From NCBI GenBank assembly GCA_002633005.1, contig NMRA01000040.1:1237805-1301804 (forward strand): a stretch of DNA of 64,000 nucleotides. Direction: 5' to 3'. The position numbers were made by a program, and so were the translations under genes. The notes under the pieces were generated by a model. That model saw only the letters and a list, made by a program, of their open reading frames with translations. It had not been told where the DNA came from and searched no databases. Positions 1 to 64,000 of this stretch are shown here, in pieces. The stretch's first letter is position 1. Each line of letters begins with the position of its first letter. The stretch is from Phoronis australis. Its lineage: Eukaryota; Animalia; Phoronida.

Positions 1-989
1 AATGCCATTTATTGCCAAATGTAATTAACGGTTAGGCTTATGATCTTACTTTTGTCTAGAGACTTTCTGAGTATCTTTACCTGGTATTATATTCACTTCC
101 CTGTTCAGTACAACTACCTTAGCCATTATTTGTTTTGTATTCTGGTGGTGATTCAAAATGGCGTAAAAAGGCTACTTCACACGTCTGTCGACATGTTTCT
201 GTTATAGTCATCAAGCCCTCACTGTTTACTATAATGATGCTGGTACCACTTGGGTGACTTCATTCCGGTAAAATGGCGCCTGCACAAAATGTGCGTTTTG
301 TTGCTCTGTAAATTTTCAAAGTTATCTTCACCTTGTTGCTTGAAATGGGATGTCCAAAAAGAGCCACATCATCTCCTGCGCCATAAGACGGCGAGGAAGT
401 GCCAGAGAATGAACCCGAGTGGTTTTCATCATTAAAAACTGAGTTAAAAAGGTCTAATACGGAGATTATGAACGAGCTCGGTCACATAAAAGAATCATTA
501 AACTTAGCCTTTAACACTGCGGAAGAAGCCTTAGCAAATTCCAAACAGTGTGTAGATAAAATTGCTGCATTGGAGAAAGAAAACGGGTATTTGAAATCCA
601 AAATTATGTTTCTCGAAATGCATTCTAGAAGGAACAATCTCGTGTTTGTGGGGATCCTGCAATCCCAGGATATGCCGTGTGAAAACAGTTTATCTATAGT
701 GCTAAAGCTATATATGGGCCTCGACAACATCTCCTTTGAAAGAGTGCACCCGATTGGCGATAAAGGTACCATCATTGCTAAGTTTTCATTCTATAAACAA
801 CGACAACAAGTGTGGATGGAAAAGAGAAAGTTTCAAGGTTCGAAAATTTTTGTGAATGAGGACTTTCCACATGAGACTATTGTCAATCGATAATGCCTGA
901 TACCTTTTCTCAAGTCAGCGAGACGGTGCCCGCATGTAAATAAAGTATGGCCGAATAGAGGTCGGTTGGTGATTGACGGCAAAACCTAT

Positions 990-2553
990 AGACCCTATTC
1001 ACGCCGACAGGAGCCGTGTTCCAAAACGAGGGTCGCTACGATAGCTCTGTTGGCTTATTGGCATAGTTCTGTGTTTCAGTCCGTTTTGTTCCGCGAACGG
1101 CTTGAAAAATACGGACACGCAACTGTCTGCTTTACAATCTCTAAAGACGTTGAGATTCGGAAGCGTTGGGTCGTTGCCATACGCCGCGACGAAGCAAAAT
1201 TTGTCCGTGTAAAATTTATAAATATTTTTGAAAAGTTAGATCATATTTTGTAGCATCTCGGTCAGTTGTCAAGCATCATAGTAACGACCGGAGAATGGGC
1301 CAGCCAGGCTGTGTTTTCATGACTACGGATTTAGGGGGGCGAATTGCTGACTAGCACACGTGCGCAACCAGGGAGTCTTGTGGGGTGAATAAACAACGCA
1401 TAGGCGCTGAATGAACCCCGTTTACCGTTTTTTTTTCCAAAAAGGACAGGGTCCTCAATCCCTCAAATTTGGGGCCCAATATCGGCCCTATTCCCCTCAC
1501 AAAAATATTGAAATATCAGGCGAAATTCTCCCCACGAGGCATAAAAATTACCCTAATGAAAAATCTCTCTGAGGTCACGTCACCTGTAACCGCACATGTG
1601 ACAATTTTTAAGAGCACAAAAGGCTACTTAAAATTGAGACAGAGCCTATGAGAGCTTGCAACAGGGCGGGGGTGCTATTGGGAGGTAGATTGTTCCCGCC
1701 CTCACTCTGCGAAAAAATCGCTTCTCAGTAGGCACTGGTACCTTTCCCCTCGGATGAACGAGGCCCCTGCAGAGACATGATAACTATGATTGCATTGTCC
1801 AGTTAACTGAAATTGAGTTCTAAAACGAGGTTATGTTTTGGACGAACGAATTAGGTGTTTTAATTTTAAAATTCAACTTGGTCCAGATTGATATTTGAAA
1901 TCTAACACATGAAATAGACGTAAGAATTGTTACAACCAAGAAAGCAGAATTGATGGTCAAATAATTTTTATTTTCAATTACGAGCCTGGTTTTTTATTTT
2001 AATAAAAATATATTTCATAACATCAATTATTCTTTCAGATCAATGACAAATCAATTGTTAGTCCCAGTGAGTGCATAGGATCAGGCTATGCTTGATGTTA
2101 ATATTCGTGATCAACAAATTAAACCAGATGTGACTAATCCACCACTGTCGAATATGTCTTCAACTCTTCAACAATACAAGCTGATGACCTGTCCGCGTAG
2201 AAAGTATTTTGATCAACAATTTACGAGAAAAAACGTAACCCTGCATTCAACATAATACCTAATGCGTAACACTACGATCGCCGGAATTTGGCCATGTTTA
2301 CTTTTCATGTTTCGAACCTAGTTTTCCGAAAAAAAAATTAAATCCTTTCGTCAGACAACTCTTTGGCGCCTTAACTTGTTCTCTAATGTAATTTTCTACG
2401 TCTCTGTGGTTAATTGTCGACACATCATTAAAATTTAACATCCAGGTTGGACTCGAAAGACCGGCTATTTAACTCACGCAATGTCTGCTTTCGCTTTGTT
2501 TATCGCAGTGAGTCTCGCTTTGGATTTTAATGTCCGCCGCGTGAATAGGGTCT
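990..2553 (+). mobile_element. Non-autonomous TIR DNA transposon, ISL2EU-like (PIF/Harbinger group), with a THAP remnant
   Basis: Perfect 15-bp TIRs AGACCCTATTCACGC (990-1004) / GCGTGAATAGGGTCT (2539-2553). AT duplication at 988-989 and 2554-2555 (a TATA reading is also possible). Internal THAP fragment KDVEIRKRWVVAIRRDE at ~1140-1195. Host ORF1 rejoins in frame on excision. Confidence 0.8.
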
Positions 2554-2682
2554 ATACAGTTGACAATATGAATGAGATTCCCACCTTCAGTGAATTCTCT
2601 ACTTTCACGCATTCGCCATGTTTACAAATACGCATCGAAAACGAGGCGAGCAGATGTGACCTAGTTCCGCCTTTTATCAAGC

Positions 2683-2817
2683 ATGTTCTGTTGTGTGCCG
2701 CGTTGCAGCAGTTCATCAAATAAGTGTAAACTTTCGTTTCATAAATTCCCTATGGATGAATCTTTTCGTCGTAAATGGATTTGTAACATTCGAAGGGATC
2801 CTGGAAGACATTTCAAG
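2683..2817 (+). pseudogene. THAP zinc-finger exon 1 of the transposase gene; the rest is deleted
   Basis: Translates as MFCCVPRCSSSSNKCKLSFHKFPMDESFRRKWICNIRRDPGRHFK, then an AAG|GTAAAT donor. A probable exon-2 acceptor TTACAG|GTTAAC at ~3156 is followed by non-coding sequence. Confidence 0.85.
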
Positions 2818-3706
2818 GTAAATGAAGTGCTGAAATAAATATTTTATCGTCTCATATTTACTTAACATAATTCGTACCGATCAGCTGAGATTGATCGAGT
2901 GATATCTGCCGACTTGTCTTGATCATGTGTCAGTTCACTGTCGCAATTTAACATAGGGAAGCGTTTGCATATGAAATTTATGTAATTTTAGACTTAAAAA
3001 CAATTTTCGGATGCCTGCATGAGTCTGGTATTACAAAAACTGTCTTGTCATGTAGTAATCTAAAATCTCTGTTACATGTGCGGTTGCTCAGATAAACCAT
3101 TGTCATCTAGCATTAGTCTACAGAAAAATACGTAAGCTATAATGATTAATTACAGGTTAACTGTCGGGACATTATAATTTTTGTAATATTGTAATATTTC
3201 AATTTAACTAAAGCGAAAACAAAACACCAGAAAACACTATTTCTTAGAAAAATTCTCATTTTGCTTTGATACCATCAAACTGTTTAAATCAAAATGTAAA
3301 TGACAATTGTAAATTTCCAAAAAAGCACCCATGGACATTCTTTCAGGGAGGGGCACTCTTTCAGAAATTCCTGGTTTCTTAGCCGATAAAGAAATTATCT
3401 TGTCCGGTGTTTAAGACTGTGCTGTCAACTGCCCTGTGACACTACTGAGATTGCATCTTGCATCGTTTCAATTCAAAAAAATCTATGAGACCCTTTATAT
3501 CAAAAGTAGATATTTCTTCAATTTGGGATAAAATGAGACACCCAAATGCAGTCAAATTAGCAGCATGGAAGTGTACAAAATGTGAAAACACTGGATAAAG
3601 TCAACAAACACATTCCTGTATTGCTTTGAAAATTTGTACAGTATTTACATATTTACATTTTTAACATGGACAAAATTGTGGAAAAACAGGAGAGCAAGGT
3701 TTAACA

Positions 3707-6366
3707 CTACTTCTTCAGTTTGACAATGGCTGGCAGGAAGTGATTAACAAAAAAACTATCCAACTTTCTTTTCATTTCCCGAAAGTAATCACTGTCCATC
3801 AAAATTCTCTCACAAAAGTACGTGACCCCACACGTAACAAAAAAGTCGCACCATTCTGTTCCCGTGATAGCCATTTGTCCAATGCATTGATCGTAATATG
3901 CATGGCTACGCTTCAGCTCCAACCCGTTCTCGCTGTCATTTAAATATGCAACCTCAGCAAGGGTTTCCTTGATGGAGCATTTCACCACCAAAAGTCCCCA
4001 CTGAGGTTGTCCATCAGGGTCAAATACGCGCCGATCAGGGCTGCACCCTAAATGACAAGCCGATGGGTTTATGACAAAGCCAATGTCATGAAGATCAACT
4101 CCAAACGTTTCAGAGTATTTTTTCGCAGCCACAGCCTCGTGGTCAATGCCATTTTGCATGGCTGGCGTACTGTGGACTTTTTTTTGTAAGCATGTCTGTG
4201 GCCAACTCCTCAAACTTGCTACGCCGAGCTGTTACAGACCTAAACTTCGACGCTGTTAGTCGCAGCTCGCGTAGCCTAAACCACTCGGGGCATTCGCTTT
4301 GCTTTCTTGTCTCTTGCTCGTACTGAAGTGACTCTAGTAACGTAGTTTGTAGAGACTTTAGCACAATTTTCTGCGCATCACTTGCTGCATCTATGTCGAT
4401 CTCCATGGGGGGTAGTCGGGGGATGTCCAATTCGGGGGGAGTGCAAGGACCCAAGAAAACCATTTCTGGGACTGATTTTTCTGGATATGATAATAACGAA
4501 CCCTTCACTACGGGTCCAAAGTTTGAGTCAACTAAGGATAAATTGTCGCTGACGTTCCAAATCTTTACCCATTTGGGCGGCTAACCTTGATTTGTAAAAG
4601 TGGGCATCAGCTGGTCGACCATGCTTGGCACCGTGCTGAGCGGCGTGGAAAGAGGGTTCCACAATGTTGACTTTACGCCCTCTTCCACCCGCTTGCGTTT
4701 CGATGAAGCTTCACCACTTGACGAGGGGAAGGCTGGCTTATTGACAATCACATCAGTGACAGGACGAGTTGCGAAGCCCTTTGTTCGTGGGGAATGGTCC
4801 AGGTGCATCGCTCGTCTGTTTTCGAAACAATTTATCTGAAACAGTAGTGCAACTTGATGTTGGCAGAATCCCCTTCCTGCAGTACACGAACAGCTGTGCT
4901 CTGTGACGTCAACACCATTGACATTTGTTAGTGTAAACTGAAAAAGAAAGTTAAGATTGAACTGGTAAGTTTGGACAACTATATTACCATGTTCAAAAGC
5001 AATTTATCTGGAAGTTTTGAGAAAAAAATTCACGCCAAAGCCAAATGACTGCTTTAAGTGTCAAACACATTCAGTCTCGCAATAACTTTCAACTGTCTTG
5101 CAAATTTTACAATTGTATCTTACATGGGTAACACCGCATTATCTCTGTGAGTTGTCACATTTTTTCAATATTGAAAGACATATTACCTAAACAAAATTAT
5201 TAGCCACAATAATTAAATTCCATGTGTTGCAAGACAACATATCCGTAAAAAGTAATGGTTGAAGCAGCCATGAACCTGCATATCCTCACAGAAAATGTAA
5301 TGTATAGTTCAAGTGATGTAACAGCTATACAACTGAACTTGTATCTTCTCATCAGCTCACGTGTGAATAGGTTTCATGTCTGTTGAAATAGAAGGTAGGT
5401 TTATAACTGCGTTACCTACTGAGAGTCACAGGCTAAATGACTAAAAGCAAGTACAAATACCTTAAGGGAATGTGGCTTCTCATTTTTCTTGAAACTTCTG
5501 TAGCAGCTGCACCTGACTTCATGACCGCTTGCACAGGCTCTCACTGAAAGAATCAGGAACGTCAAGTTATTAAAATTCAAAGCAACAACAGACAAATTGA
5601 TTCAGGTGCTGGATATGGAGTGATTGGAAAGCATGCAGAAGCTACAGCCCGGAGGACACTTAATCTCAATTTAGTGGGAATGGTAGAGACGTGCTGCCCA
5701 TATAAGTCATATTTTTCAGTGTTTTGGCATAAGTTTGGGTAGCTTTTCGCACAATTTTTGAAACTATAATTTGTGTGTCATTTCGCATTAAGTTGGAGTG
5801 CCCCCCCCTTCCCCCCTCCACCCGGGAGCTGCATATTTACCCATTAGACAAAAATGGGGTTACGTAATTCCCTATACAGAGTATGGACATAAACTCTTCT
5901 GCCTTTTAAATACAACTCTCGTACTCAATGCGATTGTCACTATCTTACTTAGGGTGATTGCAGAATGTGGCTTTGTTAAACTTTTGACGAATTTCCGACA
6001 GTCAGCACCAATGCAGTATATAGACTAAGGACTCGAGACCCGAATGACACAAAACTGACAAGAGCTAAAACCATGATTAAACTTCATCAAATTCCACCAT
6101 TTCTTCGATAGTTATAACTTTCAGAGCATAAAAACCGAAACCCACGTCTGTTTTCGTTCGTTTTGTGACGGGCACACTGTCACGGAAAGAAACCGCGGGA
6201 AAACTGCTGAATTTCTGACGACTCAAAAACTAAAACTTACCTTCTACGTTGTGAATATAATGATCCCAAAAGAACTTGATTATTTTTGGGAAATAGCGTC
6301 CACACTGGAAAGACTGATAATTGGTAAACGGTCATTCAATTTTGACCAAGCACTGGGAGCTTCCAT
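3707..6366 (-). pseudogene. SWIM zinc finger + YqaJ/lambda-exonuclease protein, 3 exons (6241-6366, 5461-5543, 3707-4937), frameshifted
   Basis: Exon 1 MEAPSAWSKLND...KFFWDHYIHNVE; exon 2 VRCSCYRSFKKNEKPHSLK; exon 3 SWIM CSCTAGRGFCQH, then QSECPEWFRLRELRLTASKF, AMQNGIDHE, HLGCSPDRRV, LLVVKC and YYDQCIGQMAITGTEWCDF. Introns are GT-AG. The ExK motif appears as VVK and several frameshifts are present. Confidence 0.9.
5648..5826. mobile_element. MITE with CCCGG...CCCGGG ends (animal EnSpm/CMC-like), nested in intron 1 of the YqaJ gene
   Basis: Starts CCCGGAGG, ends in a C-rich tract + CCCGGG. 2-bp AG duplication at 5646-5647 and 5827-5828. Confidence 0.55.
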
Positions 6367-6986
6367 TCTAATGCGTCGTGTAACCTCGTTTTCGAGCCGG
6401 GCGATTGCAGCGCCGCTAAAGCGTGAAAGTAGAGAATAGTGGCGATCAAGAACTCAAGAAAGATGCCATGCAGGGCACCGAACCAACTGCTGTTTGTAGA
6501 TTAGTGTTCGCCGCTAAGGTCTTGTAATTAAAAGTTTTGGTATTTGGTCCTGTTTTTTTTCTGTGCCCAATCTTTCCTCTTATTAGTTATGAGTCCCTAT
6601 TGTCCTCCTGTAATTTTTATAATTTTGAAAGGTGAAGACATATAATAACATGTCCTTAATCGGTTGCCTAATTTCTTTTATTTTCGTTTTGTTTATCTTT
6701 CCCTTTTTTCAGGTCTTCATGTTTTTTGAATATTTTGCTTCTAGCCTTTGTAGTGCAAGTACCATTATATCATTTGCTGTCAGATTGGTGTTGTTTCATT
6801 GCATGGGCCTCATACCCATTGAAAACTTAGTGTCGATATGTTTCACTGAATGTTTCATCAGAAGAATTTATTATTTATGTTGGTTTCGGTTGTTTTTGAG
6901 ATGTTTAGGACACACAGTGTGATTCATTTTGTAGTTAATGAGCAAGGTTGTATGGTTGAGTTTAGAAGTGCCTTAATTATCTTTGT

Positions 6987-7363
6987 ATGGTGAACAATTT
7001 AAAAATTGCATCTTTTAACTGTAGGGGTCTAGGAACTCTGTCAAAAAGACGAGATGTTTTCCATTATATAAGGCAGCGTGCATACAGTATTTTCTGCCTA
7101 CAAGATACTCACTTACTGTTGCGGAATAACCCATAATTCGAGCTCAGTGGGGATACGACTGTTTTTTCAGCCATGGTCTAAGTAATGCCAGGGATGTTGC
7201 CATCTTGTTCTGTCAATAGTAATTTTGAATTTAAAATTCTTTTAAATTGGATACTACAGGAAATCTCCTAATTTTAGAGCTTGAAGTAAATAACCGTTTT
7301 TCTATTTATGGACCAAACAAAGATAGCCCTCAATTTTTTAATGACATTTCACAGAAAATCGAT
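6987..7363 (+). pseudogene. L1/Tx1 ORF2 N-terminal APE endonuclease fragment
   Basis: MVNNLKIASFNCRGLGTLSKRRDVFHYI...IFCLQDTH, then after frameshifts IRAQWGYDCFFSHGLSNARDVAILF and IYGPNKDSPQFF. It stops abruptly near 7363. Confidence 0.85.
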
Positions 7364-8034
7364 ATGTAGTGAATGACACTTAGTAACAGAAGTGGTAGCC
7401 CAAGTGGACAATTTTCCACTTCTTTCCCAATTTTCCAAAAGAAGTGGCTTGTCATCCAGGTTCCTCATGGGAAGTCTAAGCACACTTTTTTCTGAAGTCT
7501 TGCAAAGATCATCCAAAGATGTACTGATTTTAAACAACAGTTTCCGATCAAGTTGCTCAGTTGAATCTTTAGACATGTTTGACAGGAAAGGGTTGGATTG
7601 TTGATAATCCTCAAATACTGAATACCCATGGTCAACTAACTCTTTGCTCCTGTTGGCTTCTTAGAAACATGGCTATTCAATCCATTAGTACATGTTTCTG
7701 TCTATCTTTAGACTGAGCAATGAGATTGCTGACATCCATTCTTGCTGATTTCTGCAGCTGTGTGAGTTTTGAACAAAACGAAATGATAATTAGAGACGGT
7801 GGTCACTGTCTAATGCACTAAATAATAGGAATGTTATTCAGTTGTTACATTCATCAACTTTTTTCGACCATGTCAGTGTCCTGTTGTTCGTTTCCCGTTT
7901 TTCCCAACAACAGGTGTATTCGCGTGGTCAAGTCATGACATTTGCTGTCACTGCCACTGGCACTGGTGACTGGTGTGTTCCATCTGGCTAACTACGGGCA
8001 GCGAAAAGGTTCAAAATGGACACCAGCGCCAAAT

Positions 8035-8320
8035 AAACAAGTTACTTTTTAAACAGACAGGTTATTTGGTTCAGTTTTGGCAAACAGACAGGTTATTTGG
8101 TTAAATTTTGACAAACAGACAGGTTATTTGGTTAATTTGCGACAAACAGACAGGTTACTTAGCGAACGAACAAGTTAGTTGCGCCGAACAGACAGGTTAT
8201 TCGCGCCGAACGAACAGGTTACTTGTCGAACGAACAGGTCACTTCTATCAAACAGACAGGTTAGTCATCGAATGAACATGTTGGTCTTGCCAAACAGACG
8301 TAGTACTCGAACAGACAGGA
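8035..8320. repeat. Array of about 13 AACAGACAGGTTA/AACGAACAGGTTA motifs with variable spacing, probably subterminal repeats of a DNA transposon end
   Basis: Three 31-bp periods (AAACAGACAGGTTATTTGGTT + variable) followed by ~20-23-bp periods, ending at GAACAGACAGG. Confidence 0.7.
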
Positions 8321-11110
8321 CAGAGGGCGCTGTCCCAACTCAAGAAATAGTTGACGTCACGAAGTCATGAGCCCCACAATGAGCACAAAAATTGCAAAAA
8401 GTTGTTTTGGTGGTCTGTTGCAGTGGAGAATTTCTTTCATAGGACTGTTCTCAATTTGTCATCGACCATTCTTAAATATATTTATGGAATCGTGATGCGT
8501 TTGCTTGTTTAAACCAAGCTGCCAAATGCTAGATTGAACTGTTTCACGAACACGAACACGTACGTAAATAAGTATTCAAAGCTTGGTTTGGCCACCCCGC
8601 CAATTAATTGTTATTCCATAATTTGAGGTCAAACCGTTAATATTATGACCTGCAATCATGTGTGATCAGGTTTGTTACTTTGTGATTACGTGTTGCTGGG
8701 TTATCCTCTTCTTTGACGAAAGTTGAAATTGATGTGGTCCTGTATTCCCCGTACTAACGAAGTCAGTTTTGCAGTGCACAACATAGGCCTACTTTTTGTT
8801 TTAAAGTTTGAAAAACACCGTTTATGTCACTTTCTTCAATCATGTTTCTCAAAATATCGTTGAAAATGAAACACCTCGGTAGCTTCAGTTTGAGTTACTT
8901 TCATTTGCTCATTTGTAGTACGGTACAACCATTTTTCCTCTTTGTGTCAATAACACTCTGCATTACATACATGTACTGAGGGTCACTGTTGTCAAAATTG
9001 CAACAATCTGATTCAATGCTGTGGCATTATACCGGCACAGACATTATATGATTTTGTTTCATATGAAATTATCATAACCTAGGGAGTCTCGTTGTTGACG
9101 GTGGGACTGAAATATCTGTCACATGGTTTTCAGCACCTTGCATGATTAATTGCCAACACTTGACAGAGTTTATCTGTATGGATCTCATCTTTTACGATTT
9201 CGAGGCCAGACCTCTACCCACAGTCACAAAACTGCGGGGAAGCAGCGATTAGTATTTTTGGGGGAAGGGACCTCGAAACCGGATGNTAAAGTTATTTTAT
9301 TTGAATTCTTATCAAAAATTACTATTAAACGAATAACTAGTGCAGGAAGCATGCAACTGTATTTTATTATAGAAATGTTTTGGAAATGAATAAAGTCACC
9401 GTTGCCCCACCTGTGTTCAACCGGGGGCCCGGTCTGCTATCTCTGTACTCAGACTCATACTTGAGATTTCATACTCAAAATCGTGCTCACTGGAGTAGTA
9501 CTCGAAAAAGCGTATTTAATGTCGCATTTCGAGTAGACTACAAACGTAATCATATCTGAGAATCGTACTCGAGTTGCTATGAACCACCTACTTCTGGTAA
9601 AGTCACTGAACGGGAAAACGCTGTCATGACGTCAGCCGGAAACTCCAGTCGATATTTTTGGGCCGCAGTTGTTTGATTACTGGTCAACCCCTGTTCTCTC
9701 TTGCGTAGAACCCATTGCCGTGTAGGCATACGCTGATGTCAAACCTTTGATACTGTATCTTACCGGGATGTATCATGTTAGCTGACATTTGGCGCGTGAG
9801 TTAAAAACACTACATGTAGCCTACAGGCATTCAGAGTTCATCATTGAACGGGACGAGACGTCTACTTATAAATCGGCAAATAAAATCTGGAATATCATTC
9901 GGGGATTGAGGAATTATCGATGACTAAACTATGATGTGAAATCTGACAGGGAAGCAAATTGTTTTTTTAACTTTTCTCGAATCGTAGTAAGGACTTTAAA
10001 ACTTGGCGGCAATGAAGTGCGGTGATACGGCTGGTTAAGATGAAGAAGATTTAAAATGAAAACTATTGTCTCAAGCGCTGAGATACGGTATGAAGACTTA
10101 AATTTTCCAAAGATCTGCTGTTTCTCTCAGTGGTTTTTCGATATTTTCGTAGCCCAAGTCAAAAGTTTTCCTAAGCTTAACACTAACAAGACGATTAAGG
10201 AACACCTTGACATATTACATGGCTTTTGGCTAAAGTTTCCTGTTGTAAAATTAATTTAAGAGGAGTGACTTTCAATGCGGTAACTGTGCAATCAAAAAAT
10301 GACTTTGTTTGGGGACACGTCCGCCTATACCAGACCATTAACATGACGCTGTTATTAGCTAGCCAATGCAGCCTGAAAAACAATTTCAAAACATATCTTG
10401 TCTTATTTTGGCCTCATCTGTGTACATTAATGCTGTTTTATTGCACTCGCTAGAACTCGCTTGAACAGGTGCGGCTCACTCAAACCAATGCTGCCAATGG
10501 CTGTTGGCATTCCATAGACTAAAATTCAAACAAAAAATCTTGTTTCAGTTGCACGAAACATTTGCAATAACATACAATAATACTGCCAAAAGACACCTTT
10601 ACATCAGAATATAAATGAAAGACTTGTCGTATTCTATTGCCTAAGAAAACGAATCTAGACAACAGCTGAACACAAGGACTTCAGATAATATAGCAAAACG
10701 TTCAGCATAAAGATGACGACAAGCACATAAAATTAGCATATTTACATAAATTAAAGTTTGTACATATTTACATAAATGTGCTTATGAAAGCGTTCATCAC
10801 CTTCGTGTTGACCATTTGGCTTAAAACACAGGCGGCATAATTAATATTCACCTCATTGTGTTCTATAGGCAAGGCCACTACAGCTGTAACTTAACTAAAA
10901 ATCTAGACAGTCTGCTTGCTAACATGGAAGTTCGCAGATTCTCTTACATTACACCAATCTTGTAAAACAGCAGCTAAATGTCAACAAACGGCCTCACTTC
11001 ACTATGCCACATATTACACTGGCCAAACAACTGCACACTCACCCCAATATATTCAAATGGAGATTAAAGAGCTACAGTCCATGCACTCCTCCACTGTAAC
11101 CAGGTCAATA

Positions 11111-11376
11111 TTACAGACCATTTGATTGGTTCCCTATGACCCCAACCACATTTGATTGGTTCCCTATGACCACATCCACATTTGATTGGTTCCCTATGAC
11201 CACATCCACATTTGATTGGCTCCCTATGACCACATCCAATTCACAGGGAGACTGTCTCTCTTGGTCGGCCATAAGTGTGTTCAACACAGCTATATTTACG
11301 CCCTCTTCAGTCACCACATCCCCTGTGACGGAATACTCAAGGCCATTATAACCAATACTACTCTGGTCATTACCAT
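11111..11376 (-). CDS. Exon 7 (terminal): ends in four 10-aa repeats DVVIG(N/S)QSNV
   Basis: Acceptor TGTCATTTCAG| in phase 1, matching exon 6. Stop TAA at 11111-11113. Confidence 0.65.
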
Positions 11377-14300
11377 CTGAAATGACAAAAATTTTCATTA
11401 AAACTGCATTTTCCTTTTGAGGTCTGCTTCATGAAAATGACTGGTAACGGAAGTTGTCTACCCTTACACTTCACAATTACTCAGAAAATGCTAAGCAAGG
11501 AATTGTGAGCCAATCACAGTCTAGAAATACTTAACAGAAATTTTCAGTAACTGACATTTCTCAGAGACTTTGCAATTTTGCTTAAGTGAGATTTAATTGT
11601 TTTTTTTTGAGAAATAATAATGTGGAGCAGAAAACCAATTTCTGTCGTGGGTGTTAAGTCACTGCTTAGCGATTCAAAAAGCCAAAGTCAATACTCGGTC
11701 CCTTACCTCTAACACGTCATAAACTGGTCTTCACCATGATTGGACATTATTTCCAGTACTATGGAAAACGTACCGAGAGAAAAAGCTTCAGAAAATAAAC
11801 AACATATAGATGGCCGGCCCTTTGGAAATTTCAACACTGCTTTTGGTGATTTGAACAACTGAATATACGACAAGATATTTTAAAAGGAAAAGCATAACAT
11901 TTCAGTGTTACCCTAATCCTTTATTATTAAAATACAAATCCCTGTTAAATCAAAGGAAACAGCATCTATAACAGGTTAAGGAAACAACATAACTGCCCTC
12001 TTCAGTTTGAAAGACTGAACTACATGTTGGTTGATTGTTGATGGTGCAATCAGGACTAAGTGGAAAGAACATGCAGCTGTGAAATCTGAACTGGGCCATT
12101 ATTACTGGAAAATGTGTTCAGCCAGCAACACATTAATGCATTCCCAAACTGTAGGCCGTATTCCAAAGCATTTAATAGAGGTCTCGGCATCTCACATCTT
12201 TCTATATGTGTTCGCACAAGTTGGTATTTATTACTCTCCTAGCAACAACAACATACATGAATAAATGTAGGTTGTTTACACGCGAATATGTGGTTTACAT
12301 TATTGCACTGTGCTTTTGTCAGACACTGTGCCATCACAAGACCATACGTTGTTGCAAACAAATGAGAGGACAATGAGGAAGCTGGAACCGACACTAAGCT
12401 GACGTGGTTCTCAGTTGCACATGCGTATTTCAATCAGCAAAAAGAGATGGTACCTCATAATGATAACAATAACAGCACACTCACTGTCACATGACCCAAA
12501 TTTCTCCATACATTCTTCCACCATGTCTTTCAAATGTGACAGCCGTAGCAGATCCAACAACTTGATAACCTCCCCATACTTGCCCACATTCAGAACTCCC
12601 TTCTGTTGCAGCTGAATGAGTAAGTCGTAAGCTGTCCTGATGTTCAACAACTCTGACAGCCTGCTTGAGGAGGAAACAATTCGGTATTACAGTTCACTAG
12701 TACAGCAAAATTTAGAGGGTGAACATATTACAATATTTTGAAAAACAAGAGCAATGCAACTCCTTAATAAGCATCACTCACAACTGCATCACAAATTGTA
12801 TGATTATAGGGGAATTTGTTACTGTTATAAAAATAGCCACTAGGTGGAGCTGAATATGTTGAATTAGTTATAAGTAAGGGGCAGAACTACAAAGAACACA
12901 TCTACACGGTTGCCAGCCATCTTTATTCCTTCCCACAATTCCCTAACAATCCCATAATTCAAAGCACACAGGGTATACAGAAGCGAACAGGTACACTACA
13001 CATGAATACAAAATTGAAGGAAAGAGATGCTATACAATAGAATCAATCTGAAAATAGGACGGCTTCATCATCTCCCTAATAGAAATCTATTTGTTAAGCA
13101 GAATAGAACTGTCTCAAGGGGACACTGTTGGCATGGCTACAAAATTAAACCTATTTCGTAAAATTGGTCTCGTAATAATCCTTACCATTACACGATTCTT
13201 TTTCCATTACTGACAAGAAAATTGAAACCCTTACCAACTCAAGAAAACGCTTTATACATTATTAGGTTTAGCCAACCTTAAAATTGTGAATATGAGCATC
13301 TGACACACTGCCCTCCCATTTTAGAGACTGGTAAAGGAAATGGAATCAACACAGTAAGAAGACCAATTTCAAGAGATGAAAGGGCTAAAATCAGTTCTTA
13401 GTTTTTTTAGCCAACTGAACAGGTCTGAATGCAGCTTGAAACGATAACCCACCCTATCCAAGGACGGCACACCTCACGTAATCTGATGAACTCGTCGGTG
13501 TCCAGGTGAAAGTCAAATGCACGCAACAGCTTCTCATGCAGATCCTGGCTTGTAACTCTGTCTAGAAGGTCAGGCTGAAACCAAATACTAATGTCATTAT
13601 AAAGATCCATTCATGGGGAGCAGTGCCATTTTGAGGTATTATGGCTCACTTCTCTAACACTAAAGGGTTCTTTCACTCTTATTGTTACATTTTGAAAAGA
13701 AATGAAAAGAACAATTCTTAAAAGTGGAAGTGTTTCATGATGAAGAACCAAACAATGCAAACACTGTGTGTCTGGCTGGCTGAATAACTTAGGTCTTAGT
13801 TTTATTACATGTTATGAACATCATTGCTTTGCTCAAGTCTAGTGCTATGTACGAGGCTGGGACTAACCATGAGAAGGTTTCTTGGCAATAAGACATGGTT
13901 AAAACATCACCAAGACCCATTTTGACCTATTTTGACTAGGGGACAATTTATGACTCATTTCATAATGAAAAATGGTCTAAATTAAAAGTTGGCTTTGTGA
14001 CTGAAGATGAATTTATAGCCACTTTATAAACACACAACAAGAAGACATTTGCCTCACTGTGAGTTACATGATGACCTCGCAGTGACCTCGCATCTCTTAC
14101 CTCACACACCGTATTCTTCCTCATGCGCAGATCACCTTTTCTTACAACAGCCGGGTAGACACAGACCAAGTCCTCTACGGGGGCAGGTTTCCATGACAAC
14201 ATCACCTCGAAGTTGGACATGTACAGAAGGTGAGGTTGACACTGTGTACAGCACCGTTGAAACCACTGTGTGGCTCCCTCACATCTTGGTGATCTGTGAA

Positions 14301-17300
14301 CCATTGACTCACAGCCAGCGATGATCAGTTGTTCCACCAACGTACTGCTTCGGAGTGACTGGTGATTCCTGTCTGAAGCCTCTTGTCCATAGCACATTCT
14401 GATTTTGTTGACTATCTTCACGATTCTGGCTACGGACTCATGGGTACGGGACCAGTGGTTACTGATGCCCAGTTGGGCCAAGTCAACCAGGCGGTCATGA
14501 ACGCGCAATGTCCAAGTGTTCGTCTCCTCACACAAGGAGACCATCTTTAACAACGGCTGTCCATTGACGACAGCATCAGATGGGAAACCAAATTCGAGTT
14601 TCGCCGGGTCAAGTAACGTTGTCCCTGGCAACAGACAGTCCAAGATCTGCTTACATGTCAGTAGCTTCTCATCAGAAGACGATTCTTCCGTTACCATGGA
14701 AATACCAAACATACAGTGCTGCTTCTCTATATCACTGCAGGTCTCCTTTTGACATGATGGGAAAAAGTACTCAACGATGGCTGAGAAACAGGTTAAGTCA
14801 ACACTTGGATGGTGCTCTTCAACTATGTGCTTTAAATCCACCGAGGCGTTGCAAGCTTCAACCAAGTTCTCGACAATCCTGTGAAAGAGTTAAAGGGAAC
14901 TAATCAACTTGTCGGACAAAAAATGCATTTTTGCGATTATTGTTGCAAGCTTTTTGGTTAGAGCTGAGGAGGCAAAGTTCAGAGGTGAGGAGGCAAAGTT
15001 CAGAGGTGAGGAGGCAAAGTTCAGAGGTGAGGAGGCAAAGTTCAAAGGTGACGAGGCAGTGTGGCCTAATGGGATAAGTGCCCACTCCCTTTACTCACGA
15101 TCGCGATTCAAGTCCCACTTTAGCACATTGCTAGACCCTTGAGTAAGGTCTCTAGCTACTCAGCTTGGATTTTACTACATATTGATCAAAATGCTTCCAG
15201 GTGGCCAGTGCCATGGGCCCAAGTGAGCGGCCTGCGTATGTCTGATACAATGTGAACCAGACCAACAGCAAATCAAGGCATCTAACAAAGCATTATTCTG
15301 TGACTGCTGAACCAGTGAGTTTGAATCCATTTCAGGCCAGATCTCAATCACTTCCCCCATCGACTGTTTCACTTTAAAAGAGCCTACTGACTATCAACTA
15401 TCCCTGACATTCAATCGGAAACTAAGATTATATATATATATATCTGCAGTTTACAAAACCAAATGCTTTCCCCAGCTATTAAGAAAATCGGCAATAAAAC
15501 AAGAAATTTGTTTTTTGGATAGTTCAAGTGTTTTCACGGGATAAAAATCCAAGCCTGGCTCAAATTCTTCATCATGTTGTTGTCTCCCAATCCTCGTTTC
15601 TGCAACAGTCCATATTATGATCACTCGTGTACAGTAGATCAAGACATGTAAAGCTATTAAAGTGGCTACAGAAACACCCTCCGTCAATGAAACTAACTTT
15701 TGATTGTGGCCGCTAACTATATTGCAATAGAAATGATCTCATCTCGTCCCTTATTGAGATGAGATGTGATTTTCGGTCAAGAATACACAAAACTGACACT
15801 TCGTTATTGCTCGAGACAATAATGGGCAAACAAATATGGCATGGCAAGTCAACAGGTGGCGCTGATAGCCATTCAAGAGAACACGCAGACGTCAACCACA
15901 GTTGCTAGCTTTCTCGCAGGACACTTGAATTAACATAGTGTCAAAAGCTGTTTTCAAAGTTATCTGTTTGACAAACATTAAGCAAAGTAAACACTACAGG
16001 AACGTCTCAAGTCCTGGCACAATTCAACACTTACCACGAAACAGCGTGGGTATCTTTAAAAGGCGTTAATGAGCTCTGTACTGGTTTTGGGGTTGTGCCG
16101 CTGTCGTTCACAGTATGCGACACATGATCAGATCTCTCCGCATTTACCTGCTGCTTAAGGCAAGGCTGTGCTGATAGCTTGTTAACAGTATTAGACACAG
16201 GCAGATCTGTAAAATATAAACCGCTTTGCACATTTAGATGTTACAGAGCACAATACGAGGAGACAAATTTCATAATAGGAAGTGGTTTTAGTCAACTATT
16301 TTGGAGCAACAGAGAAGTAAGCAGAGAACTTAGAATCCTTCTGCAATAATTGTAAGGGCCCGATCGTGTTCGTCTGGAAATTCATGGAGTTGCAAAATAA
16401 AATAATTTGAAAGGGGAGACAGGACAAAAACTTCAATGCAATGGCTCACATGACCAAAGCATGGCAGAGAGAGAGAGCTTTTGATGTCAATTTTCAAAAT
16501 GAAAGAAACTTGACTGGCATACATCAACTGGAGAACTTCAACTATGTGGTTGTGTAAGCTGAAATGCACAAGGGTCGGAAAGGATAGCGTGATTGGTTAA
16601 TACTGATTGTCAGCATTCTCTCATCCGGCTGGAAAAAGAACCCAAATGACAGCCACTGGTAATTTAGGTTCATATTAAAAGGTCAATATATTCACATTCC
16701 AAACTACCACGCTCCTGAAAATGAGCCCCGGATGAACACTGCAACAGGTTTAGTGTGCACGTTCACACGTTCAGTGGAATAGTTCCAGACATGTGGACAC
16801 TCTTGCACAGATTCAGGCTAATGCCAATGACATGTTGATTGTACAGTAATTTTTAATTTATTCAGCACACAATGTGGCTGACCAGTTCCATTCTGTCAAA
16901 TTTCTTCACAAAAAATTAAAATTGAGGAAATTTTAGTCTATTATTAGTGTGATTTGGAGTATGTAGATGTGATAAAACAACTTTTTGAAGTGAAATACCT
17001 TTATTTTTGTGCAAAAAAGTGGAAATTACCGTCATCAACTAACAACACCTGTGAACCATTCATAAATTGACTAAAGCGAAAACATCTTCTCGACCTGGGG
17101 TATAGCATTCAGTATTACTCAAACTATAATGAAAAAGTACAAGATATTACCTTTGATCAGTACTGTAGATATCTTATGCAGTGAACTGCGTCTTTCCTCA
17201 GTCTTAATGGCAGGGACTGGATTACGTGAAGCTGATGTTGGAGCAATATGCCTTTCTTTTGGCGGCCGTCTTTTTGATGCCACCCTTTTTGGGGGGTTGG

Positions 17301-20300
17301 GCACATCAAATATCGTTGGCACCGCATTCCAATTCAGTCTATTTTTATGAATATTTGTAAACATCATGTCTTCAAAGTGATCTGCGCACAGCCTGAAACA
17401 ATTGTTTAAGAAGGCGGCATCTTTCTTCATCAGGTCAGCCCTCCTGCTGTTGATGACCCAACGCTTGCACCTAACATAAACAAGATGGAGGACATGGTAA
17501 AATCACACAAATACAAGGGACACAAATCTTACAAGAAAAAATACAAGGGAAACAATTCTTACAAGTATATGGCATTTCACAGGGCTTGGAATGAACAATG
17601 ACAAAAAAGGAAAAATTTCCGCAAATAAATGGGTCTGTGTGATAGAAACGATTTTGTGTTGTAAAACTTAAGTGAAATAAATGTTTTTGCATAAATAAAG
17701 TCAAATTAATGATAAAAAGAGAGCAAGAAGAGAAAACTTGGTATCAAATAAGAGGAAATTGAAACTAAAAAGATGAAATCCTCTGAAAAGAGGAAAACTC
17801 CAATCCATGATTTCAGCAACAACGAAAAAAGCTACATTTCGTCGTGGCTCAACCAGGGACTTTCTTTCTCTTGAGTCACTCAATATGTTATCTAATGGAG
17901 GTTCGCGGGATGTGTTCATGATATTCAGGCGGGTGACCTCTGTTTGACCTCAAAAATATAGACTGTAATGGCATTCAGTCTACCATACCGTTGATGTAAC
18001 AAAGGAAAATTTGAAAAAAAGTTTATTGCAGGAGTATTACTTCGAGTGGGAAAGACTTCTGGTGTCAACACAAACGGTAAACAGTAGCACCATCTCAACT
18101 GGCCGCAGTAGACAGTTATTCAAATCACCTGGCACCAGTAGTGTAAACATCACTGTTCTAAAAAAGTGGGAGTATTTGTTCAAGCTGAAGAGTTAGACAT
18201 CAACAGTCAACGATCATGAAATTCGTGGTTGTGAGGCATAATTCCCTGAAAACCTTCCGACTGGGCAGGCGCTCTCATCAGCCACTCGCTGTTATGTACT
18301 ATAATAACTTTATTTAGAATCATAAGTGCGGGTGATTAAAGGTGCCTGTGTATGGAAGGCCTTAGCCTTGGTACAAAGCTGTATACTAAATATACAGCTT
18401 TGCGCCGATGTGGGTAAAAAATGACCAGATAAAATATGACACAAAATTAGTGTCATTAAAAACTACCCACTTATTTGAGTAAACAAAATTATTTTCTGGT
18501 TTTGGAAAAATTGGCATTCTAACGTTATTCTGCTGCTAAAGTTGTGGCGCGATCTGCGTCGGCTTTCAGCGCCATGAAATATAGTGTCACTTATTAAGCA
18601 GTTTCTTTTTTCACCGATTCTTTAATCAACTGTCACAAGGTTGCGTACACATCACAACAAATTATGGGAACTGGTTTCACTTCAGTATAACTTTTTAGAA
18701 TTTTGAGACTGAAAAACCGAATTTCAGAATAAATTTTGCTGCTGCCAAGCTATCACTATCTCCCGAGAGATGTCGCAAAAATTTAAGAAATGGCGCGCGT
18801 GTGTGTCACGAGTGTACTGTTTTCGAAACGACGACGTAACTTTTCTTTGTAAGAAAAGGCGGAGGGCTACGCAATAAAATGACGTTCATTAGATTGTTTT
18901 GCACTTAAACGCCTGTAATGGGCACGGTGAGCGTATGTTGAATCCCAGATTTTGCAAGCAACCCGTCCGGTCTTTAGCTTTACATGTCCATACAGGTTTC
19001 ACAGCAAGGTGACGAGTAGAACTACCCTGGCTGTGTGCAATTTCGGGGTCAACGGAAGAAAAACACTCAGTGGTACCTAGCTGTATTTTGATGACATTCT
19101 TCATACGGCTATGTCTATGGGATGACTACGTCAGTACTGTTTACAATGACGGGGCACAAGACTACAATCTATACATCACTGCATGAGCTGCATTGAAAAG
19201 AGTATGGATAGAGGTTATTGCTTACAATATGACTCTATCAACGTACATTTAGTGAAGCAGCCATTTTTAAAAGTGCGACACATTTTGGCAGGATTGATAA
19301 CGGTTAACCTAGAGTGAAGTTGGTTCGATGCACAATGTGTTTCTGCGTTAGCAGATTTTACCCTGCCAGTGATATTAGTTATCGTATTACCTAATTCCAG
19401 TTGTTTTAAACAGTTTTTGTCTCCGAGACAACACATGTCTGCCATATAACATGAGCCGAAATCATGTCCGCGAGATGTCACGTGTTTTCGAGGAAGATAT
19501 TTGTCCGCGAGAACACGCACTCTCGTGTTTTTTCTTAAGAAGTTTTGAAGAGGCAATCCTTTATAAATTACTATTACTGTTTTTTAATAAGAGTTTCCCT
19601 AATGTGCCACGCGGTCAGTCTTCAATATACTAGCCAATTTTGGGGTCTTTGACACACACGTGATCTTTGTAGTTATCATTCCTGCCAAGAGGTCTTGCAG
19701 TTTGAGATCGGCTGTCAGAAAAGAACACCTCGTAAAAACAAAAAATGCATGAATAAGGAGAGCCTTATCTGTACGAGTAATACATTTTTGGATTCACCAT
19801 GATCACCATGGTGAGTGGATTCAGAAAATATTCATATAATGTATGTACGTTAATTGAGTCGGACTGTAAACAGTAACCTGGATGGGAATAAGCAAAATTC
19901 AGTCCGAAGACTTCGAAGTTCCCGCGACTCACACACCGGCGACAAGGACGAATGCCATTGCCGCTGCGGCATTGCTCATGCCTCAGTCCACAGGCGTCCT
20001 CAGCTGACAGTCCCCAATACACTACATATAGTAGTATTATATGTAGTGTATTGGGGACGCGATCAGAAGCTGAGGACGCCTGTGCCTCACTCCCTCACTC
20101 AGTCATGCCATGGACTGGTGCCCCAGATTCGGCGGTGTGGAACTTGTGCAAAACGGAACGCATATTTAGTAAAATGTACTCTGTTACATTACTCCTACCT
20201 CTCCGGATCTTTTGGAAAACGAAAAAAGGATTGTGTCGCGTGCTTTCTCGAAGTTTTTAAGCAATTAATTGCGCAGCACCTAATACCAGATCGTCTCGGA

Positions 20301-20305
20301 CCCAT
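11111..20305 (-). CDS. 7-exon gene for a ~646-aa THAP / winged-helix-like+Cys-rich / DED / RHIM-like-repeat protein: join(20199-20305, 17151-17470, 16035-16206, 14101-14878, 13453-13574, 12485-12660, 11111-11376)
   Basis: All six introns are GT-AG with pyrimidine tracts. Phases 2,1,2,0,2,1 match on both sides of every intron. Total 1941 nt = 646 codons + stop, with no internal stops. The THAP domain is split across exons 1-2 and the DED across exons 5-6. Confidence 0.75.
11119..11238. repeat. 30-bp tandem repeat x4 (coding on the minus strand)
   Basis: CATTTGATTGGTTCCCTATGACCACATCCA units with 1-3 substitutions. Confidence 0.95.
12485..12660 (-). CDS. Exon 6: DED helices 3-6
   Basis: LSELLNIRTAYDLLIQLQQKGVLNVGKYGEVIKLLDLLRLSHLKDMVEECMEK. 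Acceptor TCCTCAAGCAG|, donor ACA|GTGAGT. Confidence 0.8.
13453..13574 (-). CDS. Exon 5: DED helices 1-2
   Basis: PDLLDRVTSQDLHEKLLRAFDFHLDTDEFIRLREVCRPWI(G). Acceptor GGTTTCAG|, donor GG|GTGGGT. Confidence 0.75.
14101..14878 (-). CDS. Exon 4: central domain (RFX-like winged-helix pattern followed by a Cys-rich putative Zn-binding region)
   Basis: 778-nt open exon, acceptor CTCTTTCACAG|, donor GAG|GTAAGA. Contains FSAIVEYFFP...KQHCMFGIS and MCYG...RSPRC...RCCTQC. The domain identity is inferred. Confidence 0.75.
14960..15059. repeat. 21-bp minisatellite x~4.7 (intron 3)
   Basis: AGAGGTGAGGAGGCAAAGTTC units. Confidence 0.95.
16035..16206 (-). CDS. Exon 3: low-complexity linker
   Basis: Acceptor TTTTACAG|, donor GTG|GTAAGT. 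Phases 1 and 2 bridge exons 2 and 4. DLPVSNTVNKLSAQ...THAVSW. Confidence 0.65.
17151..17470 (-). CDS. Exon 2: C-terminal half of the THAP domain (THAP12/PRKRIR-like) plus a basic NLS-like tract
   Basis: CKRWVINSRRADLMKKDAAFLNNCFRLCADHFEDMMF...LNWNAVPTIFDVPNPPKRVASKRRPPKER. The C2CH ligands and AVPTIF box are complete. Acceptor TTATGTTAG, donor AAAG|GTAATA. Confidence 0.9.
18374..18402. repeat. Short perfect inverted repeat (12-bp arms, 5-nt loop)
   Basis: CAAAGCTGTATA-ctaaa-TATACAGCTTTG. Confidence 0.8.
19989..20084. repeat. 96-bp fold-back (21-bp + 17-bp perfect stems) in intron 1 of the THAP-DED gene
   Basis: GTCCCCAATACACTACATATA (20010-20030) pairs with 20038-20058. CACAGGCGTCCTCAGCT (19989-20005) pairs with 20068-20084. 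Confidence 0.9.
20199..20305 (-). CDS. Exon 1: N-terminal half of the THAP domain
   Basis: MGPRRSGIRCCAINCLKTSRKHATQSFFRFPKDPE(R), donor AG|GTAGG. Too short to appear in the ORF track. Confidence 0.85.
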
Positions 20306-20784
20306 GATCACTTCCGCTTCGGTCGAGTATTGTGTTTGTTCGACACTTGGAGGCGCTGGGAATCGTTTCTTGATTGTCTATGGTTGCAAACAGTCCCATG
20401 GGGACACCCACTATAAGCCAGAAGTTCCCTAAATCTTTTGTATTTGTTTCGCTTTTTACCGACAGGTGAAATATGTTTCTATCATTTTATATTGATTATG
20501 AGCCCCTCTTTGACTAATGACACTATCTTATAACAAAGACGGTCTCTGTTTATAATTTAACTAAAAACTGAGCCCTTAATGCAGTCAACGGTGATAGAAA
20601 GTAGCCTAGGCCCTAGTAGGGGCGTTGCATGAAAATATCCCTCGAGTTGTATCAAAGCCTAAAATTGACTTAGTAAAGAGGCTCAAACAGCACAAGAAAT
20701 GACAATCAATGTTTCCCACATTTTAATTTGAATGTGTGACGGAATCGTACATTGTATGATATTCACATAAGACAATGATTCTTA

Positions 20785-20789
<5 letters not shown>

Positions 20790-20876
<87 letters not shown>
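20790..20876. repeat. (GT)n microsatellite
   Basis: Perfect GT/TG run of about 87 bp. Confidence 0.99.
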
Positions 20877-20878
<2 letters not shown>

Positions 20879-21754
20879 CTCAGGCCTTAGTGGCTGTCAC
20901 TCAGTAATATAGTTATCATTTTTCCGACTGTTGTGTTTCGCTGAACGTTGATTTTGAGGAAACTCAATACCAAATAGTTGGTCAGGATAAACTTACACGT
21001 CACTTTGATTGTGTGTGGCATTTCTGTTCGGTCATGTTATTGACACCTCTCACTCACTATAATATTGATTTTAATTTCTAGGCACTTGTTCTGTTCTCTG
21101 TCAGTCAGGTGCAGAATCTACAACTACATGTGATTTTTCTTGTGGGTTTCAGAATGGATCCCCATAACATTAATTGAGTAATTACTGTTTTATCTTGCCC
21201 CTGAAAAATCATGTTGAGCACTTTCTGTCACCATAATTTAGATTATAATGAGTCTTTAAGTTCAAATAATAATGAAAACTGGTGTTCCTATCCGTGAGAA
21301 AGTTAACTTCAATTTAGAAGACAACACCGAAAATGAGCTGATCAGTCATTACTGGTAAGCACTTATAGCCCTACATGTACATCAATATTAAAACGTGTTG
21401 CAGCTTAGTTATCCAAAGTGAGAGATCTTCAATACTTCATTTTTGTTTTCTTCAGCGCATTTGAGTGTTGAAACTCTTATTTTTCACCTTCTTTTGTCCG
21501 TTAATAATTGATCATATTTCCTCTGTATTTAGGTCAGTCATTATCACCTGACTTTCCTTATTACGTCTTCCAATACATATGTGTTTTGTATTCACTTGCA
21601 ACAGAGCTAACCCAAGACTGAATTTATATGTTGCGCTTTTCAACTAAGTTGCTATTTATTTACTTGTAAGCGAGCCTATGATATAATTATGTTGTTTAAA
21701 AATTATTCCCCTAATTGTCCAGACTACCGTATTCATTTAACAACCCTTGAATTG

Positions 21755-24210
21755 TCAATAAGCATTGGTTGAAACTTTAGTAAATCAAGCCAAAGCTGAT
21801 CACCACCACAAGCTTTTTAAAAAAATTAACAGTGCAAGCAAGAACTCCAAAGAATACTGGAACATCATCAATAAAATACGCGGCAGTCAACATCAATCTT
21901 CTTATCCAGTCATCAACCACAATGGTAACGTAGCCTCAAGAAGTAGTGACAAGTGTGACCTGTTTCTCAAATTTTTCACGAACAAAAGCCACATTACACC
22001 AACTGAAGTAGGTAACTTTCCCTTTCTTCGTGAACGTTGTCTCAATCAACTGTCTGGCATCCCCGCTAATCAAACTGATGTCCGGAAGTATCTCAATGAA
22101 ATTGACCCAAATAATAATGATGGCACAGCTTTAATCACCAGTAAGATGATCAAAATGATTGCCAATGAAATTACCATACCCTTGACCAATCTGTTTAACA
22201 AACTTCTTCAGCTAGGTATATATCCGTCTTCTTGGAAACATGGAATTATGGTTCCTAAACACAAAAACTCCAAAACTGAAATTTCAAATTATCACCCAAT
22301 AATTTTATTTAACACCCTATCCAAAATCTTCGAGAAGATCATTGCTCAAAGTATTCTTACAAAACAACTTGATCTATCATCGTCAATTTGTTTTTTTTTT
22401 GCCTGGAAACAGCACCGTGGCACAATTTATTGAAATGGTACATGACATTCATTTACATTTTGAGAAGGGCGAGAGTGTCAGGTCCATTTTTCTAGATATA
22501 GCTTCTGCTTTCGACTGAGTCCCTCACGACCTTCTACTTCGCAAACTTCGTTCCTATGGCATTACTGGTAATCCTTTAATCATGATCACCTCATATCTCT
22601 CCGATAGAACATACAGTGTTCGTGTCGACGGCGTACTTTCAATTTTATCCCCCCCCTGGATTTGTAAACGCAGGTGTACCACAGGGTAGCGTACTGGGCC
22701 CTCTTCTCTTCTTGGTTTATATTAATGACCTTCCTGATAACCTGTCATGTAGCACATACATTTATGCAGATGACAAAGCGCTTTTTTACCCCTTCGCAGG
22801 GAGCATCCCTGAAAGTTCTTTGCAGCTTCAACACGACTTAAATAAACTCAGCTATTTGTCACAAGAATGGAGAATGAATTTTAAACCAGAAAAAAGCGTT
22901 GACCTCACCTTCTCCAAATCTATTAATGCTCTCTTCCTTGTTGACCCGTCTTATGACCTTAAACTTAATGATGAAATCATTCCTAGAAAACAGTCGCACA
23001 GACATCTTGGTATACTGTTAGATGAAGAACTCTCATTCACACCTCACGATCGGGAGCTCGTACAAAAAACTCAGAAAATAATTAACCCACTTAAGCTTGT
23101 CTCCCGTCATCTGAATTCTACACATTTAGAAGTTTTGTTCAAATCATTTATACTTCCACACATCGATTATTGTGATATCATACATCAGTCGGTAATACGG
23201 GTGCACTCCAACATTTGGAGATGTTACAGTATCAAGCTGCCTTACTCATAACCGGAGCTTACAGGGGATCCAATAGTGTTAAGGTTTTGAATAGTCTCAA
23301 GTGGCCCAAACTGTCTACTCAACGCAATCTTCACACGACCTCATTTACTTTCAAAGTGATAAACAACGTCAACAATGCCTCCGTCAAAAAAATATTTGAT
23401 ATACACTAGACAAGGCCATCGTAGTAATTTGAGATCCTCCATCTCATATGCAATTCCTCCGTCGTTCAGTCAGGCTTTCAGAAAGTCTACAGTTATGATG
23501 TGCATCAACAACTGCAATTCTCTTCCAGTCTCTGTTAAGGAAAGCAACTATTTACGAGTATAAAAAATAATTTTAACTGTTTTTCACAATTTTGATAACT
23601 CAGCACCTTTAAATCAATTCTCCCTTCCCCGCGATAACGAAATAGCATTGTACAGATTAAGATGTGGTCTTTTCCTCAATTCTGACAAGTTTAGGCATAA
23701 CTTTAGTAATGTTTCTCCAAACTGTAAATGTGGTGATCATCAATCTTATCCTCATATTTTCTTCATATGTCCCCTCATCGAGTACCTGAGATGCTCACTT
23801 TTTCGTGCACTCAATGAAAACCAATCAATTGTTAATGTTCTCAATTCTTGTAATAATATACCTACTAAAATTATATTATTATTGAATGGTAGTCCTAACT
23901 TTGACGTCGTTCTCAATGAATTCCTCCTAAACAACGTTAGCAAATTAATTTTTATGAACCGTTTATCAATATTGCTGCTTCTGATTTCCATACATGAATC
24001 TGTACATGTTTTTGTTTTTATATATTCGCAATAGCATATCTAAATATTGGGATACTTATATTAGATACTACTTAAATGTATATACCTCTATCTATTTTAG
24101 TTTCATTTATGAATTGTCACGGTTTACAATCCAGATTTAATGCTTCACGATTTCTGGGTTTGTCATTATTTCTTTGCATGACTTGTGTATTCTTCAATAA
24201 ATATATATCA
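21755..24210 (+). mobile_element. 5'-truncated CR1/L2-group LINE, degenerate ORF2 reverse transcriptase
   Basis: Fragmented ORFs 21765-24034 carry YPSSWK, NYHPI..FNTLSKIFEKI, FLDI, GVPQGSVLGPLLFLVYINDL, YADD, HLGILLD and a C-terminal CKCG...HIFFICP. Multiple frameshifts. AATAAA + (TA)n tail at ~24196-24208. Confidence 0.92.
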
Positions 24211-27200
24211 CTTTAAAAGAACAATCAGTGTTTTCATAAGTACACAAATAGGCAGTGAATTTTGAGCGAGGAATTAAATTGAATCAGTTACATCAGGCAA
24301 CGGGACAGAGGCTACTTTAGGGCGCTATTTTTCATCTGTCCAAAGAGATGATTGCGCATGCCCCAGGGCATGTTTCTCAATTTTCCTAAGTAATGCATCA
24401 ATCAGCCAATCAATTGATCGTTTTATTTAACGCCAGTTTTATCATGAACAGGAGGTTAACATGCACCGCGTCAGCAAGACGGTTAAAATACAATAAGTTC
24501 AAGAAAATACTGAATACGCATTGCAGGGGCACCAGACCCAATGTAAGGTTGAAAATTGTTTGATAATTAAATTGATTAAGTTAAATAATAGGAAATATAA
24601 ATAACCTACAAAATGTAAAACTCGAGTGCATTGCACATGAGCCTCATTTCACATCGAGGTATCTGAGTTTCATACACGGTAACCAAACTCATAAGGGCAC
24701 GTTCGCTGTAGTAGTAGATGGGGACATTAGACATATACCTTCCAAGGGTGCGACAATTAATCAAATTCTGATCTAGAGGCGATACGGGAGGGACCTATTT
24801 GTTAGCCAAGGCCCATTTCGATCCGATTTGTACTGATAATTTCGCTGTTAAATTCCTTACAAAATTACCATTTCACCAAAAAGACTCGGCTTCTGGACTC
24901 GCGTGATTAGACTACGAATTTCTTATGAAACATCCAGAGCTTAACCGTAAAAATCGGCAGAAGTTTTCTAAAGGTCTAGTTGTTGTCTATGTCTTCTTTC
25001 TCAGAGTAGGTTAGTTAGGCTGTATGGCGAACCATATGTCGTAAACGCGGGAAAGTTTGTAACTTCCTTCACCGCGGTTCAATGTAAACTCATATTTTTC
25101 TGATACAAATGGATTCCATGATATTCCTCCTCTCAGCGCAATTTTTATTTTTTAGAATTTTGGAGCTGTCCGAGACTTTTGTTGCCGTTATCTCATTTAT
25201 TTGCAGGTTTATTAATTGCAGCAATAGGGGCTTTTCATTCTGACCTTGACCTTGTAAAGACACGATTTCACTGTATCTTAATTCGGACGGAAAGCATTAA
25301 TGAAAGGAGCAGACAAAAGTTACTAGCTAAAAAATTTTGTTGCAGAGGACTTGGAGGTTTGCACCGCTAAGAGTTTTAAACGAGTGGATTTTGCAAATCT
25401 GGGAGGCCCAGCTCAAGAATTAGGTGACGCTACGCAGTCTTGCATGTACTCAGCAGTGAAGTTCTAGAAAAATGGAAATGTTTTGCAACAACCTTTTGGC
25501 CATTATTGTGGTTCACCAATAAAAAACCAAAACTTCTTTGTCAAAGTATCAATCTCATTTTAAATAATTCGCATAATAACTAGCATTATTTGAGAGTATT
25601 TAATTTATTGGATGTAGGATGTCGGCTAGGGGAGCTACATGTAATCTACAAGCTCTTGAAGCTGCAATGTTAACATGTCCTGGTCATCTGTAAAAACGCC
25701 CTGGTTTGTCGTGTCCAGATGGGAGAGGACTGGATTCCCTGTACTCTACATAATCCGACCACGAATAGTCACTTTCAACTAAAACGAAGCGAAAAGACAA
25801 TCTTTAGATCTTGCTGTTGTTGTTGCCAGTAGAACTAATTTGAAAATATTTCGTTTACGCAATGAACAATCAGTGAGCTATAGCGGTTAGCTAAGTCCCT
25901 GTTTACGCCTTTCGTAATACCCAATTGTTGGATGCCCGCATCAACACAGGAAAAGACCATACCGTTAACAGTACGCTTACAAGGACAATTCCCGTATTTC
26001 GATAGAAATGTAGGAATTTTCACCGCTCGTCCTTCTGAGCGACTTTTACCAGGATCAATGAGAGCGCCGCGCCGGAGTTGGATACAGTTGTGATGATCGC
26101 ATTGTCCGATGCGAGCAAGACACAACTAAGTTTAATTACCCCCACCATTAACTGCAGTAAACATCTCTGCCTGAACTTAGTGTTGAATTTTCCAAATGCA
26201 TTAACCGATAGCTTTCGTTAAAAATCAACACCACGGCGGTATTCAGCTGGAAACAACCAAGAATGGTTTCCGATTTTTAAAAATTGATGAACTAATATAA
26301 CCTAAAAACTTCAACTATTGGGTACGTTTGAAGATAAACGACCGTGCGTATTCATATAAAGTTAACGATATCACGCGGATTATTGTTATCATATTCTTTC
26401 AATCTCGTTTAACAAGATTTTTGACTAGGGAACATTTGAAGTTAACGGTGCCCACTCTTCATGTTTTATGTCTTACAAAAGTATTTATTTAGTCAGTGCA
26501 ACAAAAATTGTCCGGAGATTCCAAATCTTCAGTTTGGCTATCACCATATTTGCACGTTTGTTTATATTTTATGATTTGAGTTCTTTGAAAGATTAAATTT
26601 GAACTATTGACACGTGTAGTTTTGTTTGTAATGAAATGTTTAATGTAGGTGTAACCTGGAACGTTCAGGGATGGGTTCACTCTTGACTACACTAATTACG
26701 TTTTGCTGGCGATCAAAATCTAACACTGTTTTGGTACTTCAAGTTTAAGCATAACAAGATATCAACATGTTCCCGTAAGAAAAAATAAGTAGACAGCAGT
26801 ATTAAAAATGAAATAACGAAAACCGGTATGAAACATATTTAACAACATCGATCTTCTGGGAATTGTCCCTTTGTCAAGATAAACACAACCTTTTTTAGTC
26901 TTGTTGTAATATTTAAAATGTACCAAGTTAAAACTTTTCTCCACAGTTGCAGGCTGTAAATCTGTGCAAATGCCAGCCTACCGCAAACCCCGGATAGTTG
27001 ATTCACTTATCACTTGACAGCGCTAAAGAAACTTTTGCTGATAATAAACAATAAACATGTTCATTTAACTGTTTTATTTCACATCCGAATGACATCAACA
27101 TTTTGTGTATACTCTTATAAAAATATTACATCGTGACAATGTGACGTAATTGTCAAGAGCGTATTAATCAGCCCTCATTTGCCAGAATGACATCTACATA

Positions 27201-28374
27201 GAGAAGTTTCCATATTATTGAACTATCATAAATATTCAATCACCCAGATCAAGTAATGGCCGTTGTTGGCCGTTATATCGACAGTGTCGCTTTGTCCACT
27301 AAAGTACAACTGACTCGCAAAGCATTTCAAGTGCCACAGTCTCAATGCCGACTACCTCTCATAAGGAGCTGGAAAACAACCAATCATAGGTCTGACTGCC
27401 AACTATAATTTGCATACAATAAGTCTCAACGACCAACCGTGATGGCGTAATTAAAGAAATGCATTGCGATGGCGGATGCAGCAGCATAGCGGTGTGTGCT
27501 CTTGAGAACAAACCCAACGATAGCATTTGAACAATCTAGGAGTCAACCCAGTAGACCACTGGCGAGAATAATTCTTTGGAATAGGCAGGAAGTCTCTTCG
27601 ATACCAGTAACGCAAGAACGTGCCGTTTGAGTTCTTGATACCCGGATGTTCATGATGCAACGCAAAACCTGACAAAACACGGTGAATAATTTGGACAAGC
27701 AGAAGTAGGGCGGCTCCTAACTCGCGAAAAACCTAATGAACCAAACGTTCATCATACAGGTAGCTCAAACTTAAGCGGTGTTAAATCCGTGCTAAATGTT
27801 AAAAGGTTTGGATTTAGGCTACTTGTAGTTATAACACTTGTTCCTTGCTCACTTTAGGAGAATATGTTTGGGCCATGGAAGGACTGATGGTTCGCAATTT
27901 CTCTACACCAATGTCAACAAAGCATGCTGCATTATAATATAAGGTTCTAATTTTTGAGTCGTATTAAAGCTGCAACAGAGTCGCTTTTGCAAGCTTGAGA
28001 AAAAATCAGTAGTCATCTTTCGCTGAACATAAGGTCAACTACGTTTTTTCCAACTTCTAAGCGATGGCGTCCTGGTATCAGAAAAAAACACTATTAGGTC
28101 GCTGTGAAATCGTGTCCCTGGTTTCACAATTTAGAGTATTTGGAACAGACAATACGTGCATCAAACAATGTCCCCAGCACAAAGTAGCCTACTCATTGCC
28201 AGTCTGGCCTCACCATAACAGGGACTACACATGCGGCATTACAACAGAAAACACTGTGCTACGACTTCGCATGGCATTTTTCTTGGATCATATAAAGCCT
28301 TTCTTCCCGCTGTGAATTAAAACTGATGAACTGACAGACAGACGACCCGTTCAAATGAATACCTATAACAACAT

Positions 28375-28572
28375 AAAGAGGTACGACCCTCCCCACAAAG
28401 AGGGACGAACCTTACCCCAAAGAGGGACGACCATTCCCTCAAAGAGGGACTACCCTTCCCTCAATGAGGGACTACCCTTCCCTCAAAGAGGGACTACCCT
28501 TCCCTCAAAGAGGAACGCCCCTTCCCTCAAAGAGCGACGACCCTCCCCTCAAAGAGTGACGACCCTTCCCTG
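28375..28572. repeat. 22-bp minisatellite x9, each unit internally palindromic
   Basis: Consensus AAAGAGGGACTACCCTTCCCTC (GAGGGA...TCCCTC arms). No spacers. Confidence 0.95.
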
Positions 28573-29805
28573 CTAGCTGCATTTCACCATGTTTTGAGGC
28601 TAAAACAAACCAGTCCTTTTACTCTGAAAAAAATTGTCTGATAATTTTCCCTACCGTAACAAGATTTCATTTCCGTTACCAACAACATAAATCAGTGACT
28701 CGAGAAAGGCTTTATTGGGGTTGACAAAGCCTAAAACTGCGAATTTGAAAGTGGCGCATGTACTCATTGCCTGTGACGTGGATTACCGGCTCATTCGACA
28801 GCTCTTCTCAAGATCGGATGATCGTGGCAAAGCTCAAAACCCCTAAGGCGTTCTGGTTAAAAATTCAAGATGGACAGCTAAACAGGGTTGAAATGCAGTT
28901 TGAAGTATGCCTATGCAATGTTACATTACACGGAAACACAATGGAGCAACAACTCGATGGTTAATCTACGGTAAAACTGACGAATACGCACAAAGAATGC
29001 CTTGATTTTGTAATAAATATTACATATACTGATGGATAAAACCTGTACATGAAAGCATTCAGTCACGTGACTTCTAAACAGAGATCCCATTGGACATGCA
29101 TGTAAGCGTGAAGTTCGGAAAAGAAAGTAACACTTTAACGTGAAGCTTTACGAGCTTTCTTCAACTAAGCTCTCGCAAAGTACATGCGAATATTTCGCAC
29201 AAACACACATGCTTGCGTACAGTTAAAATTAGGAAATGTAATTTCCACGTGACTCAATAATAGAGTTTCTATCATTGAAAAGAATATCCGAACTAGGACG
29301 AACACGAAGTTGCAGTGTTTCGAAAATTTATACCTACAACTAAGACTACGTGCACAGGTCTTGTAGGAGCACTGTCAATCAAATTCATGGTTATCAATAA
29401 ATAAATATACAATACTAAGTTTCCTGGTAATCTCAAATGTTCACCTCACTAATTTCAAAATAAATACAAGTTGTGATACCATCATTTGCCACGTCTTCCT
29501 GAAGTACAAAATGCGGAACCGGTCGATATTTCATCTTTGGTATTTGACTATCATCTTCATTATATAAGTAAAACACAACATCAAACAAGGAAATTACTGA
29601 TACGCTGATTTCCACATGTCTCAAAAAATTCGCGAAACAAATGCACATTTTTCCAACTCGTATGTCTTCTAAATTTTGGCCACGACCGGGAAAATCTCCG
29701 CGCGTACAGAAATTCGTCAGCCAGTTAAAACTTGTCAGCTTCAGACAGGGCTTGTCTTAGTGCCACGCGCGACACGTCATTCTATATGACGTAATTAGCA
29801 CGTGC

Positions 29806-30081
29806 TCAGCTCATGGCCGAGATAGTGTTGGGAAACATTTCCGACAGATTGCTGGAACTATCTTCGTCTTCGTCTAATGTATTATTGTGCATGTCAGCCA
29901 AAGAGGGGGAGGAGCTAACGTCGGAGAGTTCACCTGGCGAGCGTGCGTTGGATAGATCTGATTGACCAGCTTCCGACATCGCCTTCTCCGTCGAACCCGG
30001 CGGACCACCGTCTGTGCTGCCACAATGTTCCTGTCGCAGCAAGTTCCGCCTGTATTTGGCTCGAGCATTTTGAAACCACAC
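29806..30081 (-). CDS. Lhx2/9: Lhx2/9 last coding exon
   Basis: VWFQNARAKYRRNLLRQE...NTISAMS*. Acceptor TCTGTACAG|. Confidence 0.96.
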   Translation of the reverse strand: MWFQNARAKYRRNLLRQEHCGSTDGGPPGSTEKAMSEAGQSDLSNARSPGELSDVSSSPSLADMHNNTLDEDEDSSSNLSEMFPNTISAMS

Positions 30082-33000
30082 CTGTACAGACGGCAATCAA
30101 ACGTTTAGCAAAATAAGGCTTGTAGTTCTTTCAAAAGCAAAGTAACAACATGTTAAGGGTGTTCGATAAAAGAATGCAGTTGCTGGTACATTAACTTGGC
30201 GATAGACTAGATTGACTACGAAATAGGAATTATCAAATAAGCTCCGACAAGGAAATGTCTCTATTACGGTTTAAACGGTAGCAAAAATGGTGCAGTGCCT
30301 AGGTCTGCTAATCAGGGTTGAACTTACTTGCAACACGCGTTTTGTGAGGCCAGTTTTTTGCGCTAGCTGTTTAAGGTCTTTGGCGTCAGGATTATGGTTG
30401 AGAGCGAAATACGATTTCATCGTGCGCAGTTGATGGTGCTTGAAGGACGTACGCATGCGTTTCTGTCGTGGTACGCCACCTTGCGAGTATTGGTCTAGTT
30501 GGTCAGGATCGTCCAAACCTGAAACAAATACCCCAAAATTTGTAAATCCGAAATGGAAACAGTAAATCCTAGCTCGAGATTGCAGCACACTATTTTGAGA
30601 TAAATGTCTGAGTATTTAGTAGTTGAAATTCAACTTCATTTTGGTTGGCTGAATGGTACTTTGATACGGGCAGATCTCAGCGCGAACACGTGAACTAATG
30701 CTATCACTTGTAGTAGATGCCGTGACGTTTACGCCTTTCAATAGACAGCAGCATTCTCAAAAACGTTCTGTAATGCATCTTCTCAATTTGCGCAATCCCA
30801 CTTTGTATGCACCTTTTCATTTTGCGCACTCTCGTTTTGTACGCATCTTTTCGATTTACGCATTCGCAGCTTCTACGCATAACTATGATGACGCTCATGG
30901 AAACCAACACAAATGTTCAAGAATAACTGGCCACTTTGAACTAAGAAAAATAGGATTTCCACATAATAAAATTATGAATTTCGACAGAAAGAACAATTGT
31001 TATCCAAGTCCACGAAATAACGAAGGGTTTGTAGTGCTTAGGATTATAAATTAACAAAAAACGCATCGTCCATCCAACTATTCGTTCAAGTAGGAAAACG
31101 TCCAATTTGTATTTCAAAACCTGTTCAATCGGCGTTCAGTTTGAAGACAGTTTAAAAGAATAAATAAAAAAGTTAGAACGTATAAAAAGTTAATTAACAT
31201 AACGATAAAACTGCCTTCATTGCCCGAACTGGACATTACGTCACAGTGGAGGGTTCAATGTTTTCATTCCCATTTGAAAATTAATTTCTAATGAACTGTT
31301 GAAATTGAATATTAATTTCTAATGAACTTTTGAATAAAATATGGCATCCAAATAACAAGTTTATAATGCCGTGACCATGTTCAATATAAAGTAGGTAATT
31401 AGTAAGTTTAAAACGCAGCCCATATCTACGCCTGTAGGGGTGTCCACTATACCCGTTTTAAGTATAAGGGCGATGGAGATAAAACAGGCAGTGACGTAAT
31501 CGGCTGAGAAAAATCGATCGAATTGAAACTTCTGATTGAGTAACTGCTTAGACAAAGTCGTAATGATCAGGGCTGCGGGGGGCCGGTTTGGAATAAATTT
31601 GCATTATGCAAGACATCCGCAAACCTACTTAAAAGGTCAAAGTGGCATGTCCGAGGGTTGTTCGAGAAGACCACTCGAAGACAGCGGAGAAGCACAAATA
31701 GAGAGGACTGAACAGGGACTGGTGTGGGCCTGTATACGGCATGGAATAGCTAAAAGTATCGTTAGTAAACTCGTTGCAGCTAAAAATCTTGACGAAAGTT
31801 CTTTCGTTCACTATAACGTAAAATTTAAAAACAATGAAACGTTCATTATTTCCATTGTACATGGCTGAGTTTCTCTAATTGTTTTCATTATGGAAATATA
31901 CTGAGCAATAAATAAGTTTAACCTCGTTAGTTTATTTGTTACTCTCAAATCCAAATCAGGACGAAGTTCTGAAAACCGCGGTATCGAAAACTTGTCAGTA
32001 GCATATTAATTTTTTTTTGGTGATCCTTACAAAACGCTATCATGAAAAGCAGACAAAGCGTTCGGGTACAAAAGCGAGTCCTCGATTGTAGTTTAGAGAC
32101 AAAAACAAAAAATCAATACACAAATTAGACTCGTTCGTTGTTTTTTTAAGTCCAAGAGGTGTCCAGTTCCTAGGATTTTCGTCCACATTTGTACTTGAGT
32201 ACGCATCACGGGTCAGAGATCACGTACACACTGACTGACGCCTTCGAGATTTTAGCCCGAAATGCTATAACTACTGATTAGTGCCCGACGTCGATTTTCA
32301 ACAAAATGATTAATTAATACATCTTTCTTCATATATTCTTTAATAAGTGTGATTTCCTTACATGTGACTGCAACAAAATGGGAAATAACGTTTTATAAAA
32401 TTGTACTGAACGTTTAGGGCTACTGACCATATGACATAAATTCATTAATCGACAAGGTTTCTATTTGATCTAGACGTTCAATTCCATGGCATGCTGATTT
32501 CAAAATTTCCATTAGCGGCCAAAGCGTTTTCCTAATTTAAATTATTGAAAATCAAAGGGAGACGCACAGTCTACGCGAAATCCTGCTCGGACGATAAAAA
32601 ATGGCTCATCCACAATCTTGATTTATCATCTGCTCCGGTTAAGGCAGACGATCGAATTAGAGAGCGTGTAACTCGATGCTATGATTACACCATAACTTCC
32701 GTCTGATTTTATGTCACTATTAAGGCGATCAAACGCGATCGTAAAGACCCAAATAGTTTGGTTTTCATTTAGTTGAGAAGGATGTCAACGCGGTTGCAAA
32801 ATGTCGGAAACATAAAATACATATGGCGAAGAGAAATGTTCTTCTATTTAAAGCGGCACTTCGCCTTGTCTGGAAGAGTAAAAAACGGAAATCTAAAATC
32901 GGTCTCACAACGATCCAGATTCTACGGTATAAGGGTTGGCCAACGGTAAAATAGGTAATTCCAAGGTAGCTCATGTACGCATTGAGTTGGTAACCAAAAG

Positions 33001-36000
33001 GGATCCTATTAAATTGAGGAATATCATGAGACCGTTCTCCTGCAAGTTGCAAGCGCAATTCAATTTTCATTTTCCAGCTAAACAAGGAGAAATGCAACTC
33101 AAATCAACAAGTTCATTCCCATATACAAATGCAGAAATCAGTGTCCAGACACCCAAAGAAATACATGTCATAAAAAACTGAGTGCACTTCTCGTTTCACA
33201 AATTGTAAATGTTTTACAATTTAACATCTATGTGAACTGAAGCTAACCAGATTCAATACGTAAAATTTGACCCACTAAACAAAACAGGGAGTTTTCAAGG
33301 AGTCACTTACATAGACCGCTTATTTAGAACTAAAACTTCCTTTAAACAATCCAGTTGGGTGCTGTGGCTACAATGAGAATAATTTACGGTACTCCGAAAG
33401 TAGAAATACATTTGAGTCCGAAAATGGATTTTAGTGCGTATAAATGTTAATAATTATTTTCAGCAATTATAAACTGCACGGTGATCTGTGTTCTAGAAAA
33501 CACAGCCAAGGGATAGGAGCCAGTTAGACAACTGTAATTTTACGAGGTATGATGCGATATCAGCCAAAATACAAGATTCCACAAAGACAATGGGAAAATT
33601 CTTTAAAAAGCGACAGTACACTCGTGCTTTCCATAAATAAACAAGCGCTGACTTCGGCCATTTACCGTCGTAAAATTGATGTTTTTTCAAACACTTATTG
33701 TAACAAATTGACTATTACAATAAAAACGAACATAACCACTGATCTTTTCGAGTTCCTTAATAAGTTACGAGCCTTCTCTAATTCCTTACTAAGTTACAAG
33801 CCTTCTCTGACTTGCGAATGTATCACCAGACTAGTAAGCTTGTGAAACAATTTTAGTTTGGACACAGAAAAAAGCAATTACAAGCTCTTTCCAGGCACAG
33901 AAATCACACTTATTTTGAACAGTTTTAAGACTAATTCTATTACGTCAAGCAGCCAGAGCCGGACTTGTTTTTGACAGAAGGCACGGGTTTAACGCCGTTA
34001 TAAGTGGACAACTGGATACTTCAGTAGTGTCGTAAGGGTATACTCATTCCCCGTACTAAATGGAGTGCAACGACTATCCACTTATCATGTTCACAGGCGA
34101 ACCGATGTCGACGTTACGCGCCATTTAGTAGCATTTACCGATATAGCGCCGTGCACAGGTGCTGGTCGAAACCGACCAATGAATCAAGGCAGACATGCCT
34201 TTTTTCAATCGAGTCACCGGTTCAGTTCAACAGGAGTGCACCGAGCTAGCCGGCCTGCCAAGCCAACCAATCAACTTAAGAAAAAATATACAACACGGAA
34301 ATTTGAATAATGATTTTTCAATATAAAGATTTTGAATAAAAAAGGTGCTTACGGTGATTTTCTTGAAACCACAAGATAAATAAATAAATGTAAACAAAAA
34401 GGTTGCAAACAATTTGGCGCACAAATGGTTTTAACCTCTATTCTGAGTGAACGCAATGATAGCAACTGCTTCAAACATAGGCGTGGGCAACTAGGAATCA
34501 AAGGCAGAAACGTCACGTCAATGAATGCCTTAGCTTAGCTGAGTTTCATTCATTTTCAATATACCTCTAACACTTCCATTAATAAGATCCCTCTATCAAA
34601 TCATGTACTGCGATAAGATCATGTAACCAACAACGAAAGTTTACTCACAAACTATTGGAGTTGCTCACTTTGAGGTGCAGTGCTTGCCTTATTGGTCGGG
34701 CGGGCCCCACGCCCACCCTCTACTTTTGGGCATTGTTCAAGTGCTAATATGCCGTAATTCGGATGAGCAGTTCGCACCTTGCACTTACGTGTGCTAATAG
34801 TAAATTAAAGTCCCACACTTTTTTTCTAAAAATAACATCTAAGGCGGCGGTGCAAGAAACGAAATGATGGACACCATTTAGTTCAAATTACTAATACGGC
34901 GGACATTTCACACCATCTAAACGGACCCAAAGCACACGAAGGGTGAAACATTGAAACCGTAGTCGTCAACGAGTTAATCGAATTTCCTAAACACAACAGC
35001 GCACACGATAGCGAAACTGCGGTCTCTACCACTATACAGCGGTTCCGCCAACTTTTGTGGTAAAACTCAGTTTAATGTTCAATTCGCAATCAACAAAAAG
35101 GCAAATTCAAAAAACTTGGTGATATTGACGTTCTATTCACCACTAGTTTTGTATACAATCAACGTCAAATGCACACCAACGTTTATCAACACGCAAAAGT
35201 GTATCACCACAAAGTGTACGCATAGTTTAAAGAAGAGAAAAGCGCGCCAAATGTCACCAGTATTCAGATAGGATTATACTCAGGATTCATTCTACAGCAC
35301 TCACTACATTCTGTTTATGGAATAAAACAATGACGCACGAACAGTCGCATACTTAGATAATTCTCAACAGTGAGGTAATTCTACACGAAAGTCATTCACC
35401 TACGTTCTATTAAAACCTAACTCAGGGACTTGAAAGAGCGCCTTTTGTTATGCGCTCTCTCTCCACATTCCGTCGAAACATCAACCTACTAGCTCTATAA
35501 GGGTGGAAGTGCTCTCGGAAACACGTTTTGGACATTTTTAAACATGTGACATAATTGCCGTAAATTTCTCATCTAAGGTCCTTTCATGAACCTTTGAAGC
35601 TGACATTTCCACCGCTCTAAAACTCGACCGGCTTCCCGTGATAAATTTTTACTGCTTGCAACTGGAGACGGCGATTGGGATTTATTCGTGGCCATGCCCG
35701 CTGTGAAAAAGCGAGTCTGTCCATAGAAAAACGGTTCAGATAAATATTATTAGAGGGAAAAACAAGCACATCGCCTGAACGCGAGGACGTGAGAATTGGC
35801 CGACTTTGAAGCTGTCAAAACTCAGAACTGTTCGTGGAATGCCTACATTAAATCTGTTGTAAGAGAAATCATCCCGAAAGGCAGGCAAATTATCAACGTT
35901 TTTCGACGATCGTAATTCTCTAATTTTATGACGGTCAACAAACGAGTCACTCGCATGTCGGCTACTCAGTTAACTATTGAAGTTAGATAGATTCCGAAAA

Positions 36001-39000
36001 CGAGCATCTTTCGTTCCGTGAGCAAAAAATGATAAAAGTCTTTGTATGTAGTAACATTGACTCGGCCATCTAGCCTCTTGGTAAACTTGAACGCCTGCTG
36101 GCGAAAAAAATCTACAGTTACTGAATCCGAACTTTTTATAACAGAATTTTAGCGAAACTATTTTCTAGGCCAATGTTCCCACCAACTAGTGCTTGTGTTC
36201 ATAACATCAAACACGTAAATCGCCAACTAAAACCTGATAACGTTAAATACTACAGCCAACAATTTTGTTGTCGCTTAAAAGACCCTACAAATAGCTTTTC
36301 TCTACATCGATTTAGACAAGTGTCCAGTCGACAGTTGCCGTACAATGTAACAATCACCCCAGGTTTGAATATTCACATCGACACTACAATGCTACACTAT
36401 GTCGTCTGCGTTAATTCAATAAGTGGTCGTTTTAAAAATCAGCCCAATTCGATTAAACAATTGTTGGTCCTGTTGAGACAAACTTGTTCTTTCAATTGTG
36501 AAACCCGGGCGGCGCAGTTAGCGTTGAAATTAAAAGAAAACATTAGTAATTAGGCACCGAGTCTACAACAATAAGCCGCCACGTTCGATTATTTCCAAAA
36601 AAAAGTTTATGAACACTGCATTTTTCCGTGCTTTCAGTGAGACCTTCTGCTCCCCAACTTATCATATACAAGAAACACGGCCCACGAACAATTACTTGTT
36701 GATAGACACTCTTAGCTTAGTTTGACTTCAAACCCGCATGCATACTTGAAACCCAGACTCGAGATAATTACGTAATTCACTTGGCGGTATCCAGAAATTT
36801 TACATCAACGCGCTTTTTTGTAGCAAACCGTTGTCGCGCTACATCACGTCAATTACGTAATGCTTCTGCGAAAAAACAATTCCTTTGTAACTTTACAGGA
36901 AGTCAATGCAAATATCCAACGGGCAACTACACAAAAAACTTCAACATCATGTGAAAGACGCTACTTATAAAACATTCTGGAGTCATGTTTGGGCCTCTGA
37001 AACATAGGTAAAGTAAGCGTTCGAAATAATTTCGTACCACAAATAGCAAAATTACAGAGCCGTATTCTAACAATACACTACAGACAATGTTTAACGCAAC
37101 GTGTCAGATTCAATGTCACGGCTTCCGACATTGCCTACGCGTCTACTGCTAGAATACAGAATCATAATAATTTTCACGGCCGCGAAGACAACAGTAAGGT
37201 AACATCAAACGTCGCATCATTAGTCCAATTAGCACGTGCGCGAGAGAGACCTCCGAGTCGTGTTGTAACCAATCATTACTGTCTCCTATTGCCGTTGGCT
37301 CCATGAACGTGAAGATGTCAATTATACGGCATTAGCGAGAGAGGTTCGCACCTGCGCTCGAGACGTCATACAGTAGTTTCTGTAGGTATCTTCAATAACA
37401 AGTTTATTGTCTGTACAACTATAATGACATTTCACCGCCAGGTGACGACACGGGCACTTTTGAAAACCTATATTTTATCTATTTATCGCAAAAATGAAAG
37501 GTTGGAAAATCGTTTTAAAAATATTTTAGATGTAACATCGCAAAATATTTCCTACAATACGGTGTTTAAGGGATATTTGCGGCGACTAAAGTAATTTTGT
37601 GGGGAATTTGAAGGAGCGAGGAATCGAACTCGGTTGCTGGCAGTAGCAGCCGAACGCTATGCCGCTGAGCTTAATCTCAGTCGATATATAACGCAGCATT
37701 TTAAGCGTATTTAAATGCTAGAGACACGAGCGCTGATTTCAGCGAATGTCTGACAGAACTGGAAATTTGTGATAAAATAGAAATACGCAACGGCTTTCGG
37801 CGTTCTATTTTCAGTTGTGGTCAAAAGTAATAGATTTTATTCAAGCAGGCTATTCCGTCCCACAATAATTCCAAAACTTTTTCCTCGATCGTAAAACCGA
37901 TAATTGAGCCATAAGATAAAGTTTAAACATACCGATGACAGAATATTCTGGACAGCGAAATAACAGAAACGGCACCATACTTTTCACAACCAAGATTCCG
38001 TGCAGACTAACGAACACGGCTATAAATCCTAACCCCTCAACTGAAATCTAAATCATTGGCATAACTTTGTAGTTTGCGGAATGAAATAACTTTAGTCACG
38101 GTCTGCGTCTTCAGAGAATAAAGACCGGAAACGCGACGCGTGCCGCGTTGAGACACTTGCCACTATTACAAAGTCGTTAGATAGGACAAGCGTACGTCGT
38201 TAGGAAATCGGAAACGAGTTAGGACGCATGACGGGTCGGCAATTGGCACTTTTTGTCTTAAATCGCACGATAATCACCCGTTCAATTACAGTAAATTAAA
38301 GGTATGGATAAGACAAGGTGCTTAGATAAACAGGCGAAGTCAAGTTGCAGATGTGATTTGTAGCAAAGAGGCCACTCGGTTGGCCAACATGTCGACAGCA
38401 GACGGCTAAATGTTCGCCAAGTTACACCATCGGTTGGACATAAAGCAGCCGTGAAGGCAGTTAACTGGCCACATTTTGAGATGAGCGGGAAATTAAGTAC
38501 AAAATGCGACACAAAACCAGTTGTTGAATCAGTGGCACTGTGAGGTTTTCGGTTATTCACGTGCACCGTAAATAGTAGGTTTATTTCATGTAGCAGGCCT
38601 CCGGTCCATATTACAAATGTATAATACATAGAGAAGTACAAGATTTTTCAAATCTAAATTAATTCATATCAAGGAACTCAATTCGACGTTTCTCAGCATA
38701 AATTAAATATCTAGCAATTTTTCTCAGGACAGTTAAATCATGAGTCTGTAAAAAATTTCTGAAAAACTATCTCGTTCACCTTATCGTATCTTGGTAAGAA
38801 CAGCACACGTAGATCAGAATATAAATTACATTCGAGAAGAAAGTGTAATTCTGTTTCCTCTTTCCCACTGTCACAGCAGGGACATATTCTCTTCTCTCTA
38901 TCAAGTCCGCTAAACCTTCCCTGAAGAATCATTAAAGAACGCGCCGGGCATCTAAATCTTGCGAGGGCTACTCTGTGAAAATTATTTTCTAGACATGTTA

Positions 39001-42000
39001 TGTATTGAAGTACAAAAAGCGAAACCAAACCAGTTGTTGAATCAGTGACACTGTAAGGAATTTCGGTTATTCACGTGCACCGAATATATTTTCTTGAAGA
39101 TTACAAAATATTTTAAGAGAAAACTAACCACTCCAAAATAAATTTCCCTGAAACACGCAAGAGTGGTTTAATCTGATTGAACTTCCTCCAAGATATTTTA
39201 CGCTTCACGTTATCTGGTTGTATTATTTGAAAGGTATGTTTAAAAACATTTCGAGCTACCTTTACTAATACTGTATTCAATTTATTACGTTCATCTATCC
39301 CGCTCATCCTTTTTCGCTGACATATTGTATTTTAATGAAGACGTCATTTCCTTAGGCTGACTTACCCAAGCCAAGTGGACAGCCGTCGGCGTCGGACAGG
39401 ACCGGGCTTTTCCTCTTCCTCGGCCTTCCTTTCTGGCCGCCGCCGACGCCGTTGAAGAACGGTATCTCTGGCGTCGTGGGCGAGTATCCCGCGTCTAAAA
39501 GTGGAGTCGTCGGCAGGTAATCGCCGCGAATCAAAAGTTCATAATGTGCCCGGCAGTAAATAGTGTCATTGTGCATTCCAAACTGGTCCCCTGTCGACAG
39601 CGTGCTGTTACAGCTAGCGCACGTGAAACAGTGGAGATGATAAACAGCGTCACGAGCTCTCATTACCAACTCGTTGGCAGCGATTCCATGGAGACATCTT
39701 GCACAACGCTTGATGGCAAATCGCCTGTAACAACCACAGAACATTTCAGAGCACTAGCCTAATACAACTGAGGAATATAAAAATTGATCTGGCAAAATCC
39801 AAATTTGTTTCTTCAAAAACCAGGTTACAACAAAAATAGTGTTCCATGCCCGGTGTCTTTTCTTGGTACACGAAATGCAACTCGTGTTATTCTTTGTCGC
39901 TTTGAATCTACTTTAATACAAACTCAAAATCCGTGAAAAGCGCTTTTATTTTATGCTGGAGTACTTTCAAATTTGCGGTATTGACGGTCTAAATGTCTAA
40001 TCCTAGTTGGCACTAGAAGGTCCCAACATTAATGAAGTAAGTTCGACTCTGAACACTAAATGGCAAGTTTTTACTTGAAACAGCGAGTCATTTGCGTAAA
40101 ACATTGCGTACAAAGCACAGCAGATACCGTATACAAGCAGAACCGGAACATCAAGTTAAATTTGGAGATCTTTTCCGAGTTCGGGAATTAGACCCCAGGT
40201 TCTAGAAAGGAATGAATATTCTAAGTAAACATTTTATTTAACGTATAAGAAGGATATCAAGACGTGTATTGAATTCAATATTTACTATGAAAGCGGCAAA
40301 AGGTAGGCATAAGACACGCGGAAAGCATGCGCGCGCATCAATATACAACGAATTAGTCACCGGCGCGTATAAGTTAAACTTTTAGACGCATGCGCTTACA
40401 TCCAAAACAGTTGAGCAACATCTTACAAAAACAATAATTTAATTCTAATACGTAGACAAATTATCGTAAATACACGCATATCTTGTAGTCGGGAATGAAC
40501 TTTAAAAAGTTGATTTCTCACTAAGTATTTCATGAATATAAAGCAGAAGAATGTGCAATTTTTACATAAAGTAAAACTACCTCTAAAACGACCCAATGAA
40601 AGGTTCTTTATGAGATGAGCGCCTCTTAAAACAAGAGCGCGGCAAATCCTAACCGGATTACTTTGGTCAAACCCATCTCAGAAGGAATTAAGAGATTATG
40701 TCATAATTCAGTGGTTAAAACCATTTGTTCTGCGTCACATTGCCAGAATAGAAATGCGCTTCAAACACGAACGATGAGAGAGAGGCAAATAAGGATTCTC
40801 TTTAGACACTCATCCACAATCGTGCTTTGAGCAAATGTTTACAGACAAAATGTTGCCCTCCCCCCTTGTGATATCCTAGATCCGCCACTGGTAAATGAAG
40901 TTTGCTTTTCCGACTATGTGTCATTATTGACAGTACTCACAGAGCCGTAACTCGGCTGCATTCCGTGCAGAAAGTTTCTTGCGAGAAAAGCCAGATCACA
41001 TGAGATATCGCGATGCATTATAAGCAAAGCACGTGATCTCACAAATTTTACTCGCGAGTCTTGCGCCTACGAAACGCGCCCCTGTTAACACTTTCAAGGA
41101 GCATTTACAATAAAATTATTAAACTAAGGAAAATCGTACACATGGGCGGCGCAGCACTTAAAAAAGTGTGGGCTATAGTCCCCCCAGCCCCTATGATGCG
41201 TCGCCCATGGTACACCGTAAATCAGAGAACTAAAAGATGTTGATTTTTAATTTCGAAGGGAGAAGGTGAGTGACAGTTCCGCGGACAACCAAGTTTGAGA
41301 AGATGGCTTCCGTAGATTTCCCAAACGACAAATACTCGGTGACTGATTAAAGATGAGATTTCCATAATTTTGGACAGTGGGTGGGCGTTCATAACGGTAA
41401 TATGATTTCATTTTCTGCTTCAAAACCAACCTGAGAAAAGTGTATGTCACGTGGCAGCCATAAACAAAAACCTCGGAAGACATCTACAAATTTTTAAGCG
41501 CAAGTGCTTCAACGCCTTGGAAACATGTTTACAGTTTCATGGAAACTGGTGCAAGGGTTAAATTTCCCCGTTTTATCAAGATGTTTGTTTGCCTTCGAAT
41601 TCCAGGGTTGGTTTTCCTAAAAACCGCAGAGTTGTTCGTTTATAGAAATCGTTATCATAAACTAACATTATCGTTTAGTTAGACGTGCGCGACTTGACAA
41701 ATGCTTGAAAGCCGGGTGACAACGATCAAAAATATTGTGACGTTTCGACATGATAACGGACTACCTGTCAACACATCGTCAGGAGATAGCGCACGGAGAC
41801 AAAAACAAGCGACATTTTGGGAGTGTTATTAACGAACTAGGTGACAGTGTCTTCCTAACACTGTAGGAGAGGTTATCAGTCTAAACCTTGACAAATTACT
41901 TTTTCAAAAAAATATAGCTTCATCTTAGTGCAATTACATTAGAATTACTCCACCTCAGTCAGAAGTTAGAATCTATTCGGCAGTCCGTATCATACTCTTG

Positions 42001-45000
42001 ACAAAGAGCGCATCGCTAGAAACGTGAGGATCATATTTTAATATATTTTAGTACCGACGCTCCTCATTTTATTTTTACTATTACTATTCTATATTCTTAT
42101 CCGACGGTAACTGCACGGCATTCCAGCATCTATTTGATTCATTTGCAAATAAGAATTTAGCGTAGACTTTGAAGTTCCGCCTTCGAGGATACATTCAGAG
42201 GTACATTGTGAAACTGTTACCAAGGGCAACTGACTGAGCGTCAGTTTTTATGCAATTTGATGAGGTACTTGTTTACTCGTTAATAACGTAATTTGTTCAT
42301 TCCACCATGGCACATACTGTAGGACTCAAAAAACGTATTCTTAAAGAGGAATGTCAAACGAAGTGGACAATAGATACTAAAGTTTACAGGTATGTATTAG
42401 ACGATGTGGACCAGCTTGAACTATCAGTGGCGGATCTAGCATATCACAAGGGGGGGCCCAACATCTTGTCCGGCTGTAAGCATTTGCGCAAACCACGATT
42501 GTAGATGCGCATAGCACCAAAAAGGGGGAAGGTCGGGAGGGGGGCAAATCCCCCTCCCGCCCAGGAAATTTTTCTGTTTTTTCCTCTAAAAATCAAGCAT
42601 TTTCCTTGATTTCTGATGTATTATCCAAGAACAAAAAGGAAAAAAANNNNNNNNNNNNNNNNNNNNNNNNNNNNNNNNNNNNNNNNNNNNNNNNNNNNNN
42701 NNNNNNNNNNNNNNNNNNNNNNNNNNNNNNNNNNNNNNNNNNNNNNNNNNNNNNNNNNNNNNNNNNNNNNNNNNNNNNNNNNNNNNNNNNNNNNNNNNNN
42801 NNNNNNNNNNNNNNNNNNNNNNNNNNNNNNNNNNNNNNNNNNNNNNNNNNNNNNNNNNNNNNNNNNNNNNNNNNNNNNNNNNNNNNNNNNNNNNNNNNNN
42901 NNNNNNNNNNNNNNNNNAATCCGCCTATGACTATAACAGCTCTCTGTAAATGGTAGGACAATTGCATTGATACACATACTGCCTTCGATGTAAAAATGGA
43001 GAATAAGAGCGAATTTAGTTTAGAAAATACAAATGCAATACATATTAACAATGGCAGAGACATTAATAGGCACATCGTATGACACGGGAGAAAACTTCGT
43101 CTGGTTGTCATCACATTTCAGGTGAAGAATGGAATTGTTATCTAACAAATCAAGAACATGGGGTCAGTGACCTGGAAATCTCATTGAGAATTAAACTTTG
43201 CTTTTATTTATAATGGCTCACAACTGAACGAGTCTCCAATCAGGACGTTTCAGTGGAATGTAGTTCTTTCGTTGACGGCATCATTGAAACATCGCAACAA
43301 CGCTCATTAACTTATTTCGCCAAATTTTTAACCCCGGGCGGAAAACGAGATAATGCGAGTTCAATGGGCTTACACTAGGTAAACCATTTATGCTACTGCT
43401 GTAGCTTCAAGTATTTAAAAGCTATGATTTTGAAATGTGAATAATGTAGAAAATTGACATTTTTGAACATGTGCATTTTACCGCGTCTGACTAGAACGAT
43501 AGCTAACGTTTCTGGAATGAATTTCCGAATTTGTGAAAAGAAATAACCTGAACTTTTTGAAACATGTCATTGGTAATATTTTACAGTTTTAACAACTAAC
43601 TTGAACAAGGACACAACGACTGGCCGAGGGACAAAGACATGGCATGACCCACGCACTTGACAGACCTTATAAAACCAAACCGTGCTCTTGAAGATGGAGA
43701 CCTTTGTTTTGTTTACAGACTGGTCATTGATACTGGAATTTTTCGCATTCTTACTAGAGAGCACATCCTCCGTACATCAATATTATGACGGCTTCAATCA
43801 CTTTCTTTTCTTTCCAACAAGCCCATAATTTGCAAAGACCAGCAGGATAGAGCGTAAAATAAACCTCTTGAATTATTATCATATCGCATAAAACCGTTTC
43901 ATTTGTCTTCTCAACAGCCATCGAAAATTCAATGAGATGATTACTCAATAAAACTCAACGATCATTTTACGGCAGACGACACAATCGGCCGCTCAGACGA
44001 CACTAAAGCGCGCGCGGCATCCTGCAGCGATTCTCGCACACTCACCGTGGCAGCGGACCGCGAAGTCAAAGGAGAAAAATTTTAGCGAATTTGAAGAGTC
44101 ATTATAGAATTCATTCTTATTTCATACACTGCGTGATACTCCAGGCTTAGGCAGCTGATGTGGCGTTAAGACGTCTTAAGGAGATTATTGAGTCTTTTAA
44201 TTTCTGATAAGAACGGTATGTCATTGTTACATATGTCTGTCAAGTGGAGAGGTAGCTGGTTATTACCTCAATAGTATCATGGACTATTTATACGGATTTG
44301 AGAATTTGTATCATGGTTAAACAAGAGAGTCGGGATTTGGGAACGAGCTGGTTTATTGAGCCATAATTACGTTGCGTGCAAATGATAGTCCAGCGAACTG
44401 GCATTGTCCGAATTGTTATGCAATCAGGAAGATTTCACAGTGGTTAATATGCTCACAAAAGACTGCACGTGCTGTCTTTTCAAATGCCATCGGTCAGAGT
44501 TTGAGTTGGCTTTTTCTAATTCAACTTGTTATAATATTGTGCGTGTCAAGTTTATGGAAACATGACTTTCTGACACCTGCTTTGACAATCACGTGTCTAA
44601 CAATTTAATAATACATTACGCTATTTCTATGAGGTTTCGCTTTTTAGCTAAAATAATGGTCGGGAAAATTTCGCAACGACAAAAGAACTTAACACCGAGT
44701 ATAATACACATGCATTGAATTTACTGTCGCATTACAGCTTTGCAATTCACTTTGACTCTAACACATGTATTTCTGACGCAGAGAGTTCAGACAATAATGC
44801 ATTCAGAGACAATGCATTGCACAGTGGCTAGTGTAATATCAGACACCTAAATTCTTCTCTAGCGTACGTAATTGACCTCTCGCGGGTGCTAACTCTCAAT
44901 TTCCGCACTATTTTTCCGGTACATTATTCTCTGCACGTTGTGGCACATCCCCGCTCACGCCGCAGAGACGCGTCCATCGAGCTGCAGGAATATTTTCATT

Positions 45001-48000
45001 AGTTTCATTTTTATCAACACAGCATTACTTTGACTACACAATGAGGATGTTATCCAGTTTGCTTAATTTCTTAGCAGAAATTTTCATACTTCATGTGAAC
45101 GCATGTTAACGGCATACGAGGACAACCGCCGTGTATTGTCGAGCGCAAAAGTAAATTAGCATTTCCCCTGTGTTCATAACCACACTAATACTGTACATGA
45201 AAGTTTAATTATTTTCGTTGTCATTTTTATTGCTTAAGGGCAAAATTGCAAAGTGATTTTGCATAAAACGAATCGTCGATAATTACAGGATATGAGTTTA
45301 CAAGTAGAGACTTTTCACAGTTGATTTGTGCGTAGCGATTTTATTTCAGGTCATGCAAAGTGGCCCAGAAGAAGGGAACGACCTTAGAAGGTATAGAATT
45401 GCTTACGCGGACAGGGAATAATGTGCAGGAGCATTTAGCTGGTCCGTTTGCGTTCAAAAGGGAAAATGTACACGGGACGCGAAAAGTTGTTAGAGAGATG
45501 GAATAGGCATCCACGAGAGGGCAATAGGGTGCGCGAGGGAAGAATTTTGTGCGAGAGCATCCTCGGGCAGGCAGGGAGGTATAAGAGCTTTGATGTGAGG
45601 TTTAAGTTAAGGTTGAGTACAATTATAACTTTGAACTAAATTGGTATATACTCCATGTATATTAGCCGAAAATCTAAATTTTATTTAAGCCTAGTTGCAA
45701 ATTTGCCATCGACTTCAGACGTATGGTCAACTCAGCGGGAACGCGAGAATAAGGCAGAGCACAACACACCGTATGTAGATGTGTATTTTAGTTTCAAGCC
45801 TCGCACGCAGACCAAGTGGCTTCTGGGTGAAGTTCAGTAACGCTAGGTCCTCGCTAAAAGCATGACTTCTCGAGACTACGCGATATGTTGCCGTTTATTT
45901 TAATGAGTTCTTGTGATTTTGGCTAGATTTTAGTGAGGTCTTAGCGTAGGTCCTCGCGTTACTTAACTCTGCTCGATGTATATACCATGTCCGGAACGTT
46001 AAAGTAGGGAAAATGGGGCAATGTTGGACATGCTTCGCTGAGGATAAGTTGACCGTGCGGTAATTTATCTCCTACGGGTCGCAAATATCATTCGCCAGTA
46101 CAATACACCGCATAGCGGTGGCGGCTACGGAACAGACTTTCATAATCAATGACCGGAAAGTGTCCATCAACCCAATATTGATATGATAATCGGTAATAGG
46201 ATTTTTAAGAGGATGCATGTGCGCTGAACCCCAGCACAGATTTTGATATTAAAAAGTTTAAGTATTTTTAGCAGCTGTGGGTTGTGTAAAAGATATTTAA
46301 GAAATCAAAACCTATCAACCAGTTCATGCTAACGTAATAGTTTTTGACAGTGATGTTTCGCGGTTATTGATTATTTTCTAAAATAATCCGAAATCGACCC
46401 ATCAATTCAGTCACTAGACACGGACATTTTTAGCAAAATACGGCAGTGTTCATACTAATTCTACGCGATTTACAATTTATTCATAGGTATGATGGAGATA
46501 AGTTAAACTTTTTACAATTGTATTTACTTCAATTGATGGTCATTCGGAGAAAGAATGGAGGAGGTTTGAAATATTTTTTGAACTTCGGGATTCCGTAACT
46601 ACCCATCGGAGCGCGTCCATAGTCGATATGTGATATCAAGACAAAAACTTTTCTGTTTTCAAGAAGTTAGTCAAGATCGTTCATACATGTTTACCCAACC
46701 TTCATCCACCCATTCACATGTGTAAAGTGCTCTTCGGTAATGACGTGAATGATACAAGGTACACTCCACCATTCTTCACAACAACCTCAATCCATGTTGT
46801 CGTCTGCGTGTTCTCTCGCGCTGTTGTTTCGAGGCCTATCGAGAGCACCTGAGCGGCAGCGCTTTGCGGATTTTCCAAAATGTCAACTGTTGGCTTAGAG
46901 GTGTTATGTCCCCTCATAAACATTTGAGGAAGCTTAGAGTATTCGACACTACTCTTCAAGCCTGCTTCACTACGAATGTGAAGAGCAGGTACTTTGAAAG
47001 GCAACCGTATCATTGACATAAGAGTGAGAGGTAAAATCTTTTAAAAAGAAATAACAAATATTGAACCAACTTGACATCTACGCGTTATTTTTGGAAATGT
47101 AGACTTTTGTTTATACATGGGTAAGATCTAGACATACGTAAGGAGTAGAAAATCACTCACATAGTATTTTCTGTAACTAAAGGTGTACGCAGAAAATCTC
47201 CCAGAATACAACAGTAAAGGTAACGAGATACTATCTAGTAGAATGTTGCGTTCCGTAGGCTGTAGATATTAGCCATGCACGTGCAGGGAGTAGTGTTTTG
47301 CTTATGGAATGGAATCACTGTACTTGATCCCATACGTAACTATCACTAATCATCGGCCCGCAACGGCTGACCCGCGAAGTCGAGATCCTAACTTCATAAA
47401 TGATCTGAAACAACGCTGCAGCATTCACGCACTGATAAATGTATTATCAAGCGATGCTTTCGTAATTTGAAAGTAATTGCACATGAATGAGTACATGCAG
47501 CAATTAATATTTCGTTTCTTTAACTTTTAATTTCTGTATGGATCACCACGGAACTAAATTTTTAACTTTTTAGCCAGATAATGTATATAATTATTCTTTA
47601 TTTTTTATCGTGTACTTCTTGTTGCATTTATTACTATAATAATATATATTTTCATAAAATAAATCAACTGATTAATTTATTTCCTCGTTATTTAAAAAGA
47701 AATCTTTGTTTCATAGTCGGATCTCCAGACAAAGAGAGTGCAGTGTATATCTCTGTTAGTTCTACCTCGTTCTCTATCACGCGAGTGCGCGCGTGCTAAG
47801 CACGCGTGCTCAACTATGGACTATAGCCTCGTTCTAGCCTGCAGCGCGCAATCGACTTGTCCCTCTAAGCCGAAAATACTGTCCATGTTGATGGTTGTAT
47901 TGTCGTCCTTATCTGGAAAGTCACGTGAATTGACTAGCCACATAGGTGTCGCCTCATAGCTACACATGTTGTACGAATTAATACCAGCGTTGAACACGCA

Positions 48001-51000
48001 CACACTGAGATTGTAAACGTGTTACCGTTACCTGGCGGACATCAAAAGAATTGAAAGTATAAGATAATTTATTGTGATGAGAGTGCCTAAGTTGTGAGAA
48101 CCAACCTTCGTTGCTAAGTTACTCGTCATCACTTATATGACCAACCATGACTCAGAACAGACCGGAGCGCTCTAGTCTCTCGCATTAGTTCTATCGTCAT
48201 CCGAATAAAACAATTTAATAAACCAGTTGACGTAAGACCAATGTAGCCAATTTATGCATGTAGACTCGAGAAACACACAGCAGCAATGGTATATATCTAC
48301 AGGGTTTGCCTTCTTATGGTCAGAATGGTCCTCTTGGCAAAGTTTTCGATCCTCATTCTGACTGGGCAATTATATCGCCCTGGATGCCGCAGGCATACAG
48401 AGGCGATAGTACATCAGCATAAAAAGTTACACATTTCAAAATACAGCAAAAATCGAATGAAACATGCATAAATGCACATGGAGTTAAAATTAACACATAT
48501 CATGAATACAATTTAGTCAACATAACTTTAACATGTCCATGAAAATCTGTCGCGGTTCGCTTGAGTTTCTCTCACCGGGTACCATTTTGAGGAAGTTACG
48601 AGAAATCACGCCAGTTAACGAACAAAAAGTCCAAGGGACACAAAACTCACAATTCCACCTGACATCTTCCCATGCTATTTTGCAAGTATCACGCGCCAGG
48701 GCACGCTCTTCGCTCAGTCTCGCGCTAGCCTTAGCCCAGCTCACGGGACTCATTTGAAATATTTTATAGTCCCCAAAACCACCCAATGCGCTGTTTGGGT
48801 AATGAATGCCTTTTCGGTAGCTCGATTTTGAGGAGTATACGCCGATTCAGAACCGTATGTCATGTATCTAAAGTTTGTTCGTTTTGTGTTGGGGGAGAGG
48901 GGGGGGGGGGAGCAGGAGAGGACGGTTAAATCAGGAAGCACTGATCTTCAGACATGCTTACCCTGACCGTGAAGCTCGCAAATTACGGGAAACGATTTGG
49001 ATACTGAAAACAGGTGATTCAAAGCTCTATTTCCTGTTTAATGCGATCAGATGCAGCGACGAAGAACTTAATTTTAAATGGACCGTAGCCAAATGTAAAG
49101 AACAGATCTCGCCGAGAAGCAAGCGTTTCCATTGGTTACACCAAACAAATTGAATTCCAAGATAAAGATCTTTGATATAATTTACGGTTCACGCGTCAGT
49201 GACGTAGGTTCTGGCTAATACCTCGTGATACACTGCAACAAAATTGTCTACTCTTTTCTTGAAGCGTCAAACAAAAAGACGGCCTTCGTAATGACAGATT
49301 AAGTATTTTGGACTGACAAACGAGCGACAGACACAGGTACACTGCCAATATCCGGGGCTTTTAAACACGTGAAAATTCACTTTCTGCAACTGATCCGAAG
49401 ATAGGATGCATTTTGTTAGGGAATATTTACTCGGCGAAATATCGCCCGAGGCCGATTCTCAATTTACATTAAATCAGTGTACAGTGGCATTAGTTCCGGC
49501 GGATGAAATGTTGGGGCACCAAGACTTTTTGAGTAATGCTGAGTTGTACTTGCATACACTCTAGACATTGACAAACGTCGCACTGCTTCGTCCATTATGA
49601 CATTCTAATACGATACACAGTTATATCGGCTACTCTCACTACTGAATATACAGGGCGTGCCGATAACCAATTTTTTACCTAAGAAAATACACGAATTACG
49701 ATTTTAAAACAAAAATTTCCAACCAATAGCGAATGGAATGGCAAGGTCTTCATAGTTTTGAATGAATGGGATAGCACACCAGAGCCTAACAATTGTTCAA
49801 GAGTCGTTTTCACAGCTGTGAATCTTGTAGATGTTGGAAATACAGGCCACTGTTATTCTAGTCGGACTATTCAAACAACGATGAGCCTCCACCAAAATAA
49901 CACTGCTCACTTCTGCTGACAGGTTTGCGGTCTATAAAAAACAACTAGGGTTAGGCTAGGTTGGCAGTCACTCCGTGGCTAAGATGACACGATATGAAAC
50001 TATGCGTGCCAAGTGCTCTTACGCTTCAACAGAAAACCCCTGTAGGTTGCACTGCACAGATTAATAACCATTACGAACTAACCAGTTAAAGAGATATTTT
50101 AAGGCCCAAAACGCGTTTTGCGGGTTTTTGTTGGATGCAATAGACTTAGTGGTTTTCCGAGATAACCCCCCAACGCAAATTCGAACCCGCTGAGGAAACT
50201 CCCGGTCGCAACAAAACGCTCTATTGGCAGAGCTACACCCCCAATCGATAAGTAGCACAGTGGTTCAAGCGAATTTCACTAGTAAAGTCACCGACCATGA
50301 TTACAGCGAATATCTGCCGGACAACGGTGGGAATTGACGATTTGAAATAAAATCTGGAAAACACGAGAGGCTTTATTGTTTCAAATCTAATAACATCAAA
50401 ACTTCGTCTTGTACACCCACAATCCCAAATATGCGACTTCCGGTGGTAAAACAATAACGGCCCTTTAATAAATGGCAGAGCACTTTCCTAAAAGCTGAAA
50501 CTTACATTTTAAAGTGGTAGCAGAGAGTTCAGGATTGTCTACGTCGGCAGCTTCCTCACCGTTGTCGCAACATCGCTCTAGTCATTAATTTTGCACACAT
50601 TTTGTTCACAGCCATTTATGTTTTTCGACATTTAGCGGAGCCACGTGATGTCACTCCTTCATCTTATTCTAGGCAGTTTATGCCATGCACGTTCGGCAGA
50701 AACGGAAACCTGCATAGCGCACACTGTGTTCACTGCGCATGTCGTCACAACGCCAGTCACACTCAACTTTTTTCGCCACCGCCTCATCCATGTGAACGGC
50801 GACAGAATGACTTCGGTGGCCGAGTTTACAAAAGGTTACGGATTAACAAACAAACAAGCATAGTGGACATACACCACTCAATAGAATAAACAGTAGCCGA
50901 TCGATGGCTTTCTAGACCTAAATGCCCAACACAGTTTTCAAAGAGTGAAGTCGATCGCCTAAAGGGAGCAACCCTCATGCATGAATAGGCAAGCCACACA

Positions 51001-54000
51001 GCGCCACACAATGGTCACGCAGACTACCCGGTTACGTTTGACATTTTCAATACATATATTCATGAACTTGTCCATCACAGTATTGCATAAGTCCATGGTG
51101 CAGTACAAAAAAACAGAATCACTTGTTAACTCGATCAATCAATTAAACGCGAACTAAATTGCCACCAGAAAATTAATACTAGATCTAGCAGCTCTGTTCC
51201 GTACTCAGTTGAAGAAATATAATTCTCCCCTGATGTTTCATAATTTGGTTTACCTTTAACTCAGCGCAATAAACCCTACAAGATACATCGCACGCGAACA
51301 ACAATTGCCTGTCAATGATGCTTTGAGAAAATGTGTTTGTACTTTGACAGGCGATTTGTGTATGCCTTTTATTTCCAGTCTATTTTTTTTTCATTTCAAT
51401 CCAGAAACCTCCACCTACCTGCAATATACATTTAACAAACACGAGATTTCAAACATTGAGGAACTCAATGGCTACCTCATGGGAAATATTGCCTGTGACA
51501 CCATATGGCCGTTGGCACGACCAGTCGGTGAAAGCTTGTCCAATAAGTATTGCTCAACGAACTTTTGTCTTAGAATATTGTCAAATTGCTTCATACGTAA
51601 TGAATAATATACAAACAAGAAAAGAATTTTCTGTCGGAACTGTTTACTTGCGAACCATGCTAAACTCGCTGACTCTCTGCAACAGCGATACAACACTCAA
51701 CGTCATAATTCTCAATTTCACCTGCGACTATATCAGTTAATCTCGCATTTAAAGGGGCATTACGGGTTTTCAGCCGAAATGTCACATTCTTGAGATGGAG
51801 CTATAAAAAAATCTAAACCCGCGTTTTAGTAATTTTAGTGCAAATAAACAATACTTGCCCTTGCCTGTCAGACATTTGCTGAAGATCAAGCCCGGTGGCT
51901 TTACGAGGTTAATACGCTTAAATACCTTGCCAATCCATTCGTNTGAAAGCTTGTCCAATAAGTATTGCTCAACGAACTTTTGTCTTAGAATATTGTCAAA
52001 TTGCTTCATACGTAATGAATAATATACAAACAAGAAAAGAATTTTCTGTCGGAACTGTTTACTTGCGAACCATGCTAAACTCGCTGACTCTCTGCAACAG
52101 CGATACAACACTCAACGTCATAATTCTCAATTTCACCTGCGACTATATCAGTTAATCTCGCATTTAAAGGGGCATTACGGGTTTTCAGCCGAAATGTCAC
52201 ATTCTTGAGATGGAGCTATAAAAAAAATCTAAACCCTTCGCGTTTTAGTGATTTTAGTGCAAATAAACAATACTTGCCCTTGCCTGTCAGGCATTTGCTG
52301 AAGATCAAGCCCGGTGGCTTTACGAGGTTAATACGCTTAAATACCTTGCCAATCCAGTCGTGTTTTGTTCCGCCATAAGAGCGTTAGACTGCGACCACGG
52401 TGGCTGCAGGTTCGATTACGTGCTGTGGCTGATCTCAGAAAACCATTTTTCTCCTCGAATATGTCTCATGAACTTTAACAGTTTCAGTAAAAAACTACTA
52501 CTTCACTAATGCGTTACGCTGTTCTTGCGGATGTTTTAGTTGTCACGTGACCTGCTCATAAAACTGCAGAAAATTTTAGGTCCTCGCTTGTATGATTGTA
52601 CCATCTTTAAATATTGGAATCATCATGCACGTGTTCACCCCTAATAGTAAATGATACTTGTGAAATTAATCGAAATGACACTGCGATCTTAGGTGTACGG
52701 CTAAAACGTTCTCCCAACGAACTGGATGGGTGTATTTTTTCACTTGCTTGGAAGGACTAGAAATTTCAATATACCGGTTAAGGATCGTTTTTGTGTCGAA
52801 GCTGGGAACCCATGCATGTCGACAGCCATTTGGAACATCTAGGTTATTCTTAGACTTTAATTTAAGGCTCCGATGTGCGCTGTCGAATGGCCGACAGTTT
52901 ATAGACACCCATCTGCTGAGTGTGTACCAGGTAGCATCGATTGATTTGCTTCCCTAAACAGGCAAGTAGATTGACAAACAGAGGATCAGGACACGTGGCC
53001 GCATACTCAGGTTCATATTACACACGTTAAAAGCAGACCTCTAGAAAAAAATTTAGAATAATAAATATATATATCACAGAATAGAATTTGGTGAGTGATG
53101 AATTTCGAGCTACGAGCGACGCGCACACTTTCGTTTGGTTTCACGTAAAAACGACAACAAGGGGCATGATTATTGAAGTATCGTAGGACCACGGTCGATA
53201 GTGCCAACGCACTCTGACATTCCATACGGAACACCTCGGGTATTCCCGTAATCTCAGATGTCCTCTAGGTACGCAGTCGTATGGCAAGTTGTGTGACTTT
53301 CAAACTCGAGAATGTTTAGCTTGTTTAGCTAGTTGACTGATATCCGCACATGCGCAGACAACGTTCACCTCTGAGAAGATATGATCCCGTAGATTAGTTC
53401 GCAGCGGAGACTAAAATGCTCCGATCTATTCCAGCTCATGGAGTAACGAAGCAACGTATGTTGCTCTACCCCTCTCCCTTCAAAACGGGCATAGATTTAT
53501 TCCATACAGAATAATTGTGCTTTACTATTATTTGATGAGCATCCAGAAACGAATACTCAGCGCCTATGCTGCCCCCTACCCTTTAAATCGTAGCAAATGC
53601 GAAGCACTGATGAAAACCTCAACCTACATACTGTACACTTGTCTTCGCGCTGTACTCCTTGCGCATGTGCGATATTTAGAACAATTTATTATGTACATAT
53701 AGTAGGATAACATACGTGGTGCTACGTATTCTCTACAGCCTTTTTAGTGCGAAAAGTAAAACAGGTATTCGCTTGTTTCGTATTACATCATTTTGACATT
53801 TTGGACCCAAAGAAATAAAATAAAATGGCTAGATTAAAAACAATGATAATAATAGGTATGACTAGAAATTACTAAGGATTTGGAAAAGTATAATTATTAT
53901 AAACTTTGAAAGTTTCTCTGCGTCTAAGCAATCCCGCAACATTTAAGTACTTACTGGCAGTATGATTTTACCATTCAAGGACAAATTTGAGCATTTTGAC

Positions 54001-54609
54001 ACAAGCCAACTCGAACCGGGGACTTGTCGTGTATTGGAGGTTACGAAAATACCCCAGGTATTCCGGATGCGTGATATCCCACAGTTCCTTGCGCAGACGA
54101 CCTGTCGCGGCAATGTACGTAAAAAGATCACTATGCATACGACCTTATGCCTTTGGTAGCGCGTGCCCTAGGCGCCATCAGTGAACATCGCCACTTCACA
54201 CGTGCGATTTCGGATTCAGTACGATTTAGAAGAACCTCATTGCAAAATTATTAGCACAATGTAGGAAATGTAAGAGTAACGAGTTGTTATAAACTTGGAG
54301 CGATGCGTAGTAAGCGCCTTTTGGTGTTTCAGTTCGCAATAACAAGAAGTCCATGTGTTACACGTAAGCACAATCGTACCAACACTCCTTAATTTCAACA
54401 TACCTGTAATAATCTTCTTTGCAATAAATGTTCCCGTCCTTGGCGTAACACGTTAACTCGGAGTCCAGTTCCACATTGCAGTCGACACATTTCAAGCAGC
54501 CTGCATGCCACTGTTTGTCTACCGCCAACAGGTAATAGCGATCCAAAATTTTCCGGCCACAACCGAAACATATGGAAGGGGTCTCGGCAATGTTGGCGAC
54601 AGGCATGTT
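29806..54609 (-). CDS. Lhx2/9: LIM-homeobox protein Lhx2/9 (apterous ortholog): join(54404-54609, 39366-39724, 30328-30518, 29806-30081); 5' exon(s) not identified
   Basis: Two LIM domains, a QKGRPRKRK motif, and homeodomain KRMRTSFKHHQLRTMKSYFALNHNPDAKDLKQLAQKTGLTKRVLQ|VWFQNARAKYRRNLLRQE, which is diagnostic of the Lhx2/9 family. GT-AG introns with consistent phases 2,1,0. Confidence 0.97.
30328..30518 (-). CDS. Lhx2/9: Lhx2/9 homeodomain exon (up to helix 3)
   Basis: GLDDPDQ...QKRMRTSFKHHQ...KRVLQ. Donor CAA|GTAAGT at the conserved homeodomain intron position. Confidence 0.97.
37611..37678 (-). repeat. Degenerate tRNA-derived (SINE-head-like) sequence
   Basis: Minus strand has A-box-like AAGCTCAGCGG and B-box GAGTTCGATTCC. 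No intact acceptor stem. Confidence 0.5.
38569..39007 (-). mobile_element. 5'-truncated LINE 3' end (RTE-X-like C-terminal Zn-knuckle region + 3'UTR), flanked by ~75-bp direct repeats
   Basis: ALARFRC...ILQGRFSGLDREKRICPCCDSGKEETELHFLLECNLYSDLR. The 3'UTR ends GGACCGGAGGCCT...AAATAAA. Direct repeats at 38495-38568 and 39008-39082. Confidence 0.85.
39366..39724 (-). CDS. Lhx2/9: Lhx2/9 LIM2 exon
   Basis: [35 protein letters not shown]...YCRAHYE...GQKGRPRKRK. Donor G|GTAAGT. Confidence 0.96.
40856..40890 (-). mobile_element. Solo MITE terminus (CAGTGGCGGATCTAG-type, hAT-like)
   Basis: Near-exact reverse complement of 42425-42458. Confidence 0.6.
41141..41209. mobile_element. 69-bp MITE, CATGGGCG TIRs, 5-bp TSD
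   Basis: TIRs CATGGGCGGCGCA / TGCGTCGCCCATG (12/13 match). GTACA duplicated at 41136-41140 and 41210-41214. Confidence 0.8.
42425..42929. mobile_element. hAT-like MITE spanning the assembly gap
   Basis: Left end CAGTGGCGGATCT, right end AATCCGCCTATG (imperfect TIR). ACTAT occurs on both flanks (42420-42424, 42930-42934). Confidence 0.55.
42647..42917. other. Assembly gap (N run)
   Basis: 271 consecutive Ns. Confidence 1.
50166..50242 (-). repeat. Degenerate tRNA-derived sequence
   Basis: Minus strand reads GGGGGTGTAGCTC...AGAGCGTT...TGCGACC...GGGTTCGAAT. Confidence 0.45.
51529..52361. repeat. ~415-bp near-identical tandem duplication separated by a single N, probably a haplotype/contig-overlap artefact
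   Basis: 51529-51942 and 51944-~52361 differ by a few SNPs and indels. The N at 51943 sits exactly at the junction. Confidence 0.85.
54404..54609 (-). CDS. Lhx2/9: Lhx2/9 LIM1 exon
   Basis: NMPVANIAETPSICFGCGRKILDRYYLLAVDKQWHAGCLKCVDC...IYCKEDYY(R). Acceptor CTTGCTTTCAG|, donor AG|GTATGT. Confidence 0.96.
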
Positions 54610-56159
54610 CTGAAAGCAAGGAAGAAGCGATCACGTTTGTGCAGAGACTGCCAGGGAAGAGTTCAATACCTGTCTCGCGGTGAGAAAAATCTAGACAAAA
54701 TTACGCGCTCTCATTGAAAATACAAGGCACTACCTCGCGGAATCTCGCGAAATCTTGATTACTTAACGAGGTACTAACGGTAATGAACTCGACCCAGAAC
54801 CTAACTACAGCATCATGACCACTAGAGTGGGTCTGAAAATGGCCATACGTAGGGAACAAAATCCCCCATATGAACTGAAACAGAAGGAGACGGAAACGGA
54901 TACACACCTGGCCCAAAGTGGCAGCCAAGTTTGAAACGTTTAGGTAGGAAGTAGGTATTAAGTATTTGGTTCGATAATTCTTCATTAGTTACACACAAAA
55001 TAATGTCCAAGAATGTCATTTTGGAATTTTGAAGGATTAATGATTAATTTGTTACAAATATTGAAAGCGTCAACAGATGCTCTTTTTAACATCTACAAAG
55101 TGCAATCAACTGTGATACTAGTATATTTTAATCTTTATTTTTGTTACGAAACAATATAGGGTTTCACATGTCGGCCATGCTGTGTGCTAAATATGTAGTG
55201 ATTAACATTACTATTCGTTGGCGTAGAACGTAAAGAATTGGGAAGACGGAATATCACTGCACTGCAATAACATGTACAAGTTAGAACGATAACAAACTTC
55301 ACGACAGAGTAGTATACAGTACTTGAATGTTTTCTCGTAGTAAGAAACGAGTTACAACGCATTGCCATAGGTCTACTCAAGTCTTGGGAAACTGTTCTAC
55401 ACTTGGCCACATTGACTGTGGAGAAATGCACTTAAAGTTTTAAATTGTCAAACAGGATTAGGAGGTAATTTGATAGAAACCCAGTGAATTTGGCAGGCAC
55501 GCTTGTCTGCCGTGTGCCTAGTCGAGCGAAAACACACGAAGTTGACACGAACTCGAGTCTGAGATTACGTGGAATGCCCGAGTAGGCACTGAGGCGAATG
55601 AAAACCAGAAGCGAAAATTGGCCCTTAGGATCGCACTAGGATTTGTGACTTTGAACCAATGCAGTGTAAATATCAAAACAGAGGCCGAGTCAAGGACTGA
55701 AGTTGAACTGCGCAAGTTGACGACTGTCATGTTCGATTTTATGGTCCAAGACAATCTAGGAAGCGAAAGAAAGGCTGTCTCGCGTGCATCAATCACGAAA
55801 AACACCACTGCCCGAACACCATAACTGTTTGATTTAACCATTCGAAAAGAGGTTCCAAAGATGAATGATTCGACAGTTCTAAATAGCCTTCCGTAGACCT
55901 CACCGTAGACCCTTGAAACCCGCGAAAACGCACGACCACGCAAGTCTTCGCGAGATGTCACCGTGCGAGCAAACCCCGAGTGCACATTAACTCTTCTTGA
56001 GAGCGTCTTGCTTGCAAAACGTAGCTTGAATGAATAGCGGCATTTACCACAATGGGACATTGCCATCCCGCGGCCTGTTCTCAGCGTGCACTTACTAAGA
56101 TCTGTTTCGTGCCCCTTTCACAATGGACTATATCTACGGAACCCTGGGACAATGCTAAT

Positions 56160-56400
56160 ATCGCCTAGTGGGCGGGCCAGCTCTGACAACCCCCTTAGTA
56201 GCCTACACGTAAATCCCGGGTCCGCCCCAATGGAACACGAAAGATGCCGTCTGTATTTACACTACGCACCCTCCAGATACTTTCTACAAAAAGATCACAT
56301 GTTTACATAAAGACCTATTGATCCACCTTGTTTTAAATTGTTGACTTCAAACACTAGTGTAACGTGACATTGTGGCCACATTGATTGGACTGATTGCGTT
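56160..56400 (-). promoter_or_regulatory. Candidate proximal promoter region for Lhx2/9
   Basis: GC boxes GGGCGGG (~56170) and TCCGCCCC (56221), ATTGG/CCAAT (~56383) and a CpG-rich stretch ~1.5 kb upstream of the LIM1 exon. Motif-level evidence only. Confidence 0.25.
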
Positions 56401-59400
56401 GACCGTCAGACGGTATTCAAAAACTGTGTTACGCCGAAAGGCTTCGATTTCTGAGATCGATCTAGAAGAGTTAAGAATAGGGTTGAACAATGGGAACAGA
56501 GGTGCATAACATACCCTAGTCTATTGTTCGAGGGTGTCAAGTCGCTTGACTGTGATACAACTGGTCGGTGAGATGAGTTCAGAGTTGGTGGAGAAGGATT
56601 TCCGGGAGCGCCTAAATATTTTCGACGGTACCTTGGGCGCAGATGGAAAATTATGACACGCGTTGTTTTAGAGAGTGGGTTAAACCCGGAAATAGTTAAC
56701 AGGCCATTTGGCATTGTTATCTGTTTTGTTTTCACTAAGGCCTAAAAGCAGAATTGAAAAACAGCTTCCACATCGCGTGGATACCCTTTCGCGACGGGGT
56801 TTAAGTCAATTAACACTATTGCAGGAGGTTATTCCAATGATAAATCTCACTAGAATTCAAAAGGTGAATCATTTCGATGGGAATTCAATCAGGGAAATGT
56901 GCCGTTTAGAGAAAATTTGCCGCGAATGAACTCAGCCTCGTGAGGGGCACATTCCGTTCACAACTTTTTGCGAGTACTCTCCAAGATATGAGAGAAGTAA
57001 CTGAAAAGGTAGGATTAGTTTTTAACAAATCATACGAATTATAATTCGTGGAAATGTTTCTCCCTGCAGTGCACTTTTTAATTGGTTTAGAAGCTTCCAC
57101 AAGCCCAAATCCACACAGCGTCGTCTTCTACACTATCAAAATACATATAGTTTGTAGCAGTGACTAGTGTCAACGTTATTTGTCTAGGTCCAATAAACGA
57201 CATTAGATTTTAACCCGCCTTAAAGTGTTAAACTACAGATGAACTTGTTGCAACATCTGGTTTACGCATACAATTTTAATTTGTCGAAGCTGCGTTTTGA
57301 CATTTTTAACTGGCTAAAAAAACGAAAATCCAACCGGGCCTTCTACTCTCATAAAATCGGGTCTCACGATCTTTCTTACTGTCACAAGACTCTGTTTCTT
57401 CTAGCAACTCAAGTCAATGGCTATGCGCACGTGCGCCTTTTTCGAATACGCTATTTTAGTGCTGGCTAATCCCAATTAACTCCGAAGCATGTTCTTATGT
57501 CACTAATGGAAATAGAACCCTATCACGGCAAAGAATAATATAAGATCGATTTTATCAGAGTAAAAAGTCTCATTTTAGCCAGCCCGAAATGCAGCTTTAA
57601 ATCTACTTCGTTTTGTCAAATATTTCAAAGCTAATTCAGAGACATACTAGAAAACTTGTCCTATAGTTCACGCTTTGGGTGAAGCCCTTCGTTTTTTCTT
57701 TTCATTTTTAATACATGGTATTAGCGATCTTAGTTACTCATGATAACACCACTGTGGTAAGGGGGAAGGTCACACAGCTACGATAACTTTATGTATTCCA
57801 GTTAAAAATTTGCGATTTCGGCTTGAGCTAATTAGCTTCTCAAGGTCTATAGAAAGGACAACTGAGCAAATCAAACTTTTTTTAATAATTGATCACTAGC
57901 CATTTTACAAGTTAAATCTGTTTGCTGACGAATTCTAAATCAACGTACGCGCGCGTTATTTACTGGTCTAAGCGTCCAACACCTTTTTAATAAAATATTA
58001 AGTAAGTGATTTTTTTCATTTTAACATTGTTTGGATACATAAGCCAAACAAAAATAGCACATCGTATATTGAATAATGTTCCTCAAGTTTGAGCGCTCGT
58101 ATTTTGCAGAATCAATGAGCCAAGTATTTATCTCATTGGCAGTATGCACCTCCTGCAAAACAATTTGCTGAAAATTCGACTACAAAGACGACTAGTTACA
58201 ACACGCACCTGCGGACTAGTATACCTGAAACCTTGTCTGACCAAGTCGTGTTCCTTGTTTACACGGGTGCTTTCAATTTAGCTGCAGACTGCGGCGCTAA
58301 ACCGACACTAAATGTTAATCCGACTGATACACAGACCTTCTGAATTTAGTTGTCCACAACTCATCTGTCCATTACATGGCAGATACAACAGTTTGTTTCT
58401 ATGGTAACAGGTGATGGGTTCCTAGTTTTCGTGATTTTCTAAAATACAGTATTTCTAAACATAGTCTACAGTAACCAGCGGAAGATGACTACAGGATCGC
58501 ATTCTGAAAAAATGTTCCTCTAAATATTATCGAAAACAGGGGACAGCGCTTCCTATATATATATGTAAATATGTTTTCCTCACGCCATGAATTCCATCGC
58601 TTCTGTGTAAATTCCGCCACGCGGCAGAACTGTAAGAGAAGACCAGTTATCTTTACAGTGACCGATTTGGCAGGTTTAAGATTTCATTCAACAATTTCAC
58701 ATCAAGATTTCGCGGACGTTCTCTTGATAAATGCCAGACCTTCGGCGGACTACTCCGCTTTGCAGTCCTATTCTAAAGGAAGTCACGTGGTCTAATTAAA
58801 GAAAATGTGTGCACAGGGCTTCGATTAAAAATCCAAATTTAAAGTATAAAATATATCGAATACCCCAAAAAGCGCCATAGAAGCACAAGTGTTAGGGTTA
58901 TATTCTTCAACGTCAACTTAAGAACTCCATTTGTTGTATATACAAGGTACGTATCACTTGTTTCATTAAGAATCGGTGAACTGCGTGCTATCTACGAAAA
59001 AGAGAAAGAGCAACAGATGCAAGGCCATCTATCAGTCAAGATATACAAGTAAAGACAAAATCTCACAGATAATATTTTAAACCAAAAATAAACTCTCTTA
59101 CGTAACAGAGAGACAATATACTATAAAAGTAACAATTAGCAGGTGGGTACGCGAATATTCAGACAGACGTTTTGTGTTCATTAGCAGGTTGTCACTTTGA
59201 AATACTACAAGTATACGTATTACTACACAGAAACAATGTCGGTCGATGTGTACAACTTGGCTCTTTGCCGTTTTATCCTTTCAGCCTTCGCAGACTCCGG
59301 CCAACAACTTCGAAAGGTATACTATATACAACATCAAATGAAAACTGCAGACTATAAAATGGCTCACTCAAAGTCAAGAACTCACAAAATCTCGAGTTAA

Positions 59401-62400
59401 AAATAAAAACGCTAAAAGTAAATCTACAACTGAAAAGCCAAGCAGGAAACGTCAAATGTAAATTTCCTCGGCTCAACCGCTGTTGCTCGCAATTTTTCAG
59501 AGGTACGACTCATGGAACGATGCATCGGTATTGTTTGGAATCCACAACGTTGAAGTTGGAAAATATTTTGATCTCTTCACGCATCAACGGCACCTGGCGG
59601 TCATTGAATACGCTCCGTGTGATATCTAAACACCTGATTACGTAATACGCGGACAAAACGGGAGCAAGATTGGACAATTTCAAGAACTCGATACTTCGAT
59701 ATTACTTCACAAGGAATTGCTCTCAGCTGCAAACAGAGAAAATCGTCAAATATAAGTGATTCCAGGTTATCTGATTAATATATAAATTAATGTGCGAGAT
59801 GTATGAAAAGATACTGGAAGATTGAAGTCGGAAGCGTAAGACGAAAATTTTAATTTGATATTTAAGTATTATAGTGAATTAATTCTACCTTACGCTGATG
59901 ACGCACGCAGTCTAAAACTTTGTCTTCACGGTGAAATTTTAACTGTCGCGTGGCCAATGCATCTTTTTCGTCTTACAACAATTTAGTTATTTCATATAAC
60001 AATTTGGTAACTTCTTTGTTACTTTGCAAACTTTTTGATTTGTGAACAGCATTCCTCAGCTTGACTGTTCACTGGCTTATATTGTTGACATGATTGTGAT
60101 CGGAAATTCAATTTGACTTAATTTGCTAAATGAGCATGCAACTATTTTTCCAAGACTGTTCTTTAAAGTGAAAAATGATTTACGGCACCTTAATTGTAAC
60201 AGTGATCCAACGTCGCATTACTATAAGCAATAAATTTTAACGAAACAAAAATAACGGTTGTGTGATAAAAAGATATACTGTCGAAGTGCAACAATGTATT
60301 TGCTGTCTCTAAAAGAAGTGCATACAACAATATCTTCAAATGAAGTCACGGCAAACGCAATTCTTTGAAGTCTCGCCAAATTCTCTTATAAATAATAACC
60401 ATCATCATCATCATGATGTTGTTAACAAAAATTTATTTTATTATAGACAACGAAGTTGACTGCACTTCAAATAATCAATTGGACAAGACCAAATCTACTA
60501 TCAGCAAACTAAAACAGAGACGTAAATATTCCTGGCAACTATTGCCCAGTACAAGAATGAAGTCTACCTTGCTGTGGACGTTGTAACAAACTAATGGCGC
60601 CTTGTCGACACCGTCGTTATTTTGTTTATTTTTCGGTTTAAAATTCGCTGCACTTCGAATCCCGCAAAGCTGAAAAAACGCGAGCACCTCAGTAGACGAA
60701 ACAAACAACAATTAACCCGTACCTTTGAAAGTGTGAAGATCCAGCGTGAGTGGGTTTCTCTGTTTTAACTGTTTTCATACCAGAAACAGTTTGATCTAAT
60801 AAAACCACTTATGTTTTGAGATAAATCATTTCGCTGGTAAAGCAATAGTTTACCCTCATTTTGTAAAGAAGTTTGTTTTACAGAAAGTATCACCTCCAAC
60901 AACATGGCAAAACAATATCGGAAAACAAATCGACGATCGTCAATAAAGCAAACAATGGCCATGGTATAATTGATATAATAAATATTTGAACGTTTTCCAA
61001 CTTACGAGAGTCGGTGCGGCAGAATCTCGCTTCGTAGAAGAAAAAGTAACGAAGTAGTACAACGAAGTTGATGTTTTCGTTTTTCTTGGCCAACATCGGT
61101 GTCAGAGACCGTCAACTAGTAGCCTATAAGTTATAGTTTACATTCCAACAGTCAATAAATATCAAAACAACAGATTATCTCGGCATGAAACCACACACCC
61201 GCCGTTTATTGACGAAGATTTGTCGCACGCAGGACGTCAGGACAAACACAGACAAAACAGAATAAACATGAAATTTAGCAAAAAATACACTTCACTACCA
61301 TTTCATTAATACAGCAGTTAGGATGCAAAAAGAATTTGGATCCTACATGAGGACTAATTCTTGAAGCGTTTTCATTTGTGTCCCAGGCCGCAAGTCAACA
61401 CCGTATTCCTTAATCGAAGCTCAGAGCGGGAAACCCAAGTGATTTGGACAATTTTGGGAAAAATAACCTACCAGTTCTTTGCTTTGTTGCACGGCTCTAT
61501 TCTCCGGCTGGTCTTCGCTCATAGTATGGTAGAGACGCGCGACCATGCCTCCCGGCGTCCAGCAGACACTCCACTGAGAAAACGATCCTTGGTTTAATCA
61601 CCCTCTCTCTCTTGAGTGTCAATCCTAGGTTAGAGTCTTGTCTTTTAAAATATTTTCATTGCGGCTGGCTTAAGCTTGAGAATTTTTCGCATGCCAAAAT
61701 GGATTTAGTCGTCTATTTTGCTATGTATTGTGGCTCTTCAATAGATAATCCCCGTGTAGTGCTCGCGATGGGCTTTACAGATCACATTCGCATGAGTTGG
61801 CCGAGTTGTAACTTTAATAGATACGGAGGTGGAGCGAATAATGTTTTATGTAGACGTGTGGGCATCCCACTGAGAACGGTTCAATGCGAAATTTACAACG
61901 TGATTGGCTGAAAGGTGGACTAGTCTATTTTGGGATGATCCACTTTGTAGGGGTTGTAGGATACATAGCCCAACAATCGAACTTGAATGCTTTGACATAT
62001 CTTGTAACTCTGACAAATCGCTTCTTCATCTCTCAGTTGTTTTAAAATTTTATCATGGACAAAGTGAGAAATTTTCTCTCTACTGTAAACTTTCCATGCG
62101 TTCATTTCTGCCTGCTTCTTGAACCGCTCAACATTTGCACGGATGGCGTGAAATTTCTCGTAATTTTGTAGTAAGTTTTTAAAGTTTGACAAACCCGCCT
62201 ATGTTGGTCAAAAATGACTTTTGATTCAGATAACTTCCGCTATAAAATTGTGTCAACTTGTTCCTTATTCAGATGAGGAATGATTTTGGGCTATGCTCTG
62301 CGCCCAAAATGACGCGACGTGACGAGCCCACTGATCAAGCATGATCTCAACCTAACAAAGATGTCATACATCAACTTTCAATTCTTCCAGAGGCTCTAAA

Positions 62401-63239
62401 CCTGAGTAAACAACAAGTTAAAACAGATTTATACTGGTAAGTGATCCGGCGATATCAAAAGTTATTTTTTGCGGAATATTGGTTCGCAGTCGCTTTAATA
62501 TTGTCTTTCAAATAACCATATGGCATTTCATTGCTCAAAACTGCAGGCATTATATTTACCTTACAGACCATACGAACACAGTTTCTATTGAACCTTAGTT
62601 TTATTTGATTCTAATGTTTTTATACTCTGCAATATGTCAATAAACATTCTCGCCCGGGGTGTTTAAGCGACACCTGTTACTAAACAATGTAAACTAATCA
62701 ATGAACCAGGCGCATCTCGCTTAACCACTTTGTCTCAAACATTGCTTCCTACAGCATTTACGGTAGGCAATAGCGCGGAAAGCAATATGTCTCGCTCTCA
62801 TGAAATCAGTCGGAAATATCAAGCAACAATTTGTTGTTGAAATTGGCGTGTTTGAATATTGTTTCTCATCTTAATGTCGATATTTGATTTTTATACAATT
62901 CTATCAACAATAAAATGGCGAGCGAGTGCATCCGTACTCGTATTCAGTAGGGACAAAGACGTGACAATAGAAGTCGTCTTTATCCGTGTTACCTTAAAAT
63001 CAAAACAAGGGTCCTCTTTGGATATCGCGTAGGTTTTAAGACATGTCTATTGTACCAGATTCACTTGACCATAAAAATCCACCCTTTGTTGTCTACTTTA
63101 TCAGAACAAATATTACTTTCGGAGTATTCGCAGTTGTAATACCAATCAAGATGTATTACAATGCCATTGATTTCTTAGTTCAGAATTCACGTCTTTTCCT
63201 GATCTAATGCGTAAAAACAATTACTTTACGAACGCCGTT

Positions 63240-63370
63240 TGTCACCATCATCAACACCGCCGAGACCACCGCCGTCATCATCATTATCATTTTCATCATC
63301 ATTATCATCATCATCATCATCATCGTTAATGCCAATCGTCATCATCGAGGTCTTCACCATCATCATCATT
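63240..63370. repeat. Imperfect (CAT)n microsatellite
   Basis: Runs of CATCATCAT with variants. Confidence 0.9.
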
Positions 63371-64000
63371 ATAGTGAAACTTGCTCTCTAACTCCTTATC
63401 TCTGTGATCGCTCGGTCAAATTAGTTAGAAACACAACATATAGCGACGACGAGAATATGAAGAAGGCTGAAAATTGCCAATTATACGAACGAGTATTGTA
63501 AATCACTCAATCGTGTCCAGTTACTATCGTGACGTGGTGTTGGGAAATAACACAGCATGGTGCGGGTTATATGGGCCTCTAAGGCACGTCTTTAGTGCAA
63601 AGCTCACCTATTTGCAGAATTTCGTGTTTTCACATTTATAAGTTATCAATAACTATAACTGCATTTCGTGTAGAGTAGAGGAAGTTCAAATAGCATTGTA
63701 GTTTAGTTCCCGTTATACATACGCATAATATTATTAGGAGCATGCAAAAACATCTTTAGTGCCCGTTACCATCGATGTCACTTCCGTGAGAAAAAATCAA
63801 CGTGTTCATCAACTACGGAATGTTGTATGTATCTTTCCTGCGCTGTTTTCGTTGTACGGCAAGAATTGAGAAATACCCGTATGTATTGAGGTAGCTAAGA
63901 TCGCTTGCAAACGTGATACTAGCCGGAGTGCTTTTCAACATCATAGCAGTCATTTCAACTTGAAACTGACAAACCTTTGTCGACGACGCTGAACAACGGT

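Follow-up and report, generated by a model that had tools for sequence, protein, structure and literature searches.

A spliced Phoronis australis gene joining a THAP domain, the front of a P-type transposase and a probable death effector domain

Host–transposase fusions in tetrapods draw on 55 host domains, with P and Kolobok types making up 21% of cases (10.1101/2020.05.07.082677). The word 'death' does not occur in the main text of that paper. In the fusions of Cosby et al., transposase DNA-binding and host domains lie on separate exons, the element's own acceptor is used and the catalytic core is often absent. The gene described here is alike in these respects, but differs in being of invertebrate type, in its probable death fold towards the C-terminus and in its transposon parts, which apparently stem from two donors. 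P-element transposase, THAP9 and the truncated 66-kDa and KP proteins also begin with a THAP domain and basic tail, followed by non-catalytic P-type sequence (PMC7776569). In contrast to P-element transposase and THAP9, the present gene lacks the leucine zipper, HTH, RNase H and GTP domain, and in their place carries parts of another P-type clade (RFX winged helix, RWD-like domain and Cys cluster), together with a death effector domain (DED)-like segment. The P neogenes of Drosophila form a comparable class.

Single DEDs are found in DEDD, DEDD2, PEA-15 and FADD (PMC4558505), and DEDD has been described as a DED-containing DNA-binding protein (PMC2173221). Here, by contrast, the DED-like domain is close to the C-terminus, has no RxDL and probably no Phe in helix 2, and is accompanied by no death or caspase domain; any DNA binding would be that of the THAP domain. 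In literature searches by title or abstract opening, we found no transposase–DED fusion, no THAP architecture with a DED and no paper combining the two domains; the supplementary tables of transposon–host fusions (PMC12062965; Cosby) lie outside this scope and could hold one. The supplement of PMC10027918, covering 370 THAP genes, carries no death, CARD, caspase or RFX label, and that of PMC2575513 has no THAP.

Gene structure, expression and the THAP domain

The stretch of DNA analysed, 64 kb in length, is referred to below as the window. Within it, seven minus-strand exons join into a spliced frame of 1941 nt, encoding 646 aa and a stop, and all six introns are GT-AG, with phases 2, 1, 2, 0, 2 and 1. 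The features are as follows.

20199..20305, minus strand: exon 1, ATG and N-terminal half of the THAP domain (C10, C15, FP)
17151..17470, minus strand: exon 2, C-terminal half of the THAP domain (W40, C64, H67, F68, AVP), basic tail (aa 93-112) and start of the linker
16035..16206, minus strand: exon 3, linker rich in Ser, Thr and Pro, which also contributes two bases to the first codon of the winged helix (Trp); 6 and 17 reads at its two junctions
14101..14878, minus strand: exon 4, in the three parts below
14686..14878, minus strand: exon 4a, RFX-type winged helix, aa 200-264 (AF2 model)
14398..14670, minus strand: exon 4b (about aa 270-360), RWD/UEV-like domain of alpha+beta type, common to RFX-headed P-type transposases
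14101..14397, minus strand: exon 4c, Cys cluster (C362, C399, C410, C413), then about 40 unaligned residues and a phase-0 donor
13453..13574, minus strand: exon 5, which from about 13538 encodes helices 1-2 predicted for the DED-like domain, in a register taken from the exon 6 Pfam match
12485..12660, minus strand: exon 6, the remaining predicted helices (3-6) of that domain, with LSHL at the expected place of RxDL
11111..11376, minus strand: coding part of exon 7, ending in the stop codon; a low-complexity acidic tail that contains a minisatellite in frame, with four 30-nt units at 11119-11238
10400..11110, minus strand: 3' UTR, from stranded read depth; reads extend at least to 10400

Junction reads were summed over three raw RNA runs bearing the same species label, with about 18-19% of the data covered. 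Every junction of the predicted seven-exon, 646-codon gene was crossed: 34 reads joined exons 1 and 2 (0, 9 and 25 per run), followed in transcript order by 6, 17, 21, 16 and 9. At the last junction, 11 additional reads showed a one-base shift with an identical skip length, which we interpret as an allelic change of the final base of the exon. Reads within exons were nearly all first-mate-plus, and the transcript is therefore likely a minus-strand RNA; read depth was of the same order across exons 2-7, and expression was low (about 0.4-22x). The Logan contigs of a fourth RNA run did not cover the gene. We conclude that the gene is real, expressed and spliced, with all six junctions present in stranded short reads, which do not in themselves prove a single full-length transcript. 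Because all junctions are present in the reads, we reject the possibility that the THAP exons and the DED exons are separate genes.

The N-terminal C2CH THAP domain, part of the original prediction, was borne out. Pfam PF05485 matches exon 1 at model positions 1-29 (23.0 bits) and exon 2 alone at 29-87 (35.9 bits, cut-off 23.9), and the spliced frame holds all the ligands (C10, C15, C64 and H67) and the invariant residues P31, W40, F68 and P87. Exon 3 has no Pfam match. The tract previously described as NLS-like is indeed basic, with seven K/R and one D/E in aa 93-112. It may, however, be the basic minor-groove tail of the THAP domain instead, since it adjoins that domain directly and by eye resembles the tails of THAP-P-transposases in Table 1 of PMC10027918. 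The proposed THAP12/PRKRIR (THAP0) subtype is recognizable by eye in the RRADL segment (row 151 of that table), but P transposases from Hydra and Capitella, and a C2H2 protein of Aplysia, begin with it as well (PMC10027918, Table 1), and so it does not point to THAP12. No Pfam match to a hAT-derived body was found among the seven exon frames. THAP12/PRKRIR has a C-terminal body derived from a hAT transposase, whereas exon 4 of our gene is P-type; orthology with THAP12 was rejected.

Exon 4 and the P-type transposases

Exon 4 (259 aa), the largest part of the protein and previously unexplained, represents the first, N-terminal third of a transposase of the P-element type. It has 41 relatives at E<=1e-3, with 23-34% identity. 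At E<=0.01, RFX_DNA_binding is found in 12 of these, TNP-like RNase H in five, PHD in four and THAP or DED in none, most relatives being apparently single-exon gene calls in which an upstream THAP exon could not show. A family HMM built without the query gives 141 bits over aa 215-419, and a profile of seven transposase relatives 101 bits over aa 215-417. Among four full-length relatives, the complete set of four P-type catalytic motifs is present in three, while the remaining one is without one Asp. Neither our protein nor any of the six frames of the window contains the RNase H DDE core with its GTP-binding insertion, and an active transposase was rejected.

RFX-headed P-type transposases (P0001, P0005, P0027, Argopecten XP_069123679 and the loci L001 and L002) are homologous to exon 4 over aa 215-419. 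In contrast to them, the gene stops before the HTH and RNase H (homology ends at about aa 419 by both HMM and tblastn), has lost the basic wing surface, and has gained a THAP and a probable DED. Literature searches on RFX with transposase returned no paper on such a clade. No relative was found in viral contigs; the Atlas held nothing for the peptides of the window, and relative P0033 gave low-TM RFX/D5 clusters only.

A single-sequence AF2 model of exon 4 was unusable (pLDDT 39). When an alignment of 33 relatives was supplied, the modelled winged helix matched RFX5 (8zjr) with a VIA Z of 8.0 (rmsd 1.9, 64 aligned) and the exon 4 model matched RFX1 (1dp7) with a VIA Z of 7.5; the family profile matches RFX5 at 1e-8. 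Foldseek gave nothing at E<=0.001, RFX5 ranking second with probability 1.0, and the winged helix of the gene alone has no Pfam match of its own. The net charge of helix 3 and the wing is -2 in the gene (two K/R and four D/E), as against +3 to +10 (6-12 K/R) in 28 of the 28 relatives long enough to score. Judged by these residues, the winged helix keeps its predicted fold without the basic DNA-facing surface. Exon 4b is modelled with a pLDDT of about 90 and matches RWD/UEV-type chains at a middling VIA Z of 5-6, so that the name RWD-like is tentative. The Cys residues of exon 4c are conserved in both alignments (A1 and A2) and form a predicted zinc site.

The DED-like domain of exons 5 and 6

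Trimmed exon 6 has a sole Pfam match among 24,736 models, and this is to PF01335, the family predicted beforehand (model 32-80 of 82, 14.1-14.5 bits, E 0.04-0.06, cut-off 35.9). As the match starts at model position 32, exactly the room of exon 5 is left in front. PF01335 did not match the untrimmed 91-aa frame or exon 5 alone, and phmmer with exon 6 against the PDB gave no DED at E<=10. Exon 5 alone weakly matches F-box-like, Reovirus_L2_N and DUF7716; the Reovirus_L2_N and F-box-like matches, and one to ADAMTS_C, were rejected as weak and under the cut-off.

The exon 5 and exon 6 peptides co-fold with a score of 0.48, a weak pass, the best of three controls scoring 0.01. Partner pLDDT was at least 72, the runs agreed in at least 94% of contacts, and each half lifted the pLDDT of the other from 36-48 to 72-75. 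Of 78 solved pairs, 51 attain the co-folding mark, as do 2 of 108 mismatched ones; with scores of 0.60 or less, just 5 of the 78 solved pairs and all four passing mismatches attain it, and the halves of a split domain may pass through their likeness to solved structures. We conclude that exons 5-6 are probably a DED, sub-threshold per exon. The predicted C-terminal DED is supported by the exon 6 match and its register with exon 5, but because that match lies below the cut-off and exon 5 has none, it is likely rather than proven.

PMC4558505 defines the RxDL motif and names a hydrophobic patch (F25/L28/K33 of FADD) as the DED–DED surface. In our protein the E/D-RxDL triad is incomplete: Glu487 is kept, and aa 540-543 read LSHL, as originally noticed. 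In an ungapped register anchored on this patch, we take the positions of FADD F25, L28 and H9 to be Glu493, Arg496 and Arg477, by which the helix-2 Phe of the patch would be missing. The DED-like domain therefore appears degenerate, its usual docking residues apparently lost, which makes a nuclear gene regulator likelier than a caspase trigger.

Probable origin and role of the fusion

The protein is a three-part chimera of a THAP domain, the N-terminus of an RFX-headed P-type transposase and a probable DED, apparently with two transposon donors. As no THAP was found in the relatives of exon 4, a second element is the likely source of that domain. At locus L002 the winged helix is preceded by a phase-2 acceptor, the same as in exon 4, and no THAP was detected in the 5.1 kb upstream of this locus; the basis for two donors is this one element (L001 and L002 being near-identical copies) and two short, apparently spliced N-termini (P0024 and P0033). 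We infer both the history and the action of the gene from its parts. The THAP exons of one element would have been spliced onto the natural phase-2 acceptor of the transposase exon of another, and a new phase-0 donor beyond the Cys cluster would have joined the transposase part to captured host DED exons.

In the 40 rows listed of 67, we counted 21 coding variants, 13 silent and 8 replacement, over 246 and 879 sites respectively. The resulting pN/pS of about 0.17 (binomial p 9e-5) is a within-species, read-based value, uncorrected for transition bias, that may mix alleles with close paralogues. The excess of silent variants points to host function, in agreement with the earlier view of an intact host gene. 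As in host–transposase fusions, the transposon domains and the probable host domain lie on separate exons and are spliced and expressed, and within the species the excess of silent variants indicates purifying selection. No orthologue of the fusion was found in homologue searches. Word-based searches with exon 4 (535-2000 aa), alignment A1 (633-2000 aa) and exon 6 (E<=10) were blank; these are weak negatives, the A1 search having missed even long relatives already known from the exon 4 search.

The reading that we favour, at about even chances, is an expressed, likely domesticated, lineage-specific fusion of a THAP domain, the non-catalytic front of an RFX-headed P-type transposase and a probable degenerate DED, which likely acts as a nuclear DNA-binding regulator. 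The THAP domain and basic tail would bind short sites, plausibly relics of the parent element. The winged helix, now acidic, has probably lost its hold on DNA and would probably act, together with the RWD-like and Cys domains, as a folded unit for scaffolding or dimerisation. Self-association or contact with a nuclear partner, and not caspase-8 nucleation, would likely be the task of the DED-like domain, in a role analogous to that of KRAB or SCAN in vertebrate fusions. Of the two roles first proposed, a DEDD-like nuclear regulator fits better than a sensor, and coupling to caspase-8-type signalling is unsupported, given the lack of RxDL and, in the register given above, probably of the helix-2 Phe. 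The gene extends transposase capture to a probable death-fold domain and to a gene apparently built from two elements, with the splice site used still visible. It also suggests that a lineage-specific regulator can take over a death fold as its effector module, and adds evidence for a P-type transposase clade with an RFX winged helix; its weight is limited by a single species, low expression and a sub-threshold DED.

We think it unlikely that the protein is a DNA or transposon sensor, in which THAP recognition of element DNA would cluster the DED and thereby recruit or block FADD or a DED caspase. The DED is the sole Pfam match of exon 6, molluscs, annelids and brachiopods possess FADD and DED caspases (PMC11463336), and the RLRs of lophotrochozoans, which sense nucleic acids, have had DEDs added to them (PMC8998645). 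However, the sites read by THAP would be expected to be fixed ones on the chromosomes, a poor match for the task of a sensor. The reading of LSHL for RxDL and the residues presumed to replace F25, L28 and H9 also speak against it, although invertebrate DEDs may use other surfaces. We are just as doubtful of a cell-death checkpoint on transposon activity, whereby the fusion would bind P-like elements and recruit or block a DED caspase through a non-canonical DED surface; assembled in this way from two DNA transposons and an immune DED, it would be the first host–transposase fusion to couple recognition of transposon ends with death-fold signalling. Improbable, too, is a role in repressing transposons similar to that of the 66-kDa and KP proteins of the P element, with THAP at element ends, the transposase N-terminus poisoning active RFX-P transposases and the DED oligomerising. 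Truncated THAP-bearing P proteins do repress transposition (PMC7776569), and the gene retains non-catalytic transposase parts only, with Cys cluster and fold intact; yet the nearest transposases found are just 23-34% identical, and no single cognate target is evident, because THAP and exon 4 seemingly come from different elements.

There is a slim chance that exons 5-6 form a death fold other than a DED, or a helical bundle of no relation to it, leaving a THAP–transposase neogene without a DED. The roughly 14 bits of exon 6 against a cut-off of 35.9, the weak matches of exon 5 and the PDB search would accord with this, but the lone Pfam match is to the family foreseen, its start leaves room for exon 5, and the halves raise each other's pLDDT. 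We regard as very unlikely an accessory or cargo gene of a large multi-copy mobile element, the DED acting as a decoy against host death signalling. Element relics are abundant around the gene, which has a LIM-homeobox gene next to it, and in 4 of 41 relatives PHD accompanies the RFX-RWD-Cys module, so that the module has been shuffled elsewhere too. Against a cargo gene, no convincing terminal inverted repeats, which P-type elements have together with an 8-bp target duplication, surround the locus among the 25 longest of 131 pairs, and exact 11-mers common to its 5' and 3' sides are near chance (17, about 15 expected), a comparison that old or short ends would escape. Within the listed rows, the exons have no loose ends besides splice joints and exon 2 depth is not excessive, and the six introns are ordinary, with old repeat insertions. 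The neighbouring transposon genes are broken, as had been claimed, with disrupted RT (21.8-24 kb) and SWIM/YqaJ (3.7-5.0 kb) frames.

Gene structure and expression

The seven exons, joined through six GT–AG introns, give a frame of 646 codons with a single stop at its end. That they form one gene, as originally predicted, is borne out by stranded RNA reads that span each of the six junctions (34, 6, 17, 21, 16 and 9 reads, in order, from exons 1–2 to exons 6–7); a further 11 reads at exons 6–7 are displaced by one base and likely represent an allele. These reads come from three stranded runs carrying the same species label, with ∼18–19% of reads examined, and reveal the spliced gene through short reads, junction by junction. 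Because the junctions form a continuous chain, separate genes for the THAP exons and the death effector domain (DED) exons are unlikely. Exon depth was low (∼0.4–22x) and comparable in magnitude across exons 2–7, depth at exon 1 being confounded by a repeat close by, and read depth extends the 3′ UTR to 10400 or beyond. The contigs of a fourth RNA run did not cover the gene.

Sense-strand reads (∼0.5–4x) run on past exon 3 into intron 3 (window 15419–16034), where a stop codon follows immediately. They could represent a 200-aa THAP-only form or, since they show many differences, reads from a diverged repeat. Two of the repeats below (20010–20058 and 17577–19111) have deep RNA coverage on two strands.

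Repeats (window coordinates)
11119–11238, 30-nt minisatellite, four copies, translated in the C-terminal tail
14960–15058, 21-nt array, 4.7 copies, intron 3
17577–19111, further short multi-copy repeats
20010–20058, 24-nt hairpin repeat, intron 1

The THAP domain and the exon 4 module

Exons 1 and 2 together cover the Pfam THAP model end to end, with every zinc ligand and invariant residue present, in agreement with the predicted complete N-terminal THAP; the basic tail that follows may also serve as an NLS. By eye the domain is of the human THAP12 subtype, but it is also like the THAPs of Hydra and Capitella P-transposases and of an Aplysia THAP–C2H2 protein (PMC10027918, Table 1). Identification of the gene as THAP12 was rejected.

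The original prediction overlooked exon 4. A full HMMER search with it found 41 relatives (23–34% identity), the two bearing names being scallop proteins, and a profile made without the query scored 141 bits to aa 215–419. Pfam found RFX_DNA_binding in 12 of the 41, TNP-like RNase H in five and PHD in four, with neither THAP nor DED in any. P-type catalytic motifs are present in four full-length relatives, with an Asp missing from one of the four. An AF2 model (33 relatives in the alignment, mean pLDDT 82) contains an RFX winged helix (RFX5, Z 8.0, rmsd 1.9, 64 aligned; RFX1, Z 7.5) and an RWD/UEV-like domain whose matches are no better than middling (Z 5–6), followed by four conserved cysteines. 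The net charge of the helix-3/wing segment is −2, versus +3 to +10 in all 28 scorable relatives (the other five of the 33 were too short), and for this reason the winged helix is probably no longer DNA-binding. Homology to transposases does not reach the HTH or the RNase H, and a search of the six frames of the window found no trace of the core. Identification of the gene as a transposase was rejected. In four relatives (P0003, P0014, P0030 and P0034) the N-terminal transposase module is fused to a PHD finger, the catalytic core being replaced, which indicates that this module has been shuffled elsewhere too.

In L002, an apparently intact element near-identical to L001, the transposase exon begins at the same phase-2 acceptor as exon 4, and no THAP was detected upstream of it by tblastn or motif search. 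On the sequence of these few loci, THAP and exon 4 therefore likely derive from different elements. A 668-aa frame, head to head with the transposase, has weak Pif1-2B/UvrD_C matches and a PHD finger, and may be an accessory gene in this family of elements.

L002 (locus coordinates)
1099–3105 (−) and 5137–7980 (+), RFX-headed P-type transposase in a head-to-head pair with a 668-aa frame

The DED-like domain

The DED predicted in exons 5–6, which an intron interrupts, is partly upheld. When exon 6 was trimmed, DED was its sole Pfam match (model 32–80, E 0.04–0.06), although at 14 bits it lies below the cut-off of 35.9; no DED emerged from a sequence search of PDB or from a word-based one. Exon 5, which by itself has no Pfam DED match, fills the missing 30 model positions in register. 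The two peptides co-fold in ESMFold2 with a score of 0.48, versus 0.01 for the best control (partner pLDDT at least 72, contact agreement at least 94%). This is a weak pass: the mark was reached by 51 of 78 solved pairs and by 2 of 108 mismatched ones, scores of 0.60 or lower comprise just 5 of the 78 solved pairs and all four passing mismatches, and split domains may pass through resemblance to solved structures. We consider a DED very probable, and the alternative that exons 5–6 are not a DED unlikely.

The RxDL position reads LSHL, the atypical motif originally noted. In what we take to be the ungapped FADD register, the positions of F25 and L28 are here Glu and Arg. Two signatures of canonical DEDs are hence absent, RxDL and, by that register, the helix-2 patch, making canonical DED–DED assembly appear doubtful from sequence. 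F25 and L28 belong to the helix-2 patch in FADD (PMC4558505).

Function, selection and surroundings

The gene is real. It appears to work like the host–transposase fusion genes of tetrapods (10.1101/2020.05.07.082677), and agreed with them in those tests applied. DEDs are known to have been grafted onto lophotrochozoan RLRs (PMC8998645). The open-access literature yielded no paper on THAP and DED in one protein or on an RFX-headed transposase, and no orthologue was found by HMMER with exon 4 or by word-based searches with exon 4, its alignment and exon 6. In PMC10027918 (Table 1, row 71), Capitella ELT97641 is labelled THAP plus P transposase; its later part looks CARD-like by eye, possibly in a mis-joined gene model, and it offers a lead toward further THAP–death-fold fusions.

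We favour, with evenly divided confidence, a domesticated nuclear regulator, in which THAP would bind DNA, the transposase-derived middle would act as a scaffold and the DED-like domain would provide self-association or contact to a partner. A sensor or decoy coupled to caspase and a transposon repressor seem equally improbable. We give slightly less credence to cargo of an element: transposon remnants lie nearby, and no conspicuous terminal inverted repeats flank the gene. Of 67 variant rows, the 40 listed include 21 coding variants, of which 13 are silent and 8 replacement (246 silent and 879 replacement sites in exons 3, 4 and 6), giving pN/pS ∼0.17 (P = 9e-5, ignoring transition bias). Four of the eight replacements lie in the winged helix, compatible with relaxed constraint there.

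The adjoining transposon genes are broken, as originally noted, in both the flanking RT and SWIM/YqaJ frames. The region 987–5125 resembles what we take to be a decayed KolobokP-type element.

Surroundings (window coordinates)
987–1004 / 2539–2556, perfect 18-nt inverted repeat
1116–1223 and 2677–2796, two weak THAP-like remnants
3707–5003, SWIM + YqaJ nuclease gene, broken
21762–24034 (+), LINE reverse transcriptase, fragmented, upstream of the gene
30271–39753 (−), perhaps extending to 54700, LIM-homeobox gene with exons for LIM and the homeodomain

The DNA of the window is of animal origin, and the adjoining LIM-homeobox gene, presumably Lhx2/9-like, is a useful anchor for synteny.
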